Shown: piece after piece, positions 1 through 43,863 of the stretch | Numbering within the stretch: position 1 is the first letter of the stretch | How the letters are laid out: every line of letters begins with the position of its first letter | Assembly: GCA_028281485.1 (NCBI GenBank) | Contig: JANQJT010000342.1 | Span: 1 to 43,863, forward strand | Length of the DNA: 43,863 bases | Source: Phycisphaeraceae bacterium | Lineage (GTDB): Bacteria > Planctomycetota > Phycisphaerae > Phycisphaerales > Zrk34 | Reading direction: 5' to 3' | Made by a program: the position numbers and the translations under genes | Notes under the pieces: generated by a model | The model's database searches: none | The model's input: only the letters and a program-made list of their open reading frames with translations | What the model was told of the DNA's origin: nothing

Positions 1-162
1 GATGTCCTCAGCGGCGCGCTCGAACGCGCGACGTGCCCCGCCCTTGCACACCCGGCCGGCCGAGACCAGCGACTGATCCATCGACAGCCCCCCCTCGTAC
101 GCCATCCGCCAGGCGCGCAGGGCCTCGGTCACGCGACGATTGATCGGATCGTTCAGCAGCAT
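1..162 (-). CDS. hypothetical protein, N-terminal 54 codons only (gene runs off the left edge)
   Basis: ATG at 162-160 on the minus strand lies 4 nt downstream of GAGGAGG. The frame stays open to base 1 (MLLNDPINRRVTEALRAWRMAYEGG...). No family recognised. Confidence 0.45.
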   Translation of the reverse strand, partial: MLLNDPINRRVTEALRAWRMAYEGGLSMDQSLVSAGRVCKGGARRAFERAAEDI

Positions 163-189
163 GAAGCCTCCTCGCCGTTAGTGGGTATG

Positions 190-209
190 CCGGAACTTCC
201 CGGAAACTT
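190..209. promoter_or_regulatory. imperfect tandem repeat CCGGAACTT-C-CCGGAAACTT containing the near-palindrome TTCCCGGAA; possible operator
   Basis: Read directly in the divergent intergenic region between the partial minus-strand gene (start 162) and the ABC ATPase (start 338). No known regulator assigned. Confidence 0.25.
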
Positions 210-337
210 ATCGGTTTTCTGGTAACGCGGGGGTGATTTTGCCGTCAATACGGTGGGGCGTGCTGTTATGCTTAATTCGCGCGGCGGCGCGCCCGGGTCG
301 CACGAAACCGCTGGACACATCATACGAGACCGGACTC

Positions 338-1318
338 ATGCCTGTCGACGATCTAGCCATCGATCTCAACCACGTGGAAAAAAGATTCGGCCGCTCCGTC
401 CACGCCCTGCGCGGCGTGAACATGCAGGTGCACGGCGGCGAGGTGTTCGGCCTGCTCGGGCCCAACGGCGCCGGCAAGAGCACCCTCGTCAAGATCATGA
501 TGACCGTGGTCCACGCCTCCCACGCCACCGGCACCATCCTCGGCCGCCGCATCGGCCACAAGCCCACCCTCAAACGCATTGGCTACCTGCCCGAGCACGC
601 CCGCTTCCCCAGCTACCTCTCGGGGCGACAGGTCATCGACTTCTTCGGTGCCATGGCCAAGATGCCCCGACCCCAGCGTCGCGTCCGTGTGGACCAGATG
701 CTCGAGCTGGTCGGCGCCGCCGAATACGCCGACCGCAAAATAAAAACTTACTCAAAAGGCATGCAGCAGCGGATCGGCCTGGCTCAGGCCATGGTGCACG
801 ATCCCGACCTGCTCGTCCTCGACGAGCCGACCGACGGCGTCGACCCCATCGGTCGACGCGACATCCGCGAGGCGCTGACGCAGATCCGCGATGACGGCAA
901 GACCGTCTTTATCAACAGCCACCTGCTCAGCGAACTGGAGATGGTCTGTGAACGCGTCGCCTTCCTCGTGCAGGGCCAGGTCGTCAAGCAGGGCCGCATC
1001 GAAGACCTCACCTTCGACCAGGTGCACTACCAGATCGTGCTCCATCGGCCCATGGGCGTAGAAGCGATCGGCTCAGCTTTAGCGGTCGAATGGGACGGGC
1101 AGATCGGCGCCTCGGTCACCGGCAAGACGGCCGAGGGACTGTTGCTCGAACTGACCGATTCCACGCTGACGCTCCGCTCCAGCGATCCGCTCGATGCCCA
1201 GCCGCTCATCGACCGGCTTCGTGCCGCGGACATGGTCATCACCGACGTGCGATCCGTCCGACCGACGCTCGAGGAACTGCTGCTCCAGGCCGTGGGTGAG
1301 AACGGGGGTGCGTCATGA
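338..1318 (+). CDS. ABC transporter ATP-binding protein (ABC-2 type) with a C-terminal extension
   Basis: Walker A GPNGAGKST, degenerate signature YSKGMQQRIGLAQA, Walker B LLVLDEPTDGVD, H-loop NSHLL. Start moved from the GTG at 233 to ATG 338 (MPVDDLAIDLNHVEKRF). The stop overlaps the next start (ATGA). Confidence 0.9.
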   Translation: MPVDDLAIDLNHVEKRFGRSVHALRGVNMQVHGGEVFGLLGPNGAGKSTLVKIMMTVVHASHATGTILGRRIGHKPTLKRIGYLPEHARFPSYLSGRQVIDFFGAMAKMPRPQRRVRVDQMLELVGAAEYADRKIKTYSKGMQQRIGLAQAMVHDPDLLVLDEPTDGVDPIGRRDIREALTQIRDDGKTVFINSHLLSELEMVCERVAFLVQGQVVKQGRIEDLTFDQVHYQIVLHRPMGVEAIGSALAVEWDGQIGASVTGKTAEGLLLELTDSTLTLRSSDPLDAQPLIDRLRAADMVITDVRSVRPTLEELLLQAVGENGGAS

Positions 1319-2451
1319 CACAGACCACCGCCCTGCTCATCGACGGCTACCGCCAGGTCAACGACAAGAAGCTGTTCTGGATCACCCTCGGCCTGTCGGG
1401 CCTGGTCGTGGCGATCATCGCGATGCTCGGCGTGACGCCGGAGGGCCTGAAGATCCTGATTTGGGAACTCAAGAACCCGGTATTCAACGCCACCGTCATG
1501 CCCCCGGCGGAGTTCTACAAGTACGTCTTCACGACGCTGGGCATCTCGATCTGGCTGGCGTGGATCGCCTCGATCCTCGCTCTGGTTTCGACCGGCAGCA
1601 TCTTTCCCGACTTTCTCGCGCAGGGATCGGTGGACCTGGTGCTATCGCGGCCGATCGGTCGTGTGAAGCTATTCTTCGTCAAGTATCTCTCCGGCCTGCT
1701 CTTTGCGGCGCTGCAGGTCACCGTCTTCACCGTCGGCAGCTTTCTGGTGATCGGCGTGCGCGGCGGCGTGTGGGAGCCGGGCCTGTTCATCGCCATCCCC
1801 GTCTTCGTGCTCTTCTTCAGCTACCTGTTCTCCATCTGCGTCTTCCTCGGTGTGCTCTCGCGCTCATCGATGTTGGCGATCCTCGTCACGATCCTCCTGT
1901 GGTTCTGCCTGTTTATCGTCAACAGCACGGACGGCATGGTCAGCATGATCAAGGCGCAGATGGAAGTGAAGGTCGAGCGGCTCGAGCGCGAGCTCGCCGA
2001 AGCGCAAGCCGAATCCATAGTCACTGTTGAAGCCGAGCCCGACGCTGAGGCTCCCGTAGAAGGCGAAAGTGAGCCGGAAACCCAGCCCGAAGAAGAAGCC
2101 GAGTCCGCTGCCGACATCGAACACCTGGCGGATCGCATCGAAGACGCACGCGGAGAGGTTCGCACGATTCAGCGCGTGGCCGACACCATCATTGGTATCA
2201 AGACCGTTATGCCGAAGACGGGTGAGACGATCGGCTTGTTGGAGCGATGGCTGATCGATACCGCCCACCTGCCGCGACAACGCGTCGACGGCAACGCCTC
2301 GCGCTGGCAACTCGATCAGCGGGCCGCAGAAGACAAGCTGATCGAGAACTTGCGCGGCCGCTCGGTGTCATGGATCATCGGCACGTCCGTGATCTTCGAG
2401 TGCGTGCTGCTGCTGCTGGCGTGCTGGCGGTTCAGCCGACGCGATTTCTAA
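1315..2451 (+). CDS. ABC-2 family permease with an acidic coiled-coil insert
   Basis: Multiple hydrophobic spans and the family motif LVLSRPIGRVKLFFVKYLSG, which recurs in the permeases at 18916 and 25712. It has a 4-nt overlap with the upstream ATPase. An E/A/P-rich insert lies at about 1951-2165. Confidence 0.8.
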   Translation: MTQTTALLIDGYRQVNDKKLFWITLGLSGLVVAIIAMLGVTPEGLKILIWELKNPVFNATVMPPAEFYKYVFTTLGISIWLAWIASILALVSTGSIFPDFLAQGSVDLVLSRPIGRVKLFFVKYLSGLLFAALQVTVFTVGSFLVIGVRGGVWEPGLFIAIPVFVLFFSYLFSICVFLGVLSRSSMLAILVTILLWFCLFIVNSTDGMVSMIKAQMEVKVERLERELAEAQAESIVTVEAEPDAEAPVEGESEPETQPEEEAESAADIEHLADRIEDARGEVRTIQRVADTIIGIKTVMPKTGETIGLLERWLIDTAHLPRQRVDGNASRWQLDQRAAEDKLIENLRGRSVSWIIGTSVIFECVLLLLACWRFSRRDF

Positions 2452-2601
2452 CCGGTCTATCACCCGTTCAGGTGATACGAGGGATGATCGAACGAACACT
2501 CGATTTCATCGATTCCGATTGTTTTCTGCGTAATTGAGCAGTCACCGCAGCGTTATTCTCATAGCGGGTCGGTGATCGCTGTGCCCAGGACACATCTGAC
2601 G

Positions 2602-3144
2602 ATGACACTTCAAAGACAACGCGTGGATCGATCGGGATTTACCCTCGTGGAGATGCTCGTTGTCATCGGCGTGATCGCGGTGTTGATCGGTATCACCATG
2701 CCCGCACTGAATATGGCTGTCACGCAAAGCAACCGCGTGATTTGTATGTCCAATCTTCGGCAGATCGGCGTCGCGTTTCAGACCTACCGCGATGGCCACG
2801 GCCGATCGGTGCCCATCTGCCAGTCGCTGCCCGTTGATCCCACACGCGAATCGCTGGTGTCCGTGCTCGATGGCGACGGCTTCGATGCCGGCAAGGTCTG
2901 GCGTTGCCCATCCGATGATGAGCTCTACGCCGCGATCGGCACCAGCTACGAGTACATACTCGGCCCGATGGGAACCATGTTCGGCGGTTCGCCGCGTGAG
3001 TTCGGCGTCACGCTCAACGCAACCAATCAAGCCACCATGCCCGTGCTATTCGACGCCAGCGGCTGGCACCCCGGCGGTCCCGAAGGTGTCGATCGCAACG
3101 CGCTCTATCTCGATGGTCACGTCGACTGGTTCACGAGCGGGTAG
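2602..3144 (+). CDS. prepilin-type N-terminal cleavage/methylation domain protein (type II pseudopilin-like, planctomycete DUF1559-like)
   Basis: GFTLVEMLVVIGVIAVLIGITMPAL is the classic G/FTLxE methylation motif plus a hydrophobic helix. The C-terminal NALYLDGHVDWF resembles the conserved ...DG(H/S)V end of this family. Start set at ATG 2602. Confidence 0.8.
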   Translation: MTLQRQRVDRSGFTLVEMLVVIGVIAVLIGITMPALNMAVTQSNRVICMSNLRQIGVAFQTYRDGHGRSVPICQSLPVDPTRESLVSVLDGDGFDAGKVWRCPSDDELYAAIGTSYEYILGPMGTMFGGSPREFGVTLNATNQATMPVLFDASGWHPGGPEGVDRNALYLDGHVDWFTSG

Positions 3145-3165
3145 CGGTCGATCACGGAGAAGACC

Positions 3166-3777
3166 ATGTCCAACGCCGTCAAGCTGACTATCGGCAGCGT
3201 GCTGCTCGTCATCGGGCTGGGCCTGGTGATCCGCTACTTCGTCACGCGGCCGCCGGACCCACAGACCGCCGATGTGGAAACGCTCGGTCGGTTCGTCATG
3301 TCGGACCGGTTTGGCGAGATGAGTGTCGAGCAGCGCCAGCCGTATGTCGAGGCCGTGTTCGACAAGATGGACGAGGTGACCCCCGAGGTGCGCGAGCGGC
3401 TTGGCGACAAGATTCGCGAGCGCTACGAAGAGGACGAGGACGCCGCACAGAAGGCCATGATGACTTTCATGATGAGCATGATGGCCAATCGCGCCCGCGC
3501 TTATCACGAGATGACGCCCGAGCAGAAGGCCGAGCACCTGCGGAAAATCCGGGCCGGCGAGGCGGGGGGCGTGTTCGGCAATCGGCCGCCCCCGCGGCGC
3601 ACCGAGGCCGAGCGTCGACAGGGCCGGGCTGAGGCACAACGCCGGCTGGCCAACGACGACGGCACGATGCAGCGCCAGATGAACGAGATAATGATCCGGA
3701 TGATCCAGGTCTCCGAGCCCGAGGACCGGGCCATGATGTTCAACTACTTCTCGGATATCCAGGAATCCATGCGATAG
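3166..3777 (+). CDS. membrane-anchored helical protein, Met-rich, with LTXXQ-like (MSVEQ, MTPEQ) motifs
   Basis: ATG follows GGAGA. N-terminal TM LTIGSVLLVIGLGLVIRYF. Met cluster AMMTFMMSMMA. Two xT/SxEQ motifs are reminiscent of Spy/CpxP-type proteins. The family assignment is tentative. Confidence 0.6.
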   Translation: MSNAVKLTIGSVLLVIGLGLVIRYFVTRPPDPQTADVETLGRFVMSDRFGEMSVEQRQPYVEAVFDKMDEVTPEVRERLGDKIRERYEEDEDAAQKAMMTFMMSMMANRARAYHEMTPEQKAEHLRKIRAGEAGGVFGNRPPPRRTEAERRQGRAEAQRRLANDDGTMQRQMNEIMIRMIQVSEPEDRAMMFNYFSDIQESMR

Positions 3778-3798
3778 GCCCGCCCGGGGGATAGTCGC

Positions 3799-3804
3799 TA
3801 TAAT
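3799..3804 (+). promoter_or_regulatory. candidate -10 hexamer (perfect TATAAT) upstream of purU
   Basis: TATAAT read directly; it ends 28 nt before the purU ATG. No convincing -35 element is seen. Confidence 0.3.
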
Positions 3805-3831
3805 CGTCGCCCCCTTCGGAGGTACGAGGCT

Positions 3832-4728
3832 ATGGCGGACAGGGTTACAGCGGTGGTCAGCGTTCTGGGCCAGGATCAGAAGGGTGCCGTGGCGCGCTTC
3901 GCGACCTACCTGGCCGAGCGCGGCATCAACATCGAAGACATCCAACAACACGTCGTGCGCGGCATGTTCGTCATGGACATGCTCGTCGACCTCGCCGACA
4001 TGACCATCAGCCTCGACGAGCTGATCACGGGCCTGCTCGAGACCGGCAAGACGATCAACATGGAAGTCCGCGTCGCCCTGCGCAGCGACAAGAAGGAAAG
4101 CAAGATCGCCGTGCTGGTCAGCAAGGAACCGCACTGCCTCGAACACATCCTCGCCGACGCGCGCGAGGGCAAGTACCGCGGCACGATCGACGTGATCCTT
4201 TCCAACCACGAGGTGCTCCGCCCGATCGCCGAACAAGCGGGGATCGACTTCGAATGGATGCCCTCGACCGACAAGCCCGCCCACATGACCTGGCTGCGCG
4301 AGACCATGCAGCGGCGCGGCATCGACCTCGGCCTGCTCGCCCGCTACATGCAGATCCTCACGCCCGATGTCGTCGAGGCCTTCCCCCACAAGATTATCAA
4401 CATCCACCCCTCCCTCCTGCCGTTCTTCCCCGGCGCCAAGCCGTACCACCAGGCCTGGGAACAGGGCGTGCGCGTCAGCGGTTGCACGGCCCACTTCGTC
4501 ACCGAAGACCTCGACGAGGGCCCGATCATCCTCCAGGACGTGTTTCACATCGACATCGGCAGCGACACCCCCGAAGACGTGCGGCGCAAGGGCCTGCAGC
4601 TCGAAGCGGAGGTGCTCAGCAAGGCCGCGCAGTACTTCCTCAACGAACAGCTCGTCGTCGTCGATGGGAGCGTCGTCTTCAAGCCCGGCCTCAGCACGCT
4701 GGAAGGCCTCGGCGACCCGGAACGCTAA
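3832..4728 (+). CDS. purU: formyltetrahydrofolate deformylase
   Basis: N-terminal ACT-like domain (VVSVLGQDQKGAVARFATYLAERGINIEDI) plus a formyltransferase core (INIHPSLLPFFPGAKPYHQAWEQGVRVSGCTAHFVTEDLDEGPIILQDV). The core aligns closely with E. coli PurU as I remember it. GGAGG RBS present. Confidence 0.9.
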   Translation: MADRVTAVVSVLGQDQKGAVARFATYLAERGINIEDIQQHVVRGMFVMDMLVDLADMTISLDELITGLLETGKTINMEVRVALRSDKKESKIAVLVSKEPHCLEHILADAREGKYRGTIDVILSNHEVLRPIAEQAGIDFEWMPSTDKPAHMTWLRETMQRRGIDLGLLARYMQILTPDVVEAFPHKIINIHPSLLPFFPGAKPYHQAWEQGVRVSGCTAHFVTEDLDEGPIILQDVFHIDIGSDTPEDVRRKGLQLEAEVLSKAAQYFLNEQLVVVDGSVVFKPGLSTLEGLGDPER

Positions 4729-4750
4729 GCCTCGCGATCCATCACGGATA

Positions 4751-4786
4751 AAAAACAACCGGTCCTCATGGGGCCGGTTTTTTATT
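4751..4786. terminator. bidirectional rho-independent terminator between convergent purU and the sigma factor gene
   Basis: AAAAACAACCGGTCC-tcatgg-GGCCGGTTTTTTATT: a GC stem with one bulge, flanked by an A-run on the left and a T-run on the right. Confidence 0.7.
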
Positions 4787-4807
4787 GGTTTCAGTTGTAA
4801 TCGGATC

Positions 4808-5749
4808 TTACATCGCGCGGCGTGTGGCGTTGCCGTTTCCATTGCCCGCCACGCGAGCGCCCGCCTCGGACAGGCCGACCGTCGACAGGCCCTCGTTGGC
4901 CCGGCTGATGCGCGAGTTCAGCTTGCTCAGCGCCTCGGCTTCGATCTGCCGCACGCGCTCACGCGTCAGACCCACGCGCTGACCGATCTCCTTGAGCGTC
5001 AGCGGCTCCTCGCCGTCTAGCCCGAAACGCAGACGGAGGATCGTGCCCTCGCGCTCGTCGATCGCGTCGAGCAGCTTGTAGATGGTGTGGATCTCGTCCT
5101 CAGCCAGCACCGCCTGCTCCGGCGAGGGCGTGCGGTCGTCGGCGAGGATGTCGCCCAGCGAGACCTGCTCGCCGTCCGTGCTGACCGGGCCCTGGCTGGG
5201 CCGCTGGAACGCGCGGATGGCGTGCTTGATCATGCGGATCTTCTCCGGCGGCACGTCCATCGCCTTGGCCAGCTCTTCCTGCGTGGGCTGACGACCGAAC
5301 TCGTCCTCGAACTCACGCATCACGCGCTTGCACTGCGCGACCAGCTCGACCATGTAAGCGGGCACGTGGATCGGCTGCACCGCGTTGATCAGCGACCGCT
5401 TGATGGCCTGCTTGATCCACCACGACGCGTACGTGCTGAACCGCGCGCCCTGCGTGGGGTCGAAAGACTCGACCGCCTTGAGCAGGCCGATGTTGCCCTC
5501 TTCGATCAGGTCGATCAGGGGCAGGCCGCGGTTGGAGTAATTCTTGGCGATGGAAACCACGAGACGGAGATTGGCGCGGGCCATGTGATCGCGCGCCTGG
5601 GGACAGCTATCGCGGATGATCCGCCACGCCAGTTCCTTCTCCTCATCAGCGCTCAACAAGGGGACCTCGTTGATCTGCTTGAGGTAGAGCTGCAAACCGC
5701 TCGGTACTTCGCTAGATCGTGACATGACCTCTAACGACCCTCCGCTCAT
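4808..5749 (-). CDS. RNA polymerase sigma-70 family factor, RpoD/RpoS-like (regions 1.2-4, no region 1.1)
   Basis: LYLKQINEVPLLSADEE (region 1.2), NLRLVVSIAKNYSNRGLPLIDLIEEGNIGLLKAVESFD (2.1-2.3), FSTYASWWIKQAIKR (2.4), TLKEIGQRVGLTRERVRQIEAEAL (4.2). Alternative start at 5725. Confidence 0.88.
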   Translation of the reverse strand: MSGGSLEVMSRSSEVPSGLQLYLKQINEVPLLSADEEKELAWRIIRDSCPQARDHMARANLRLVVSIAKNYSNRGLPLIDLIEEGNIGLLKAVESFDPTQGARFSTYASWWIKQAIKRSLINAVQPIHVPAYMVELVAQCKRVMREFEDEFGRQPTQEELAKAMDVPPEKIRMIKHAIRAFQRPSQGPVSTDGEQVSLGDILADDRTPSPEQAVLAEDEIHTIYKLLDAIDEREGTILRLRFGLDGEEPLTLKEIGQRVGLTRERVRQIEAEALSKLNSRISRANEGLSTVGLSEAGARVAGNGNGNATRRAM

Positions 5750-5978
5750 CGCGACACCTAACGGATCCGACAGGCTCCGGCGTTATGGCATCGCGAGGCA
5801 TTGTATCCGTGAAAAGGGCCTACTGACCAATACAACGTTAAACTAACTTCCACCACGACCTCTCAGCAGTCGCATTCCCTGATTGTTTTTTCGGTTCACC
5901 GCGAGATCGGCTTAACCCCAGATCAGGGTATCGGACATGAATGCCGATCGGCCAAGGAACCCCTCCCGAAGAACTGTC

Positions 5979-5984
5979 TATAAT
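5979..5984 (+). promoter_or_regulatory. candidate -10 hexamer (perfect TATAAT) upstream of nadA
   Basis: TATAAT read directly; it ends 44 nt before the nadA ATG at 6028. No clear -35 element. Confidence 0.3.
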
Positions 5985-6027
5985 ACCAACTGGCCACGCC
6001 AAGAAAAGCCCAAAATCGGAGTTTACG

Positions 6028-7224
6028 ATGCTCTGGCAGCCCGCATTACCGGACAATTATCGCGCCATGGACGCCGACGCCCTCGACCGGGCGATACAGG
6101 CCAGAAAGGCCGAATTCGGCGACCGCCTCGTCATCCTCGGTCACCACTATCAACAGGACGACGTCATCCGGCACGCCGATTTCACCGGCGATTCGTTCAA
6201 GCTCAGCCAGCTCGCCGCCGAGAAAGTGCGTCAAGTTGGAGCCGAGTTCGTCGTGTTCTGCGGCGTGCACTTCATGGCCGAGTCCGCCGACATCCTCGCC
6301 CCCGACGGAACGACCGTCATCCTCCCCGACCTCTCGGCCGGCTGTTCCATGGCGGACATGGCCGCCGATGACGACGTCGAAGACGCCTGGAATCAGATCA
6401 ACGCCGTGCTCGAAGAGGCGCACTTCAACGGACGCGTCGTACCCATCACCTACATGAACAGCTCCGCGGCGATCAAGGCGTTCGTCGGTGAGCACGGCGG
6501 CGCGGTGTGCACCAGCTCCAACGCGCGCTCGATCCTCGAGTGGGCGTTCGCCGGCGGTGACGAGCCGCTGCGCGAAGGCGAAAAGATCAAGCTGCTGTTC
6601 CTGCCCGACCAACACCTCGGCCGAAACACCGCCGCGGACCTCGGCTACGACATCCACACCCAAATGTGTCTCTGGGACCCACAAGCGCCCGCGGGCCTGG
6701 GCGGCTGCGATGCGCAGACCATCGTGCAAAGCGACGTGATCCTCTGGAAGGGGCACTGCTCCGTGCACAAGCTGTTCCGCCCGGAACACGTCGACCAGAT
6801 CAAGGCCCAGCAGCCCGGCACCACCGTCATCGTTCACCCCGAGTGTGAACACGACGTGGTGCGCAAGGCCGACCTGTCCGGTTCAACCGAGGCGATCATC
6901 TGCGCCATCGACGCCGCCGAATCCGGCAGCAAGTGGGCTGTCGGCACCGAGGTGCACCTGGTCAGCCGTCTGTCGCAATCCGCCGTCGAGCGTGGCGTTT
7001 CCGTCCGCATCCTCTCCGACTGCCAGTGCCTCTGCACCACGATGTACCGTATCGATCCCCAGCACCTGCTGTGGGTCCTGGACAACCTGGCCGAGGGCAA
7101 CGTCGTCAACCAGGTCGCCGTGGACGAGCAGACCACGCGCTGGTCGCAGGTCGCCCTGGAGCGGATGCTACAGATCACGGGCAAGACTTCGGTCGCCTCG
7201 GCCGTGCCGCAGCCGATCGATTAA
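6028..7224 (+). CDS. nadA: quinolinate synthase
   Basis: LVILGHHYQQDDV, FCGVHFMAESADIL, LSAGCSMADMA, VIVHPECEHDV and CQCLCTTMYRI match NadA-family blocks, including the Cys ligands. Start set at ATG 6028 (MLWQPALPDNY) rather than 5941. Confidence 0.9.
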   Translation: MLWQPALPDNYRAMDADALDRAIQARKAEFGDRLVILGHHYQQDDVIRHADFTGDSFKLSQLAAEKVRQVGAEFVVFCGVHFMAESADILAPDGTTVILPDLSAGCSMADMAADDDVEDAWNQINAVLEEAHFNGRVVPITYMNSSAAIKAFVGEHGGAVCTSSNARSILEWAFAGGDEPLREGEKIKLLFLPDQHLGRNTAADLGYDIHTQMCLWDPQAPAGLGGCDAQTIVQSDVILWKGHCSVHKLFRPEHVDQIKAQQPGTTVIVHPECEHDVVRKADLSGSTEAIICAIDAAESGSKWAVGTEVHLVSRLSQSAVERGVSVRILSDCQCLCTTMYRIDPQHLLWVLDNLAEGNVVNQVAVDEQTTRWSQVALERMLQITGKTSVASAVPQPID

Positions 7225-7302
7225 TCCTTCAAATCGAACCCGCCCGGGGCGTCAGTCGGCGTACAATACCCAAGCCGCCGGGTTATTTGTGAAGGGAACG
7301 TG

Positions 7303-10300
7303 ATGAGCGACCAGCAGGGGACAACAACCGCCGCCGCCTCGCCGCGCCGCGGTGGGAAGAAGAAGTGGATCATCCTGGCCATCGTTGTGGTGGTGCCGAT
7401 CCTGATCGTGCTGATGGTGCCCACCATCGCCGGCAGCGCATTCGGGCGCGGTCGCATCACCAGCGCCATCAACCAGTCCATCTCCGGTTCGGTCGAGATC
7501 GAATCGCTCAGCGCCAGCTGGTTCGGCTCGCAGACCCTCACGGGTCTGGTCCTCAAAGACCCGCACGGCAACGCCGTGGCGAACATCGATCGCGTGAGCG
7601 TCGACGCTTCGTTGCTGTCTTTAGCGACCGGCGGTCGTGACCTGGGCGAGGTTAACATCCAGGGCCTCACCGCCGATGTGCTGGCAGACGCGACCGGATC
7701 GAACCTCCAGCGCGCCATCACGCCCACCACGGAATCCGAGCCTTCCCAGTCGACCGAGTTGCCCGTCACGGGCCGCATCATCGTGACCGATGCGCAGCTC
7801 TCGCTCACCCAATCCGACAACGAACCGGTCCACGTCTCCGACCTCAACGTCAACGTCGATCTGGCCACGGACAAGCCCATCGCGTTCGAGCTGAGCGCGA
7901 AGACTGCGCAGGGCGAGCTGCGCGGCGGCATCGACGGCTCCGGTTCCTACGATCTGGCCAGCGAAGAAGTCATCGCCAAGGCCAACGTCGACAAGCTCCC
8001 CCTGGCTGGCGTCGATGCGCTGCTCGGAACGGGCGGCATTCTCGAGGCCGCCATCGGAAAACAGATGGACATCACCATCGACGCGACCTCGCAGGGCGAC
8101 ACACACGTCGGCCAGATCGCCATCGCCTCGCCGCAGCTCAACGGCCGATTCGATCTACAAACCGTCAACGACCAGATCGTCATCGATACAAAACAACCCG
8201 CCGTCTGGGTGATGTCCCAACAGTTCATCAAGACCTTCTACGCTGGCGACCCGCAGCTGCAGAGCCTGGCGCTGCGCGGCGACGTGCCGGTGAGCATCAC
8301 CCTCCACGCCGCGACCGCGGCCGACGGCTTCGCCGCACACACCACCTCCATCGCCGCCAATCTCACCGTCGCCGACGGCACACTCGCCGGCGACGAATCC
8401 ATCGGTACGCTGACCTGGTCCGGCCTGAGCGGAACGATCTTAAGCGAATCGCTGCAACACGGCGGAACCCTCAGCCTCAAAGGCAACACCACGATGGACG
8501 GCCGACCCGGCAGCGTCGCGGTGCAAGCCGTCGTGGCAAAGCCCTTCAACGCCGACAGCGAACTCGACCTGTCCGGCGCCGATATCGACGCCATCGTCGA
8601 AACGACCAACGTCCGCATCGCCACGATCGATCGCCTGGTCCAGCGCGGCGGCGATCTGGTCGAGCTGCTCGGCCCGTCACTCGATCTGCGCCTGACCGCA
8701 AAGAAAACCACCGACTCGCCCACCACGTTCTCCGGCCAACTGCGGGTCGCCGCAGACAGCAAGCTCGCAAACGTCTTGTCCGATCAAATCACGCTCGGCG
8801 GCAGCGCCCAATTCACACGCGACGCTTCCGGTCAGCCAAGCGAGACCAAGCTGAATCTCGCGCTCATCAGCTCATCGCAGCACACACCGCTCGAGCGGCT
8901 CTCCATCGCCGGCACCATCGATCCTGACTACGAGCAGTTCAATGGCGAATCGGCCCTGCGCTACAGGCTCATGCCCGACAAGGTCGGCTCCGGCGACGGC
9001 GAGCCCACACTCGCGCGCCCCGCCGATGTCCAGCTGCTCGTCAAAGACGCCGTCGTGCCGTTGCGGGGGTTCTCACTCGACGCCATCGCCGCGCAGATCG
9101 AGCTGCGGGTTGAACAGGTCGAGCTGGCCGGTGACCCGCGATTCGCGGGCATGACCGCGCGCGACCTGTCGGGCAGCGTCACGCTTGCACCCGATCAGCC
9201 GATGCGCGCGAACCTCACCGCCGCCACTAACGTGCCCGGCGCCGCCCAGCCCGGTTCGATCAAGATTAACGCCGCGCTGGACAACTGGACGCAAGACGGC
9301 GCGATCACGCCGGCCAACACCACCGGCAACGCGACCGTCGAACTGACCGATGTGCCCACCGCGTTTGTCGACGCCTTCATCGCGACCGGTGGCAAGCTGC
9401 CGACCTACATCGGTGACCAGGTCGACGTCACCCTCACGTTCGATGGCAAGAATGCAGACCGCCGCAACATCGTCGCATCGGTCACCAGCGAGAACCTCAA
9501 GGCCTCCGCGTCCGGCCATCTCACCGCAGACAACCGCTTCGTGCCGGACCGCAAGGTCATCCCGATCGAGTACAAGCTCACGCCCGCCGCCTACGCCGCG
9601 TGGGTCGCCGGTGAAAACGGCGCCCCGCCGCCCATGGCCCTCGTCAGTCCCATTACCGTCACCGCCACGATCCAAGACCTCCCCACCATCCCACTCGACG
9701 GCCCGATCGACCCGCGCGACCTGTCGTTCAACATCAACTTCAACGCCACCGACGCGTTCCTGAGAAACACCTCCGGGCGCGGCGAGGCGCGCATCAGCAA
9801 CCTGGCCGGCTCGCTCAACAGCGAGCGTCTGGCCGGCGGCGCCGTCGCCAAGCTCACCGGCAAGATCGACTACGCCAACCCCCAGGCACAACAAAACGCC
9901 ACCGGCAACCTCGACGTCAGCGGCTCGCTCAGCGACCTGTTCGACCAGACCGGCCAACTCAGCATCTCAACCGCCAGCGCCGACATCACCGCCAAGCTCG
10001 GCCAGATCCCCGTCGCGCCACTCGACCAGATCATCAACGCCGAGAACAAACTCCACGCCCTGCTCGGCGACACCGCCCAGCTCGACATCATCGTCAAGAT
10101 GGTCCGCGGCACGGGCCCCGTTCGCCTCATCGCCCAAAGCCCCAACACGCGTGCCCTACTCGTCGGGCGCGTGCAGGACGGCGTCATCGTGCTCGACCAG
10201 GACGGCCGGGCAGAGATCATCGCCACGCGCGAGCTCGGCCGACACGTCCTGCGCGACGTCAACTTCATGCTCGAATCGGTCTACTCCTCCAAGCAGCCGA

Positions 10301-11022
10301 TCCGCGTGACCATTCCCAAGGATGGCTTCCGACTGCCGTTGGACAACCCGACCGTCGCGGGCCTGCAGGCACAGGGCGTGGTGGTGGAGCTGGGCACGCT
10401 TCGCATGGAAAACCGCGGCCCACTGGCGCTGCTGATGAAGTTCGCCCGCCGCTCCAACCCGCAACAGTCCGATGCGCAGTTCACCCCCCTGGTCTTCTCG
10501 ATCAAGGACGGCAAGCTCCACTACGACCGCCGACTCGACATGCTCGTCGACGGCAGCTTCCACGCCGTTATGTTCGGCGACGTCAACCTGGTCACACAAC
10601 AACTCGACATGCGCCTCGGCCTGCCCCCGCAGACGCTCGATAAGGCGTTCAACATCGAAAACGTTCCGCCGAATTACGTCTATCAGATCCCCGCGCTCGG
10701 TCCGATCACCAAGCCCGACATCGATTACGTCAAGGCCGGCATAGAACTGGGCGCGATGAGTGCTAGCGGCAGCGCCAACAGCGAGGTCGGTCTGGCCATC
10801 GGCATCGGCACGGCGCTGCTCAACAAGGACAAGGGACCGCAGGCGAAAGACAAGCCCGTCCCGCCCCCGAGTCAGGACCCGCTGCCGTGGGTGAACCAAT
10901 TGCCCGTCGAGCAACCCGATCCCCAGCCGCAGCAACCGGCGCAACAGCAGCCGCGCCAACCCACCGAGGAAGAGATCAAGGATGCGCTGATTCGTGAGGG
11001 ATTGAAGCGCTTGTTGAAGTAG
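7303..11022 (+). CDS. AsmA/TamB-like giant envelope protein (N-terminal anchor, long beta-rich body, PQ-rich tail)
   Basis: KKKWIILAIVVVVPILIVLMVP anchor followed by ITSAINQSISGSVEIESLSASWFGSQTLTGLVLKD, which is typical of AsmA-family N-termini. About 1200 aa of repetitive beta-strand-like sequence follows. The C-terminal block PLVFSIKDGKLHYDRRLDMLVDG resembles the AsmA C-terminal region. Family call is from memory. Confidence 0.6.
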   Translation: MSDQQGTTTAAASPRRGGKKKWIILAIVVVVPILIVLMVPTIAGSAFGRGRITSAINQSISGSVEIESLSASWFGSQTLTGLVLKDPHGNAVANIDRVSVDASLLSLATGGRDLGEVNIQGLTADVLADATGSNLQRAITPTTESEPSQSTELPVTGRIIVTDAQLSLTQSDNEPVHVSDLNVNVDLATDKPIAFELSAKTAQGELRGGIDGSGSYDLASEEVIAKANVDKLPLAGVDALLGTGGILEAAIGKQMDITIDATSQGDTHVGQIAIASPQLNGRFDLQTVNDQIVIDTKQPAVWVMSQQFIKTFYAGDPQLQSLALRGDVPVSITLHAATAADGFAAHTTSIAANLTVADGTLAGDESIGTLTWSGLSGTILSESLQHGGTLSLKGNTTMDGRPGSVAVQAVVAKPFNADSELDLSGADIDAIVETTNVRIATIDRLVQRGGDLVELLGPSLDLRLTAKKTTDSPTTFSGQLRVAADSKLANVLSDQITLGGSAQFTRDASGQPSETKLNLALISSSQHTPLERLSIAGTIDPDYEQFNGESALRYRLMPDKVGSGDGEPTLARPADVQLLVKDAVVPLRGFSLDAIAAQIELRVEQVELAGDPRFAGMTARDLSGSVTLAPDQPMRANLTAATNVPGAAQPGSIKINAALDNWTQDGAITPANTTGNATVELTDVPTAFVDAFIATGGKLPTYIGDQVDVTLTFDGKNADRRNIVASVTSENLKASASGHLTADNRFVPDRKVIPIEYKLTPAAYAAWVAGENGAPPPMALVSPITVTATIQDLPTIPLDGPIDPRDLSFNINFNATDAFLRNTSGRGEARISNLAGSLNSERLAGGAVAKLTGKIDYANPQAQQNATGNLDVSGSLSDLFDQTGQLSISTASADITAKLGQIPVAPLDQIINAENKLHALLGDTAQLDIIVKMVRGTGPVRLIAQSPNTRALLVGRVQDGVIVLDQDGRAEIIATRELGRHVLRDVNFMLESVYSSKQPIRVTIPKDGFRLPLDNPTVAGLQAQGVVVELGTLRMENRGPLALLMKFARRSNPQQSDAQFTPLVFSIKDGKLHYDRRLDMLVDGSFHAVMFGDVNLVTQQLDMRLGLPPQTLDKAFNIENVPPNYVYQIPALGPITKPDIDYVKAGIELGAMSASGSANSEVGLAIGIGTALLNKDKGPQAKDKPVPPPSQDPLPWVNQLPVEQPDPQPQQPAQQQPRQPTEEEIKDALIREGLKRLLK

Positions 11023-12085
11023 TCAGGCCCCCCGTTTCATCGGTTGGGGGCTCAGCCGGCGGCGTCTCGATCGACACGCCGTTGATCTGGTCGATCATGA
11101 TGTTCAGATACCGGGGAAACTGCGGCAGGATCGTGTAGTGGTTGGCCTCGGCCAGCAGGTGGTGCTCTTCTGCCAGACCGATTCTCTCCGCGAGCATCTG
11201 GCCGTTACGCAACGGCACCACGCGATCGTTACGGGCGCTCACCAGCCAGGTTGTCTGAGGATCAAGACGGTGGGCCAGGTCGAACGGCTCGACGACGCTT
11301 AACAGCGCACGCAGCTTCTCATCCCTGTAGCCGGCGTTGTGCAAGCGATTGCGGAGCAGCGCCGCGTCGTGTTCCCCGTTCTCCAACACGTCGTACAGGT
11401 CCGCACCGGCCATCATGATGAAGGTCATGTCGAACGCGCTGTCCATCGAGGCGCACGTCGTGGCGATGAACCCGCCCAACGACGGGCCGAGCAATGAGAT
11501 GTTGTCGGTCTGAACATGCGGCAGCACCGCGATCGCGTCGCGCGCACGCCGCACGTCCGTCACGCCCTGCTGCGCGTTGAGCAGCGCCGTCAGCGACGAG
11601 GGCTGATCGACAACGCGTCGCTCGCCGAAGCCGGGCATCACAACGACAAACGCGTGCACCTTCTTAAACCGCAGGTACGTCGCCATGCCCTTGGCGACCA
11701 CCATCTTCGGATGAACGGTGTGCACGATCAGCACCGCCGGCGCATCGATGATTTGGCCCGCCTCGTCATGCGCCGCGAACCACTGCAACTGTACGCGGTC
11801 AAATCGGTCGTCACCCGACGGCTTGGGCGAGGGGAAGCTGTAGAGAAAATCACACTGCATGTCGTCAGCCAGCGGCTGGCGGGTCAGCTCAAACGCACCC
11901 GGCGTGTATCGCAGACCGGCGAGGATCTCGTTGGCGGCCGGATTTTCATCGGCGGCGATCGTCAGCGTGTCGCGAGCGGTATAAACCGCCTCGGGCGAGG
12001 CGGCTTCGGTCGGCCCCTCAGGCTCAGCCCAAATCACCGGTGTGCACAGCGCGACCCAGATCCAGAAAAACAGGCACTTACGCAT
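10976..12085 (-). CDS. secreted alpha/beta hydrolase (dienelactone hydrolase/esterase-like)
   Basis: Signal peptide MRKCLFFWIWVALCTPVIWAEP and nucleophile elbow GPSLGG within LLGPSLGGFIATT. Start set at ATG 12085. The 3' end overlaps the convergent AsmA-like gene by 47 nt. Confidence 0.7.
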   Translation of the reverse strand: MRKCLFFWIWVALCTPVIWAEPEGPTEAASPEAVYTARDTLTIAADENPAANEILAGLRYTPGAFELTRQPLADDMQCDFLYSFPSPKPSGDDRFDRVQLQWFAAHDEAGQIIDAPAVLIVHTVHPKMVVAKGMATYLRFKKVHAFVVVMPGFGERRVVDQPSSLTALLNAQQGVTDVRRARDAIAVLPHVQTDNISLLGPSLGGFIATTCASMDSAFDMTFIMMAGADLYDVLENGEHDAALLRNRLHNAGYRDEKLRALLSVVEPFDLAHRLDPQTTWLVSARNDRVVPLRNGQMLAERIGLAEEHHLLAEANHYTILPQFPRYLNIMIDQINGVSIETPPAEPPTDETGGLTTSTSASIPHESAHP

Positions 12086-12335
12086 GGCCCCATTGTAGAG
12101 CCCTAAGCCCATCCAAGTGAACAATCCACAGTGCCAGTTTGGCAGGAAAACCGGCCCGGCAGGGGCACGATGGCAGCATTGGGTTGCCCGTATTACCCAT
12201 AAAACATTGTCAATAAGCATTTTACGTATTATCTCTCTGGCGCGCTACTTGCCATAACCCCACTGGTGCGGAACGCCCGGATTCGCCGATTGGGTGGATA
12301 CCGGCCTCCGTCAGAACGAAACGAGGTACATGAAA

Positions 12336-14276
12336 ATGGCAACTCCCATTGGCATCGACTTAGGCACAACCAACAGCGTGGTGGCGTTGGTCGAGGGCGG
12401 CCAGCCCAAGGTGCTGGTCAACTCATCCGGCAACCGACTCACCCCCTCCGTCGTGGCTTACACCGACAAGGGCGAGGTGCTCGTCGGCCAGACCGCCAAG
12501 CACCAGCAGGTCACCAACCCCCTGCGCACCGTCTATTCCATCAAACGCTTCATGGGTCGGCGTCACAACGAGGTCCACAGCGAAGAGAAGATCGTGCCCT
12601 ACGGCGTGGTCGGCGGAGCGAACGACCTGGTCAAGGCCGAGATCGATGGCAACCAATACACGCCTCAGGAAATCAGCGCCAAGATCCTCCAGGACCTCAA
12701 GAAGACCGCGGAGGACTACCTCGGCGAAGAGGTCAAGCAGGCCGTCATCACCGTGCCCGCTTACTTCAACGACGCCCAGCGCCACGCCACCAAGGAGGCC
12801 GGCGAGATCGCGGGCCTCGAGGTCATGCGCATCATCAACGAGCCCACCGCCGCGGCGCTGGCCTACGGTCTGGACAAGAACAAAGAGCAAACCGTTGCCG
12901 TCTTCGACTTCGGTGGCGGCACCTTCGACATCTCCATCCTCGAGATCGATCCCGAGGTCGGCACTTTCCAGGTCAAGAGCACCAGCGGCGACACGCACCT
13001 CGGCGGTGACGACGTCGACGAGCTGCTCATCGATTACATCGCCGGCGAGTTCAAGAACACCGAGGGCATCGACCTGCGGCAGGACCCGATGGCCCTGCAA
13101 CGCCTCAAGGAGGCCGCGGAAAAAGCCAAGTGCGAGCTGTCCAGCACGATGGAGACCACGGTCAACCTGCCGTTCATCACCGCCGACCAATCCGGGCCCA
13201 AGCACCTGCAGATGGCCATCAACCGCGCCAAGCTCGAGACGCTGATCGCGCCGCTGATGGAGCGGCTGAAAAAGCCCTGCCTCCAGGCGATCGAAGACGC
13301 CAAGCTCTCGACCAGCGAGATCGACGAGGTCGTGATGGTCGGCGGCTCGACGCGCATCCCCGCGGTGCAGCAGGTGGTCATCGACGTCTTCGGCAAGGAG
13401 CCCAACCGCTCGATCAACCCCGACGAGGTCGTCGCGGTCGGCGCCGGCGTGCTGGCCAACGAGCTGACCAAGGGCAAGGAGTCCGACATCCTCCTGCTCG
13501 ACGTCACCCCGCTGTCGCTGGGCATCGAGACGCTCGGCGGCGTGATGACCAAGCTCATCGAGAAGAACACCACCATCCCCACGAGCAAGGCCGAGACCTT
13601 CAGCACCGCCAGTGACAGCCAGACCGAGGTGACCGTGCACGTGCTGCAGGGCGAGCGTGAGTTCGCCCGCGACAACCGCTCGCTGGGCCAGTTCAACCTG
13701 ACCGGCATCCCGCCGGCGCCGCGCGGCATGCCGCAGATCGAAGTCACGTTCAACATCGACGCCAACGGCATCCTCAACGTCTCAGCCAAGGACAAGGCCA
13801 CCAACAAGGAGCAGTCGATCGAGATCAAGGGCTCCAGCGGTCTCAGCGACGACGAGGTCGAACAGATGAAGCGCGACGCCGAGGCTCACGCCGAGGAAGA
13901 CCGCAAACGCCGCGAGTTCATCGACGCCAAGAACCGCGCCGACTCAACCGTCTACCAAACCCGCCAGGCCCTGGCCGAACATGGCGACAAAATCGACGCG
14001 AAAATCCGCGGCGACATCGAGGCGGCCTGCAACAACGTCGAGGAAGCCTGCAAGAACGAAGACGTCGCGGCGCTGGACCAGGCCGTGGCCGAACTGGAGA
14101 AGAACTCCATGGAACTCGGCAAGGCCATGTACGAGGCCCAGGCAGCGGCCAACGAGGCCAACCAGGCGGCCGACATGGAAAATGCCGCCTCCGGTGAAAC
14201 GTCCGGCGGTGGGGCAGCATCACAGGGTTCGGAAGACGTGATCGATGCCGACTTCAAGGTGAAAGACGAGAAATAA
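12336..14276 (+). CDS. dnaK: molecular chaperone DnaK (Hsp70)
   Basis: [36 protein letters not shown] and [11 protein letters not shown] are canonical Hsp70 motifs. ATG 12336 lies 9 nt after GAGG; an alternative ATG is at 12330. Confidence 0.97.
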
Positions 14277-14292
14277 TCGATAGACCATCACC

Positions 14293-14357
14293 CCTCAGCC
14301 CCTGCTGAGGAATGCCCCTTGGCCCGCGGGATGTGCCTCCCCCGCGGGCTGTTTTTA
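14293..14357 (+). terminator. two tandem hairpins after dnaK, the second a rho-independent terminator
   Basis: CCTCAGC-cccT-GCTGAGG (14293-14310), then GCCCGCGGG-10 nt-CCCGCGGGC followed by TGTTTTTA (14322-14357). Confidence 0.75.
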
Positions 14358-14385
14358 TCCATGTCTTAACGTAGCATGACCGGCC

Positions 14386-15054
14386 ATGAGCGACCTGCCC
14401 CAAGACTTCGTCCGACCCGATCGAATCGACTGGCCCGTGCCCGATTGGCTCTGGCCGGACGCGCCGCGCAGCGGTGAGGTGATCGCCCGGCTGAACTGGC
14501 TGGAGCAGAACGGTCAGCCTTTGGCGCCGATCGGCATCACGGGTGTGAACGACATGACGATGATCGAAGTGGCGGGGGTGTGTGAACGCGTGCAGTTCGA
14601 GGCAGAGCTGTACGACGCGCACAAGGACCACGCGGTGGTGGTGATCGCCGGCGAGGCGCCCCCGGAAGTGTTGCATCAGCTACGCACGCTGGACGGGCGC
14701 GACCGCGTGATCGTTTGGCGTCACACGGGGCTGCGCCTCGATCCGCCCGGCGCAGCCCATGTGCAAAACGCCAACGAGCTGATCGAGGCGATCGCCGCGC
14801 ACATCGATCCCGTCATTCGGCTCGAGCCGCGCTGCGAGGCGCTAAGCGTGCGCAGCTACCGCGTGGACGATGAACACTGGATGGTGATCTTCAACAACGG
14901 CGACGACCCGATCGATGTCGCAGCGACCTTTTCGATTGGTGGCGAGCGCAGCGGGATCGACCCGGAGACCGGCGACGCGTTTGCGTTGGGGCAACGGGTC
15001 CGACTGATGCTACCACCGCGTAAGCTGGCGATGCTGCGCATCGAGTCGGCGTGA
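14386..15054 (+). CDS. hypothetical protein
   Basis: Clean ATG-initiated ORF filling the gap between dnaK and the convergent Cys-cluster gene. Codon usage resembles its neighbours. No motif recognised. Confidence 0.55.
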   Translation: MSDLPQDFVRPDRIDWPVPDWLWPDAPRSGEVIARLNWLEQNGQPLAPIGITGVNDMTMIEVAGVCERVQFEAELYDAHKDHAVVVIAGEAPPEVLHQLRTLDGRDRVIVWRHTGLRLDPPGAAHVQNANELIEAIAAHIDPVIRLEPRCEALSVRSYRVDDEHWMVIFNNGDDPIDVAATFSIGGERSGIDPETGDAFALGQRVRLMLPPRKLAMLRIESA

Positions 15055-15079
15055 AACGGATACTGTGATTGAAAGATGC

Positions 15080-15508
15080 TTACGCCGCTTCGTGGAGCGG
15101 TTGACCGTTCATGGTCACCGGCGTGATGGGGTTACGCGCGGGGATGAACTGGATCGGCACGTATCGGCTGAGGCGCTGGATCGTCGCCCGGGCGGCGGAG
15201 TTCTCCGCGGCGCCGGGCAGAATCTCGTGCGCGTACAGGGTCTGTCGCTTGGTCTCGTGATCGGGCAGTGTGGCGGTGAAGAAAACGCCCAGCTTATCGG
15301 GCCGCTCTTCGTCGGAGAGGATGCCGTTGGTGTCGCGCACCCACATGCAGTACCACGTGCGGCACACTTCCGGGCGGTTTTCGTAGTTGCCGCAACCGGC
15401 CTCGGTGATGTGGCCACAGCTCACGCCCGCGGGCTTGTTCAGCGGTGAAACCTTCATCGTGGTGCAACAGATGTTGCATCCCCCGCATTGGCGATCCGTC
15501 TGGGGCAT
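15080..15508 (-). CDS. YkgJ-family (UPF0153) Cys-cluster zinc/iron-chelating domain protein
   Basis: CGGCNICC ... CGHITEAGCGNYENRPEVCRTWYC matches the CxxCxxCC plus C-x-(I/N)Y-x-x-RP-x-x-CR pattern. Start set at ATG 15508, after GAGGAG. Confidence 0.7.
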   Translation of the reverse strand: MPQTDRQCGGCNICCTTMKVSPLNKPAGVSCGHITEAGCGNYENRPEVCRTWYCMWVRDTNGILSDEERPDKLGVFFTATLPDHETKRQTLYAHEILPGAAENSAARATIQRLSRYVPIQFIPARNPITPVTMNGQPLHEAA

Positions 15509-15678
15509 CTCAACTCCTCGAGGTTCTGCCGCCTTTTGCGCGGGCGGAACCGTGACTGACACCTTGCATCGGGTCGATCGACACCCGAGTGAACCGGCGA
15601 CTTGGCGATTGTGATCGATAACCGTCATGGACCTGCCGCGGTTGCCCGCACTCGGCGGTTCGGTATCCTGTTACGCCT

Positions 15679-16668
15679 ATGGTTCAGCAGTTAGAGCAAC
15701 TCGAAGCCGAAGCCAAGGCCGCCCTCAGCGAGGTCAGCGATGCGCCCGCCCTGGAGCGCTTCCGCATCGATTACCTCGGACCCAAGGGCAAGCTGAAGTC
15801 GGCGATGAGCTGGCTGAAAGACGCCAGCCCCGAGGACAAGCCCAAGCTGGGCCAGGGACTCAACCAACTCAAGCAACAGCTCGAGGGCGAGTTCAAGCAG
15901 AAACAGGAAACGCTCGGTGACGCCAAGCCCAGGGTCACGGGCCCCGCGATTGACGTGACCGAGCCCGGCGATCCGCCTCGGATGGGGCGGGTGCACGTGC
16001 TGCGGCAGGTGATCGACGAGCTGATCGAGGTGTTCGGCCGCATGGGCTTCGATGTGGCCGAAGGCCCCGAACTCGAAGACGAGCAGCACAACTTCGTCGA
16101 CCTGAACATCCCCCCCGAGCACCCGGCCCGCGATCCGCTGGACAACTTCTACCTCGACGCCACCCACCTGCTGCGCACGCAGACCTCCACCGTGCAAATC
16201 CGCGTGATGGAACAGACCCCGCCGCCCGTGCGCATCGTCTCGCTCGGCCGCGTCTACCGACCGGACACACACGACGCCACGCACAGCTCGATGTTCCACC
16301 AGATCGAAGGCCTCTACGTCAACGAGAAGGTCACGATGGTGGACCTCAAGAGCACGCTGATGCAGTTCGCCCACGCGTTCTTTGGCAAGGATGCCGAGGT
16401 GCGGCTGCGCCCGAGCTACTTCCCGTTCACCGAGCCGTCAGCCGAGCTGGACATCAAGATGACCGTCCGCGGCAAGACCGAATGGGTCGAGCTTGGCGGC
16501 TGCGGCATGGTCGACCCCAACGTGTTCGAGGCTGTGGGCTACGACCCCGAAAAATGGACGGGCTTCGCGTTCGGTCTGGGCATCGAACGGATCGCCATGA
16601 AACGATACGGCATCGGCGACATCCGCTGGTTCTACGAGAACGACACCCGCTTTCTGAGTCAGTTTTGA
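15679..16668 (+). CDS. pheS: phenylalanine--tRNA ligase alpha subunit
   Basis: HPARDPLDNFY, LLRTQTSTVQIR, YFPFTEPSAELDI and GCGMVDPNV...GFAFGLGIERIAMKRYGIGDIRWFYENDTRFLSQF are class II/PheS motifs. Confidence 0.95.
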   Translation: MVQQLEQLEAEAKAALSEVSDAPALERFRIDYLGPKGKLKSAMSWLKDASPEDKPKLGQGLNQLKQQLEGEFKQKQETLGDAKPRVTGPAIDVTEPGDPPRMGRVHVLRQVIDELIEVFGRMGFDVAEGPELEDEQHNFVDLNIPPEHPARDPLDNFYLDATHLLRTQTSTVQIRVMEQTPPPVRIVSLGRVYRPDTHDATHSSMFHQIEGLYVNEKVTMVDLKSTLMQFAHAFFGKDAEVRLRPSYFPFTEPSAELDIKMTVRGKTEWVELGGCGMVDPNVFEAVGYDPEKWTGFAFGLGIERIAMKRYGIGDIRWFYENDTRFLSQF

Positions 16669-16834
16669 GGCACTTTTTTCACACACGACAGAACTGTTAC
16701 GCGGGCGTTAGCGTATCACCTTAATCACGGCGGTATCCGTGCGGCTCGACTTGGGGGCGAGACGTACAAACCTCATGATGGAAGAGGTTTAGAGAGAAGC
16801 ATCCTACAGAATCACGAAGGGGATCAGCAGGCCC

Positions 16835-18850
16835 ATGGTTCACGATTACGCCAAGAACTTGATCAACGCCGGTGGCGGAGCCGCGGATTCAACCCGAAAA
16901 GTCAACTCAGAAATCCTCGCGGTCTTGCTCGGCGGCCTGCTTCTGGTCACCGCCGCCATCGCCTACCTCGTCTTCCCGCCGCACCAGATCGTCCCCGACG
17001 AAGGCACGGCCAACCAACACGCCCAGACGATCGCCATGATCGCGGCCCTGCTGCTCGGCGTCCCGCTGGTCTGGCAGGCCGTTCGCGACCTGTGGGTCGG
17101 CCACATGCGCATGAACGAGTTGGCGGCCCTCGCGGTCACCGCCGCGTTCGCCAACGGCCAATACCTCGAGGCCGGCGCCATCGCCTTCTTCATGATCATT
17201 ACCTCCCTGATCGAGCACCGTACCGCGCTGGGCGCCCGCAAGAGCATCGAGGCCCTGGTTCGCATCACACCCACGCGCGCTCACCTGCTCTCAGGTGACG
17301 GCGAGGAAACAGAGGTCGAAGCCAAAGACCTCAAGCCCGGCGACATCGTCCGCGTCCGCCCCGGCGACAACATCCCCGGCGACGGTCGAGTGGTCGGCGG
17401 CGTATCCACCGTGAATCAGGCCAACATCACCGGTGAATCTCTGCCGGTCGACAAGGCCGAGGGCGACGAGGTGTTCGGCGGCACGATCAACGATTCCGGC
17501 GTGATGGAGATCGAGATCACCAAGGCCGGCGAAGACACCACGCTCGGTCGCGTCAAGGACCTCATCCTCCAGGCCGAGCGCACCCGCACACCCATCAGCC
17601 GACTCATCGACCGCTACGCACACTGGTACACGCCCGTCATCCTGCTGATCATCACAGCCGTGTACATCATCAAACGCGATTTGGACGTGGCCATCTCCAT
17701 GCTCATCATCGCGTGCCCGTGCGCGTTCATTCTCGCCGTGCCCACCGCGATGGTTGCCGCGCTCAGCAGCGCCGCCCGGCTCGGTGTGCTGGTCAAAGAC
17801 GTGGCCACGCTCGAAACCGCGCGCAATCTCACCGCCATCGTCTTCGACAAGACCGGTACGCTCACCACCGGCAAGCTTTCGGTCACCCGGCTCAACCCCG
17901 TCGACGGCGTCGAGGGTGGCGATCTGCTGCTGGCCGCGGCCAGCGTGGAACAGAACTCTCGACACCCGGTCGCCCGCGCGATCGTCGAGGTCGCCCGTCG
18001 CGCCCGATTGGACCTGGCCGAACCCTCGGATTTCGAAGAGGTGTCCGGTCGCGGCGTGCGCGGCTCGGTCAACGGACAAGAAGTCCTCGTCGGTCGTGCC
18101 ACGTGGATCGCCGAACGCGGCATCGACACCTCCGTCCTGGACGAGTCCGAAGCCGAAGGGCTCAGCCTGCTCTACGTCTCGCGCAACGGCAAGCTGCTCG
18201 GTTGGGTCGGCCTGGAAGACAAGTCGCGTGTCGGCGCCGCCGATGCGATGGATCGACTCCGCGAGGACGACCAGATCCGCAAGCTCGTGATGGTCACCGG
18301 TGACCGCTGGTCGGTTGCGCGTCGCGTGGCCGGCGAGATGCACTGCACCGATGTGCAGGCCGAGGTTCTGCCGGGCCAGAAACTGGAGATCGTCGACGAC
18401 CTGAAGAGTCAGGGTCACACCGTCGCGGTCGTCGGTGACGGCGTGAACGACGCGCCGGCGCTGGCCGCGGGCAACATCTCGATCGCGATGGGCGCCGCGG
18501 GCAGCGACGTGGCGATCAACTCCGCCTCGATCGCGCTGATGAACAACAACCTCAACCGCATCCCCTTCCTGGTCGAGCTCAGTCGCGACGCGATCACCGT
18601 GGTGAGGCAGAACCTCATCTTCGCGATGTTGTACATCGTGGTCTTTGAGATCATCGCGGGCTACAACCTGCTCCCGCCGGTGTTGGCGGTGCTGTTCCAC
18701 ACCTTCGGTTCGGTGTTAGTGGTGTTCAACTCCGCTCGCCTGGTGCGCAAGGGCGAGGTCCTGGAGAACACCGAGTCGACCGTTGCGCCGATTCGAGAGA
18801 GCGACACGACCCGCGCCGCACCCGCGGCGGGGATTCAACCGGTATCGTGA
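16835..18850 (+). CDS. heavy-metal translocating P1B-type ATPase (CPC type, no N-terminal HMA domain)
   Basis: TGESLPV, transmembrane CPC (IIACPCAFILAVP), DKTGTLT, SRHPVARAI (HP motif), MVTGD and GDGVNDAPAL. No CxxC metal-binding domain precedes the first TM. Confidence 0.9.
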   Translation: MVHDYAKNLINAGGGAADSTRKVNSEILAVLLGGLLLVTAAIAYLVFPPHQIVPDEGTANQHAQTIAMIAALLLGVPLVWQAVRDLWVGHMRMNELAALAVTAAFANGQYLEAGAIAFFMIITSLIEHRTALGARKSIEALVRITPTRAHLLSGDGEETEVEAKDLKPGDIVRVRPGDNIPGDGRVVGGVSTVNQANITGESLPVDKAEGDEVFGGTINDSGVMEIEITKAGEDTTLGRVKDLILQAERTRTPISRLIDRYAHWYTPVILLIITAVYIIKRDLDVAISMLIIACPCAFILAVPTAMVAALSSAARLGVLVKDVATLETARNLTAIVFDKTGTLTTGKLSVTRLNPVDGVEGGDLLLAAASVEQNSRHPVARAIVEVARRARLDLAEPSDFEEVSGRGVRGSVNGQEVLVGRATWIAERGIDTSVLDESEAEGLSLLYVSRNGKLLGWVGLEDKSRVGAADAMDRLREDDQIRKLVMVTGDRWSVARRVAGEMHCTDVQAEVLPGQKLEIVDDLKSQGHTVAVVGDGVNDAPALAAGNISIAMGAAGSDVAINSASIALMNNNLNRIPFLVELSRDAITVVRQNLIFAMLYIVVFEIIAGYNLLPPVLAVLFHTFGSVLVVFNSARLVRKGEVLENTESTVAPIRESDTTRAAPAAGIQPVS

Positions 18851-18915
18851 TGAACGAGATTGACCGCATTATCCAGGGCCGGGGGGGCGACCCCGCTACG
18901 CCGTCACGCGACGGC

Positions 18916-19923
18916 TCAGCCCGTCTCGCGCGTCTGGAACAGCGCCACGGCGCCGGCCAGCAGCGCACAGACGAACAACGCCGTGTAACCCGTTGCCAGA
19001 AGGACATAGGTGCCGCTGATAACGCTGTTCTGCGTCAGCGCGTCGGTCATGTAGAGCTGGTTGATGTTCGGCACGACGTTGTAGGCGATGGCGGCGAAGG
19101 CGTTGTTGTCAGCCAGACGACCGAACAGCGCATCGCTGGTCGTGCCCAGCGCGAGCGTGATCGTGCACACCATCAGCGTCATCACCTGCCCCAGCCGTGT
19201 GGACGCGGCGATCGCCACGGCGCAGATGATCCAGCCGATCTGAAACAGCAATCCCAGCGCGATAAACAACTGCGACAGCGACTTGCGCTCGTCGGAGTAG
19301 TTGGTGAACCTGGGATCGAAAAACTCGGTGGTGATCGACTGGAACTCCCAGTTCTTGTTGATCATCAGCACCATGACATACGCCGCGGCCAACGCACAGG
19401 CCAGCAGCGTGATGAACGTCGAGTTGAACACCCACCGGTAGAAGAAGTTGCACCACACCGCCACGCCGCCGGCCAGCAGGAACGCCGACACGCCGAAGAC
19501 CACCACCGGCCAGTCGATCGGGTCGGAGGCCGCGGACAAGACCTTCTGCCGCACCGTCAGCAGAAACACCAGCGACCAGATGAACATCGCCAGCGAGACG
19601 GCCGCGGCCACGCCGAGGTACTTGCTGAGGATGAAGGTCGGCCGACCGATCGGCTTGGAGATCACGGTGAGCACCGTTTTGTTTTGAATCTCCCGCGCCA
19701 GCACGCCACTGGCCAGCAGCGAGCCGAGCACCATGCCGCAGAGCATGATCATGCTCATACCGATGTCGATCATCAGCTTTGTGTCGTCGGTAAAGGTGTA
19801 CCCCGAGATCTGCAGATTGAGCACCAGCGTCAGCCCGCCGACGATGGTCAGCACGACGAAGATCGGCTGGCGGATCGACTCGGTGAAGGTGTTTCGCGTG
19901 ATGGTGTAGATCGGGCCAAACAT
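18916..19923 (-). CDS. ABC-2 family permease, with no adjacent ATPase on its strand
   Basis: MFGPIYTITRNTFTESIRQPIF start, about 6-7 hydrophobic spans, and the motif LTVISKPIGRPTFILSKYLG shared with the permeases at 1315 and 25712. Start set at ATG 19923. Confidence 0.75.
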   Translation of the reverse strand: MFGPIYTITRNTFTESIRQPIFVVLTIVGGLTLVLNLQISGYTFTDDTKLMIDIGMSMIMLCGMVLGSLLASGVLAREIQNKTVLTVISKPIGRPTFILSKYLGVAAAVSLAMFIWSLVFLLTVRQKVLSAASDPIDWPVVVFGVSAFLLAGGVAVWCNFFYRWVFNSTFITLLACALAAAYVMVLMINKNWEFQSITTEFFDPRFTNYSDERKSLSQLFIALGLLFQIGWIICAVAIAASTRLGQVMTLMVCTITLALGTTSDALFGRLADNNAFAAIAYNVVPNINQLYMTDALTQNSVISGTYVLLATGYTALFVCALLAGAVALFQTRETG

Positions 19924-19981
19924 GGCGGGTGGGTCTCTCGGTGCGGTCTGATGACGACAGGTTTTAAGCCGAACACGTGGC

Positions 19982-20005
19982 CGCGGCAAATCGGCCGCGT
20001 TTTAT
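19982..20005 (+). promoter_or_regulatory. terminator-like GC hairpin plus T-run in the 5' region of the SPFH cluster
   Basis: CGCGGC-aaatcg-GCCGCG followed by TTTTAT, about 65 nt upstream of the ATG at 20070. It lies in a divergent intergenic region where no upstream plus-strand gene needs terminating. Confidence 0.3.
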
Positions 20006-20069
20006 CCCTTAGCAATCATACGCCGCACGGCCCTCGTCGGGTTCGCGCGATTTCAGGTGAGCGACAAGC

Positions 20070-22160
20070 ATGAGTCAGGATCAACACACGTTTCAAAGGG
20101 CGGTCAGCGCCTCGCTATTGGGGCTGGCGATCCAGCTGGCCGTCAGCGGGATGCTGCTGCTGTTGGGGCTTCGGCTGGACAGCGCGCTGGTCACGATCGC
20201 CATGTTCCACGCGATCGGCGGCACGCTGCTCTGGGTCGCACTGGCCGTGGTGTACCAGCAGCACAAGCTCGAGCGGATCGAAGCCCTCGAGGCCGACGAG
20301 CTGGCCAAACGCCACGGCACCGACAGCTCGATTTTCTCAACCAGCGCCGAGGACCTCTCGGTCGCACGGCGCAGGCTCGGACGCCTGCAGAAGTGGGCCC
20401 TTCCCGTTGTGAGCTTCGTCACGGCGGGCTTCCTCGTCGGCATCGGCATCTGGCAGTTCGTCGCGCGATTCGACCTGCTGTCGGCCAAGCCCATGATGAG
20501 CGACCAGCTCGATCACGACCCCAAGCTCGACAGCATCGCCGGCGCCGACGCGTTCGGCAACGAAGGCGTGCTGTTGGCGCTGTTCGGCGGCGTGGCGTTC
20601 GTCATGTTCATCGTCAGCCGCTACGTCGCGGGCATGGCGAAGGTCAAAGAGTGGCAGATGCTGCGCGGCGGGGCGGGTTACCTCATGGGCGTCTGCCTCG
20701 TGTGTGCGATGCTCGCGCTGGGCTACGGCCTGCTGCTGCTGCCGTCCCCGGTCTCCATCGTGCTGACCTACATGGTCGCGATCGTGCCGGCGTTCATGGC
20801 GCTGATCGGCTTGGAGATGTTGCTGAACCTGGTGCTGGACGTGTACCGGCCGCGCAAGGTCGGCGAGCTGCCCCGGCCCGCGTTCGACAGCCGCCTGCTC
20901 AGTTTCCTGACCAGCCCCGAGTCGATCGCCCGATCGATCAACGACGCGATCAATTACCAGTTCGGTTTCGAGATCACCCACAGCTGGTTCTGGCAGCTGT
21001 TCACACGGGCGCTGCCCGCGCTGGTGCTGTTCAGCGGCGCGGTGCTGATGAGCATGTCCAGCCTGGTGTTCGTCGACGACGGTGACCAGGCCGTGATTAC
21101 GAGCTTCGGTCAACTCGACCAGCGCGTGCTCGAGCCCGGTGTTCACGTCAAGGCGCCGTGGCCGTTTGCCTCCGCCCAGAGCTACACGGTGGGGCGGGTC
21201 CAAAGCGTCTCCATCGGGTCCGACATCGTGATGATACCCGGCGAGGCCATCCTCTGGGACAACAAACACTCCGAGACCGAGCCGATCCACCTGATCGTTG
21301 CGCCGCTGGAAACAACGGTCGGCGAGCAGGACCCCGCAGATGAGAGCGATGGCAACGGGACAACGCGAGCCGTCACGCCCTCGGTCGCGCTGATCGATAT
21401 CGAGGTCAATCTGCACTACCAGGTCAGCGACCTGATCCAGTACCTGACTCACAACGACGACCCGGTCCGCCGTCTCGAGGCGCTCGGCAACGCGGAACTG
21501 TCGCGCTACCTGCTGAGCCAAACCATCGATGAGTGGCTCAGCACCTCGCGTCGTGAGACCGGCCAGGAGCTGCTGCGTCGCATCCAGGACGCGTGCGAGA
21601 AAGAAAAGCTCGGCGTCGAGGTGATCCACGTCTCGGCGGCGTCGATTCATCCACCGCGTGACGTGGCGTCGGCGTTCCACGAGGTGATCAAGGCCGAGCA
21701 TCAGCGCCAGATCCTCGTCGACGAGGCGCGGGCCACGGAGATCGCCACGCTCGTTGGCGCAGCCGGCTCGGTCGAAGAAGCCGAGGCGATCTACACCATG
21801 ATCGAATCCGCACGCTCGCTCAGCGGCGAGCGGGCCGCGGCCATGGCCGTTCAGATCGAGCGTTCGCTGACCCGCGCCGGTGGCGAGGCGGCGGTCGTAC
21901 TCGCCGAAGCCCACGGCGACCGCTGGCAACACGAAAACACGGAACTCGCCGCGGCCATGCGCTTCCCTCAAGAGCTCGCAGCCTACCGCGCCGAGCCCGG
22001 TGTCTACCGCCTGCGCGAGTTCCTCAAGGTCCTCCTCGAAGAATCACGCAAAGCCAAGGTCTACCTGATCCTCGCTGACCCCGAACGGTTCACCGTGCGA
22101 TTCAAGCTCGACGAACCCGCCTCCGCGCTGCCCGGCCTCGATCCCACAGCCACGAACTAA
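20070..22160 (+). CDS. polytopic membrane domain (about 7 TM, about 330 aa) fused to an SPFH/Band-7 (HflK-like) domain
   Basis: The first ~330 residues contain about 7 hydrophobic spans. Then LVFVDDGDQAVITSFGQLDQRVLEPGVHVKAPWPF (SPFH start), LGVEVIHVSAASIHPPRDVASAFHEVIKAEHQR and a coiled-coil tail, as in HflK/HflC. Confidence 0.75.
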   Translation: MSQDQHTFQRAVSASLLGLAIQLAVSGMLLLLGLRLDSALVTIAMFHAIGGTLLWVALAVVYQQHKLERIEALEADELAKRHGTDSSIFSTSAEDLSVARRRLGRLQKWALPVVSFVTAGFLVGIGIWQFVARFDLLSAKPMMSDQLDHDPKLDSIAGADAFGNEGVLLALFGGVAFVMFIVSRYVAGMAKVKEWQMLRGGAGYLMGVCLVCAMLALGYGLLLLPSPVSIVLTYMVAIVPAFMALIGLEMLLNLVLDVYRPRKVGELPRPAFDSRLLSFLTSPESIARSINDAINYQFGFEITHSWFWQLFTRALPALVLFSGAVLMSMSSLVFVDDGDQAVITSFGQLDQRVLEPGVHVKAPWPFASAQSYTVGRVQSVSIGSDIVMIPGEAILWDNKHSETEPIHLIVAPLETTVGEQDPADESDGNGTTRAVTPSVALIDIEVNLHYQVSDLIQYLTHNDDPVRRLEALGNAELSRYLLSQTIDEWLSTSRRETGQELLRRIQDACEKEKLGVEVIHVSAASIHPPRDVASAFHEVIKAEHQRQILVDEARATEIATLVGAAGSVEEAEAIYTMIESARSLSGERAAAMAVQIERSLTRAGGEAAVVLAEAHGDRWQHENTELAAAMRFPQELAAYRAEPGVYRLREFLKVLLEESRKAKVYLILADPERFTVRFKLDEPASALPGLDPTATN

Positions 22161-22198
22161 ACCAACCGAAAGAAACGATCAATCAAGGATATGCGGCA

Positions 22199-23155
22199 AT
22201 GAAAAAACTCTCTTCCATCCTGCTCGGCCTACTGCTCCTGCTGTTCTTCCTGGGCTACATGGTCACGTTCAGCGTGGGCCACAACCAGATCGCGGTGAAG
22301 TCCACCTTCGGCGTTGTTGGTGAGGACTCGGTCTACCACGGACGCGACGGCACGGGACGCGGCGTGCTCGGCAACCTCCACTTCAAGTGGTTCAACCCGA
22401 TCCAGAGCATCGAAACCTATTCCGCCCTCGTGCAACAGCTCGACATCGAGCCGACCCAGATCAAGCTGGACGACAACAACGTCGCCGTGGTGCAGCTGTT
22501 CGTCACGTGGCAGATCACCGACGCCAAGCTGTTTTACACCAAGCTGCGCACCGAAGACGAGGCGCGCCAGCGCCTCAAGGAACTGCTCCGCGACGCCACC
22601 AATCAGATCGCCAGCTACCGCTTCGAAGACCTGACCAACATCGACCCGGCCAAGCTGAAGATCACCGAGGCGCAGCAGAAGATCGCACAGACCCTGCAGG
22701 CCACCGCGGACGCCAGCGAGTACGGCATCACGATCCGCTCGGTCGGCATCGAGCGTTTGCTGCTGCCCTCGGAGGTGGCCAGCAAGGTGTTCGATCAGAT
22801 GAAGCAGACGCGCGAGACGCTGGCGTCGAAGGAGACCGAGGCGGGCAAGGCCGAGGCCACACAGATCCTCAGCCGCGCCGACTCGATCGCCACGCAGATC
22901 CTGAGCTTCGCCAACACGCGCGCCGAGGCCATCCGCAGCGAGGGCCGCATCGCCGTCGGCGAGAAGATCCGTGAGTTCCGCGACGATCCGGAGTTCGCCG
23001 AGTTCCTCCTGCGGCTGCAGGCCGTGCGACAGATGCTGGCCAACAACCCCACGATCATCGCCGACCCGCGCATGATCCCGTTCGACGTGTTTCCCCAGAT
23101 GAAAGAGCTGGAAGGGCGCTCCGGTATCAGCGCCTCCGATGACAACCTCGAGTAA
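22199..23155 (+). CDS. SPFH/Band-7 protein, HflC-like
   Basis: N-terminal anchor LSSILLGLLLLLFFLGYMV. Then VQLFVTWQITDAKLFY, YGITIRSVGIERLLLPSEVASKVFDQMKQTRE and an Ala/Glu-rich coiled coil. Confidence 0.8.
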   Translation: MKKLSSILLGLLLLLFFLGYMVTFSVGHNQIAVKSTFGVVGEDSVYHGRDGTGRGVLGNLHFKWFNPIQSIETYSALVQQLDIEPTQIKLDDNNVAVVQLFVTWQITDAKLFYTKLRTEDEARQRLKELLRDATNQIASYRFEDLTNIDPAKLKITEAQQKIAQTLQATADASEYGITIRSVGIERLLLPSEVASKVFDQMKQTRETLASKETEAGKAEATQILSRADSIATQILSFANTRAEAIRSEGRIAVGEKIREFRDDPEFAEFLLRLQAVRQMLANNPTIIADPRMIPFDVFPQMKELEGRSGISASDDNLE

Positions 23156-23163
23156 CGCCCACG

Positions 23164-24525
23164 ATGCAAGACCAAAACCACGAATATCACGACCCCGATC
23201 TCGACCTCGGTGATCACAGAGACCCGTTCGACGTTCAACCGACCAGGGAACTGAACATCGACGAGATGGACCCGGCCAACCGCTCGTTGGCCGAGGCGCT
23301 GCGCATCAGCTTCGGCTTCCTCAAGTGGGCCGTGGCGCTGTTGCTGATCGTGTTCATCGGCTACGGCTGCTACAACGAGATTCAGGAGGGCCAGATCGGC
23401 ATCCGCCTGCGCTTCGGTGCCGCGGTGGGCAAGCCCATTCAGGGCCCCGACGGCGATCCCAGCTACACCGTCACCGTCCTGAACCCCGGCGTGCACTTCT
23501 CCTGGCCGGAGCCGATCGACCGCATCATCGTCGTACCGACGCGCGAGCAGACGGTGACGATCGACAGCGCATTCTTCTTCCTGCTTCAGGAACGGGAATC
23601 CCACAAGCCGCTGACCGAGCGCACCTTGTTACCGGGCGGCCTCTTGCCCGGTCGCGACGGCTACCTGCTCACCGCCGACCGCAACATCGTCCACGGACAG
23701 TGGGCCGTCACCTTCCGTATCGACCCGGCCGACGCCGAGTTGTTCGCTCTCAACCTCGGCAGCGAAGACCTGACCGAGTCGCTCCAGGCCGCCCACGACA
23801 TGGTCAGCCGCGTCGCCCAGTGTGCCATCCTCCAGGTCGTCGCCACCATCACCGCCGACGACTTCATGGAGAAACAGACCGTCCCGGCCCGCTCGATCGA
23901 GATCGCCCAGCAGATGCTCGACGACATCGGCTGCGGCATCACGATCACCAACATCTCGCACGCCGAGGCACACGTCCCGCCGAGCGTGCGCGACAGCTTC
24001 AACCGCGTGACCCAGGCCAACGCCGAACGCAAACGACTCCGCGACGAGGCGATCAGCAAGGAAAACGCCAAGCTGCAGAACGTCGCGGGCGCGGGGTACC
24101 CCGTCTTGCTGGAAGCGATGCGCAACTACCAGGACGCCCGCATCCTCGGTGAGTCCGCCCGCATCGAGTCCACGCATCAACAGATCGATGCGCTGCTGAC
24201 CGACAACCAGTCCATGTCCGACAACGCCATCGGCGGCCGCGTCGCGGAGGTGATCAGCGCCGCCATCGCCGACCGCACCGGCATGGTCCAGCGCATCGAA
24301 TCCGATGTGAACAACTTCCGCGGCCACTATTCCGCCTTCGGCGACGACCCCGTCCTGCGCCGCATCAAGATGCAGCGCCTCTGGTACGACACGCTCGACG
24401 ACATCTTCGCCGAGAAACACGAGCTGTTCCGACTGCCGACCAATGCGCCTCACCTGATCATCGAGATCGGACGCAACCCCGAGATCAAGCAGCGCATCGT
24501 ACAAGACGACGAATCGGAGGAGTAA
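23164..24525 (+). CDS. SPFH/Band-7 protein, HflK-like
   Basis: Cytoplasmic N-terminus, anchor WAVALLLIVFIGYGCY, then IQEGQIGIRLRFGAAVG...LNPGVHFSWPEPIDR, LLTADRNIVHGQWAVTFRI and GITITNISHAEAHVPPSVRDSFNRVTQANAERKR. Confidence 0.8.
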   Translation: MQDQNHEYHDPDLDLGDHRDPFDVQPTRELNIDEMDPANRSLAEALRISFGFLKWAVALLLIVFIGYGCYNEIQEGQIGIRLRFGAAVGKPIQGPDGDPSYTVTVLNPGVHFSWPEPIDRIIVVPTREQTVTIDSAFFFLLQERESHKPLTERTLLPGGLLPGRDGYLLTADRNIVHGQWAVTFRIDPADAELFALNLGSEDLTESLQAAHDMVSRVAQCAILQVVATITADDFMEKQTVPARSIEIAQQMLDDIGCGITITNISHAEAHVPPSVRDSFNRVTQANAERKRLRDEAISKENAKLQNVAGAGYPVLLEAMRNYQDARILGESARIESTHQQIDALLTDNQSMSDNAIGGRVAEVISAAIADRTGMVQRIESDVNNFRGHYSAFGDDPVLRRIKMQRLWYDTLDDIFAEKHELFRLPTNAPHLIIEIGRNPEIKQRIVQDDESEE

Positions 24526-24527
24526 GC

Positions 24528-25715
24528 ATGGTCAGCCAGCAACCGGTGATCCAGACGTTCGGCCTGACCAAGGTCTTCAAGGACTTCTGGATGCGCCCGC
24601 GCATCCGGGCCGTCGATCATCTCGACCTCACCGTCGAGCCGCATCAGGTGTTCGGCCTGCTCGGGCCCAACGGCTCGGGCAAGAGCACCACGATCAAGAT
24701 CCTGCTCGGCCTGCTGTTCCCCACGCGCGGCAAGGCCGCCGTATTCGGTCGTCTGCCCAGCGAGGTCGTCACCAAACAGCGCATCGGCTACCTCCCCGAA
24801 GAGTCCTACCTCTACCGCTACCTCAACGCGCGCGAGACGCTCGACTACTACGGCCGCATCTTCCACATCGACCGACACACGCGCGTCAAACGCATCGACA
24901 TGCTCCTGGAGATGGTCGGTCTCGACGCCGTGCAACGACGCCCCGTCGGTGAGTATTCCAAGGGCATGCAGCGCCGCATCGGTCTGGCCCAGGCGCTGAT
25001 CAACGACCCCGAGCTGCTCATCCTCGACGAACCGACCACCGGCCTCGATCCCATCGGCACACGACAGATCAAGGACCTCATCCTCCACCTCAAGGAGCGC
25101 GGCAAGACGGTGCTTCTGTCCAGTCACCTGCTGGCCGATGTCGAGGACGTGTGTGACCGCGTCACCATTCTCTACGGCGGCAAGAAGCGGGCCGAGGGAA
25201 CGGTCGACGAGTTGTTGGAAGTGGAAGACTCACGCGTGATCGAAACCGATGCGCTCAAGCAAGAAACGATCGACAAGATCGAACGGCTCATCCAGGAAGA
25301 AGAGGGCGGCGCGATCCGTCGCGTCGAGCGTCCGCGTCAGAAACTCGAGGCGTTGTTTCTCGATATCGTGCACGCGGCTCAGGACGAGGGCGCCGCAACC
25401 AGCGGCGCGGTGGCCGGCGGAGCCGTTGCCGAGTTCCTCGCACGCGACGCACACATGCCCGAACAGGTCGACGGCGACGCGCTCATCGACCGGCTCACGC
25501 GCGTCGAACCGGAAGCCCCGGCGCTATCGCCCCCTGTCCAGTCGGCCGAGCCGATCAAGCCGACCGGGCCCGATACCGACGTGCTCGAAGGACTGACCCG
25601 AAGCGAACCTGTCGATTCCGCGCCCAAGCCCGAGCAGAAAGAAGAACCGCAGCCCAAGCGCGACATGGATCGTGGTGTGATCGATGACCTGATGGGTGGA
25701 GGCGGCGCGTCGTGA
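24528..25715 (+). CDS. ABC transporter ATP-binding protein (paralogue of 338-1318) with a P/E-rich C-terminal tail
   Basis: GPNGSGKSTT, YSKGMQRRIGLAQA, LLILDEPTTGLDP and SSHLL. It ends ...GGGGAS with a GTGA overlap into the permease, mirroring ...ENGGAS/ATGA at 1315. Confidence 0.9.
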   Translation: MVSQQPVIQTFGLTKVFKDFWMRPRIRAVDHLDLTVEPHQVFGLLGPNGSGKSTTIKILLGLLFPTRGKAAVFGRLPSEVVTKQRIGYLPEESYLYRYLNARETLDYYGRIFHIDRHTRVKRIDMLLEMVGLDAVQRRPVGEYSKGMQRRIGLAQALINDPELLILDEPTTGLDPIGTRQIKDLILHLKERGKTVLLSSHLLADVEDVCDRVTILYGGKKRAEGTVDELLEVEDSRVIETDALKQETIDKIERLIQEEEGGAIRRVERPRQKLEALFLDIVHAAQDEGAATSGAVAGGAVAEFLARDAHMPEQVDGDALIDRLTRVEPEAPALSPPVQSAEPIKPTGPDTDVLEGLTRSEPVDSAPKPEQKEEPQPKRDMDRGVIDDLMGGGGAS

Positions 25716-27514
25716 GCAAGCGAGGCTCCCTAACCTGGGAAAAGCGACCCGGCCTGCACGCGGCGGTCATCACGACCACCTTCACGGTCGTTGCGTACTT
25801 TTTGATCAGCCGACTCGAGACCATGGGCGACGGCGCCGGTCGCGCGGTTCTCGGCGCGATGGCGCTTGTCCTATTCGCAATGGGCGTGTGGATGCTGCGG
25901 CGATGCAACCGATCGGATTGGGGCTTGCTTCAGACGATCGGACTGTTTTTGTCTGCCTTTATGGTCCTGCTCGGCGTGGATTGTTTCCTGGGCGCTGCTT
26001 TCGACACGATGCTGATGAAGACACGCTGGGGCGCGGTGATCGGTCTCAGCCTGGTCTTGTCCGTCGGGTTTCTGATCGGTTACGGCTTGTTGCAAGTCAC
26101 GCTGTCCTTGCCGTGGCGACCATTGGGCGTGGCACGCGCGATCATCGCCGAAGCGATGGCCTACCGCGTCGTCGTAGGGGTGGTTGGGGCGCTGTTTCTC
26201 GGAGTCGTGGCGATCCCCCTCATGATCGGCCAGACCGAGTACAACACGCTCGAAGACATACCCACGCTCTACGATCGGATGCGAAAGTACCTGTCGTTTT
26301 CGTTCATGTTCGTCTCGGCGATGCTGTCGCTGATGACGGTGGTGCTCAGCTGCTGGTCGCTCAGCAACGAGGTCGACCAGCGATACGTCTACACGACGCT
26401 GACCAAGCCGATATCGCGGGGCGGCTACCTGCTGGGTAAGTGGCTGGGTGTGATGCTGCTCAACGGCCTGCTCGTGCTGGTCGTCGGCATCGCGATGTAT
26501 GGCTTCACCGTCTTCTATCTCGCCAAGATGGACCCGATCCACGCGCTAGACGAGAACGCGGTCAGCAAACAACTGCTGACCGCACGCATCGCCTCCACCG
26601 CCCAGCCCCCCGAGGAATTAGAGAAGTTGGCTGATGATGAACTCGAACGCATCCGCGTGGAGTTCGGTGATCGCTACATCGATGAACGCGGCGGCGACGC
26701 GGTTTTCCGTGAGGAAATCCTTGGGCGCCTGCTCGGCGAGTGGCGCAGCGTCGCGCCCTACGGCCGGGAGAACTATCGTCGCGTCTACAAGTTTACCGGG
26801 CTCGACACGGAAAACCGCAGCGACGAGTTCAACGCTCAGATCCAGTACACGCTACGCGCAGGCAGCTCCGTGCCCAAAGGCCAGGCGCGCGTCGGTTGGA
26901 CGGTCAACGGCTCGCCCATCACAGAGGTCGACGGCATCGAAGTCCCGCTGCGCATCCGACAGACCCTGCCGTTTCAGTCCAGCCGCATCAACGACGACGG
27001 CACGGTACTGCTCGAGCTGTTCAACCTGACCCCGGGTTCGTCGCTATACTTCAGCGGATTCGACAACCTGCAGGTCATGCACGAGGCCGACGGCTTTTCA
27101 GGAAACTTCGCACGCGCGATGATGATCGTCTGGATCAAGCTCATGTTCTTTGCCGCGCTGGGCCTGACCATGTCGACGTTTCTTAATTTCTACGTGTCGA
27201 TCCTCGGCTCCCTGCTGGTGCTCATCGCCGCGTCGAGCGGCAGCTACATCCTCGAGGCGGCCAGCCACTACGGCATCGGGCCCGATGCGCTGTTGATCGA
27301 GCAAGCGTTGCACTACATCGCCGTGACCTTTACATGGCCGCTGCAGCAGTACAGCAGCTTCGAACCGGGCAAGCACATCGTCGACGGACTGTACATCTCA
27401 TGGGGCCAATTGGGCCGATGCGTGCTGGTGCTGGGTGTGATCTGGACGGGCCTCGCGGGACTCATCGGATGGGGCATTTTCGCCCGGCGTGAGCTGGCGC
27501 GTGTGCAGGTGTAA
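25712..27514 (+). CDS. oversized ABC-2 family permease (extra N-terminal TMs plus an inserted soluble domain of about 215 aa)
   Basis: GTG start overlapping the upstream stop. IAEAMAYRVVVG and TLTKPISRGGYLLGKWLG are family motifs. A long non-hydrophobic segment (about aa 275-490) sits between TM blocks. Confidence 0.75.
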   Translation: MSKRGSLTWEKRPGLHAAVITTTFTVVAYFLISRLETMGDGAGRAVLGAMALVLFAMGVWMLRRCNRSDWGLLQTIGLFLSAFMVLLGVDCFLGAAFDTMLMKTRWGAVIGLSLVLSVGFLIGYGLLQVTLSLPWRPLGVARAIIAEAMAYRVVVGVVGALFLGVVAIPLMIGQTEYNTLEDIPTLYDRMRKYLSFSFMFVSAMLSLMTVVLSCWSLSNEVDQRYVYTTLTKPISRGGYLLGKWLGVMLLNGLLVLVVGIAMYGFTVFYLAKMDPIHALDENAVSKQLLTARIASTAQPPEELEKLADDELERIRVEFGDRYIDERGGDAVFREEILGRLLGEWRSVAPYGRENYRRVYKFTGLDTENRSDEFNAQIQYTLRAGSSVPKGQARVGWTVNGSPITEVDGIEVPLRIRQTLPFQSSRINDDGTVLLELFNLTPGSSLYFSGFDNLQVMHEADGFSGNFARAMMIVWIKLMFFAALGLTMSTFLNFYVSILGSLLVLIAASSGSYILEAASHYGIGPDALLIEQALHYIAVTFTWPLQQYSSFEPGKHIVDGLYISWGQLGRCVLVLGVIWTGLAGLIGWGIFARRELARVQV

Positions 27515-27523
27515 ACACAAGAC

Positions 27524-29815
27524 ATGAACAAGAACACGCTGATCATCCTGGTAGCCGTTTCGGTCGCGATTGCCGCGCTCGGCGCCAATTTCATGCTCAG
27601 CGGCGAGCTCAACCGACGCCGCGTCGAGGAACAACTCACCTACAACACCGATGTCCGCGAGAACCTCTCGCCACGCATGGCGCTGGCCTCGCTCATGTCC
27701 GGCTCGTTCCGTGGCGTTGCGATCAACTTCCTCTGGCAGCGCGCCAACAACCTCAAACAGGAGGGCAAGCACTTCGAGGCGGTCGACCTGGCCGAGTTCA
27801 TCTCCGAGCTGCAGCCCCGCTTCGACCAGGTCTGGGTCTTCCAGTCCTGGAACATGGCTTACAACATTTCCGTCGCCACCCACACCGACAGCGAGCGTTG
27901 GTTCTGGGTCAGTCGCGGCGTCGAACTGATCCGTGACAAGGGCCTGCGCTACAACCCCGACTCGGTCGCGCTCTATCGGCAGCTGTCGTGGACATTCTCC
28001 CACAAGATCGGCCAGGAGACCGACGAGGCCCACCGGCACTACAAGATCATGTTGGCGCTGGAGTGGAATCGTCTGCTCGGCACGCCGCCCCGACCGGGCC
28101 TGGTTGAGCAACGCGACCTCGACGGTCAGGTCGTGCTCGACGAAACGGGCCAACCGATCATGCGCCTGGCCGAAATCGAAGCCTTTGCGCCCATCGCCGC
28201 GATGGACCAGCGCTACTTCGCTATCGACGAGGTCTCCCGCGACTTGCGCAAGCAACTGGAACAGGTCATCCTCGAACGCGCACAGGACCTGGTCGTTCGC
28301 GGCATCGCCGAGTCCGAAGACCCCGTGATCGAGGCGCTGCGCAACCTGGCTTACTCGCGTCCGGGCGTGTTCGACCGCAAGGCGTCGCGCTACTGTGAGC
28401 AGTGGGCCCAGACCGAGCCTCAGATCGTCGCCAAGCTCCGCGCGATGATCGAGCAGAACAAGCCCAAGCTGGCTGCTGAGTGGATCGATACCGACCAGCG
28501 GTTTATCGAGGATTTCCCCGAGGCCACCGAGCGCGTCGGCGCGCTGCGGCTACGCGAGTTCAAATTGGACAGCGAACTGTTGCGCCGCCTCGGCATCGGT
28601 ACCGAGCGCGTCGCCGCCCAGAACCTCGGCTTCAACACCCCCAGCGAAGAAGGCGAGATCTCGCGTGACGCGTACATCGATGATTGGCTCCGTCAGACCG
28701 ACCCCGCTGTGGTGCGCGTACGCGATCAATTGATCCTGCCCTACCTGCGAGCCAAGACGCTGCGCGACACCTACAACATGTCGCCCACCTTTATGTTCGA
28801 GCTGATGGAGGGCGACTGGATGCGGGTGGCCGACAACCCGCTGACCGATCGCGACGAGTCGCAGCCCCTGCCCCTGCCGATCGATTGGCGTCACCCCGGC
28901 GCACACGGCATGTACTGGGCCTGGCGCGGTGTGTGGTTCAGCCGGCAACGCATGCACGACAGCGACGAGTTCTTCTTCGAGCTGCTCAACGTCTACCGCA
29001 TGGTCATCCACAACTCCCAGTGGCTGGCGCACAACGGCAGGCTGACATTCGACCCGATCACGCGTTACTACGATTGGCAGTCCGACCCCCGCATGATCGA
29101 GCTCTACCTCCGCCTGTACACCGGTCATACGGACTACATCGGCGGCATCTACAAGCAATCCGTCGCCGCCGAGAGCCTCGGCATCGGCCTGGAGCACTTC
29201 TACGAGTGGGCGATCGACAACTACTGGTGGTACGGCTACGAGCGCGAGGCGCGAGCGCTGTACCGCGAGTTGCAACGCGTCTTCCCCGATTCCGACATGC
29301 AACGCAAGCGGGCCGGCATGCCCATCGAACAGTTCGTGATGCGCGAGTTCTTCGACGACCTCGAAGAACCCGACCTCGCCCGTCAAAAGATCATCGGCAC
29401 GCTCTACCAATGGCTCCGCGCCGCCTACATCAACAACGAACCGGAACTCGCAGAACGGCGCCTGCGACAGGCGCAGCTCATGTACCGTCGCTACATGCAG
29501 CACTGGAGCGACACGCCGCGCATGATACTGCCGCCGTGGGACCAGCTGCTGACCGATGTGTGCTCCAGCTACATGCTCAGCCCGATCGGCCAGGGCGATG
29601 TTGCGGCGCAGATCCTATCCGGCCGCTACCAGTTCTGGCGGTACGCGCCGGTGGAGTTGAAACAGGCGATGTGGGACCGCATCCACGAGCCGCTGTACAC
29701 GATGATCCGCCGATCCGGAGCAGGCCTGAACGACCCGAGCGTGCTGTTCCCCGAGCCGCCCGGCATGGAGCAGTGGCGTGAGCAAAACCGTAACCGCGCC
29801 ACTCAGGGCAACTGA
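27524..29815 (+). CDS. hypothetical 763-aa protein, single N-terminal anchor, Trp/Tyr-rich helical body
   Basis: ATG lies 9 nt after the permease stop. Anchor LIILVAVSVAIAALGANFML. Blocks such as FLWQRANNLKQEG, VWVFQSWNMAYNISV and ERWFWVSRGVELIRDKG match no family I can name. Confidence 0.65.
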   Translation: MNKNTLIILVAVSVAIAALGANFMLSGELNRRRVEEQLTYNTDVRENLSPRMALASLMSGSFRGVAINFLWQRANNLKQEGKHFEAVDLAEFISELQPRFDQVWVFQSWNMAYNISVATHTDSERWFWVSRGVELIRDKGLRYNPDSVALYRQLSWTFSHKIGQETDEAHRHYKIMLALEWNRLLGTPPRPGLVEQRDLDGQVVLDETGQPIMRLAEIEAFAPIAAMDQRYFAIDEVSRDLRKQLEQVILERAQDLVVRGIAESEDPVIEALRNLAYSRPGVFDRKASRYCEQWAQTEPQIVAKLRAMIEQNKPKLAAEWIDTDQRFIEDFPEATERVGALRLREFKLDSELLRRLGIGTERVAAQNLGFNTPSEEGEISRDAYIDDWLRQTDPAVVRVRDQLILPYLRAKTLRDTYNMSPTFMFELMEGDWMRVADNPLTDRDESQPLPLPIDWRHPGAHGMYWAWRGVWFSRQRMHDSDEFFFELLNVYRMVIHNSQWLAHNGRLTFDPITRYYDWQSDPRMIELYLRLYTGHTDYIGGIYKQSVAAESLGIGLEHFYEWAIDNYWWYGYEREARALYRELQRVFPDSDMQRKRAGMPIEQFVMREFFDDLEEPDLARQKIIGTLYQWLRAAYINNEPELAERRLRQAQLMYRRYMQHWSDTPRMILPPWDQLLTDVCSSYMLSPIGQGDVAAQILSGRYQFWRYAPVELKQAMWDRIHEPLYTMIRRSGAGLNDPSVLFPEPPGMEQWREQNRNRATQGN

Positions 29816-29969
29816 TCGCCATTTGTTTGATCTCAACCCGCCGCGCGACAGCCAATCCAGGCGGTGGTATTGGACAAACTCGCATTCAACCGATCCAATA
29901 AAACGTGTGGCGTCGTCTTGGCGCCCCGTCCTCGCCCGCTAAACGTCGCCACTCACGCGGAGCCATCGG

Positions 29970-30938
29970 ATGGCGCAGATCGATTCAACTCAGCCCCTCG
30001 GCCCGGCGCCCCCGGAACCGCCAGCCCCCACACCGCGCAATCGGTTCTCCAGCCTCTCCCTTCCCTGGATCGTCAGCATCGCCGTACACATCGCCATCGC
30101 GGTCATCGGCATGTTCGTTGTCTGGTCTTCGACCACACAGAAACCCGACAAGGTCATCGTGCCGTTGACACGTTTCACCGGCGACGTGGTCGCCGAGAAC
30201 CTAGCCGACCCACAGGACACCGAAATCGCTGTGATCCACGAACGGGTGCAAACAGCCGAACCGGTCGAGGTCGCGACAGCCGAGCCGCCGGACCTGCTCG
30301 CGATCGACAACGACGCGCCGCTGAGCGCGATCGATATCGAAGTCGCGCTTCCCCTGCCTCCGGGCACGACGACCGATCGCCCCGAGCTGTCGGTCGAGTT
30401 GTTTGGCGTCGGCGGCAACGCGCGCACCGTCGTCTTCGTGGTCGACGCGTCCGGCTCGCTGCTCGACGTGTTGCCGCAAGTCATCAACGAGCTGGCACGC
30501 TCGATCCGTCAGCTGTCGACCGAGCAACGTTTCACCGTGATCTTCTTCCAGGGCGGCCGGGTCATCCACGTGCCCGTGCCGCACGCGGGCCTGAAGCGCG
30601 CCACCGCTGACGCCAAGCGAGCCGTCATCCGATGGATCGCGCTGGACAGCGGCAACATCCGCGCCGCCGGCTCGACCAACCCGCTTATCGCGCTCGAGGC
30701 CGCGATCAAGCTCAAGCCGGAACTGATCTTTGTCATGTCCGACGACTTCCGCGGCGCGGGCGATACGCCCCAGACGCAGCGCGCGATGTTGCAACGCGTC
30801 GCCCGGGCCGTCGGCGACACCAACCTCGCAATCAACACCATCGAGTTCAACGACATCGACCGGTCCGGCGTCCTCCGTCGGATCGCCGAACGACACGGCG
30901 GAACCTACAAGCACGTGGGCGATCCGCTGCAGCGATAG
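29970..30938 (+). CDS. vWA (MIDAS) domain protein with a Pro-rich N-terminus and a TonB-like SxxxH transmembrane anchor
   Basis: PLGPAPPEPPAPTP, then the anchor LPWIVSIAVHIAIAVIGMFVV (S36-x3-H40). The MIDAS residues are complete: VVDASGS ... GSTN ... VMSDD. No TonB C-terminal domain recognisable. Confidence 0.75.
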   Translation: MAQIDSTQPLGPAPPEPPAPTPRNRFSSLSLPWIVSIAVHIAIAVIGMFVVWSSTTQKPDKVIVPLTRFTGDVVAENLADPQDTEIAVIHERVQTAEPVEVATAEPPDLLAIDNDAPLSAIDIEVALPLPPGTTTDRPELSVELFGVGGNARTVVFVVDASGSLLDVLPQVINELARSIRQLSTEQRFTVIFFQGGRVIHVPVPHAGLKRATADAKRAVIRWIALDSGNIRAAGSTNPLIALEAAIKLKPELIFVMSDDFRGAGDTPQTQRAMLQRVARAVGDTNLAINTIEFNDIDRSGVLRRIAERHGGTYKHVGDPLQR

Positions 30939-30972
30939 ACCGACACGCGCCTCGCGCGCGAAAGGAGACGAT

Positions 30973-31749
30973 ATGCGATCACGCAAGACCCGGTACGCGA
31001 CCCTCACCCTCTGCGTACTGACCGCCTGGACGGCACAGGCGCTGGCGCAGGGCGGAGCGGAACCGACCGACGCCGAACCGACCAGCTTCACCTCGATGTT
31101 CTTCTGGTCCGACTCACGCCTCGGCCTGGTGCTGATCTACCTGCTGCTGACGATGTCGGTCGCGACCGTCGGGCTGATCATCCACTACGTCCTGCAGAAC
31201 AGGCGTACCAACATCCTCTCGCCATCAGCCAAGCAGGACATCGGCTCCAGCCTCAACAGCGGGCTGTACGGCAAAGCCATCGAGATCGCCCAGCGCGACC
31301 CCAGCGTGTTCGGTCGTATCATCGGCACAGCGCTCGGTGAGTCGTCGCACGGCTACGGCGCCATGGAACGCGCGATCGAAGAATCCGGCGACGTCGCCAT
31401 CATCTCTCGCGTTCGCGCGTTGGATATCCTCAACGTCTTCGGCGCCGTCGGCCCCATGATCGGGCTCTTCGGCACCGTCTACGGCATGATCATCACCTTC
31501 CAGGCCATCGAACAGACCGGTGGCAGACCCGACGTCGGCCAACTCGCCGGCGGCATCTCCACCGCGCTGGTCACCACCTTCTGGGGCCTGCTCGTCGGCA
31601 TCCCCGCCACCGCCGCCGCCGCGCTCATCCGCAACCGAATCGAAGGTCTCGTCACCGAGGCCATGGCCGAGGCCGACGCCATGATCGGCCGCTTCCGTCC
31701 CGCCCCACAAACCGACGCCACACAGACCAGCACGGAACCCCGCGATTGA
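30973..31749 (+). CDS. exbB: MotA/TolQ/ExbB-family proton channel protein
   Basis: AAAGGAG RBS and a signal-like N-terminus. LNVFGAVGPMIGLFGTVYGMIITFQAI and GGISTALVTTFWGLLVGIPA are the family signature helices. Start set at ATG 30973, not 30730. Confidence 0.88.
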   Translation: MRSRKTRYATLTLCVLTAWTAQALAQGGAEPTDAEPTSFTSMFFWSDSRLGLVLIYLLLTMSVATVGLIIHYVLQNRRTNILSPSAKQDIGSSLNSGLYGKAIEIAQRDPSVFGRIIGTALGESSHGYGAMERAIEESGDVAIISRVRALDILNVFGAVGPMIGLFGTVYGMIITFQAIEQTGGRPDVGQLAGGISTALVTTFWGLLVGIPATAAAALIRNRIEGLVTEAMAEADAMIGRFRPAPQTDATQTSTEPRD

Positions 31750-32216
31750 TCTCCCGAAGACGCTACAGACCCGCGCGCGTGCAGACGAACATGACCTCCA
31801 TGCTCGACGTGGTCTTTCTATTGATCATCTTCTTCATCCTCGCCACCAACTTCGCTGCCAAGGACGTGCCCCGCATGGACACACCCGAACCCAACGTCAG
31901 CCTCGCCGAGCAGTGGGACAAGCCCAACGCGCGCGTGATTAATCTGTTGGCTGATCCGGCTGCGCCGGGTGAAGTCGGCGAGGTGCTCCTGCAGGGCGGT
32001 CGCGGCAGCTACCCGATGAGCGCCCAGGGCCTGGCCGACCTGACCGAGTCGCTGTATCAGATGCGACAGCGCATGCCCGCCTTGGAGATCGACGTCCGCG
32101 CCGATCGGTCGCTGCCTTACGACCGGGTCGAACCGGTGTTGGACGCGATCAAGGCCGCGGGTATCTTCCGGGTCAACCTCGTCGCTCAGCTCCAACGCGG
32201 GGGGGTGGCCCCTTGA
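31746..32216 (+). CDS. exbD: ExbD/TolR-family protein 1
   Basis: TNMTSMLDVVFLLIIFF (conserved TM Asp), then a periplasmic domain ending IFRVNLV. TTG start overlaps the exbB stop (TTGA). Confidence 0.85.
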   Translation: MISRRRYRPARVQTNMTSMLDVVFLLIIFFILATNFAAKDVPRMDTPEPNVSLAEQWDKPNARVINLLADPAAPGEVGEVLLQGGRGSYPMSAQGLADLTESLYQMRQRMPALEIDVRADRSLPYDRVEPVLDAIKAAGIFRVNLVAQLQRGGVAP

Positions 32217-32743
32217 GCACGACACCGATACACGCCGAACCCGATCGCGCAGATACAGGTCAGACCGTGCATCACCGACGCCACACCGCGCGCGATCGCG
32301 GCCTGCAACCGCTGAACCTCACCAGCATGCTCGACGTCTGCTTCCTCCTGCTCGTGTTCTTTGCGCTCACCGCGAGCTTCGCCATCGACGAGGGCGTGTT
32401 GCCGACGGAACTGCCGGACGAGGGGCGCGGCGTCGCGGTCGATGCGCCGCCGCCGGTCGAGCCGATCCGCATCGTGCTCACGCCGCAGAACACCGACGGC
32501 GTCCGGATCGAGGTGCAATCCGTCCACCAACCCGTCCCCGCCAACAGCGAGCGGCTCTACCTGATGCTCGACAGCTGGCGGTTCGATCAACAGACCGGTC
32601 AGGGCCTGTTCGACGCGAGCAATCCCGTTGTCATCCGCGTCAGCGGCGCGGTCCGATGGCAACACGTCGTCGATGTTTATAATGCGGTCCTGCGTGCGAA
32701 GTACACCAACGTCGGCATCGTCGGCAACGAGCGAGACGCGTGA
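32213..32743 (+). CDS. exbD: ExbD/TolR-family protein 2
   Basis: LNLTSMLDVCFLLLVFF with the TM Asp. TTG start overlaps the previous stop (TTGA). Confidence 0.85.
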   Translation: MSTTPIHAEPDRADTGQTVHHRRHTARDRGLQPLNLTSMLDVCFLLLVFFALTASFAIDEGVLPTELPDEGRGVAVDAPPPVEPIRIVLTPQNTDGVRIEVQSVHQPVPANSERLYLMLDSWRFDQQTGQGLFDASNPVVIRVSGAVRWQHVVDVYNAVLRAKYTNVGIVGNERDA

Positions 32744-35463
32744 TCCGGATCCCTCTCACCATGTCGTGTCTGGTCTGCTTGTGTGTTGTTGTGGTCGCGA
32801 ACGACGCGCTCGGGCAGCACGACGCCCCGACGCTCGCTCGTTACGCGATCGACGGCCACCACAACCGTGTCGCCCAGATCATCAACGCCTGCCCGGCCGA
32901 TCCCGACAAGGCCTTCAAGCTGCGCGACGCCCTCATCGATGGCTACCTCACCGAGCTGCGCGGCGATCGCGAGCGTTGGGAGAGAGGGGCCGGCTGGGTC
33001 ATCGCGCTGCACAACAAGACCGTCACGGCGCCGCAGAACCTGGTCGATTGGCGTCGGTCGATGTGGCAGACCGACCTGGCGCAGCAGCTCCTGTTCCGCG
33101 CCATGCCGCAGCGCCACATGGCCGGCGACTTCATCCTGTTGGGCTGTCCCTCACCGGGCCAGCGCTCCGCAGCGGACCTGCTGACCACGCGGCTCTGGGG
33201 ATACCTTGACGAGGCCGAGGCCGAGCACCAGCGCGTGCGCAACACACTGAGCAAGCGACCGGACTACCAGACGGAATATGTCGAGACGGGCCGCGTGAAT
33301 CGCATGCGCGATCACCTGACCGTGCACGTGCCTTACTACCGCGCGTGGACGGCGCTGCTGCTCAGCACGCAGGCCGACGATGGGCCCTACTTCAAGAAAT
33401 ACCGCGATGCCGAGACCCGTCGCGCAGCCCTGCTCCGGCGCGCCGCGATGGACGCCGCCGCCGTCGCCAAGAACCAAAAGGGCTTCGACACCGAGGCCCG
33501 CGCGCGCCTGCACCTGCTCACCGCCATGATCGCCGTCGCACGCGGCGATCAGGACACCGCACGCCGCCAGCTCGCCGCGGCAGACAATGCCGAGGGCGTC
33601 TCGGATTACACACGCATGCAGGTCAGGCTGGCCCGGGCGCAATCCCTGACCGCCTCCGGCCGATACACCGCCGCCGCCGCCGTGCTCGACAGCCTCGACC
33701 GACAGCTCTTTGTCCGGTCCAGCCCCTTCCACATGGTGCTGGTTGCCGATCAGCGCTTCGCCATGCTGTGTCGCCGGGCCTTGGCCCAGCAAGACCCCGC
33801 GCAGCAGGACTCGCTGCTCGCCGAAGCGTTCGATGTGTACGAGAAATTGTTGGTACGCTCAGCGATGAAGCCGTGGCGCGAGCCCTTTGAACAGTTCGTC
33901 CGTCAGCGTTACACCTCGCAAATCCCCAAGGGCGTGACACACGATCAGCTCCCGCCGATCGTGCGGCTAGCGCTGATCAAAGACGCGTACCGCCGGGCCA
34001 TGGCGCTGGACGAGACCGGCGACGCATCCGAATCTAAACCGCTGTACGAGTCGGCCGTCGAGATGTCGCGCGACCTGTTGGCCGAGACGCGCTTGTCCGA
34101 AGAGGACCACGCCGAGGCAGGTTACATGCTCGGCCTGTCTCTCCTGCAACTCGGGCGCCTCGATGAAGCCGGCCCGACGCTGCTCGATGTCGCCGAGCGC
34201 TATCCCAAGCTCCAACGCGGCGAGCAGGCGATGGTCGTCGTCTACCTCCGCATCGCTCGACCCGCCTTCCGAGACAACCCCGACGATCAGGCAACCAGTC
34301 GTTTCTACGAGCAGACCCTGCGGCTGATGCTCACCAGCTACCCGCTCATCGAACAATCCTCCGCCGCACGATACGAACTGCCCGTTTACCTCCACCATCA
34401 GCGCCGCTACGCCGAGGCATACAAGGCCTACGGCCGTGTTCCCGACGAGCACCCCGCTTTTGCTGAATCGATCTACGAGAAGATGAAGTGTGCCCACGCG
34501 ATCTGGGTCGATGCGCGCAGCGTGAAAACGGCGCGAGACACGATCACCGCCAGCGAGGAGTACCTCACCGAGGCGCAGCGCGTGATGGCCACGGGTCGCG
34601 CCAAGCCGCAGCGCGTCGAGCGGCTCACGCGCTATTCGGTCGGCGCCCTGCTCACGCGCGCGGGCGTGGTGCTGCAACAGTTCGACGCGATCGATCAGGC
34701 CGAGCGCGCCGTCGATCAGGTCGCCCAGGTGGTAGGAGACAACAGCGAGTGGCAGAGCCGCATCCTCTCATTGCGTATCACGATCGCCGAGAAGCGGGGT
34801 GACTACGCTGCCGCCGCGAAGGCCGTTGACGCTCTACACCGCCTGGACCCCGAGCTCGGTGGCGGCATGGCGGCGTCGCTGCTGCGAACGCTGGACGACC
34901 ACGCCAAACGCCGCGCCGAGAACCGAGCTGGCCTCCAAGAACTCAGCAGCCTCGCCGACGCGGCCTGCGCACTGGCCGACCGTGCCGCGCTGCCCTGGGC
35001 GAACAAACAAGCATCACTGCCCACGACACAAAAGATGTTGCTCGCGCAGGTTCCCGCAGACTGTCTCTACCGCGCCGCACGATACGATCGGGCGTTGCAA
35101 CGCTACGAGGCGATCGAGAAACAATTCCCCACGATCGCCGGCCGAAGCCTGTCGATCATCGAATCCGCCGCCGAGTGTCGCTACCACCTCAAGCAATACG
35201 AACCCGCCCGGGCCGGCTACGAGAAGATCATCCGCAACGCCCAGACACAGCAACGCTACGACCGACACTACTGGCTCGCCCAACTCCGCTGCTACCAGAT
35301 GTGGGACGCACGCCTGGCCGGCTCGACCGACCCACGACTCGGACGATCCATCGATGTTCTCCTGGAGATCAGCGGACAGCGCGGCCTGACCGATGATTTC
35401 CGCTCACGCCTCGTCGTGTTGCGTGACAAACACCTGTCCGCATCAAGCCGGGCCGTGCCGTAA
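32740..35463 (+). CDS. secreted 907-aa TPR/helical-repeat protein
   Basis: GTG start overlaps the exbD2 stop (GTGA). Signal-like MSCLVCLCVVVVANDALG. The body is Ala/Leu/Arg-rich and helical with TPR-like units, e.g. AEAGYMLGLSLLQLGRLDEAGPTLLDVAERYP. Confidence 0.75.
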   Translation: MIRIPLTMSCLVCLCVVVVANDALGQHDAPTLARYAIDGHHNRVAQIINACPADPDKAFKLRDALIDGYLTELRGDRERWERGAGWVIALHNKTVTAPQNLVDWRRSMWQTDLAQQLLFRAMPQRHMAGDFILLGCPSPGQRSAADLLTTRLWGYLDEAEAEHQRVRNTLSKRPDYQTEYVETGRVNRMRDHLTVHVPYYRAWTALLLSTQADDGPYFKKYRDAETRRAALLRRAAMDAAAVAKNQKGFDTEARARLHLLTAMIAVARGDQDTARRQLAAADNAEGVSDYTRMQVRLARAQSLTASGRYTAAAAVLDSLDRQLFVRSSPFHMVLVADQRFAMLCRRALAQQDPAQQDSLLAEAFDVYEKLLVRSAMKPWREPFEQFVRQRYTSQIPKGVTHDQLPPIVRLALIKDAYRRAMALDETGDASESKPLYESAVEMSRDLLAETRLSEEDHAEAGYMLGLSLLQLGRLDEAGPTLLDVAERYPKLQRGEQAMVVVYLRIARPAFRDNPDDQATSRFYEQTLRLMLTSYPLIEQSSAARYELPVYLHHQRRYAEAYKAYGRVPDEHPAFAESIYEKMKCAHAIWVDARSVKTARDTITASEEYLTEAQRVMATGRAKPQRVERLTRYSVGALLTRAGVVLQQFDAIDQAERAVDQVAQVVGDNSEWQSRILSLRITIAEKRGDYAAAAKAVDALHRLDPELGGGMAASLLRTLDDHAKRRAENRAGLQELSSLADAACALADRAALPWANKQASLPTTQKMLLAQVPADCLYRAARYDRALQRYEAIEKQFPTIAGRSLSIIESAAECRYHLKQYEPARAGYEKIIRNAQTQQRYDRHYWLAQLRCYQMWDARLAGSTDPRLGRSIDVLLEISGQRGLTDDFRSRLVVLRDKHLSASSRAVP

Positions 35464-35539
35464 CCGGTGTGACTTGCCTCGATCGCGCGAACCCGGCATA
35501 CTCCTTGGCCGTGTCCGCCATGCTTGGGTATGAGTGTGT

Positions 35540-36220
35540 ATGTATGGATCACCCGACAAAATCGCGGAGCTTCAAGCACTCGCCACCGTTCGTCAGAAAG
35601 AGGCATGGCCGGGCTACTACAACATCGCCGACTTCCACGGCGGTATCTATGAGAGTCTGCACGTCTCACCCTATACGCGGGGTGCGGGGAACTGCGACTC
35701 GCCCATCTTCTTGCTCTTACAGGACTGGTGTTCGGAGGACGACATAAAGGGATTCAACGAAGAGGATAGAGCAGAAGTGGTGCGGCTTGGTCGAGCATCA
35801 AAGAAGGCCACAAATCCAATTCTGATTGACCTCGTGCATATTCACCTGAAGATGGACATTAACGAGTGCTATGCCACCAATCTTTTTCCATTCATCAAGA
35901 CTGGGGGGACTTCAAACAATGTCCCCCCCAAAGACTTACGAGATGCAGCGAAGGTGTTTGCCATTCCGCAGATCAAGGTGGTCAAACCCAAGCACGTGAT
36001 ATGTCTGGGGGCCATAGTCTTCAAATCCATTAGGCAAGCCTTGGGACTTCCATCGACACTTACTCTGGGCTCGCAGGTCGGCAAATGGTTTGATTGGGAT
36101 GGTGTCCGCATTTGGTCTCAGGCTCACCCGGCCAGGCGTCCCCAAAAGGGCCGAAGCAGTTGGGATCTGCAGAATAAAGCTTGGTTAGAAATGGTCGAAT
36201 CGGTTGATTTCAGGATCTGA
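35540..36220 (+). CDS. uracil-DNA glycosylase superfamily protein with a non-canonical motif 1
   Basis: The layout matches family-4-type UDGs: beta1+motif 1 PIFLLLQDWCSEDD (in place of GEAPG..ED), YATNLFPFIK (xxTNxxxxRP position), KHVICLGAIVF, and motif 2 QAHPARR (HPS/HPA). ATG 35540 preferred over GTG 35534. Confidence 0.5.
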   Translation: MYGSPDKIAELQALATVRQKEAWPGYYNIADFHGGIYESLHVSPYTRGAGNCDSPIFLLLQDWCSEDDIKGFNEEDRAEVVRLGRASKKATNPILIDLVHIHLKMDINECYATNLFPFIKTGGTSNNVPPKDLRDAAKVFAIPQIKVVKPKHVICLGAIVFKSIRQALGLPSTLTLGSQVGKWFDWDGVRIWSQAHPARRPQKGRSSWDLQNKAWLEMVESVDFRI

Positions 36221-36318
36221 TCCTGAGGATGTAGTGGGGCTGCAAGAGCAGACTGTAGGTGCTGGTTGCCTATAACGGTTAGGCTGTGGGCGTCACACCG
36301 TACCGTGTACGTTTCGCC

Positions 36319-37038
36319 CTACGTTTCATGGGGTGAATCGCCTTCGCCCGGTGGGCGGTATGGCAAAAACGCCGCACCCCATCGCCGGATGTTTTTTTCA
36401 TCAGTTTTTAGAGCCCTCGCAATGGCACGGTTGCTCATCTTCACATATCGCATCCAGCGGACCTTCGGTATCGAGCGAAGGCGAAATTCTTTCTTGTAGC
36501 CGGGTCGCTTCTTCGCCTGGCGGCCGCCGGGCTTGCCCTTTCGTCGTTGGCCGCGTTTGGATTGATGAGCACGTTCTTCCTGCCACGTCGCGTCGGGATC
36601 GAGTTGTGTCACCAAAGGCACGTCGCCACACACCCACCGCAGGTCACGCAGGCCGAGGGTGGTGGGCATGAGATGGGGTCGGAGCTTCGGGTGATATCGA
36701 GGGTGGCGGATGAAGCGGCTCGTTGATTCGGCGAGTAAGACGGCACCATTCTCAGCCGCCATGTTCGTCGCCCGGAACAACTCGGCTTCAGCTTTATCGA
36801 CCCTGCCCGCGTAGGTCATAACGGCGATGATGATACCACCGCGTTCTGCGACCGCAGCACGAAGTTCAGCCTCCTGATCGGCATTGTTGCCGTTGGCGTT
36901 CTGGAGTCCGCTCGAAACGCGGCACCAGAGCACCACTGGGGTGCCGGGACGGATGGTTTCGATGTTGTTGATGTACGTGCTCGGGCGGTCGTGCCTTCGT
37001 TGCCGCCTCGGCCTGCGGATTTCGCGTCTTCGTTCCAT
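36319..37038 (-). CDS. small serine recombinase (resolvase/invertase family) with a C-terminal HTH
   Basis: LWCRVSSGLQ matches the catalytic (Y)xRVS(T/S)xxQ motif. VLLAESTSRFIR corresponds to the LDRLxR block. The C-terminal MSNRAIARALKTDEKNIRRW is HTH-like. An Arg-rich N-terminal extension and a basic linker are atypical. Confidence 0.65.
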   Translation of the reverse strand: MERRREIRRPRRQRRHDRPSTYINNIETIRPGTPVVLWCRVSSGLQNANGNNADQEAELRAAVAERGGIIIAVMTYAGRVDKAEAELFRATNMAAENGAVLLAESTSRFIRHPRYHPKLRPHLMPTTLGLRDLRWVCGDVPLVTQLDPDATWQEERAHQSKRGQRRKGKPGGRQAKKRPGYKKEFRLRSIPKVRWMRYVKMSNRAIARALKTDEKNIRRWGAAFLPYRPPGEGDSPHET

Positions 37039-37060
37039 GGTCCCTCATGTCGGGTCGCAC

Positions 37061-37100
37061 CCCGCACCGGCTGGCTGAGGACGGAACCAACCGGTGCGGG
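37061..37100. repeat. perfect 10-bp inverted repeat CCCGCACCGG / CCGGTGCGGG with a 20-nt spacer
   Basis: Read directly. It lies between the divergent recombinase start (37038) and the nfo start (37199). Confidence 0.6.
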
Positions 37101-37198
37101 CATGCATTCAGCGGTTTGCAAATCCGCCTATCCCTTTGCTGTTCATGTCGTTTCGTCTATTGGTTTCCTTAGGATCAACCTGCCCTTATCCTCTAGTG

Positions 37199-38053
37199 AT
37201 GTTTGGATCACACTTATCCATCGCGGGTGGTATGTACAACGCGTTGCTGGAAGCAGAGCGCCTGGAGATGGACTGCGTCCAGGTCTTCACCAAGAACCAG
37301 CGCCAATGGGCAGCGCCGCCGCTCAAAAAAGACGACATCGCCCTGTGGCACGAACACCGCCAGTCCACCGGCATCCAACACGTCGTCAGCCACGACTCCT
37401 ACCTCATCAACCTCGCCTCACCCAAGCGCGACGTGCGTGAGAAATCCATCAAGCTCTACATCGACGAGATCGAGCGCTGCGAGGTCCTCGACATCCCGCA
37501 CCTGGTCATGCACCCCGGCGCACACCTGGGCATTGGTGAAGAAAAGGGCCTGGACCGCATCGTCAAGGCGTTCGATCGCATACACCAAAAACTGCCGGAC
37601 TACCGCACCCTCACCTGCCTGGAGATCACCGCCGGCCAGGGCACCACGCTCGGCTACACCCTCGAACACCTGCAATTCATCATCGAGAACGTGGATGAGC
37701 CCGACCGCATGGCCGTGTGCATCGACACCGCCCACGCGCTGGCCGCGGGCTACGACTTGACCGGCGCTGCGGGCGCACGCGGCTTCCTCAAACAGATCGA
37801 CGCCACCATCGGCCGCGATCGCGTCAAGGTCTTGCACGTCAACGACAGCAAGGTCGAACGCGGCAAACGCGTCGATCGTCACGAACACATCGGCCACGGC
37901 TACGTCGATCGCGAAGCGTTCGCCGTCCTCTGCCGCGCCTTCAAGTCGATCCCCAAGATCCTCGAAACCCCCAAAGCCGAAGCGCCCGACGGCCGACCGT
38001 GGGACACGGTCAACATCGAGACGCTACAGGAACTGATGAAGACCAAGCGCTAA
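37199..38053 (+). CDS. nfo: endonuclease IV (AP endonuclease)
   Basis: FGSHLSIAGG, VFTKNQRQW, SHDSYLINLAS, MHPGAHLG, LEITAGQG, CIDTAHALAAGYD, HVNDSK and DRHEHIGHG align along the whole length with E. coli Nfo as I remember it. Start set at ATG 37199. Confidence 0.95.
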   Translation: MFGSHLSIAGGMYNALLEAERLEMDCVQVFTKNQRQWAAPPLKKDDIALWHEHRQSTGIQHVVSHDSYLINLASPKRDVREKSIKLYIDEIERCEVLDIPHLVMHPGAHLGIGEEKGLDRIVKAFDRIHQKLPDYRTLTCLEITAGQGTTLGYTLEHLQFIIENVDEPDRMAVCIDTAHALAAGYDLTGAAGARGFLKQIDATIGRDRVKVLHVNDSKVERGKRVDRHEHIGHGYVDREAFAVLCRAFKSIPKILETPKAEAPDGRPWDTVNIETLQELMKTKR

Positions 38054-38055
38054 GC

Positions 38056-38484
38056 CTATTGCCGCTGCGGAATCCACCGCTCCCGAATCCCCGCGAACAT
38101 CGCGTCCCACTCCGCCAGCTGCCGCTCATCGAGGATCGCCCGGATGTCCCGGTCGATGTTGTCCAGCAACACGTTCGCACCCCACGTCACCCCGCGCTCC
38201 ACCTGTTTGTATTGATCGATTCGGTTCTCGAAGACCTTGTACACAAGGTCCGATTGCTCGTCGGTCAGGCTCAGCCTTTCCTGGAGCAGCTGCGTGATCG
38301 GCTCGGGCAGCCGTTCGGGCTGGTGAACGTACTGGTTCACGCGATCGATGATGATCTGTTTGGCGGTCAGTGCGCCGGCAATGAAGCTCACCGCGGTTGC
38401 GGTGAGCAACACGACGGACCAGAGCACGTTGCCGCGTGAGAATATCCGCGGCCCGGGTGGAGGGGTGTCATTCATGGGCACCAT
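38056..38484 (-). CDS. membrane-anchored LTXXQ-motif (Spy/CpxP-like) protein
   Basis: GGGGAG RBS before ATG 38484. Anchor VLWSVVLLTATAVSFIAGAL. LSLTDEQSDLV and ILDERQLAEW motifs. Its stop lies 2 nt from the convergent nfo stop. Confidence 0.5.
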   Translation of the reverse strand: MVPMNDTPPPGPRIFSRGNVLWSVVLLTATAVSFIAGALTAKQIIIDRVNQYVHQPERLPEPITQLLQERLSLTDEQSDLVYKVFENRIDQYKQVERGVTWGANVLLDNIDRDIRAILDERQLAEWDAMFAGIRERWIPQRQ

Positions 38485-38535
38485 GATAGACACTCCCCGG
38501 TGCGTTCTGTTGTAAGAAAAGGTAAGGTGAAGCAC

Positions 38536-39240
38536 ATGAATCTGACCGCAGGGGAAAACCGGGGTCGATCCGCCTTGGCGCTGGCGCTGCTGGTGCCCGT
38601 CGCGTCGATCGGGGCGTGGTGTTACTTCTTTGCCGCACCCGGCGAGGCGTGGTCGATGGCCGCGTACTGGGCCGCGAAGGCCTGGCTGTGGGTCCTGCCT
38701 GTTGTTTGGCTGGTGTGGTTGGAACGCACGCGGCCGCGCATCCCGAAGCTAAAACGTGAAGGTATGGCCGCGGGGGTGGTCACGGGCGTGGCGATCTGCG
38801 CCGTCATCTTGGGCGCCTACTACGGCCTGGCGGTAGACTGGATCGAAGACAAACAGCCCGTCGCCGACACGATCACGCAGCGCCTCAGCTCCCCGCTGGT
38901 GTTCTGGGGCTTTGGCGGATTCGTCATCCTGCTCAACAGCCTGCTGGAAGAATACGTCTGGCGATGGTTTGTCACGACGCGCTGCGAGGCGTTGCTGCGT
39001 TGGCGCTGGCCGGCCGTGTTTTTGGCCGCCGCCTGTTTTACCGCGCATCACGTGCTCGCACTCGACGCCTACTTCGAGTTGCGCATCGTCGTGCTCGGTT
39101 CGCTGGGCGTGTTCATCGGTGGCGTGACGTGGTCCTGGCTGTACGCGCGTTACCGCAACATCTACGCCGCCTACGTCAGCCACATCTTCGCCGACATCGC
39201 CATCTTCATCATCGGTCACGACCTGGCGTTCGGCTGGTGA
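38536..39240 (+). CDS. CPBP-family intramembrane glutamic endopeptidase (CAAX protease-like)
   Basis: Polytopic protein with LLEEYVWRWF (EExxxR motif), FTAHHVL and YVSHIFAD (His motifs). ATG 38536 follows AAGGTG. Confidence 0.8.
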   Translation: MNLTAGENRGRSALALALLVPVASIGAWCYFFAAPGEAWSMAAYWAAKAWLWVLPVVWLVWLERTRPRIPKLKREGMAAGVVTGVAICAVILGAYYGLAVDWIEDKQPVADTITQRLSSPLVFWGFGGFVILLNSLLEEYVWRWFVTTRCEALLRWRWPAVFLAAACFTAHHVLALDAYFELRIVVLGSLGVFIGGVTWSWLYARYRNIYAAYVSHIFADIAIFIIGHDLAFGW

Positions 39241-39244
39241 TCCC

Positions 39245-39272
39245 AAAGAAAAACCCGCCACAGTGGGCGGGT
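39245..39272 (-). terminator. rho-independent terminator of the PEP-CTERM gene
   Basis: On the minus strand: ACCCGCC-cactgt-GGCGGGT followed by TTTTTCTTT, 27 nt past the stop at 39299. Confidence 0.6.
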
Positions 39273-39298
39273 CTGTAGAGAGTCGCGTTGTGTGTCGC

Positions 39299-40180
39299 TT
39301 AGACGTTCTCGACGGTTTGCGGGCGGCGACGCACGCCGTAGCCCACACCCAGCACCGACAGCATCATCATGCCGGTCCACATCCCGCGGGGCATCGGCAC
39401 GACCGGCGGAGGCGGCACCGGTGTGGTGTACACCAGGTTGTCGACCGCACCCGATCCGCCCAAGCCGATCTCGACACGCGAGAAGCCGCTGATCACACCG
39501 TCGAGCCCGAGGCTCGCCAGCGTGAACGGGACCACGCGGTTGGCGGAGTTGTTACCGAACTGGATCGAAGAATCGTAGTAGGGCGACGAGTTGTCGATCA
39601 GCTCGTTGAAGCCGACCACCGCCAAAGGCGTCGCGCTGGAGTCCGTGAAGAACGAAGCAAAGAAGCCGGTGGGATTCGGGTTGCTCGGTTCCCAGATTTC
39701 AGCCGGCCCTTCGACGTCGATCAGGTCGAAACCGAACGAATCGATCGGCGTGCCGAAATCGAAGATCAGCTTGCCCGCCGGACGCGACCCCTCGTCGTCC
39801 GGGTTGGGCACGATGTCGCCGGGGCTGAACGAGGTTCCGGATTCCTCGATGTAAAGCATGCGACCCAGCTGAACGTTGTCGGCGTCGACCGCCAGGTTTC
39901 CGCCGTTCCAGGGCGGACCGATCAGGTCACTGTCGGTGGTTGAACCGGTGAACCCGGAATCAAACAGCGCCGCGGTGTGCGGAGCGCCGGTGTAGTTAAT
40001 GACGTCAATGGAGAGCTCGAACGGCGCCACGTCCCACTGGTCGGCGACGACCAGGCCGTGCACGGTGGCCGTTGAATCCGGCAGTGTGTCGAAGGTCACG
40101 GTATGTGTCGCCGCATGAGTTTGTGACGCAACTAGGGCGATACCCGCCAGGGTCCATAGCGATTGTTTGATTCGGTTCAT
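39299..40180 (-). CDS. secreted protein with a PEP-CTERM-like sorting signal (VPMP variant)
   Basis: Signal peptide MNRIKQSLWTLAGIALVASQTHA. The C-terminus is VPMPRGMWTGMMMLSVLGVGYGVRRRP: a Pro motif, a hydrophobic helix and an Arg cluster. Start set at ATG 40180 rather than 40624. Confidence 0.7.
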   Translation of the reverse strand: MNRIKQSLWTLAGIALVASQTHAATHTVTFDTLPDSTATVHGLVVADQWDVAPFELSIDVINYTGAPHTAALFDSGFTGSTTDSDLIGPPWNGGNLAVDADNVQLGRMLYIEESGTSFSPGDIVPNPDDEGSRPAGKLIFDFGTPIDSFGFDLIDVEGPAEIWEPSNPNPTGFFASFFTDSSATPLAVVGFNELIDNSSPYYDSSIQFGNNSANRVVPFTLASLGLDGVISGFSRVEIGLGGSGAVDNLVYTTPVPPPPVVPMPRGMWTGMMMLSVLGVGYGVRRRPQTVENV

Positions 40181-40478
40181 CTTTCCGTCGCTCCCAACGG
40201 TCCGTACCACAACTTCAAGGCTCCCGGTTCTCTGAGCTATTAAGTCTACCATGCAAATAACAAAATGAGTGCCAAAATTCCTTTGCATTGTGTTATTTCC
40301 CCCCGGATCGGGCTCCAATAACCCGTTTTTGGGTAAATAGATAAACATGAGGTGGGCACTAATGACCCAGCGCAGCGTCTTTAAGTTGGCCTTGGCTCGA
40401 TCAATAGGCACGGTACCGCGGGCGTGACGCGGCCTGGAAGCCTGACATCCAACCGCATACCCCTCAGGAGATCGCTCC

Positions 40479-41495
40479 ATGCCCCGCATTTCTCGATTCT
40501 GGTACCTAGTGCCCGTTACCGTATTGATCGCCGTCGGATCCTTCGTTTGGGCACGCTCGGTTGCTCCGACATGGACCGGCCCCGCCTTCGGTCCCGACTT
40601 CTCAAGCCACTGGCACGACGGCAACGCCGAGATCGCAGGCTACGAGCTGACCTACCCCCGATACGGCCAACTGCGGTCCGGCACGGCCGTAGCCATCTTC
40701 GTCAGTGAACCACACCAGCCTTCGACCGGCATCAAGCCCGAGCGTCCCGCCGCCGACAGCGTCCCCGCCTTCAAGCTCAACCTCGTCGAAGACTTCCCAA
40801 CGGGCATTTACGACTACAACATGATGACCAGCGCCTTTGTCTCCACCCAGCCGGTCGCCGGCCGACCTGCCGGTTCGATCCTCAAGACGTCGTTCAGCGC
40901 AGCCGAGTGGTGCGGCCATGCCTATCAACAGGTCCGCTTCGGTTCCGATGCGGCTCACCTGGTCAGTCACAGCTACTTCGAGGGGGAAGCCGACACCGAT
41001 CGAAGCGAGGCCTACCCCGCGCACGGCATCGCCGAGGACGCGTTGCTGCTATGGGCGCGCGGGTTGGCGGGGCCGCCGCTCGAACCCGGCGCTTCGATCA
41101 ACCTGCCCATCCTGCGTGCCTCGGCGCTGGCGCGCCTGACGCATCTTCCCGTCGCGTGGGACACCGCCGCGCTCAAACGCGCCGCATCTCCGCAGACCGT
41201 CACCGTGCCGGCCGGCACCTTTCAGGTCGATGTCTACACCGCCAAGGTCACCATGGACGCCACCCGTCACACCTACCCCATCCCTGGAAGATCATCCCCA
41301 CGTTCGACCCGCACGTGGACCTTCTACGTCGAGTCGGCCCATCCCCACCGTGTGATCAAGTGGGAGCGTAGCGACGGGATCAACGCCGAGTTGATGGGTG
41401 ACAAACGACTGCCGTACTGGTCGCTCAACGCCAACGCGCACGAGAAGCTTCTGACCGAGATCGGCCTGTCGCCGCGCCCGTCGCGCACGCCCTGA
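40479..41495 (+). CDS. hypothetical membrane-anchored/secreted protein
   Basis: AGGAG RBS 8 nt upstream. N-terminal hydrophobic FWYLVPVTVLIAVGSFVWA. No family recognised. Confidence 0.6.
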   Translation: MPRISRFWYLVPVTVLIAVGSFVWARSVAPTWTGPAFGPDFSSHWHDGNAEIAGYELTYPRYGQLRSGTAVAIFVSEPHQPSTGIKPERPAADSVPAFKLNLVEDFPTGIYDYNMMTSAFVSTQPVAGRPAGSILKTSFSAAEWCGHAYQQVRFGSDAAHLVSHSYFEGEADTDRSEAYPAHGIAEDALLLWARGLAGPPLEPGASINLPILRASALARLTHLPVAWDTAALKRAASPQTVTVPAGTFQVDVYTAKVTMDATRHTYPIPGRSSPRSTRTWTFYVESAHPHRVIKWERSDGINAELMGDKRLPYWSLNANAHEKLLTEIGLSPRPSRTP

Positions 41496-41506
41496 TCTGC
41501 GGTACG

Positions 41507-42016
41507 ATGGAGGCTATGCATCCCGCTGCGCTGGACATCGATGATCTGCTCAAGCGCTGCCGCGTCGAACGCGGCCGCGCCTCGGGGCCCGGCGGTCAAC
41601 ACCGCAACAAGGTCGAGACCGCCATCACGATCACGCACACGCCCACACGAATCTCCGCGTCTGCTTCCGAACGACGCAGTCAGGAGCAGAACCGAACCAA
41701 CGCGATCTTCCGTCTTCGGATCAAGCTCGCTATCGACCACCGTCAGCCCGTCGATCCCGACGCGGCGCCCTCCGATCTGTGGTCGTCGCGTTGCCGCGGC
41801 GGTGCGATCTCGGTGAGCCCAAAACACGACGACTACCCCGCGCTGTTGGCCGAGGCGATGGACGTATTGGCTGAACACGATTGGCAGCCGCCCAGCGTCA
41901 CCGACTTACTGGGTTGCACCGCTTCGCAGCTGATCAAGCTGCTCAAGGGTGATCCCGGGGCGCTGCGGCGCGTCAATGAGTGCCGCGCTTCGCTCGGCCT
42001 GGGTCGGCTGCGATAA
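41507..42016 (+). CDS. GGQ-domain (class I release factor/ArfB-like peptidyl-tRNA hydrolase domain) protein
   Basis: RASGPGGQHRNKVETAITITHTPT...ERRSQEQNRTNAIFRL is the RF-1 catalytic GGQ domain. No codon-recognition domains are present, and the C-terminal half is not the basic ArfB tail. Alternative start at 41516. Confidence 0.75.
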   Translation: MEAMHPAALDIDDLLKRCRVERGRASGPGGQHRNKVETAITITHTPTRISASASERRSQEQNRTNAIFRLRIKLAIDHRQPVDPDAAPSDLWSSRCRGGAISVSPKHDDYPALLAEAMDVLAEHDWQPPSVTDLLGCTASQLIKLLKGDPGALRRVNECRASLGLGRLR

Positions 42017-42074
42017 TCGCACAAATACCACCATGATTCGTGAACGGGGGATCGATTGGAAAGGGAAGGTCGCG

Positions 42075-43691
42075 TTACTCGACGGTCTCGGTTTCAACCG
42101 GCGGGGCTTCCGTGAGCACGCGGAGCTGGTCGACCTCGGTCGTGGACATGAACAGCGTGATCGTGCGGCGATCCTCGCTGAGCGTAATCTCGTCGCTGTC
42201 GGTGTGGCCGTTGCCGGTGTCCAAGCCGCGGTAGTGCTGACCGGTCGGCATGATCACGTCCGGGTTGCCGAACAGCGCATCGCTGGTGTCCAGCGCGTTG
42301 GTGCCGACGATCAAGCCCACGATCGGCCGGGGGAACCGCAGCGTGCAATGGGTCGTCTGCGGGTTGTTGCCCTCGTAGGGCTCGCCGTTGATGTCGGCGA
42401 TGTCCAGGTGCACTAGGTAGCTGGTGACGTCCTGGCCGCTCTCGACGCGGCCGGCGCGGCTGTACATGTCACGCCCGCGGTACCAGCCGGGCTCCGAGAT
42501 CAGTCGCGTCAGCGTCTGATCCACGGTGACGCGCTGCTGTTCCATGAAGATGATCGGCTGATTGGTCAGCAGGCCGTCCTCGTAGCGGTGCACGCTGGCC
42601 GGTGCGTGGTTCTGGTAAATCGCGTGGCCCCGGGTGACGGTGACGTGATCCACCGCGTCACGCATGTCACGGACGTACAGGTGGAACGTCGGCACGGGCT
42701 CGATCACCGTCGACAGCACCGTCTGCGCGCTGACGCGTGACTGCTGCTCAGCGACCAGCGTCGTCGAACGACCCAGCGAACCGGTCTCCGTCATCTCATA
42801 GAGCTCGATCTTGCCGTCGAACACCGTCGCGCGCGTCGCGCCGTTCTCCGCGACCTCCACGCCGAACTCCGTGCCCAGGTCGACCACCTTCGCGGTCGGC
42901 GTGTTCACCGTGAAGCGATACGCCTCGGTCGGCACGTACGCCACGAGCTTGCCGCGATGCAGCATCAGCGTGTTGTTGTCCTCAAGCTCGGCCTGGAACG
43001 GCGCCTCGAAGATCACCTTCGCGCCGCGATCCATCACCACTTCCACAAATCCGCTCTCGGCCTGCAGTTCGCCCCTGCGCAGCGTTCCGTTCTCGACGAC
43101 CGGCTCGTTCTCTTCGACCCACTGCACGTGCTGCGTATCCAACAGCTTGGCCACGATCGGCGGCTGCGGCTTGAGCATGTCCTTCAGCTCGGGGGCCAGC
43201 ACGATGCCCAGCGTGATCGCCATCAGCACCATCGCTGCCAACGCCAAGTGACGCAGACCGAAGCCCTTGCGGGTCTGGTAGACCTGCACACCGGCAAAGC
43301 CGAACAGCAGCTCGCTGTCCTCCGCTTCTTCTTCCTCCGGCTGCGGCGCCATGTGGCCCGGCGACATCAGGCGACAGGTCTCCACCGGGTCGGCCAGCTC
43401 GTAACCGACGGGGATGTCGGCCTCGGCGTCCGGCTCACTCGGGCCCAGCAGCGACTCCAGCAGCGCGTCCTCCGCGATCGCCCCGCTGCGCTCGATGCGC
43501 TGCACGCACTGCACAAGGCTCGTCAACGCCACGAAGGCGTCGCGCTTGTGCGCGTCGTGCATCAGCTCCAGGCTGAACGCGTCAAACTCATCGATCTCCA
43601 TCTCGCCGTCGAGATAGCGCACCACGCGCTCGACGAACGCGTTGTCCTCCATCTCACGCAGGCGTTGATAGGGATCGGACTTGGGGGACAT
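42075..43691 (-). CDS. FecR-family anti-sigma factor with a large extracytoplasmic C-terminal domain
   Basis: Cytoplasmic N-terminal region, TM LALAAMVLMAITLGIVLAP, and a FecR-like block (VVMDRGAKVIFEAPFQAELED...FTVNTPTAKVVDLGTEFGVEV). The ATG immediately follows the stop of the upstream ECF sigma gene (TAAATG). Confidence 0.75.
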   Translation of the reverse strand: MSPKSDPYQRLREMEDNAFVERVVRYLDGEMEIDEFDAFSLELMHDAHKRDAFVALTSLVQCVQRIERSGAIAEDALLESLLGPSEPDAEADIPVGYELADPVETCRLMSPGHMAPQPEEEEAEDSELLFGFAGVQVYQTRKGFGLRHLALAAMVLMAITLGIVLAPELKDMLKPQPPIVAKLLDTQHVQWVEENEPVVENGTLRRGELQAESGFVEVVMDRGAKVIFEAPFQAELEDNNTLMLHRGKLVAYVPTEAYRFTVNTPTAKVVDLGTEFGVEVAENGATRATVFDGKIELYEMTETGSLGRSTTLVAEQQSRVSAQTVLSTVIEPVPTFHLYVRDMRDAVDHVTVTRGHAIYQNHAPASVHRYEDGLLTNQPIIFMEQQRVTVDQTLTRLISEPGWYRGRDMYSRAGRVESGQDVTSYLVHLDIADINGEPYEGNNPQTTHCTLRFPRPIVGLIVGTNALDTSDALFGNPDVIMPTGQHYRGLDTGNGHTDSDEITLSEDRRTITLFMSTTEVDQLRVLTEAPPVETETVE

Positions 43692-43863
43692 TTAGCTGAC
43701 GCCTCCTTCGGCATCGTTCATTTGCCGCTGCATGCACTCGGCCAAGCGCCGGTGGATGCGGCTCATTGTCTGTTGCACGGCCGCGCGGCTGCGACCCAGT
43801 TCCTCGGCCAGGCGCTCGCCCTTGATCCCCTTGCCGTAGCGCAGCATCAGGGCGTCGCGAGAG
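43692..43863 (-). CDS. ECF-type sigma-70 family factor, C-terminal region 4 only (gene runs off the right edge)
   Basis: My minus-strand translation is SRDALMLRYGKGIKGERLAEELGRSRAAVQQTMSRIHRRLAECMQRQ...*. This is a region 4.2 HTH, and the gene is coupled to the FecR gene. Confidence 0.7.
   Translation of the reverse strand, partial: SRDALMLRYGKGIKGERLAEELGRSRAAVQQTMSRIHRRLAECMQRQMNDAEGGVS

Follow-up and report, generated by a model that had tools for sequence, protein, structure and literature searches.

The six genes considered here, which encode three SPFH proteins, an ABC ATPase, a large ABC-2 permease and a Trp-rich protein, make up most of a conserved inner-membrane module, which has eight genes and consists of two sub-modules. 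Sub-module A comprises an HmtA-type P1B metal ATPase and three SPFH proteins in a fixed order, the first long and HflK-like with a polytopic N-terminal domain, the next HflC-like and the last again HflK-like; sub-module B comprises a membrane-anchored periplasmic solenoid and an ABC-2 machine built from a single ATPase and a pair of paralogous permeases; in PVC bacteria A is nested inside B. The chances seem to us about evenly balanced that the SPFH proteins of this module form a ring or cage enclosing both the P-type ATPase and the ABC-2/solenoid machine.

Gene content and order of the locus

Within the window (the whole 43,863-nucleotide stretch of DNA that was analysed), the ORF list bears out the plus-strand run of six genes reported in the preliminary description (Table 1). 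The junctions, read directly from the sequence, are 38, 8, 2, -4 (a GTGA overlap) and 9 nt, the ABC ATPase gene starting 2 nt past the SPFH3 stop; junctions are short in both PVC lineages that carry the module, in keeping with the single transcription unit that had been suspected. Taken with the conserved order described below, these junctions indicate a genuine six-gene operon, one kept in hundreds of genomes. Pfam searches with each product find Band_7 in SPFH1 (E 3e-13), SPFH2 (E 5e-21) and SPFH3 (E 1e-19), and ABC_tran in the fourth product (E 3e-28); the fifth matches ABC2_membrane_2 weakly. As had been claimed, an FtsH or NfeD partner is missing, neither gene being found within the window.

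Table 1. Coordinates, strand and supporting evidence for the module and its intergenic region in the window
Feature	Position	Strand	Evidence
P1B-type transition-metal ATPase, 671 aa	16835..18850	+	Pfam E1-E2_ATPase and Hydrolase; TIGR01525
Small ABC-2 permease, 335 aa from ATG at 19923	18916..19923	-	Weak Pfam ABC2_membrane_5 and ABC2_membrane_2
Divergent intergenic region	19924..20069		Terminator scan, motif scan
SPFH1, 696 aa, HflK-like	20070..22160	+	Band_7
SPFH2, 318 aa, HflC-like	22199..23155	+	Band_7
SPFH3, 453 aa, second HflK-like paralogue	23164..24525	+	Band_7
ABC-2-type ATPase, 395 aa	24528..25715	+	ABC_tran
Large ABC-2 permease, 600 aa	25712..27514	+	ABC2_membrane_2 (weak), AF2, Foldseek
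Trp-rich, membrane-anchored alpha-solenoid, 763 aa	27524..29815	+	No Pfam family; AF2 model

The interval covered by the preliminary description leaves out two members of the module, the minus-strand small permease and the P-type ATPase. A plus-strand ORF at 18847-20073, which seemingly abuts SPFH1, was rejected as a shadow ORF, the real gene there being the minus-strand ABC-2 permease. In the divergent intergenic region a hairpin followed by a T-run is found at 19982-19999, and the motif AATCATACG at 20014-20022 may be the -10 element of a promoter. Of 45 orthologous intergenic regions, 12 (that of the window among them) have a (T)ATCATACG-type core or one of its 7-mers on the plus strand; no Zur-like operator was found.

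The six-gene order extends well beyond one genome. Of the 50 informative Phycisphaerae loci, 46 keep it, even where protein identity has fallen to 25-30%, and amid flanking genes that vary. So does every informative locus of a second lineage (lineage 2), which carries the label Verrucomicrobiota; there the eight genes form one co-directional array in which the P-type ATPase gene lies between those for SPFH3 and the ABC ATPase (34 of 34 loci). The small permease gene is upstream in 45 of the 50 Phycisphaerae loci; it is divergent from SPFH1 in the window, as in most loci, and co-directional in locus L008 and throughout lineage 2. In 13 of the 50 Phycisphaerae loci, those of the window and of deep branches among them, the P-type ATPase gene lies upstream in convergent orientation, and in locus L083 it lies downstream; in 37 of the 50 none is seen upstream, where 0-1.4 kb of sequence is visible, and Poriferisphaera and CP087563 have none within 10 kb. 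That the linkage survives relocation of the small permease and of the P-type ATPase counts in favour of the enclosed machine proposed above, whereas the non-adjacency of the ATPase in most Phycisphaerae loci counts against it. In loci L010 and L066 the ABC-2/solenoid unit occurs without the SPFH trio, so that sub-module B can stand alone, a further point against it.

The SPFH trio and its P-type ATPase

SPFH1 begins with a polytopic domain of ~330 aa containing 6-7 TM helices, followed by a conserved cytoplasmic juxtamembrane segment and, as judged from TM segments and a positive-inside tally, by an HflK-like periplasmic SPFH/coiled-coil/C-terminal region; its family profile matches HflK in the PDB (E 1e-37). 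(The idea that the N-terminal domain is ABC-2-like was discarded, since comparison shows no ABC-2 likeness.) SPFH2, with one N-terminal TM helix, matches HflC in the PDB (E 2e-13) and scores 87.8 bits against NCBIfam hflC, below the cutoff of 134. SPFH3 has a cytoplasmic N-terminal tail of ~45 aa and one TM helix; in hhalign comparisons its family aligns with that of SPFH1 at E 6.5e-38 and with that of SPFH2 at E 7e-20, and its match to HflK is weak. None of the three reaches the NCBIfam HflK/HflC cutoffs; SPFH1 and SPFH2 also have weak matches to the C-terminal region of the solved HflK/HflC cage.

The P-type ATPase scores 562 bits against NCBIfam TIGR01525 (cutoff 346). Its TM6 contains CPC and its TM8 an invariant His, and an N-terminal HMA domain is missing. 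Aligned with CopA and ZntA, it has YI where CopA has YN, and His where CopA has M717 and ZntA has D714. The CPC and the TM8 His are kept in both PVC lineages and also in a proteobacterial cassette ATPase, the one copy with a readable TM8 motif. The window protein shares 53% identity with the copy inside the lineage-2 operon and 34% with the ATPases of the proteobacterial cassettes; lineage-2 copies carry an N-terminal tail rich in His/Cys.

In Alpha-, Beta- and Gammaproteobacteria the ordered SPFH trio and the P-type ATPase form a four-gene cassette with overlapping gene boundaries; no ABC genes are present in these cassettes, and no transporter other than the P-type ATPase adjoins the trio. 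Each window SPFH protein best matches the cassette gene at the equal position (1, long HflK-like; 2, HflC-like; 3, third SPFH), SPFH1 doing so from residue 235 on. The core quartet recurs on proteobacterial plasmids, in one copy between IS elements, and a Paraburkholderia cassette adjoins znuABC-like genes, a GTP-binding protein and PCu(A)C. Since the trio occurs in Proteobacteria with the P-type ATPase and without ABC genes, it was not built for the ABC machine; and because the quartet recurs both there and in the lineage-2 operon, the trio most likely serves the HmtA-type metal ATPase. By the same comparison the P1B-type ATPase, rather than the ABC transporter, is its cross-phylum and most likely its oldest partner. 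The earlier view that the ABC-2 module and the Trp-rich protein are the only candidate clients thus fails, as it passed over an ATPase gene just upstream whose product accompanies the trio across phyla.

By gene names and the published position of the first gene, the studied counterpart of the cassette appears to be the PA2439-hmtA locus of Pseudomonas aeruginosa. This locus is bound by Zur, induced by zinc starvation and included in the Zur regulon (PMC4542158, PMC8531726). In a znuA mutant PA2435 and PA2437-PA2439 are up 5.6- to 14.4-fold (PMC4542158), and Zn depletion raises the PA2438 and PA2439 proteins (PMC11761036). Import by HmtA is credited to Lewinson 2009 where PMC4542158 and PMC8531726 cite that work.

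The ABC-2 transporter and the solenoid

The ABC ATPase, which has a low-complexity C-terminal tail, is 55-73% identical across loci and matches the DrrA, GldA and NodI subfamilies of NCBIfam, in each case below the cutoff. In the large permease, additional TM helices at the N-terminus accompany a core of NosY fold, and residues 274-465 form a periplasmic insert of ~190 aa that is helical plus beta-sandwich; ABC2_membrane_2 is matched by 27 of 27 aligned orthologues. Foldseek searches with its AF2 model (pLDDT 81) give TM-scores of 0.56-0.67 for NosY chains (normalised to NosY length) and of 0.33-0.36 for LptG (normalised to LptG length), and liken the insert to CBM35/BcsB-type and also to LptF/G-type sandwiches, every E-value being non-significant at 0.02 or above. 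The families of the small and the large permease align end to end in hhalign (probability 98.4%, E 8e-15), indicating that the two are paralogues.

The 763-aa protein is far from the orphan it was taken for: although it has no Pfam family, it has at least 418 homologues, its unnamed family forms 3,082 clusters at 50% identity, and the gene is present in at least 595 species-representative genomes. It contains 26 Trp (3.4%), and its AF2 model is all-alpha (pLDDT 89, pTM 0.88). Foldseek returns generic TPR solenoids only, at TM-scores of 0.1-0.15, and TPR_14 is weakly matched in 15 of 38 family members; the protein is a membrane-anchored, TPR-like alpha-solenoid, probably periplasmic. The membrane-proximal residues 46-190 are its best-conserved part (42-51% identity to lineage-2 proteins versus ~23% elsewhere), and conservation across phyla falls on W/R/N/D/K/Y residues, with neither His nor Cys among them. 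These Trp, Arg, Asn, Asp and Tyr residues, together with the carbohydrate-binding- or LptF/G-type insert of the permease, favour a glycan or lipid over a metal as ligand.

Possible functions and comparison with known systems

In the arrangement that we favour, the three SPFH proteins would co-assemble on the periplasmic face into an HflK/HflC-style hetero-oligomeric ring or cage, which would fence a membrane patch around the P-type ATPase. In PVC bacteria, which would have added the NosY-fold ABC-2 machine and its solenoid, the patch would hold these as well. Both ATP-driven machines would act jointly, at the interface between periplasm and membrane, on a transition metal of the Zn, Cu or Co class: the P-type ATPase would carry the ion across the membrane, and the ABC-2 system would be a mechanotransducer like NosFY or an exporter, driving either the solenoid or a ligand of the solenoid.

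A clearly less probable account, though one to be taken seriously, makes the trio this lineage's HflK/HflC equivalent, working with an FtsH encoded elsewhere; the transporters would be co-transcribed as FtsH substrates or co-regulated under stress (for example zinc limitation, FtsH being a zinc protease), and there would be no dedicated cage. HflK and HflC are indeed the closest solved structures to SPFH1 and SPFH2, and in Salmonella another P-type ATPase, MgtA, undergoes FtsH-dependent turnover. In E. coli, ftsH occupies a locus separate from hflK/hflC. Because hflK/hflC of gamma- and beta-proteobacteria reside in an hfq-hflX-hflK-hflC operon (PMC13086221), a missing ftsH neighbour is weak evidence; and proteomics of P. 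aeruginosa ties PA2438/PA2439 to the Zn-metalloprotease HflB (PMC11761036). However, the SPFH scores fall below the HflK/HflC equivalog cutoffs, three paralogues are obligatory, and the polytopic N-terminal domain is foreign to HflK. P. aeruginosa has canonical HflK and HflC plus seven other SPFH proteins (PMC13086221), so that its hmtA-linked trio is an additional set if, as we assume, PA2437-PA2439 are among the seven. Nor do the SPFH genes pair with ftsH elsewhere, as had been considered: among 6,183 ORFs at ~165 loci no FtsH-signature ORF lies within ~10 kb.

It is rather unlikely that the ABC-2/solenoid unit instead handles an envelope glycan or lipid (LptFG-like or Wzm-like), with the trio as microdomain organiser for this envelope machine and the P-type ATPase in a secondary role such as the supply or removal of divalent cations. 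The CBM35-, BcsB- or LptF/G-like sandwich, placed between core TM helices as in LptF/G, the conserved Trp/Asn/Arg/Asp/Tyr-rich patch of the solenoid with no His/Cys kept across phyla, the exporter subfamilies closest to the ABC ATPase and the trio-free units of L010 and L066 all fit such a role, but the structural matches are non-significant and the best for the core is NosY, not LptG. Moreover, the proteobacterial cassettes without ABC genes and the ATPase inside every lineage-2 operon speak against it. Inherited synteny free of functional coupling is highly improbable. Although the evidence comes mostly from two related phyla (PVC), and the window and its close relatives have pheS, VWA and ExbBD among their common flanks, the module stays intact while flanks change and when member genes are inverted or relocated; the SPFH/transporter boundary is crossed by junctions of 0-70 nt or overlaps in three arrangements, and the quartet travels on plasmids, once flanked by IS elements.

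No SPFH-ABC cluster was described in the literature searched, consistent with the preliminary description of an SPFH scaffold with an ABC machine as an undescribed system; parts of the module nevertheless resemble known ones. Like LptB2FG, it has paralogous permease subunits and a periplasmic beta-sandwich between core TM helices, but LptC and LptA genes are absent, no window product matches the LptF/LptG families in Pfam or NCBIfam, and the likeness to LptG is weaker than that to NosY. NosDFY, in which NosFY is an ABC-2 mechanotransducer for CuZ assembly, shares with it the best structural match of the permease core, the Pfam family ABC2_membrane_2, a large periplasmic partner encoded beside the transporter and a link to metal handling. 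In contrast to NosDFY, the partner is an alpha-solenoid rather than the NosD beta-helix, which like NosL and NosZ is missing among the window products; the two permeases are paralogues that form a heteropair, and a beta-sandwich is inserted in one of them; and the ABC ATPase is not assigned to NosF.

HflK and HflC alternate in a periplasmic cage of 24 subunits (PMC12048511). The window proteins share with this system the HflK-like (SPFH1, SPFH3) and HflC-like (SPFH2) types, the N-in topology with a periplasmic body, adjacent paralogous genes and weak alignments over the C-terminal, cap-forming part of the cage proteins. E. coli, however, has two paralogues where the window has three, and E. 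coli HflK has no counterpart of the polytopic domain; the window scores stay under the equivalog cutoffs, and the conserved neighbours are transporters, with ftsH near no locus. The hmtA locus of P. aeruginosa (PA2434-PA2439, promoter at PA2439) holds three consecutive SPFH genes, annotated HflK-family, HflC and HflC-family, with PA2439 first and HmtA as PA2435 (PMC4542158 Table 2, PMC8531726). Zur control and import direction are shown for Pseudomonas only. Unlike the window, the Pseudomonas and plasmid versions have neither ABC-2 genes nor solenoid; their ATPase gene follows the trio, while that of the window precedes it and converges with the small permease gene. By names and position, the Pseudomonas gene order is nevertheless that of lineage 2 and of the plasmid cassettes, whose proteins match those of the window position by position, with the CPC and TM8 His in the one readable copy.

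Conservation and composition of the eight-gene module

The ORF list and the junction sequences, read directly, bear out the six-gene array of the preliminary description, with gaps of 38, 8, 2, -4 and 9 nt; Pfam assigns Band_7 to the first three products (SPFH1, SPFH2 and SPFH3, together the trio), ABC_tran to the fourth and a weak ABC2_membrane_2 match to the fifth, the large permease. Upstream of these genes, a + strand ORF of 408 aa overlaps both of its neighbours by 4 nt in an operon-like manner. This candidate, whose composition is Arg/Asp/His-rich nonsense, is rejected as a shadow ORF; the real gene in this interval lies on the minus strand and encodes an ABC-2 membrane protein, the small permease. 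The small permease gene alone parts SPFH1 from the gene for a heavy-metal P-type ATPase, and these two genes bring the module to eight.

Features of the module and its surroundings in the window and in three homologous loci
Feature	Coordinates	Strand	Remarks
Heavy-metal P-type ATPase	16835-18850	+	upstream of SPFH1, beyond the minus-strand ABC-2 gene
Small ABC-2 permease	18916-19923	-	
Rejected ORF	18847-20073	+	shadow ORF
Hairpin	19982-19999	+	about 70 nt 5' of the SPFH1 start
(T)ATCATACG-type core	20014-20022	+	also in 11 other loci, e.g. L033, L038, L030, L032, L019
SPFH1	20070-22160	+	
SPFH2	22199-23155	+	
SPFH3	23164-24525	+	
ABC ATPase	24528-25715	+	
Large permease	25712-27514	+	
763-aa solenoid	27524-29815	+	
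Second ABC ATPase and ABC2_membrane_2/4 permease pair	233-2451	+	genes overlapping; position unrelated to the module
1,240-aa protein	7300-11022	+	sub-threshold DUF748 match only
VWA, MotA/ExbB, two ExbD, 907-aa TPR protein	29970-35463	+	downstream, co-directional
L010 (MAG): small permease, ABC ATPase, permease, solenoid	5639-12145		trio absent
L066 (MAG): ABC ATPase, permease, solenoid	6278-12205		trio absent
L173 (Burkholderia ubonensis conjugative plasmid pMSMB2035): cassette	716-14816		IS5, IS110 and IS66 transposase genes on its two sides

The complete genomes ZRK34, Poriferisphaera WC338 and CP087563 have the same six-gene order with the divergent small ABC-2 gene ahead of it, and in the latter two the flanks of the module are unrelated. 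A scan of species-representative genomes yields at least 595 loci. Window proteins were compared by tblastn with 80 kept loci, and the counts that follow refer to the 50 that have at least 9 kb of upstream sequence. The six-gene order of the window is present in 46 of these 50, with the small permease as well in 45 of the 46. Restriction of the order to a single genome, named beforehand as grounds for giving up the proposal, can therefore be set aside. Two further loci have one SPFH gene slightly below threshold and a gap of fitting size, and the last two (L010 and L066) have no trio; in L010 the ATPase-permease-solenoid genes have the small permease gene as their immediate neighbour. The trio may have been lost naturally from these two loci, they may be arranged differently, or they may be misassembled. 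Junction medians, estimated by homology, are 36-71 nt. In 13 of the 50 loci the gene next upstream, convergent with that of the small permease, encodes the P-type ATPase; deep branches are among them, as are the window and L170, its closest relative. In one locus (L083) the P-type ATPase gene lies downstream. The module, an uncharacterised one of the envelope, is nearly universal in Phycisphaerae. The downstream cluster with ExbB and ExbD genes is probably a separate ExbBD-type module, because only closer relatives (L001, L005, L008 and L170) have it beside the module; L170 also has a TonB-dependent receptor upstream.

Searches with the permease also retrieve distant relatives of about 460 aa. 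On the contigs that encode them, the genes form a single array and all run in one direction: small ABC-2 permease, SPFH1, SPFH2, SPFH3, P1B ATPase, ABC ATPase, permease and a solenoid of about 505 aa. At least 405 contigs of this type, called lineage 2 here, are found in a metagenome scan, their taxonomy being that of NCBI MAG labels only (Verrucomicrobia/Verrucomicrobiota for three proteins, Limisphaerales for a neighbouring LeuC cluster). Where upstream sequence suffices, the P-type ATPase gene stands between the trio and the ABC ATPase gene (34/34 loci), the trio, P-type ATPase and ABC ATPase occur together (22 of 23 lineage-2 loci), and all eight genes keep the same order (18 of 21, the other three all ending early upstream and two of them having additional sequence that parts the P-type ATPase gene from the ABC ATPase gene). 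The window ATPase is 53% identical to the ATPase embedded in this array, compared with about 27% for the SPFH and permease proteins. Phycisphaerae and a Verrucomicrobiota-labelled lineage both keep the eight-gene module.

The divergent intergenic region in front of SPFH1 was also inspected. In the window its promoter region holds a hairpin with a six-bp GC stem (CGCGGC...GCCGCG) followed by TTTTAT, which looks like a terminator or attenuator; there is no Rfam match anywhere in the window, so no riboswitch or leader accounts for it. A search of 45 orthologous divergent intergenic regions yields a -10-like TATCATACG motif and nothing else, in particular no Zur/Fur-type palindrome or operator. 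A (T)ATCATACG-type core, or a 7-mer of it, is present on the + strand in 12 of the 45 Phycisphaerae regions, 8-345 nt 5' of SPFH1, and may be a -10 promoter element.

The SPFH trio and its P1B ATPase

All three SPFH proteins exceed the Pfam gathering cutoff for Band_7 (PF01145; 50.5, 76.1 and 71.2 bits for SPFH1, SPFH2 and SPFH3 vs 23.6) and fall short of the equivalog cutoffs for HflK (TIGR01933; 92.7 for SPFH1 and 77.4 for SPFH3 vs 159.4) and HflC (TIGR01932; 87.8 for SPFH2 vs 134.4). By their sequences, then, they are classed as HflK/C-like proteins and not as HflK and HflC. Against the PDB, the SPFH1 family profile matches HflK (E 1e-37) and HflC (E 2e-13), SPFH2 matches HflC (E 2e-13), and SPFH3 gives a weak HflK match. 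In hhalign comparisons SPFH1 and SPFH3 form the closer pair (6.5e-38, compared with about 1e-19 for either one against SPFH2), so that the trio consists of two HflK-like proteins and one HflC-like protein. Hydropathy and a positive-inside tally predict a periplasmic location, outside the cytoplasm, for the SPFH bodies; they also predict that SPFH1 has six or seven additional TM helices and a basic stretch in the cytoplasm ahead of its anchor helix. A fused ABC-2 permease was considered for this N-domain and rejected (hhalign probability 0.2-0.3%). Alignment to HflK and HflC is good over the SPFH domain and weak, in single-sequence mode, over the C-terminal region, which is common to all three paralogues. 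HflK Arg191 is reported to contact FtsH (PMC12048511); mapping of this contact onto SPFH1 was dropped since the numbering is ambiguous.

The same trio is found in Proteobacteria. Matches of SPFH1 to plasmids in a tblastn search span residues 235-555, that is, the juxtamembrane segment and the SPFH domain, and four annotated loci (Paraburkholderia, Burkholderia, Rhizobium and Klebsiella aerogenes) have the same four-gene cassette of a long HflK-like protein (568-672 aa), an HflC-like protein, a third SPFH protein and a cation-translocating P-type ATPase. This order of the three SPFH genes is shared by the window, the four loci and lineage 2, and each SPFH protein of the window matches best the cassette gene of equal position (Paraburkholderia and Klebsiella plasmids). 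The polytopic N-domain of the HflK-like protein is confirmed in the two copies analysed, gene boundaries overlap in three of the four loci, and ABC-2 and solenoid genes are absent from all four. The module comprises a quartet of SPFH trio and P1B ATPase, which also stands alone in Proteobacteria, nested in an ABC-2/solenoid unit, which can likewise stand alone (L010 and L066). One cassette copy lies beside znuABC-like genes and genes for a GTP-binding protein and PCu(A)C. The cassette of the Burkholderia ubonensis plasmid is flanked by transposase genes, which indicates that the quartet can move as a unit.

The window ATPase scores 562.5 against TIGR01525 (cutoff 346) and is thus of the P1B (heavy-metal) type; its translation contains FDKTGTLT, with the DKTGT site, and ACPCAF, the CPx motif of TM6. 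In P1B-1 ATPases such as CopA, TM7 has YN and TM8 has MxxSS, and in P1B-2 ATPases such as ZntA, TM7 has a Lys and TM8 has DxG. In the alignment the window ATPase has YI at the position of CopA YN and a His at that of CopA M717 and ZntA D714 in TM8. CopA-type P1B-1 and ZntA-type P1B-2 assignments are both rejected, as the signatures are absent and both equivalog scores are far below their cutoffs. The TM8 His is kept in every listed orthologue of both PVC lineages, and CPC together with this His is common to the window, lineage 2 and the Paraburkholderia cassette copy; the Klebsiella cassette ATPase has CPC, its TM8 motif lying outside the captured sequence. The window and cassette ATPases share 34% identity. 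Lineage-2 ATPases (L085-L168) bear an N-terminal His/Cys-rich tail, e.g. HDHHHHDHDHEHGEGCGCGHDHEH, which the window ATPase does not have.

In the Zur regulon of Pseudomonas aeruginosa, PA2435 and PA2437-PA2439 appear to have the same core arrangement. In a znuA mutant, PA2435 (HmtA) and PA2437-PA2439, annotated as HflC-family, HflC and HflK-family proteins, are induced 5.6- to 14.4-fold (PMC4542158), and zinc depletion raises the PA2438 and PA2439 proteins (PMC11761036). HmtA is given as a Zn/Cu importer in passages of papers that cite Lewinson 2009 (PMC4542158, PMC8531726). Control by Zur or zinc starvation, like metal import by the ATPase, comes from the Pseudomonas papers only (PMC4542158, PMC8531726, PMC11761036), and the role of the SPFH genes is not addressed in PMC4542158, PMC8531726 or PMC11761036.

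The ABC-2 machine and the solenoid

The large permease has a PF12679 match in all 27 of its aligned orthologues and is a paralogue of the small permease (hhalign probability 98.4%). Its AF2 model, built on a 17-sequence alignment, has a pLDDT of 81, and in Foldseek the core resembles NosY (probability 1.0, TM-score 0.56-0.67 normalised to NosY length, E-values non-significant). The model suggests a periplasmic insert with a helical part and a beta-sandwich, for which Foldseek proposes a likeness to CBM35, BcsB and LptG modules, all at non-significant E-values. Sequence searches of the PDB with the large permease and with the solenoid return nothing.

The 763-aa protein had been taken for an orphan, a description that does not hold: a word-indexed search finds 418+ homologues, all labelled taxa among them being Planctomycetota or Phycisphaerae, and a profile search run exhaustively gives 3,082 clusters at 50% identity, with E<=1e-30 for 1,064. 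This family has no name and no Pfam or NCBIfam model. The protein contains 26 Trp (3.4%), and its AF2 model (pLDDT 89, pTM 0.88) is all-alpha with one TM helix in front. Foldseek returns generic TPR solenoids only (TM-scores 0.1-0.15) and no specific structural relative, so that assignment as an enzyme or a known adaptor is impossible. Between phyla, identity is 42-51% over the 145 residues nearest the membrane, and the residues kept across phyla are Trp, Arg, Asn, Asp, Lys and Tyr, with His and Cys not among them. An almost invariant block in this part (alignment A1) reads GxFRG...LW.R...WNMxxNISV...RW.W...NP...W...K.G..DD..YK. A His-based metal site (DWRHPxxH) was considered for the solenoid and rejected, its His not being kept in the Verrucomicrobiota-labelled proteins.

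A candidate function and comparison with known systems

The preliminary description had proposed an SPFH scaffold dedicated to the ABC machine. The conserved gene order agrees with this, but the deeper conserved partner of the trio is the P1B ATPase, which lay outside the interval described. By analogy with HflK/C, which assembles from 24 alternating subunits (PMC12048511), the trio would form a periplasm-facing hetero-oligomer that fences a membrane patch with the ATPase and, in PVC bacteria, also with the ABC-2/solenoid machine; the Zur-controlled Pseudomonas locus suggests, again by analogy, that its task would concern a transition metal. We give this combined reading about an even chance. 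A more specific version, in which an FtsH-independent, client-specific SPFH cage around an HmtA-type ATPase (in PVC bacteria with the NosFY-like machine and solenoid too) would seal off a periplasmic/membrane micro-compartment for transition-metal acquisition or hand-over, is doubtful.

The main rival is that the trio works with an FtsH encoded elsewhere. The window has neither an FtsH nor an NfeD gene, as had been noted, and no ORF with an FtsH signature lies within about 10 kb in about 165 loci; adjacency is not, however, a defining feature of HflK/C and FtsH, and we consider this rival possible, if rather unlikely. The beta-sandwich of the permease and the Trp-rich conserved patch of the solenoid favour a second rival, the handling of glycan or lipid by the ABC-2/solenoid unit, which on the whole seems improbable to us. 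Pure synteny is disfavoured and very improbable, since the ATPase stays linked to the module through several rearrangements, a pattern that speaks for function and against mere inherited neighbourhood.

The three HflK/C-like paralogues make up a distinct set, and the neighbour conserved with their genes in at least three phyla encodes a P1B metal ATPase. In two PVC phyla they are joined by an ABC-2 machine and by the large solenoid family, which is unnamed and counts about 3,000 clusters at 50% identity. If the cage were real, a bacterial SPFH cage would for the first time have primary-active transporters, not a protease, as its clients, and the SPFH paradigm would widen from protease scaffolds to transport micro-compartments. 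Control of HmtA by PA2437-PA2439 is a testable client hypothesis in the genetically tractable P. aeruginosa, and it offers an explanation for the presence of HflK/C-like genes within the Zur regulon.

A known anti-phage defence system is rejected, as PADLOC finds no defining proteins, with generic ABC-ATPase matches for the ATPase and nothing for the SPFH proteins, permeases, solenoid or P-type ATPase. The module differs from GldAFG in that the window ATPase scores 192 bits against a GldA cutoff of 402.6, and Pfam shows no match to a GldG-type family. An ABC2_membrane_2 permease with a NosY-like fold and an ABC ATPase make the machine NosFY-like in kind; it is not a Nos system, with no NosD, NosL or NosZ in the window or the annotated neighbour loci. 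The PVC composite, a NosY-fold ABC-2 heteropair with an unnamed solenoid family, is undescribed in the literature searched. The SPFH-trio/HmtA cassette is already in the literature, without a functional study, and appears to be the closest counterpart of the module: in both, a P1B ATPase is encoded next to the trio, in the window upstream of it rather than in the canonical place downstream.

Follow-up and report, generated by a model that had tools for sequence, protein, structure and literature searches.

The five-gene locus at positions 29970-35463 of the window (the whole 43,863-nucleotide stretch of DNA analysed here) belongs, as a locus from Planctomycetota and probably from the class Phycisphaerae, to the 'vWA force transducer' systems described by Williams-Jones et al. 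2025 (Mol Biol Evol 42:msaf138, PMC12204202) with a seed locus in Tichowtungia aerotolerans. Its open reading frames all lie on the + strand, where a preliminary description of this DNA had placed them, and encode a vWA protein, an ExbB, two distinct ExbD paralogues and a TPR protein. Profile searches of the five products matched VWA_3, MotA_ExbB, ExbD, ExbD and TPR_6, as that description had anticipated. The features are laid out as follows.

29970..30938, + strand: predicted vWA-type force transducer, 322 aa (Pfam VWA_3, AF2 model, Foldseek)
30060..30134, + strand: TM anchor, residues 31-55, LPWIVSIAVHIAIAVIGMFVVWSST, with S36 (30075-30077) and H40 (30087-30089)
30141..30203, + strand: post-TM linker motif, residues 58-78, KPDKVIVPLTRFTGDVVAENL, candidate 'motor box' (family consensus)
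30426..30917, + strand: vWA domain with MIDAS residues D159-A-S161-G-S163, T236 and D258 (fold and column counts)
30973..31749, + strand: predicted ExbB/TolQ-like pentameric stator subunit, 258 aa, with an N-terminal signal-like extension (MotA_ExbB)
31746..32216, + strand: ExbD paralogue 1, at most 156 aa, predicted start (ExbD match)
32213..32743, + strand: ExbD paralogue 2, at most 176 aa, with a longer N-terminal tail, predicted start (ExbD match)
32740..35463, + strand: large secreted helical-repeat (TPR-like) protein, 900-907 aa (TPR_6; likely start ATG 32761)

The vWA protein has a TonB/TolA-like topology: behind a Pro-rich cytoplasmic N-terminus come a single TM helix, a disordered stretch that serves as linker and, at the C-terminus, the MIDAS vWA domain. 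In the AF2 model, helix 31-55 has a pLDDT of ~90, residues 56-150 are disordered and residues 153-316 have a pLDDT >90. The preliminary description had drawn attention to a Ser-x3-His pair in the single TM helix after the Pro-rich N-terminus and proposed its conservation among orthologues as a check. Both residues are indeed in the helix (LPWIVSIAVHIAIAV, codons at 30075 and 30087), and Ser-x3-His in a hydrophobic helix recurs in 100 of 116 relatives, a frequency that is, among these sequences, far above chance. Most of the exceptions retain the His, which is kept in ~110 of the 116 and is almost invariant within an otherwise variable TM segment. P32, W33, S36 and H40 are nearly invariant among relatives, and P32, S36 and H40 are conserved at at least 90% in family profile A1. 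When compared by hhalign, the anchor Ser and His fall in register with S16/H20 of E. coli TonB and S18/H22 of TolA at the motif level only, with probabilities of 4-11%, and a PDB search with a profile of the N-terminal 60 residues brought up neither TonB nor TolA chains. The likeness of the anchor to TonB and TolA is one of motif only, and homology is not statistically demonstrable. Between the family alignment and the E. coli sequences, the 'L...S' half of SHLS falls out of register.

The disordered linker, ~95 residues long, carries a conserved motif shortly after the TM helix. Its consensus opens with an acidic patch and continues as (I/V)(I/V)P-x-(A/V)-R-L-S-x-T-P-G-A-P-L, with P65 in 78/98 and P73 in 88/98 sequences, while the surrounding region is variable and disordered. 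Residues 58-78 are a candidate 'motor box', a concept taken from PMC12204202, where linkers of ~100 residues carry a predicted motor box soon after the helix, and may bind the ExbD periplasmic domains; the AF2 monomer model has no beta-strand at this position.

The C-terminal head matches Pfam VWA_3 at E = 6.8e-8, exceeding the gathering score, and contains the MIDAS motifs DASGS, GST and SDD. Its best Foldseek matches are the vWA domains of ITIH4, ITIH1, Cav alpha2delta and CMG2. Motifs and fold together confirm the earlier proposal of a complete MIDAS vWA domain in place of a TonB C-terminal domain. Across 98 relatives, the MIDAS columns retain D159 in 91, S161 in 91, S163 in 98, Ser or Thr at T236 in 77 and D258 in 84 and, to judge by this alignment, the site is under selection in the window's vWA family. 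In TonB, the C-terminal domain (Pfam TonB_C; TIGR01352) binds TonB boxes by beta-strand addition. Neither TonB_C nor TolA was found in any of the five products at E <= 0.1 with Pfam or NCBIfam, which bears out the absence that the preliminary description had asked to be checked, nor in the window's other large ORFs at E <= 0.001 (Pfam only). A TonB identity is ruled out by the lack of a TonB_C match and by the vWA fold of the C-terminus, and a TolA or Tol-Pal identity by the lack of TolA, TolB and Pal family matches in the operon and window.

What the protein shares with TonB and TolA is the N-terminal TM helix with S-x3-H, the periplasm-spanning, non-globular middle region and a probable reliance on a motor of the MotA/ExbB/TolQ family and its ExbD/TolR partners; the TPR gene that closes the operon also brings to mind tol-pal CpoB and the TPR genes found in certain tonB operons. 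In contrast to TonB and TolA, a Rossmann-like vWA fold bearing a metal site forms the head instead of TonB_C or TolA_C, the ExbD paralogues number two and are distinct, and linked TolB, Pal or TBDT genes are lacking. The vWA protein could be a functional stand-in for TonB that, in lineages without the canonical protein, powers nutrient import through outer-membrane transporters of the TonB-dependent type. The anchor motif, the motor type and the TonB-like three-part topology are all compatible with such a role, and the existence of ExbB-ExbD-ExbD-TonB-TPR operons in other phyla counts in its favor. So do earlier surveys, as cited in PMC12204202, whose lists of TonB-bearing phyla leave out Planctomycetes. 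However, the window yielded no TBDT (Plug/TonB_dep_Rec) gene, none was noted next to the module in annotated loci, and a vWA/MIDAS head cannot carry out beta-strand augmentation of a TonB box; we regard a TonB substitute as improbable.

The motor genes are recognizable by family and by residue. ExbB matches Pfam MotA_ExbB at E = 8.7e-25 and reaches none of the NCBIfam equivalog cut-offs for TolQ, ExbB or MotA; the NCBIfam TolQ/TolR scores are far under theirs. Its T168 (73/74 sequences) and T202 (72/74) are the equivalents of E. coli T148 and T181, and the position equivalent to E. coli E176 is Thr. The first ExbD (31746-32216; Pfam ExbD, E = 4.4e-19) aligns with the ExbD of PDB 7ajq and has its TM Asp, D21, in 69/69 orthologues, and the second (32213-32743; E = 1.6e-15) has D41 in 69/70. 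The two form separate orthologous groups, with ExbD2 always after ExbD1. ExbB and both ExbDs thus carry, at the sequence level, the residues of an ExbB/ExbD-type proton motor and, with the ExbD TM aspartates and ExbB pore threonines kept, a PMF-driven motor would result. Solved homologues suggest a 5:2 stoichiometry. A Zorya anti-phage system, which would combine ZorA/ZorB with ZorC/D or ZorE effectors, was considered and rejected, as ExbB gives a weak generic ZorA match (E = 8e-6) and the other four proteins give nothing. The TPH-vWA plus TolQ-only systems, a second family in PMC12204202, resemble the locus in having a membrane-tethered vWA protein adjoining a TolQ-like gene. They are without exbD/tolR, and their vWA helix carries a proton-binding Asp and is predicted to sit inside the pentamer, whereas the window locus has two ExbD genes and a vWA helix with Ser/His and no Asp.

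The arrangement is conserved well beyond this genome. Carriers include the complete genomes CP036425, CP066225, CP050848 and CP087563, and the culturable Poriferisphaera corsica KS4 has the homologue KS4_09340. Of 66 Planctomycetota relatives of the locus, most of them from Phycisphaerae, for which at least 4.5 kb downstream is available, 60 (61 if locus L007 is included) have the vWA gene upstream of ExbB-ExbD1-ExbD2, in agreement with the co-conservation of the vWA gene with exbB and exbD on which the preliminary description had staked its reading. The gene order in the 60 is vWA(1-3 copies) - [small TPR] - ExbB - ExbD1 - ExbD2 - large TPR, with the large TPR gene downstream in 58 of 60 complete modules. 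Flanking genes are not conserved, and thus the module itself is the unit. This bears on whether an ordinary BatA-like membrane vWA protein merely happens to lie beside an Exb motor, its S-x3-H serving helix packing. Membrane-anchored bacterial vWA proteins are common, the homology of the anchor to TonB/TolA lacks statistical demonstration, and a few orphan vWA copies (~5 loci) have no adjacent motor. Against these points stand a vWA-motor co-occurrence of ~92%, in an order that stays fixed while the genomes are divergent (30-40% identity) and the flanks unrelated, the near-invariant His and the lack of MoxR or DUF58 partners of the Bat type; coincidence already looks unlikely, and we give it very little credence. 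The Bat (aerotolerance) operons also combine an N-terminally membrane-anchored vWA protein (BatA/BatB) with a TPR protein, but in them the vWA proteins are accompanied by a MoxR AAA+ ATPase and a DUF58 protein, not by ExbB/ExbD. Neither AAA_3/MoxR nor DUF58 was found among the neighbouring ORFs, and a Bat operon is ruled out.

The large TPR protein (32740-35463) matches TPR_6 at E = 8e-8, with weaker matches to other TPR families, and AF2, run on the single sequence, models it as helical throughout (~40 helices) at low confidence. It has a signal peptide only and is without a motor-binding anchor. The latter speaks against another arrangement of roles, in which the vWA protein would be a regulator or assembly factor of the motor (a brake, plug, chaperone or localisation factor) and the large TPR protein the real output. 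Tight synteny shows association and not the direction of force flow, 1-3 vWA paralogues accompany a single motor, and vWA domains of other bacterial systems help in assembly or act as chaperones, all of which counts for a regulator. The long disordered linker with a distal globular head is, however, a hallmark of periplasm-spanning transducers (PMC10666116), and we think a regulatory role rather unlikely.

The gene junctions are less firm than they had seemed. The tetranucleotides TTGA (31746), TTGA (32213) and GTGA (32740), earlier read as 4-nt overlaps with non-ATG starts, are present in the sequence, but each is merely the earliest possible start of a longest ORF. In-frame alternatives exist at GTG 31779 and ATG 31791 for ExbD1, at GTG 32267 for ExbD2 and, for the TPR gene, at ATG 32761, the start implied by the 900 aa of its publicly called product. 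ExbB starts at ATG 30973, with GGAG 6 nt upstream. In the gene calls of five related loci, neighbouring genes are separated by -1 to 276 nt. Packing of the genes is thus tight, but the overlaps are neither proven nor conserved. The translational coupling and fixed stoichiometry once deduced from them rest on putative, non-conserved start codons.

The arrangement was described by computation in June 2025, with Planctomycetes included, and the novelty that the preliminary description implied is largely gone. Its statement that this is not a known characterised system holds in the experimental sense, and deletion phenotypes are stated as not known in PMC12204202; in silico, the system had already been described. 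That paper independently reached the same reading of architecture and neighbourhood and concurs with the idea, supported here, of a TonB/TolA-style anchor with a MIDAS vWA domain as an alternative ExbB/ExbD output. In the PVC group, it places vWA transducers with tolQ-like, two heterologous tolR-like and TPR genes, naming Planctomycetes, and in its AF3 models the TM His of the transducer comes to lie at the motor site used by TonB and TolA. Family profile A1 aligned by hhalign with Tichowtungia transducer 2 (sequence transcribed from the PMC12204202 supplement) at 97.3% probability, E = 2.7e-11, over 116 columns, and BLASTP gave E = 2e-4; identity to the Tichowtungia seed is low (23% over 90 residues). 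Common to both are the TM Ser/His helix, the vWA C-terminus and a disordered linker that bears a short conserved motif, and in both a locus often has more than one transducer paralogue. The window protein is shorter (322 aa versus 474-476 aa in the seeds), has a canonical MIDAS DASGS where the Tichowtungia seeds read DANKL / DADKR with a large insertion, and is encoded upstream of the motor, whereas PMC12204202 puts the gene downstream of the TPR and motor genes. Since the Tichowtungia seed is without the MIDAS serines, metal-dependent binding cannot be universal in the wider family.

Alongside the observed gene content, domain architecture, conserved anchor, MIDAS and motor residues and synteny, we consider it likely that the locus works, in full, as a vWA-headed, TonB-like force transducer operon on a PMF-driven ExbB/ExbD motor. 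An ExbB pentamer around a heterodimer of ExbD1 and ExbD2 would form a PMF-driven 5:2 inner-membrane motor, and the vWA protein would take the part played elsewhere by TonB or TolA. Its TM helix would dock on the outer face of the ExbB ring via His40 and Ser36, the post-TM motif (about residues 61-69) may contact the ExbD periplasmic domains, and the linker would span the periplasm. The head would grip its partner via the metal-ion (MIDAS) site and not by the beta-strand addition of TonB/TolA, so that motor activity would pull on or reposition that partner. The best partner or scaffold candidate is the co-conserved ~900-aa periplasmic TPR protein, the alternative being an unlinked outer-membrane protein. 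As the physiological output, envelope maintenance or remodelling seems more likely than nutrient import. Counting against the model are the motif-level likeness of the anchor to TonB and TolA, the missing beta-strand at the motor box in the AF2 monomer, the orphan vWA copies and a conserved module that encodes no outer-membrane component.

A bolder extension, for which we see a small but real chance, is that Phycisphaerae MIDAS-intact vWA transducers, with the ExbD1/ExbD2 motor and the ~900-aa TPR protein, constitute a third trans-envelope force system that replaces a missing Tol-Pal. If so, the outer membrane would be tethered or constricted in a lineage without Pal, the target would be gripped by an integrin-type metal-ion bond instead of beta-strand addition, and the 1-3 paralogous transducers on one motor would address different targets.

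The five open reading frames (ORFs) at 29970-35463 all lie on one strand, and Pfam places each product in a recognizable family:

29970-30938, plus strand: vWA protein, 322 aa; VWA_3, E = 6.8e-8, over the gathering score
from 30973, plus strand: ExbB; MotA_ExbB, E = 8.7e-25
31746-32216, plus strand: ExbD1; ExbD, E = 4.4e-19
32213-32743, plus strand: ExbD2; ExbD, E = 1.6e-15
32740-35463, plus strand: 907-aa product; TPR families, with TPR_6 at E = 8e-8

These assignments bear out the gene content and shared strand of the preliminary description, and its claim of an operon without TonB also holds, as no match to TonB_C or TolA was found in the five products (Pfam and NCBIfam, E <= 0.1) or in the other large ORFs of the window (Pfam, E <= 0.001). 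Because the NCBIfam scores of the motor proteins fall far under the cut-offs of all the TolQ, ExbB, TolR and ExbD equivalogs, the motor is a divergent member of the superfamily, distinct from the canonical motors of Ton and Tol. The four-nucleotide overlaps with non-ATG starts that were proposed for this operon were over-read. The tetranucleotides do occur, but merely as the earliest possible starts of the longest ORFs. Alternative in-frame starts lie a few codons 3', the public gene call of the TPR product (900 aa) implies ATG 32761 as its start, and called intergenic distances in five related loci range from -1 to 276 nt. The start of ExbB is ATG 30973, preceded by GGAG. Overlaps excepted, the original observation is confirmed and its interpretation supported. 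Promoter and terminator scans gave counts no higher than shuffled expectation, and defence-system models returned nothing beyond a generic ZorA match.

An AlphaFold2 model of the vWA protein, built from a 21-sequence alignment, consists of a confident transmembrane (TM) helix at residues 31-55 (pLDDT ~90), a disordered region at residues 56-150 and a confident alpha/beta domain at residues 153-316 (pLDDT mostly >90). Foldseek matches this domain to the MIDAS-type vWA domains of inter-alpha-inhibitor heavy chains, Cav alpha2delta and the anthrax toxin receptor CMG2, and a sequence profile also matches ITIH4. Selection acts on the MIDAS residues: among 98 sequences, they are present in 91 (D159), 91 (S161), 98 (S163), 77 (S/T236) and 84 (D258). 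The three-part topology is common to TonB and TolA, whereas the head domain differs; that a MIDAS vWA domain occupies the place of the TonB C-terminal domain is borne out by the VWA_3 match, the model, the Foldseek matches and MIDAS conservation.

The TonB-style anchor is similarly well kept. P32, S36 and H40 are conserved at 90% or more in a first alignment of vWA relatives, and S-x3-H lies within a hydrophobic helix in 100 of 116 vWA copies from related loci, in agreement with the proposed conservation of S36 and H40 among orthologues. The majority of exceptions retain the His, with Ala, Gly, Thr or Val in place of Ser; Tyr replaces His in two copies of one locus, a contig end truncates one copy, and another is an anchorless fusion. 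Across the family the consensus reads LPW-x-I-S-x-L-x-H-x-G-L-V-L-L-A-x-F-V-V-W-S. Compared by hhalign with the N-termini of E. coli TonB (FPWPTLLSVCIH) and TolA (IIISAVLH), the anchor has its Ser and His in register with both, at probabilities of only 4-11%, and a 60-residue profile of the anchor region found no TonB or TolA chain in the PDB. Given these two results, the likeness is best regarded as a common motif, with homology unproven. About 5-25 residues past the helix (residues 58-78 of the window protein), in an otherwise variable region, lies a conserved motif: an acidic patch, then (I/V)(I/V)P-x-(A/V)-R-L-S-x-T-P-G-A-P-L. It is a natural candidate for the 'motor box', the part of TonB and TolA that contacts ExbD or TolR (PMC12204202).

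On the motor side, ExbD1 and ExbD2 fall into two distinct orthologous groups whose order is fixed. Their TM aspartates are kept almost without exception (D21 of ExbD1 in 69/69 sequences, D41 of ExbD2 in 69/70), and ExbB keeps the equivalents of the E. coli pore threonines T148 and T181. At the position of ExbB T197 (window 31561-31563), equivalent to E. coli ExbB E176 and TolQ E173, Thr occurs in 71 of 74 family members. A search for homologues of the 907-aa TPR protein retrieved nothing besides the protein of the window itself, a profile of the large TPR proteins translated from the related loci had only weak generic TPR matches in the PDB, and confidence in a single-sequence structure model was too low for a fold search. 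In two related loci (L054 329-4500, minus strand; also L052), the strand opposite the vWA module carries, some 3.5 kb upstream, a second ExbB-ExbD-ExbD-TPR module. Its TPR protein is 849 aa long, with classical TPRs and a YfiO-like match, and no TonB-like or vWA transducer gene adjoins it.

When one genome of each species was scanned, at least 158 species-level genomes carried vWA relatives; the best 79 loci come nearly all from Phycisphaerae or unclassified Planctomycetota, with a single Singulisphaera among them. Searched with a profile, 1.84 billion representative proteins yielded 1,560 clusters (50% identity) at E <= 1e-30, and the vWA transducer family is therefore large; a wider word-indexed search, run with a profile of 51 sequences, added no further named organisms. 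To examine synteny, HMMs made from annotated seeds were run on all stop-to-stop ORFs of 85 loci. In the seed alignment for ExbB, the window sequence was read in a wrong frame (from 30974 and not 30973), whereas its five other seeds were correct; the ExbB residue counts given above come from the right frame. Of 66 loci that extend 4.5 kb or more downstream, 60 share one order, or 61 if L007, in which one ORF is masked, is included: one to three vWA genes, an optional small TPR-like gene, ExbB, ExbD1, ExbD2 and a large TPR gene. The large TPR gene is present in 58 of the 60, and four have a third ExbD. The vWA gene is thus co-conserved with exbBD, as had been proposed, and since synteny in fixed order reaches ~92%, it is very unlikely that the vWA gene stands beside the motor by chance.

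Other genes of the window, several of them envelope or regulation genes, are as follows:

4808-5749, minus strand: sigma-70 family factor
7300-11022: 1240-aa protein, DUF748-like (weak match, below threshold)
from 20070, plus strand: SPFH/Band-7 gene, first of three consecutive
from 22199, plus strand: second SPFH/Band-7 gene
from 23164, plus strand: third SPFH/Band-7 gene
from 24528, plus strand: ABC ATPase
from 25712, plus strand: ABC-2-like permease
from 27524, plus strand: 763-aa protein, no family match
42075-43691: FecR-domain protein, 538 aa

The SPFH-ABC-763-aa block (20070-29815) lies directly upstream of the operon and was not found adjoining the vWA-Exb module in other loci examined; its genes, absent beside the module in every one of these, are ruled out as system parts. 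As flanking genes are unlike in every annotated related locus examined, the unit is the five-gene module, and the upstream block a set of unrelated neighbours.

Variations on the module are frequent. In 41 of 60 complete loci (e.g. L002 11075-12133, L004 9038-10234, L005 5080-6174), the vWA gene(s) and ExbB are separated by a gene for an extra secreted protein of 350-400 aa, which has a short N-terminal domain and then a TPR-like region and is absent from the window. In L053 (8923-10188) a small secreted TPR-like protein is fused to a C-terminal vWA domain with no TM anchor, which hints at a physical link between the two components. In many loci the main vWA gene is preceded by another paralogue that has diverged further (L002 8869-9876, L005 2492-3556; upstream copies in L024, L033, L035, L055, L069 and L072), usually with the TM His kept and the Ser often changed to Ala, Gly or Val, and this suggests that several transducers share one motor. 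Orphan anchor-plus-vWA genes, followed by neither ExbB nor ExbD over the next 7-8 kb, occur in L038, L045, L062, L067 and L068; their neighbours have no common theme (HupE/UreJ, ABC-3, PDZ protease), those in L062 and L068 being uninformative. JGI gives the family member P0182 the label 'biopolymer transport protein ExbD', probably an annotation slip taken from its neighbour, and in a 719-aa relative, P0197, the vWA region forms a fusion with FHA-type domains (PF00498, PF16697).

The arrangement is already known computationally and its central idea is in print. Starting at Tichowtungia aerotolerans, Williams-Jones et al. (PMC12204202) described vWA transducers in which a TM helix bearing an SHLS motif is followed by a disordered linker that holds a motor box and then by a C-terminal vWA domain, distributed over Proteobacteria, Planctomycetes, Verrucomicrobia, Bacteroidetes and Rhodothermaeota. 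Because the Phycisphaerae family profile matches Tichowtungia transducer 2, transcribed from the supplement of that paper (hhalign probability 97.3%, E = 2.7e-11), the window locus is a member of the described kind. There are clear differences. The Tichowtungia transducers are 474-476 aa long with a large insertion, compared to 322 aa here, and the vWA gene, reported downstream in those systems, is upstream in the window. The window protein has a complete, conserved MIDAS site, unlike the Tichowtungia seeds: transducers 1 and 2 read DADKR and DANKL at the position of the MIDAS DxSxS (PMC12204202 supplement 1), where the Phycisphaerae subfamily has DASGS, and therefore lack the MIDAS serines that are kept in 91-98 of 98 subfamily sequences. 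The differences in length, MIDAS and gene order mark out a subfamily within the known kind. To the 2025 description the window adds this clear subfamily of Phycisphaerae type, whose MIDAS site is conserved, together with a defined post-helix motif and fixed ExbD1 and ExbD2 orthologous groups.

The most likely mechanism is a motor that pulls on a partner-holding vWA head. An ExbB5-ExbD1/ExbD2 motor driven by the PMF would engage the docked His/Ser helix and contact the motor box; helix and flexible linker would transmit the pull to the vWA head, which would hold its partner via the metal site, the co-conserved TPR protein or an unlinked outer-membrane protein being candidates. AF3 models place the TM His of the published transducers at the TonB/TolA site (PMC12204202). 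As cited in that paper, earlier surveys do not list TonB for Planctomycetota, and its supplement, citing Witwinowski et al., reports no Pal there. The vWA protein as a TonB substitute for nutrient import remains a rival reading, but no TBDT is linked to the operon; a role as regulator or assembly factor of the motor remains another. As for the physiological role that a pulling vWA head may have, no phenotype is known for vWA force transducers (PMC12204202), and a targeted follow-up search of a paper library turned up no experiments on such systems of later date. Since some carriers can be cultured, among them Poriferisphaera corsica KS4 and the strains with genomes ZRK32 and ZRK34, the function could be tested directly in them.

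To our knowledge, TonB and TolA were for long the sole known periplasmic force transducers of Exb/Tol-type motors. The addition of a third head, all the more one that retains its metal-ion adhesion site, would mark motor plus anchor as a general power take-off able to carry different tools.
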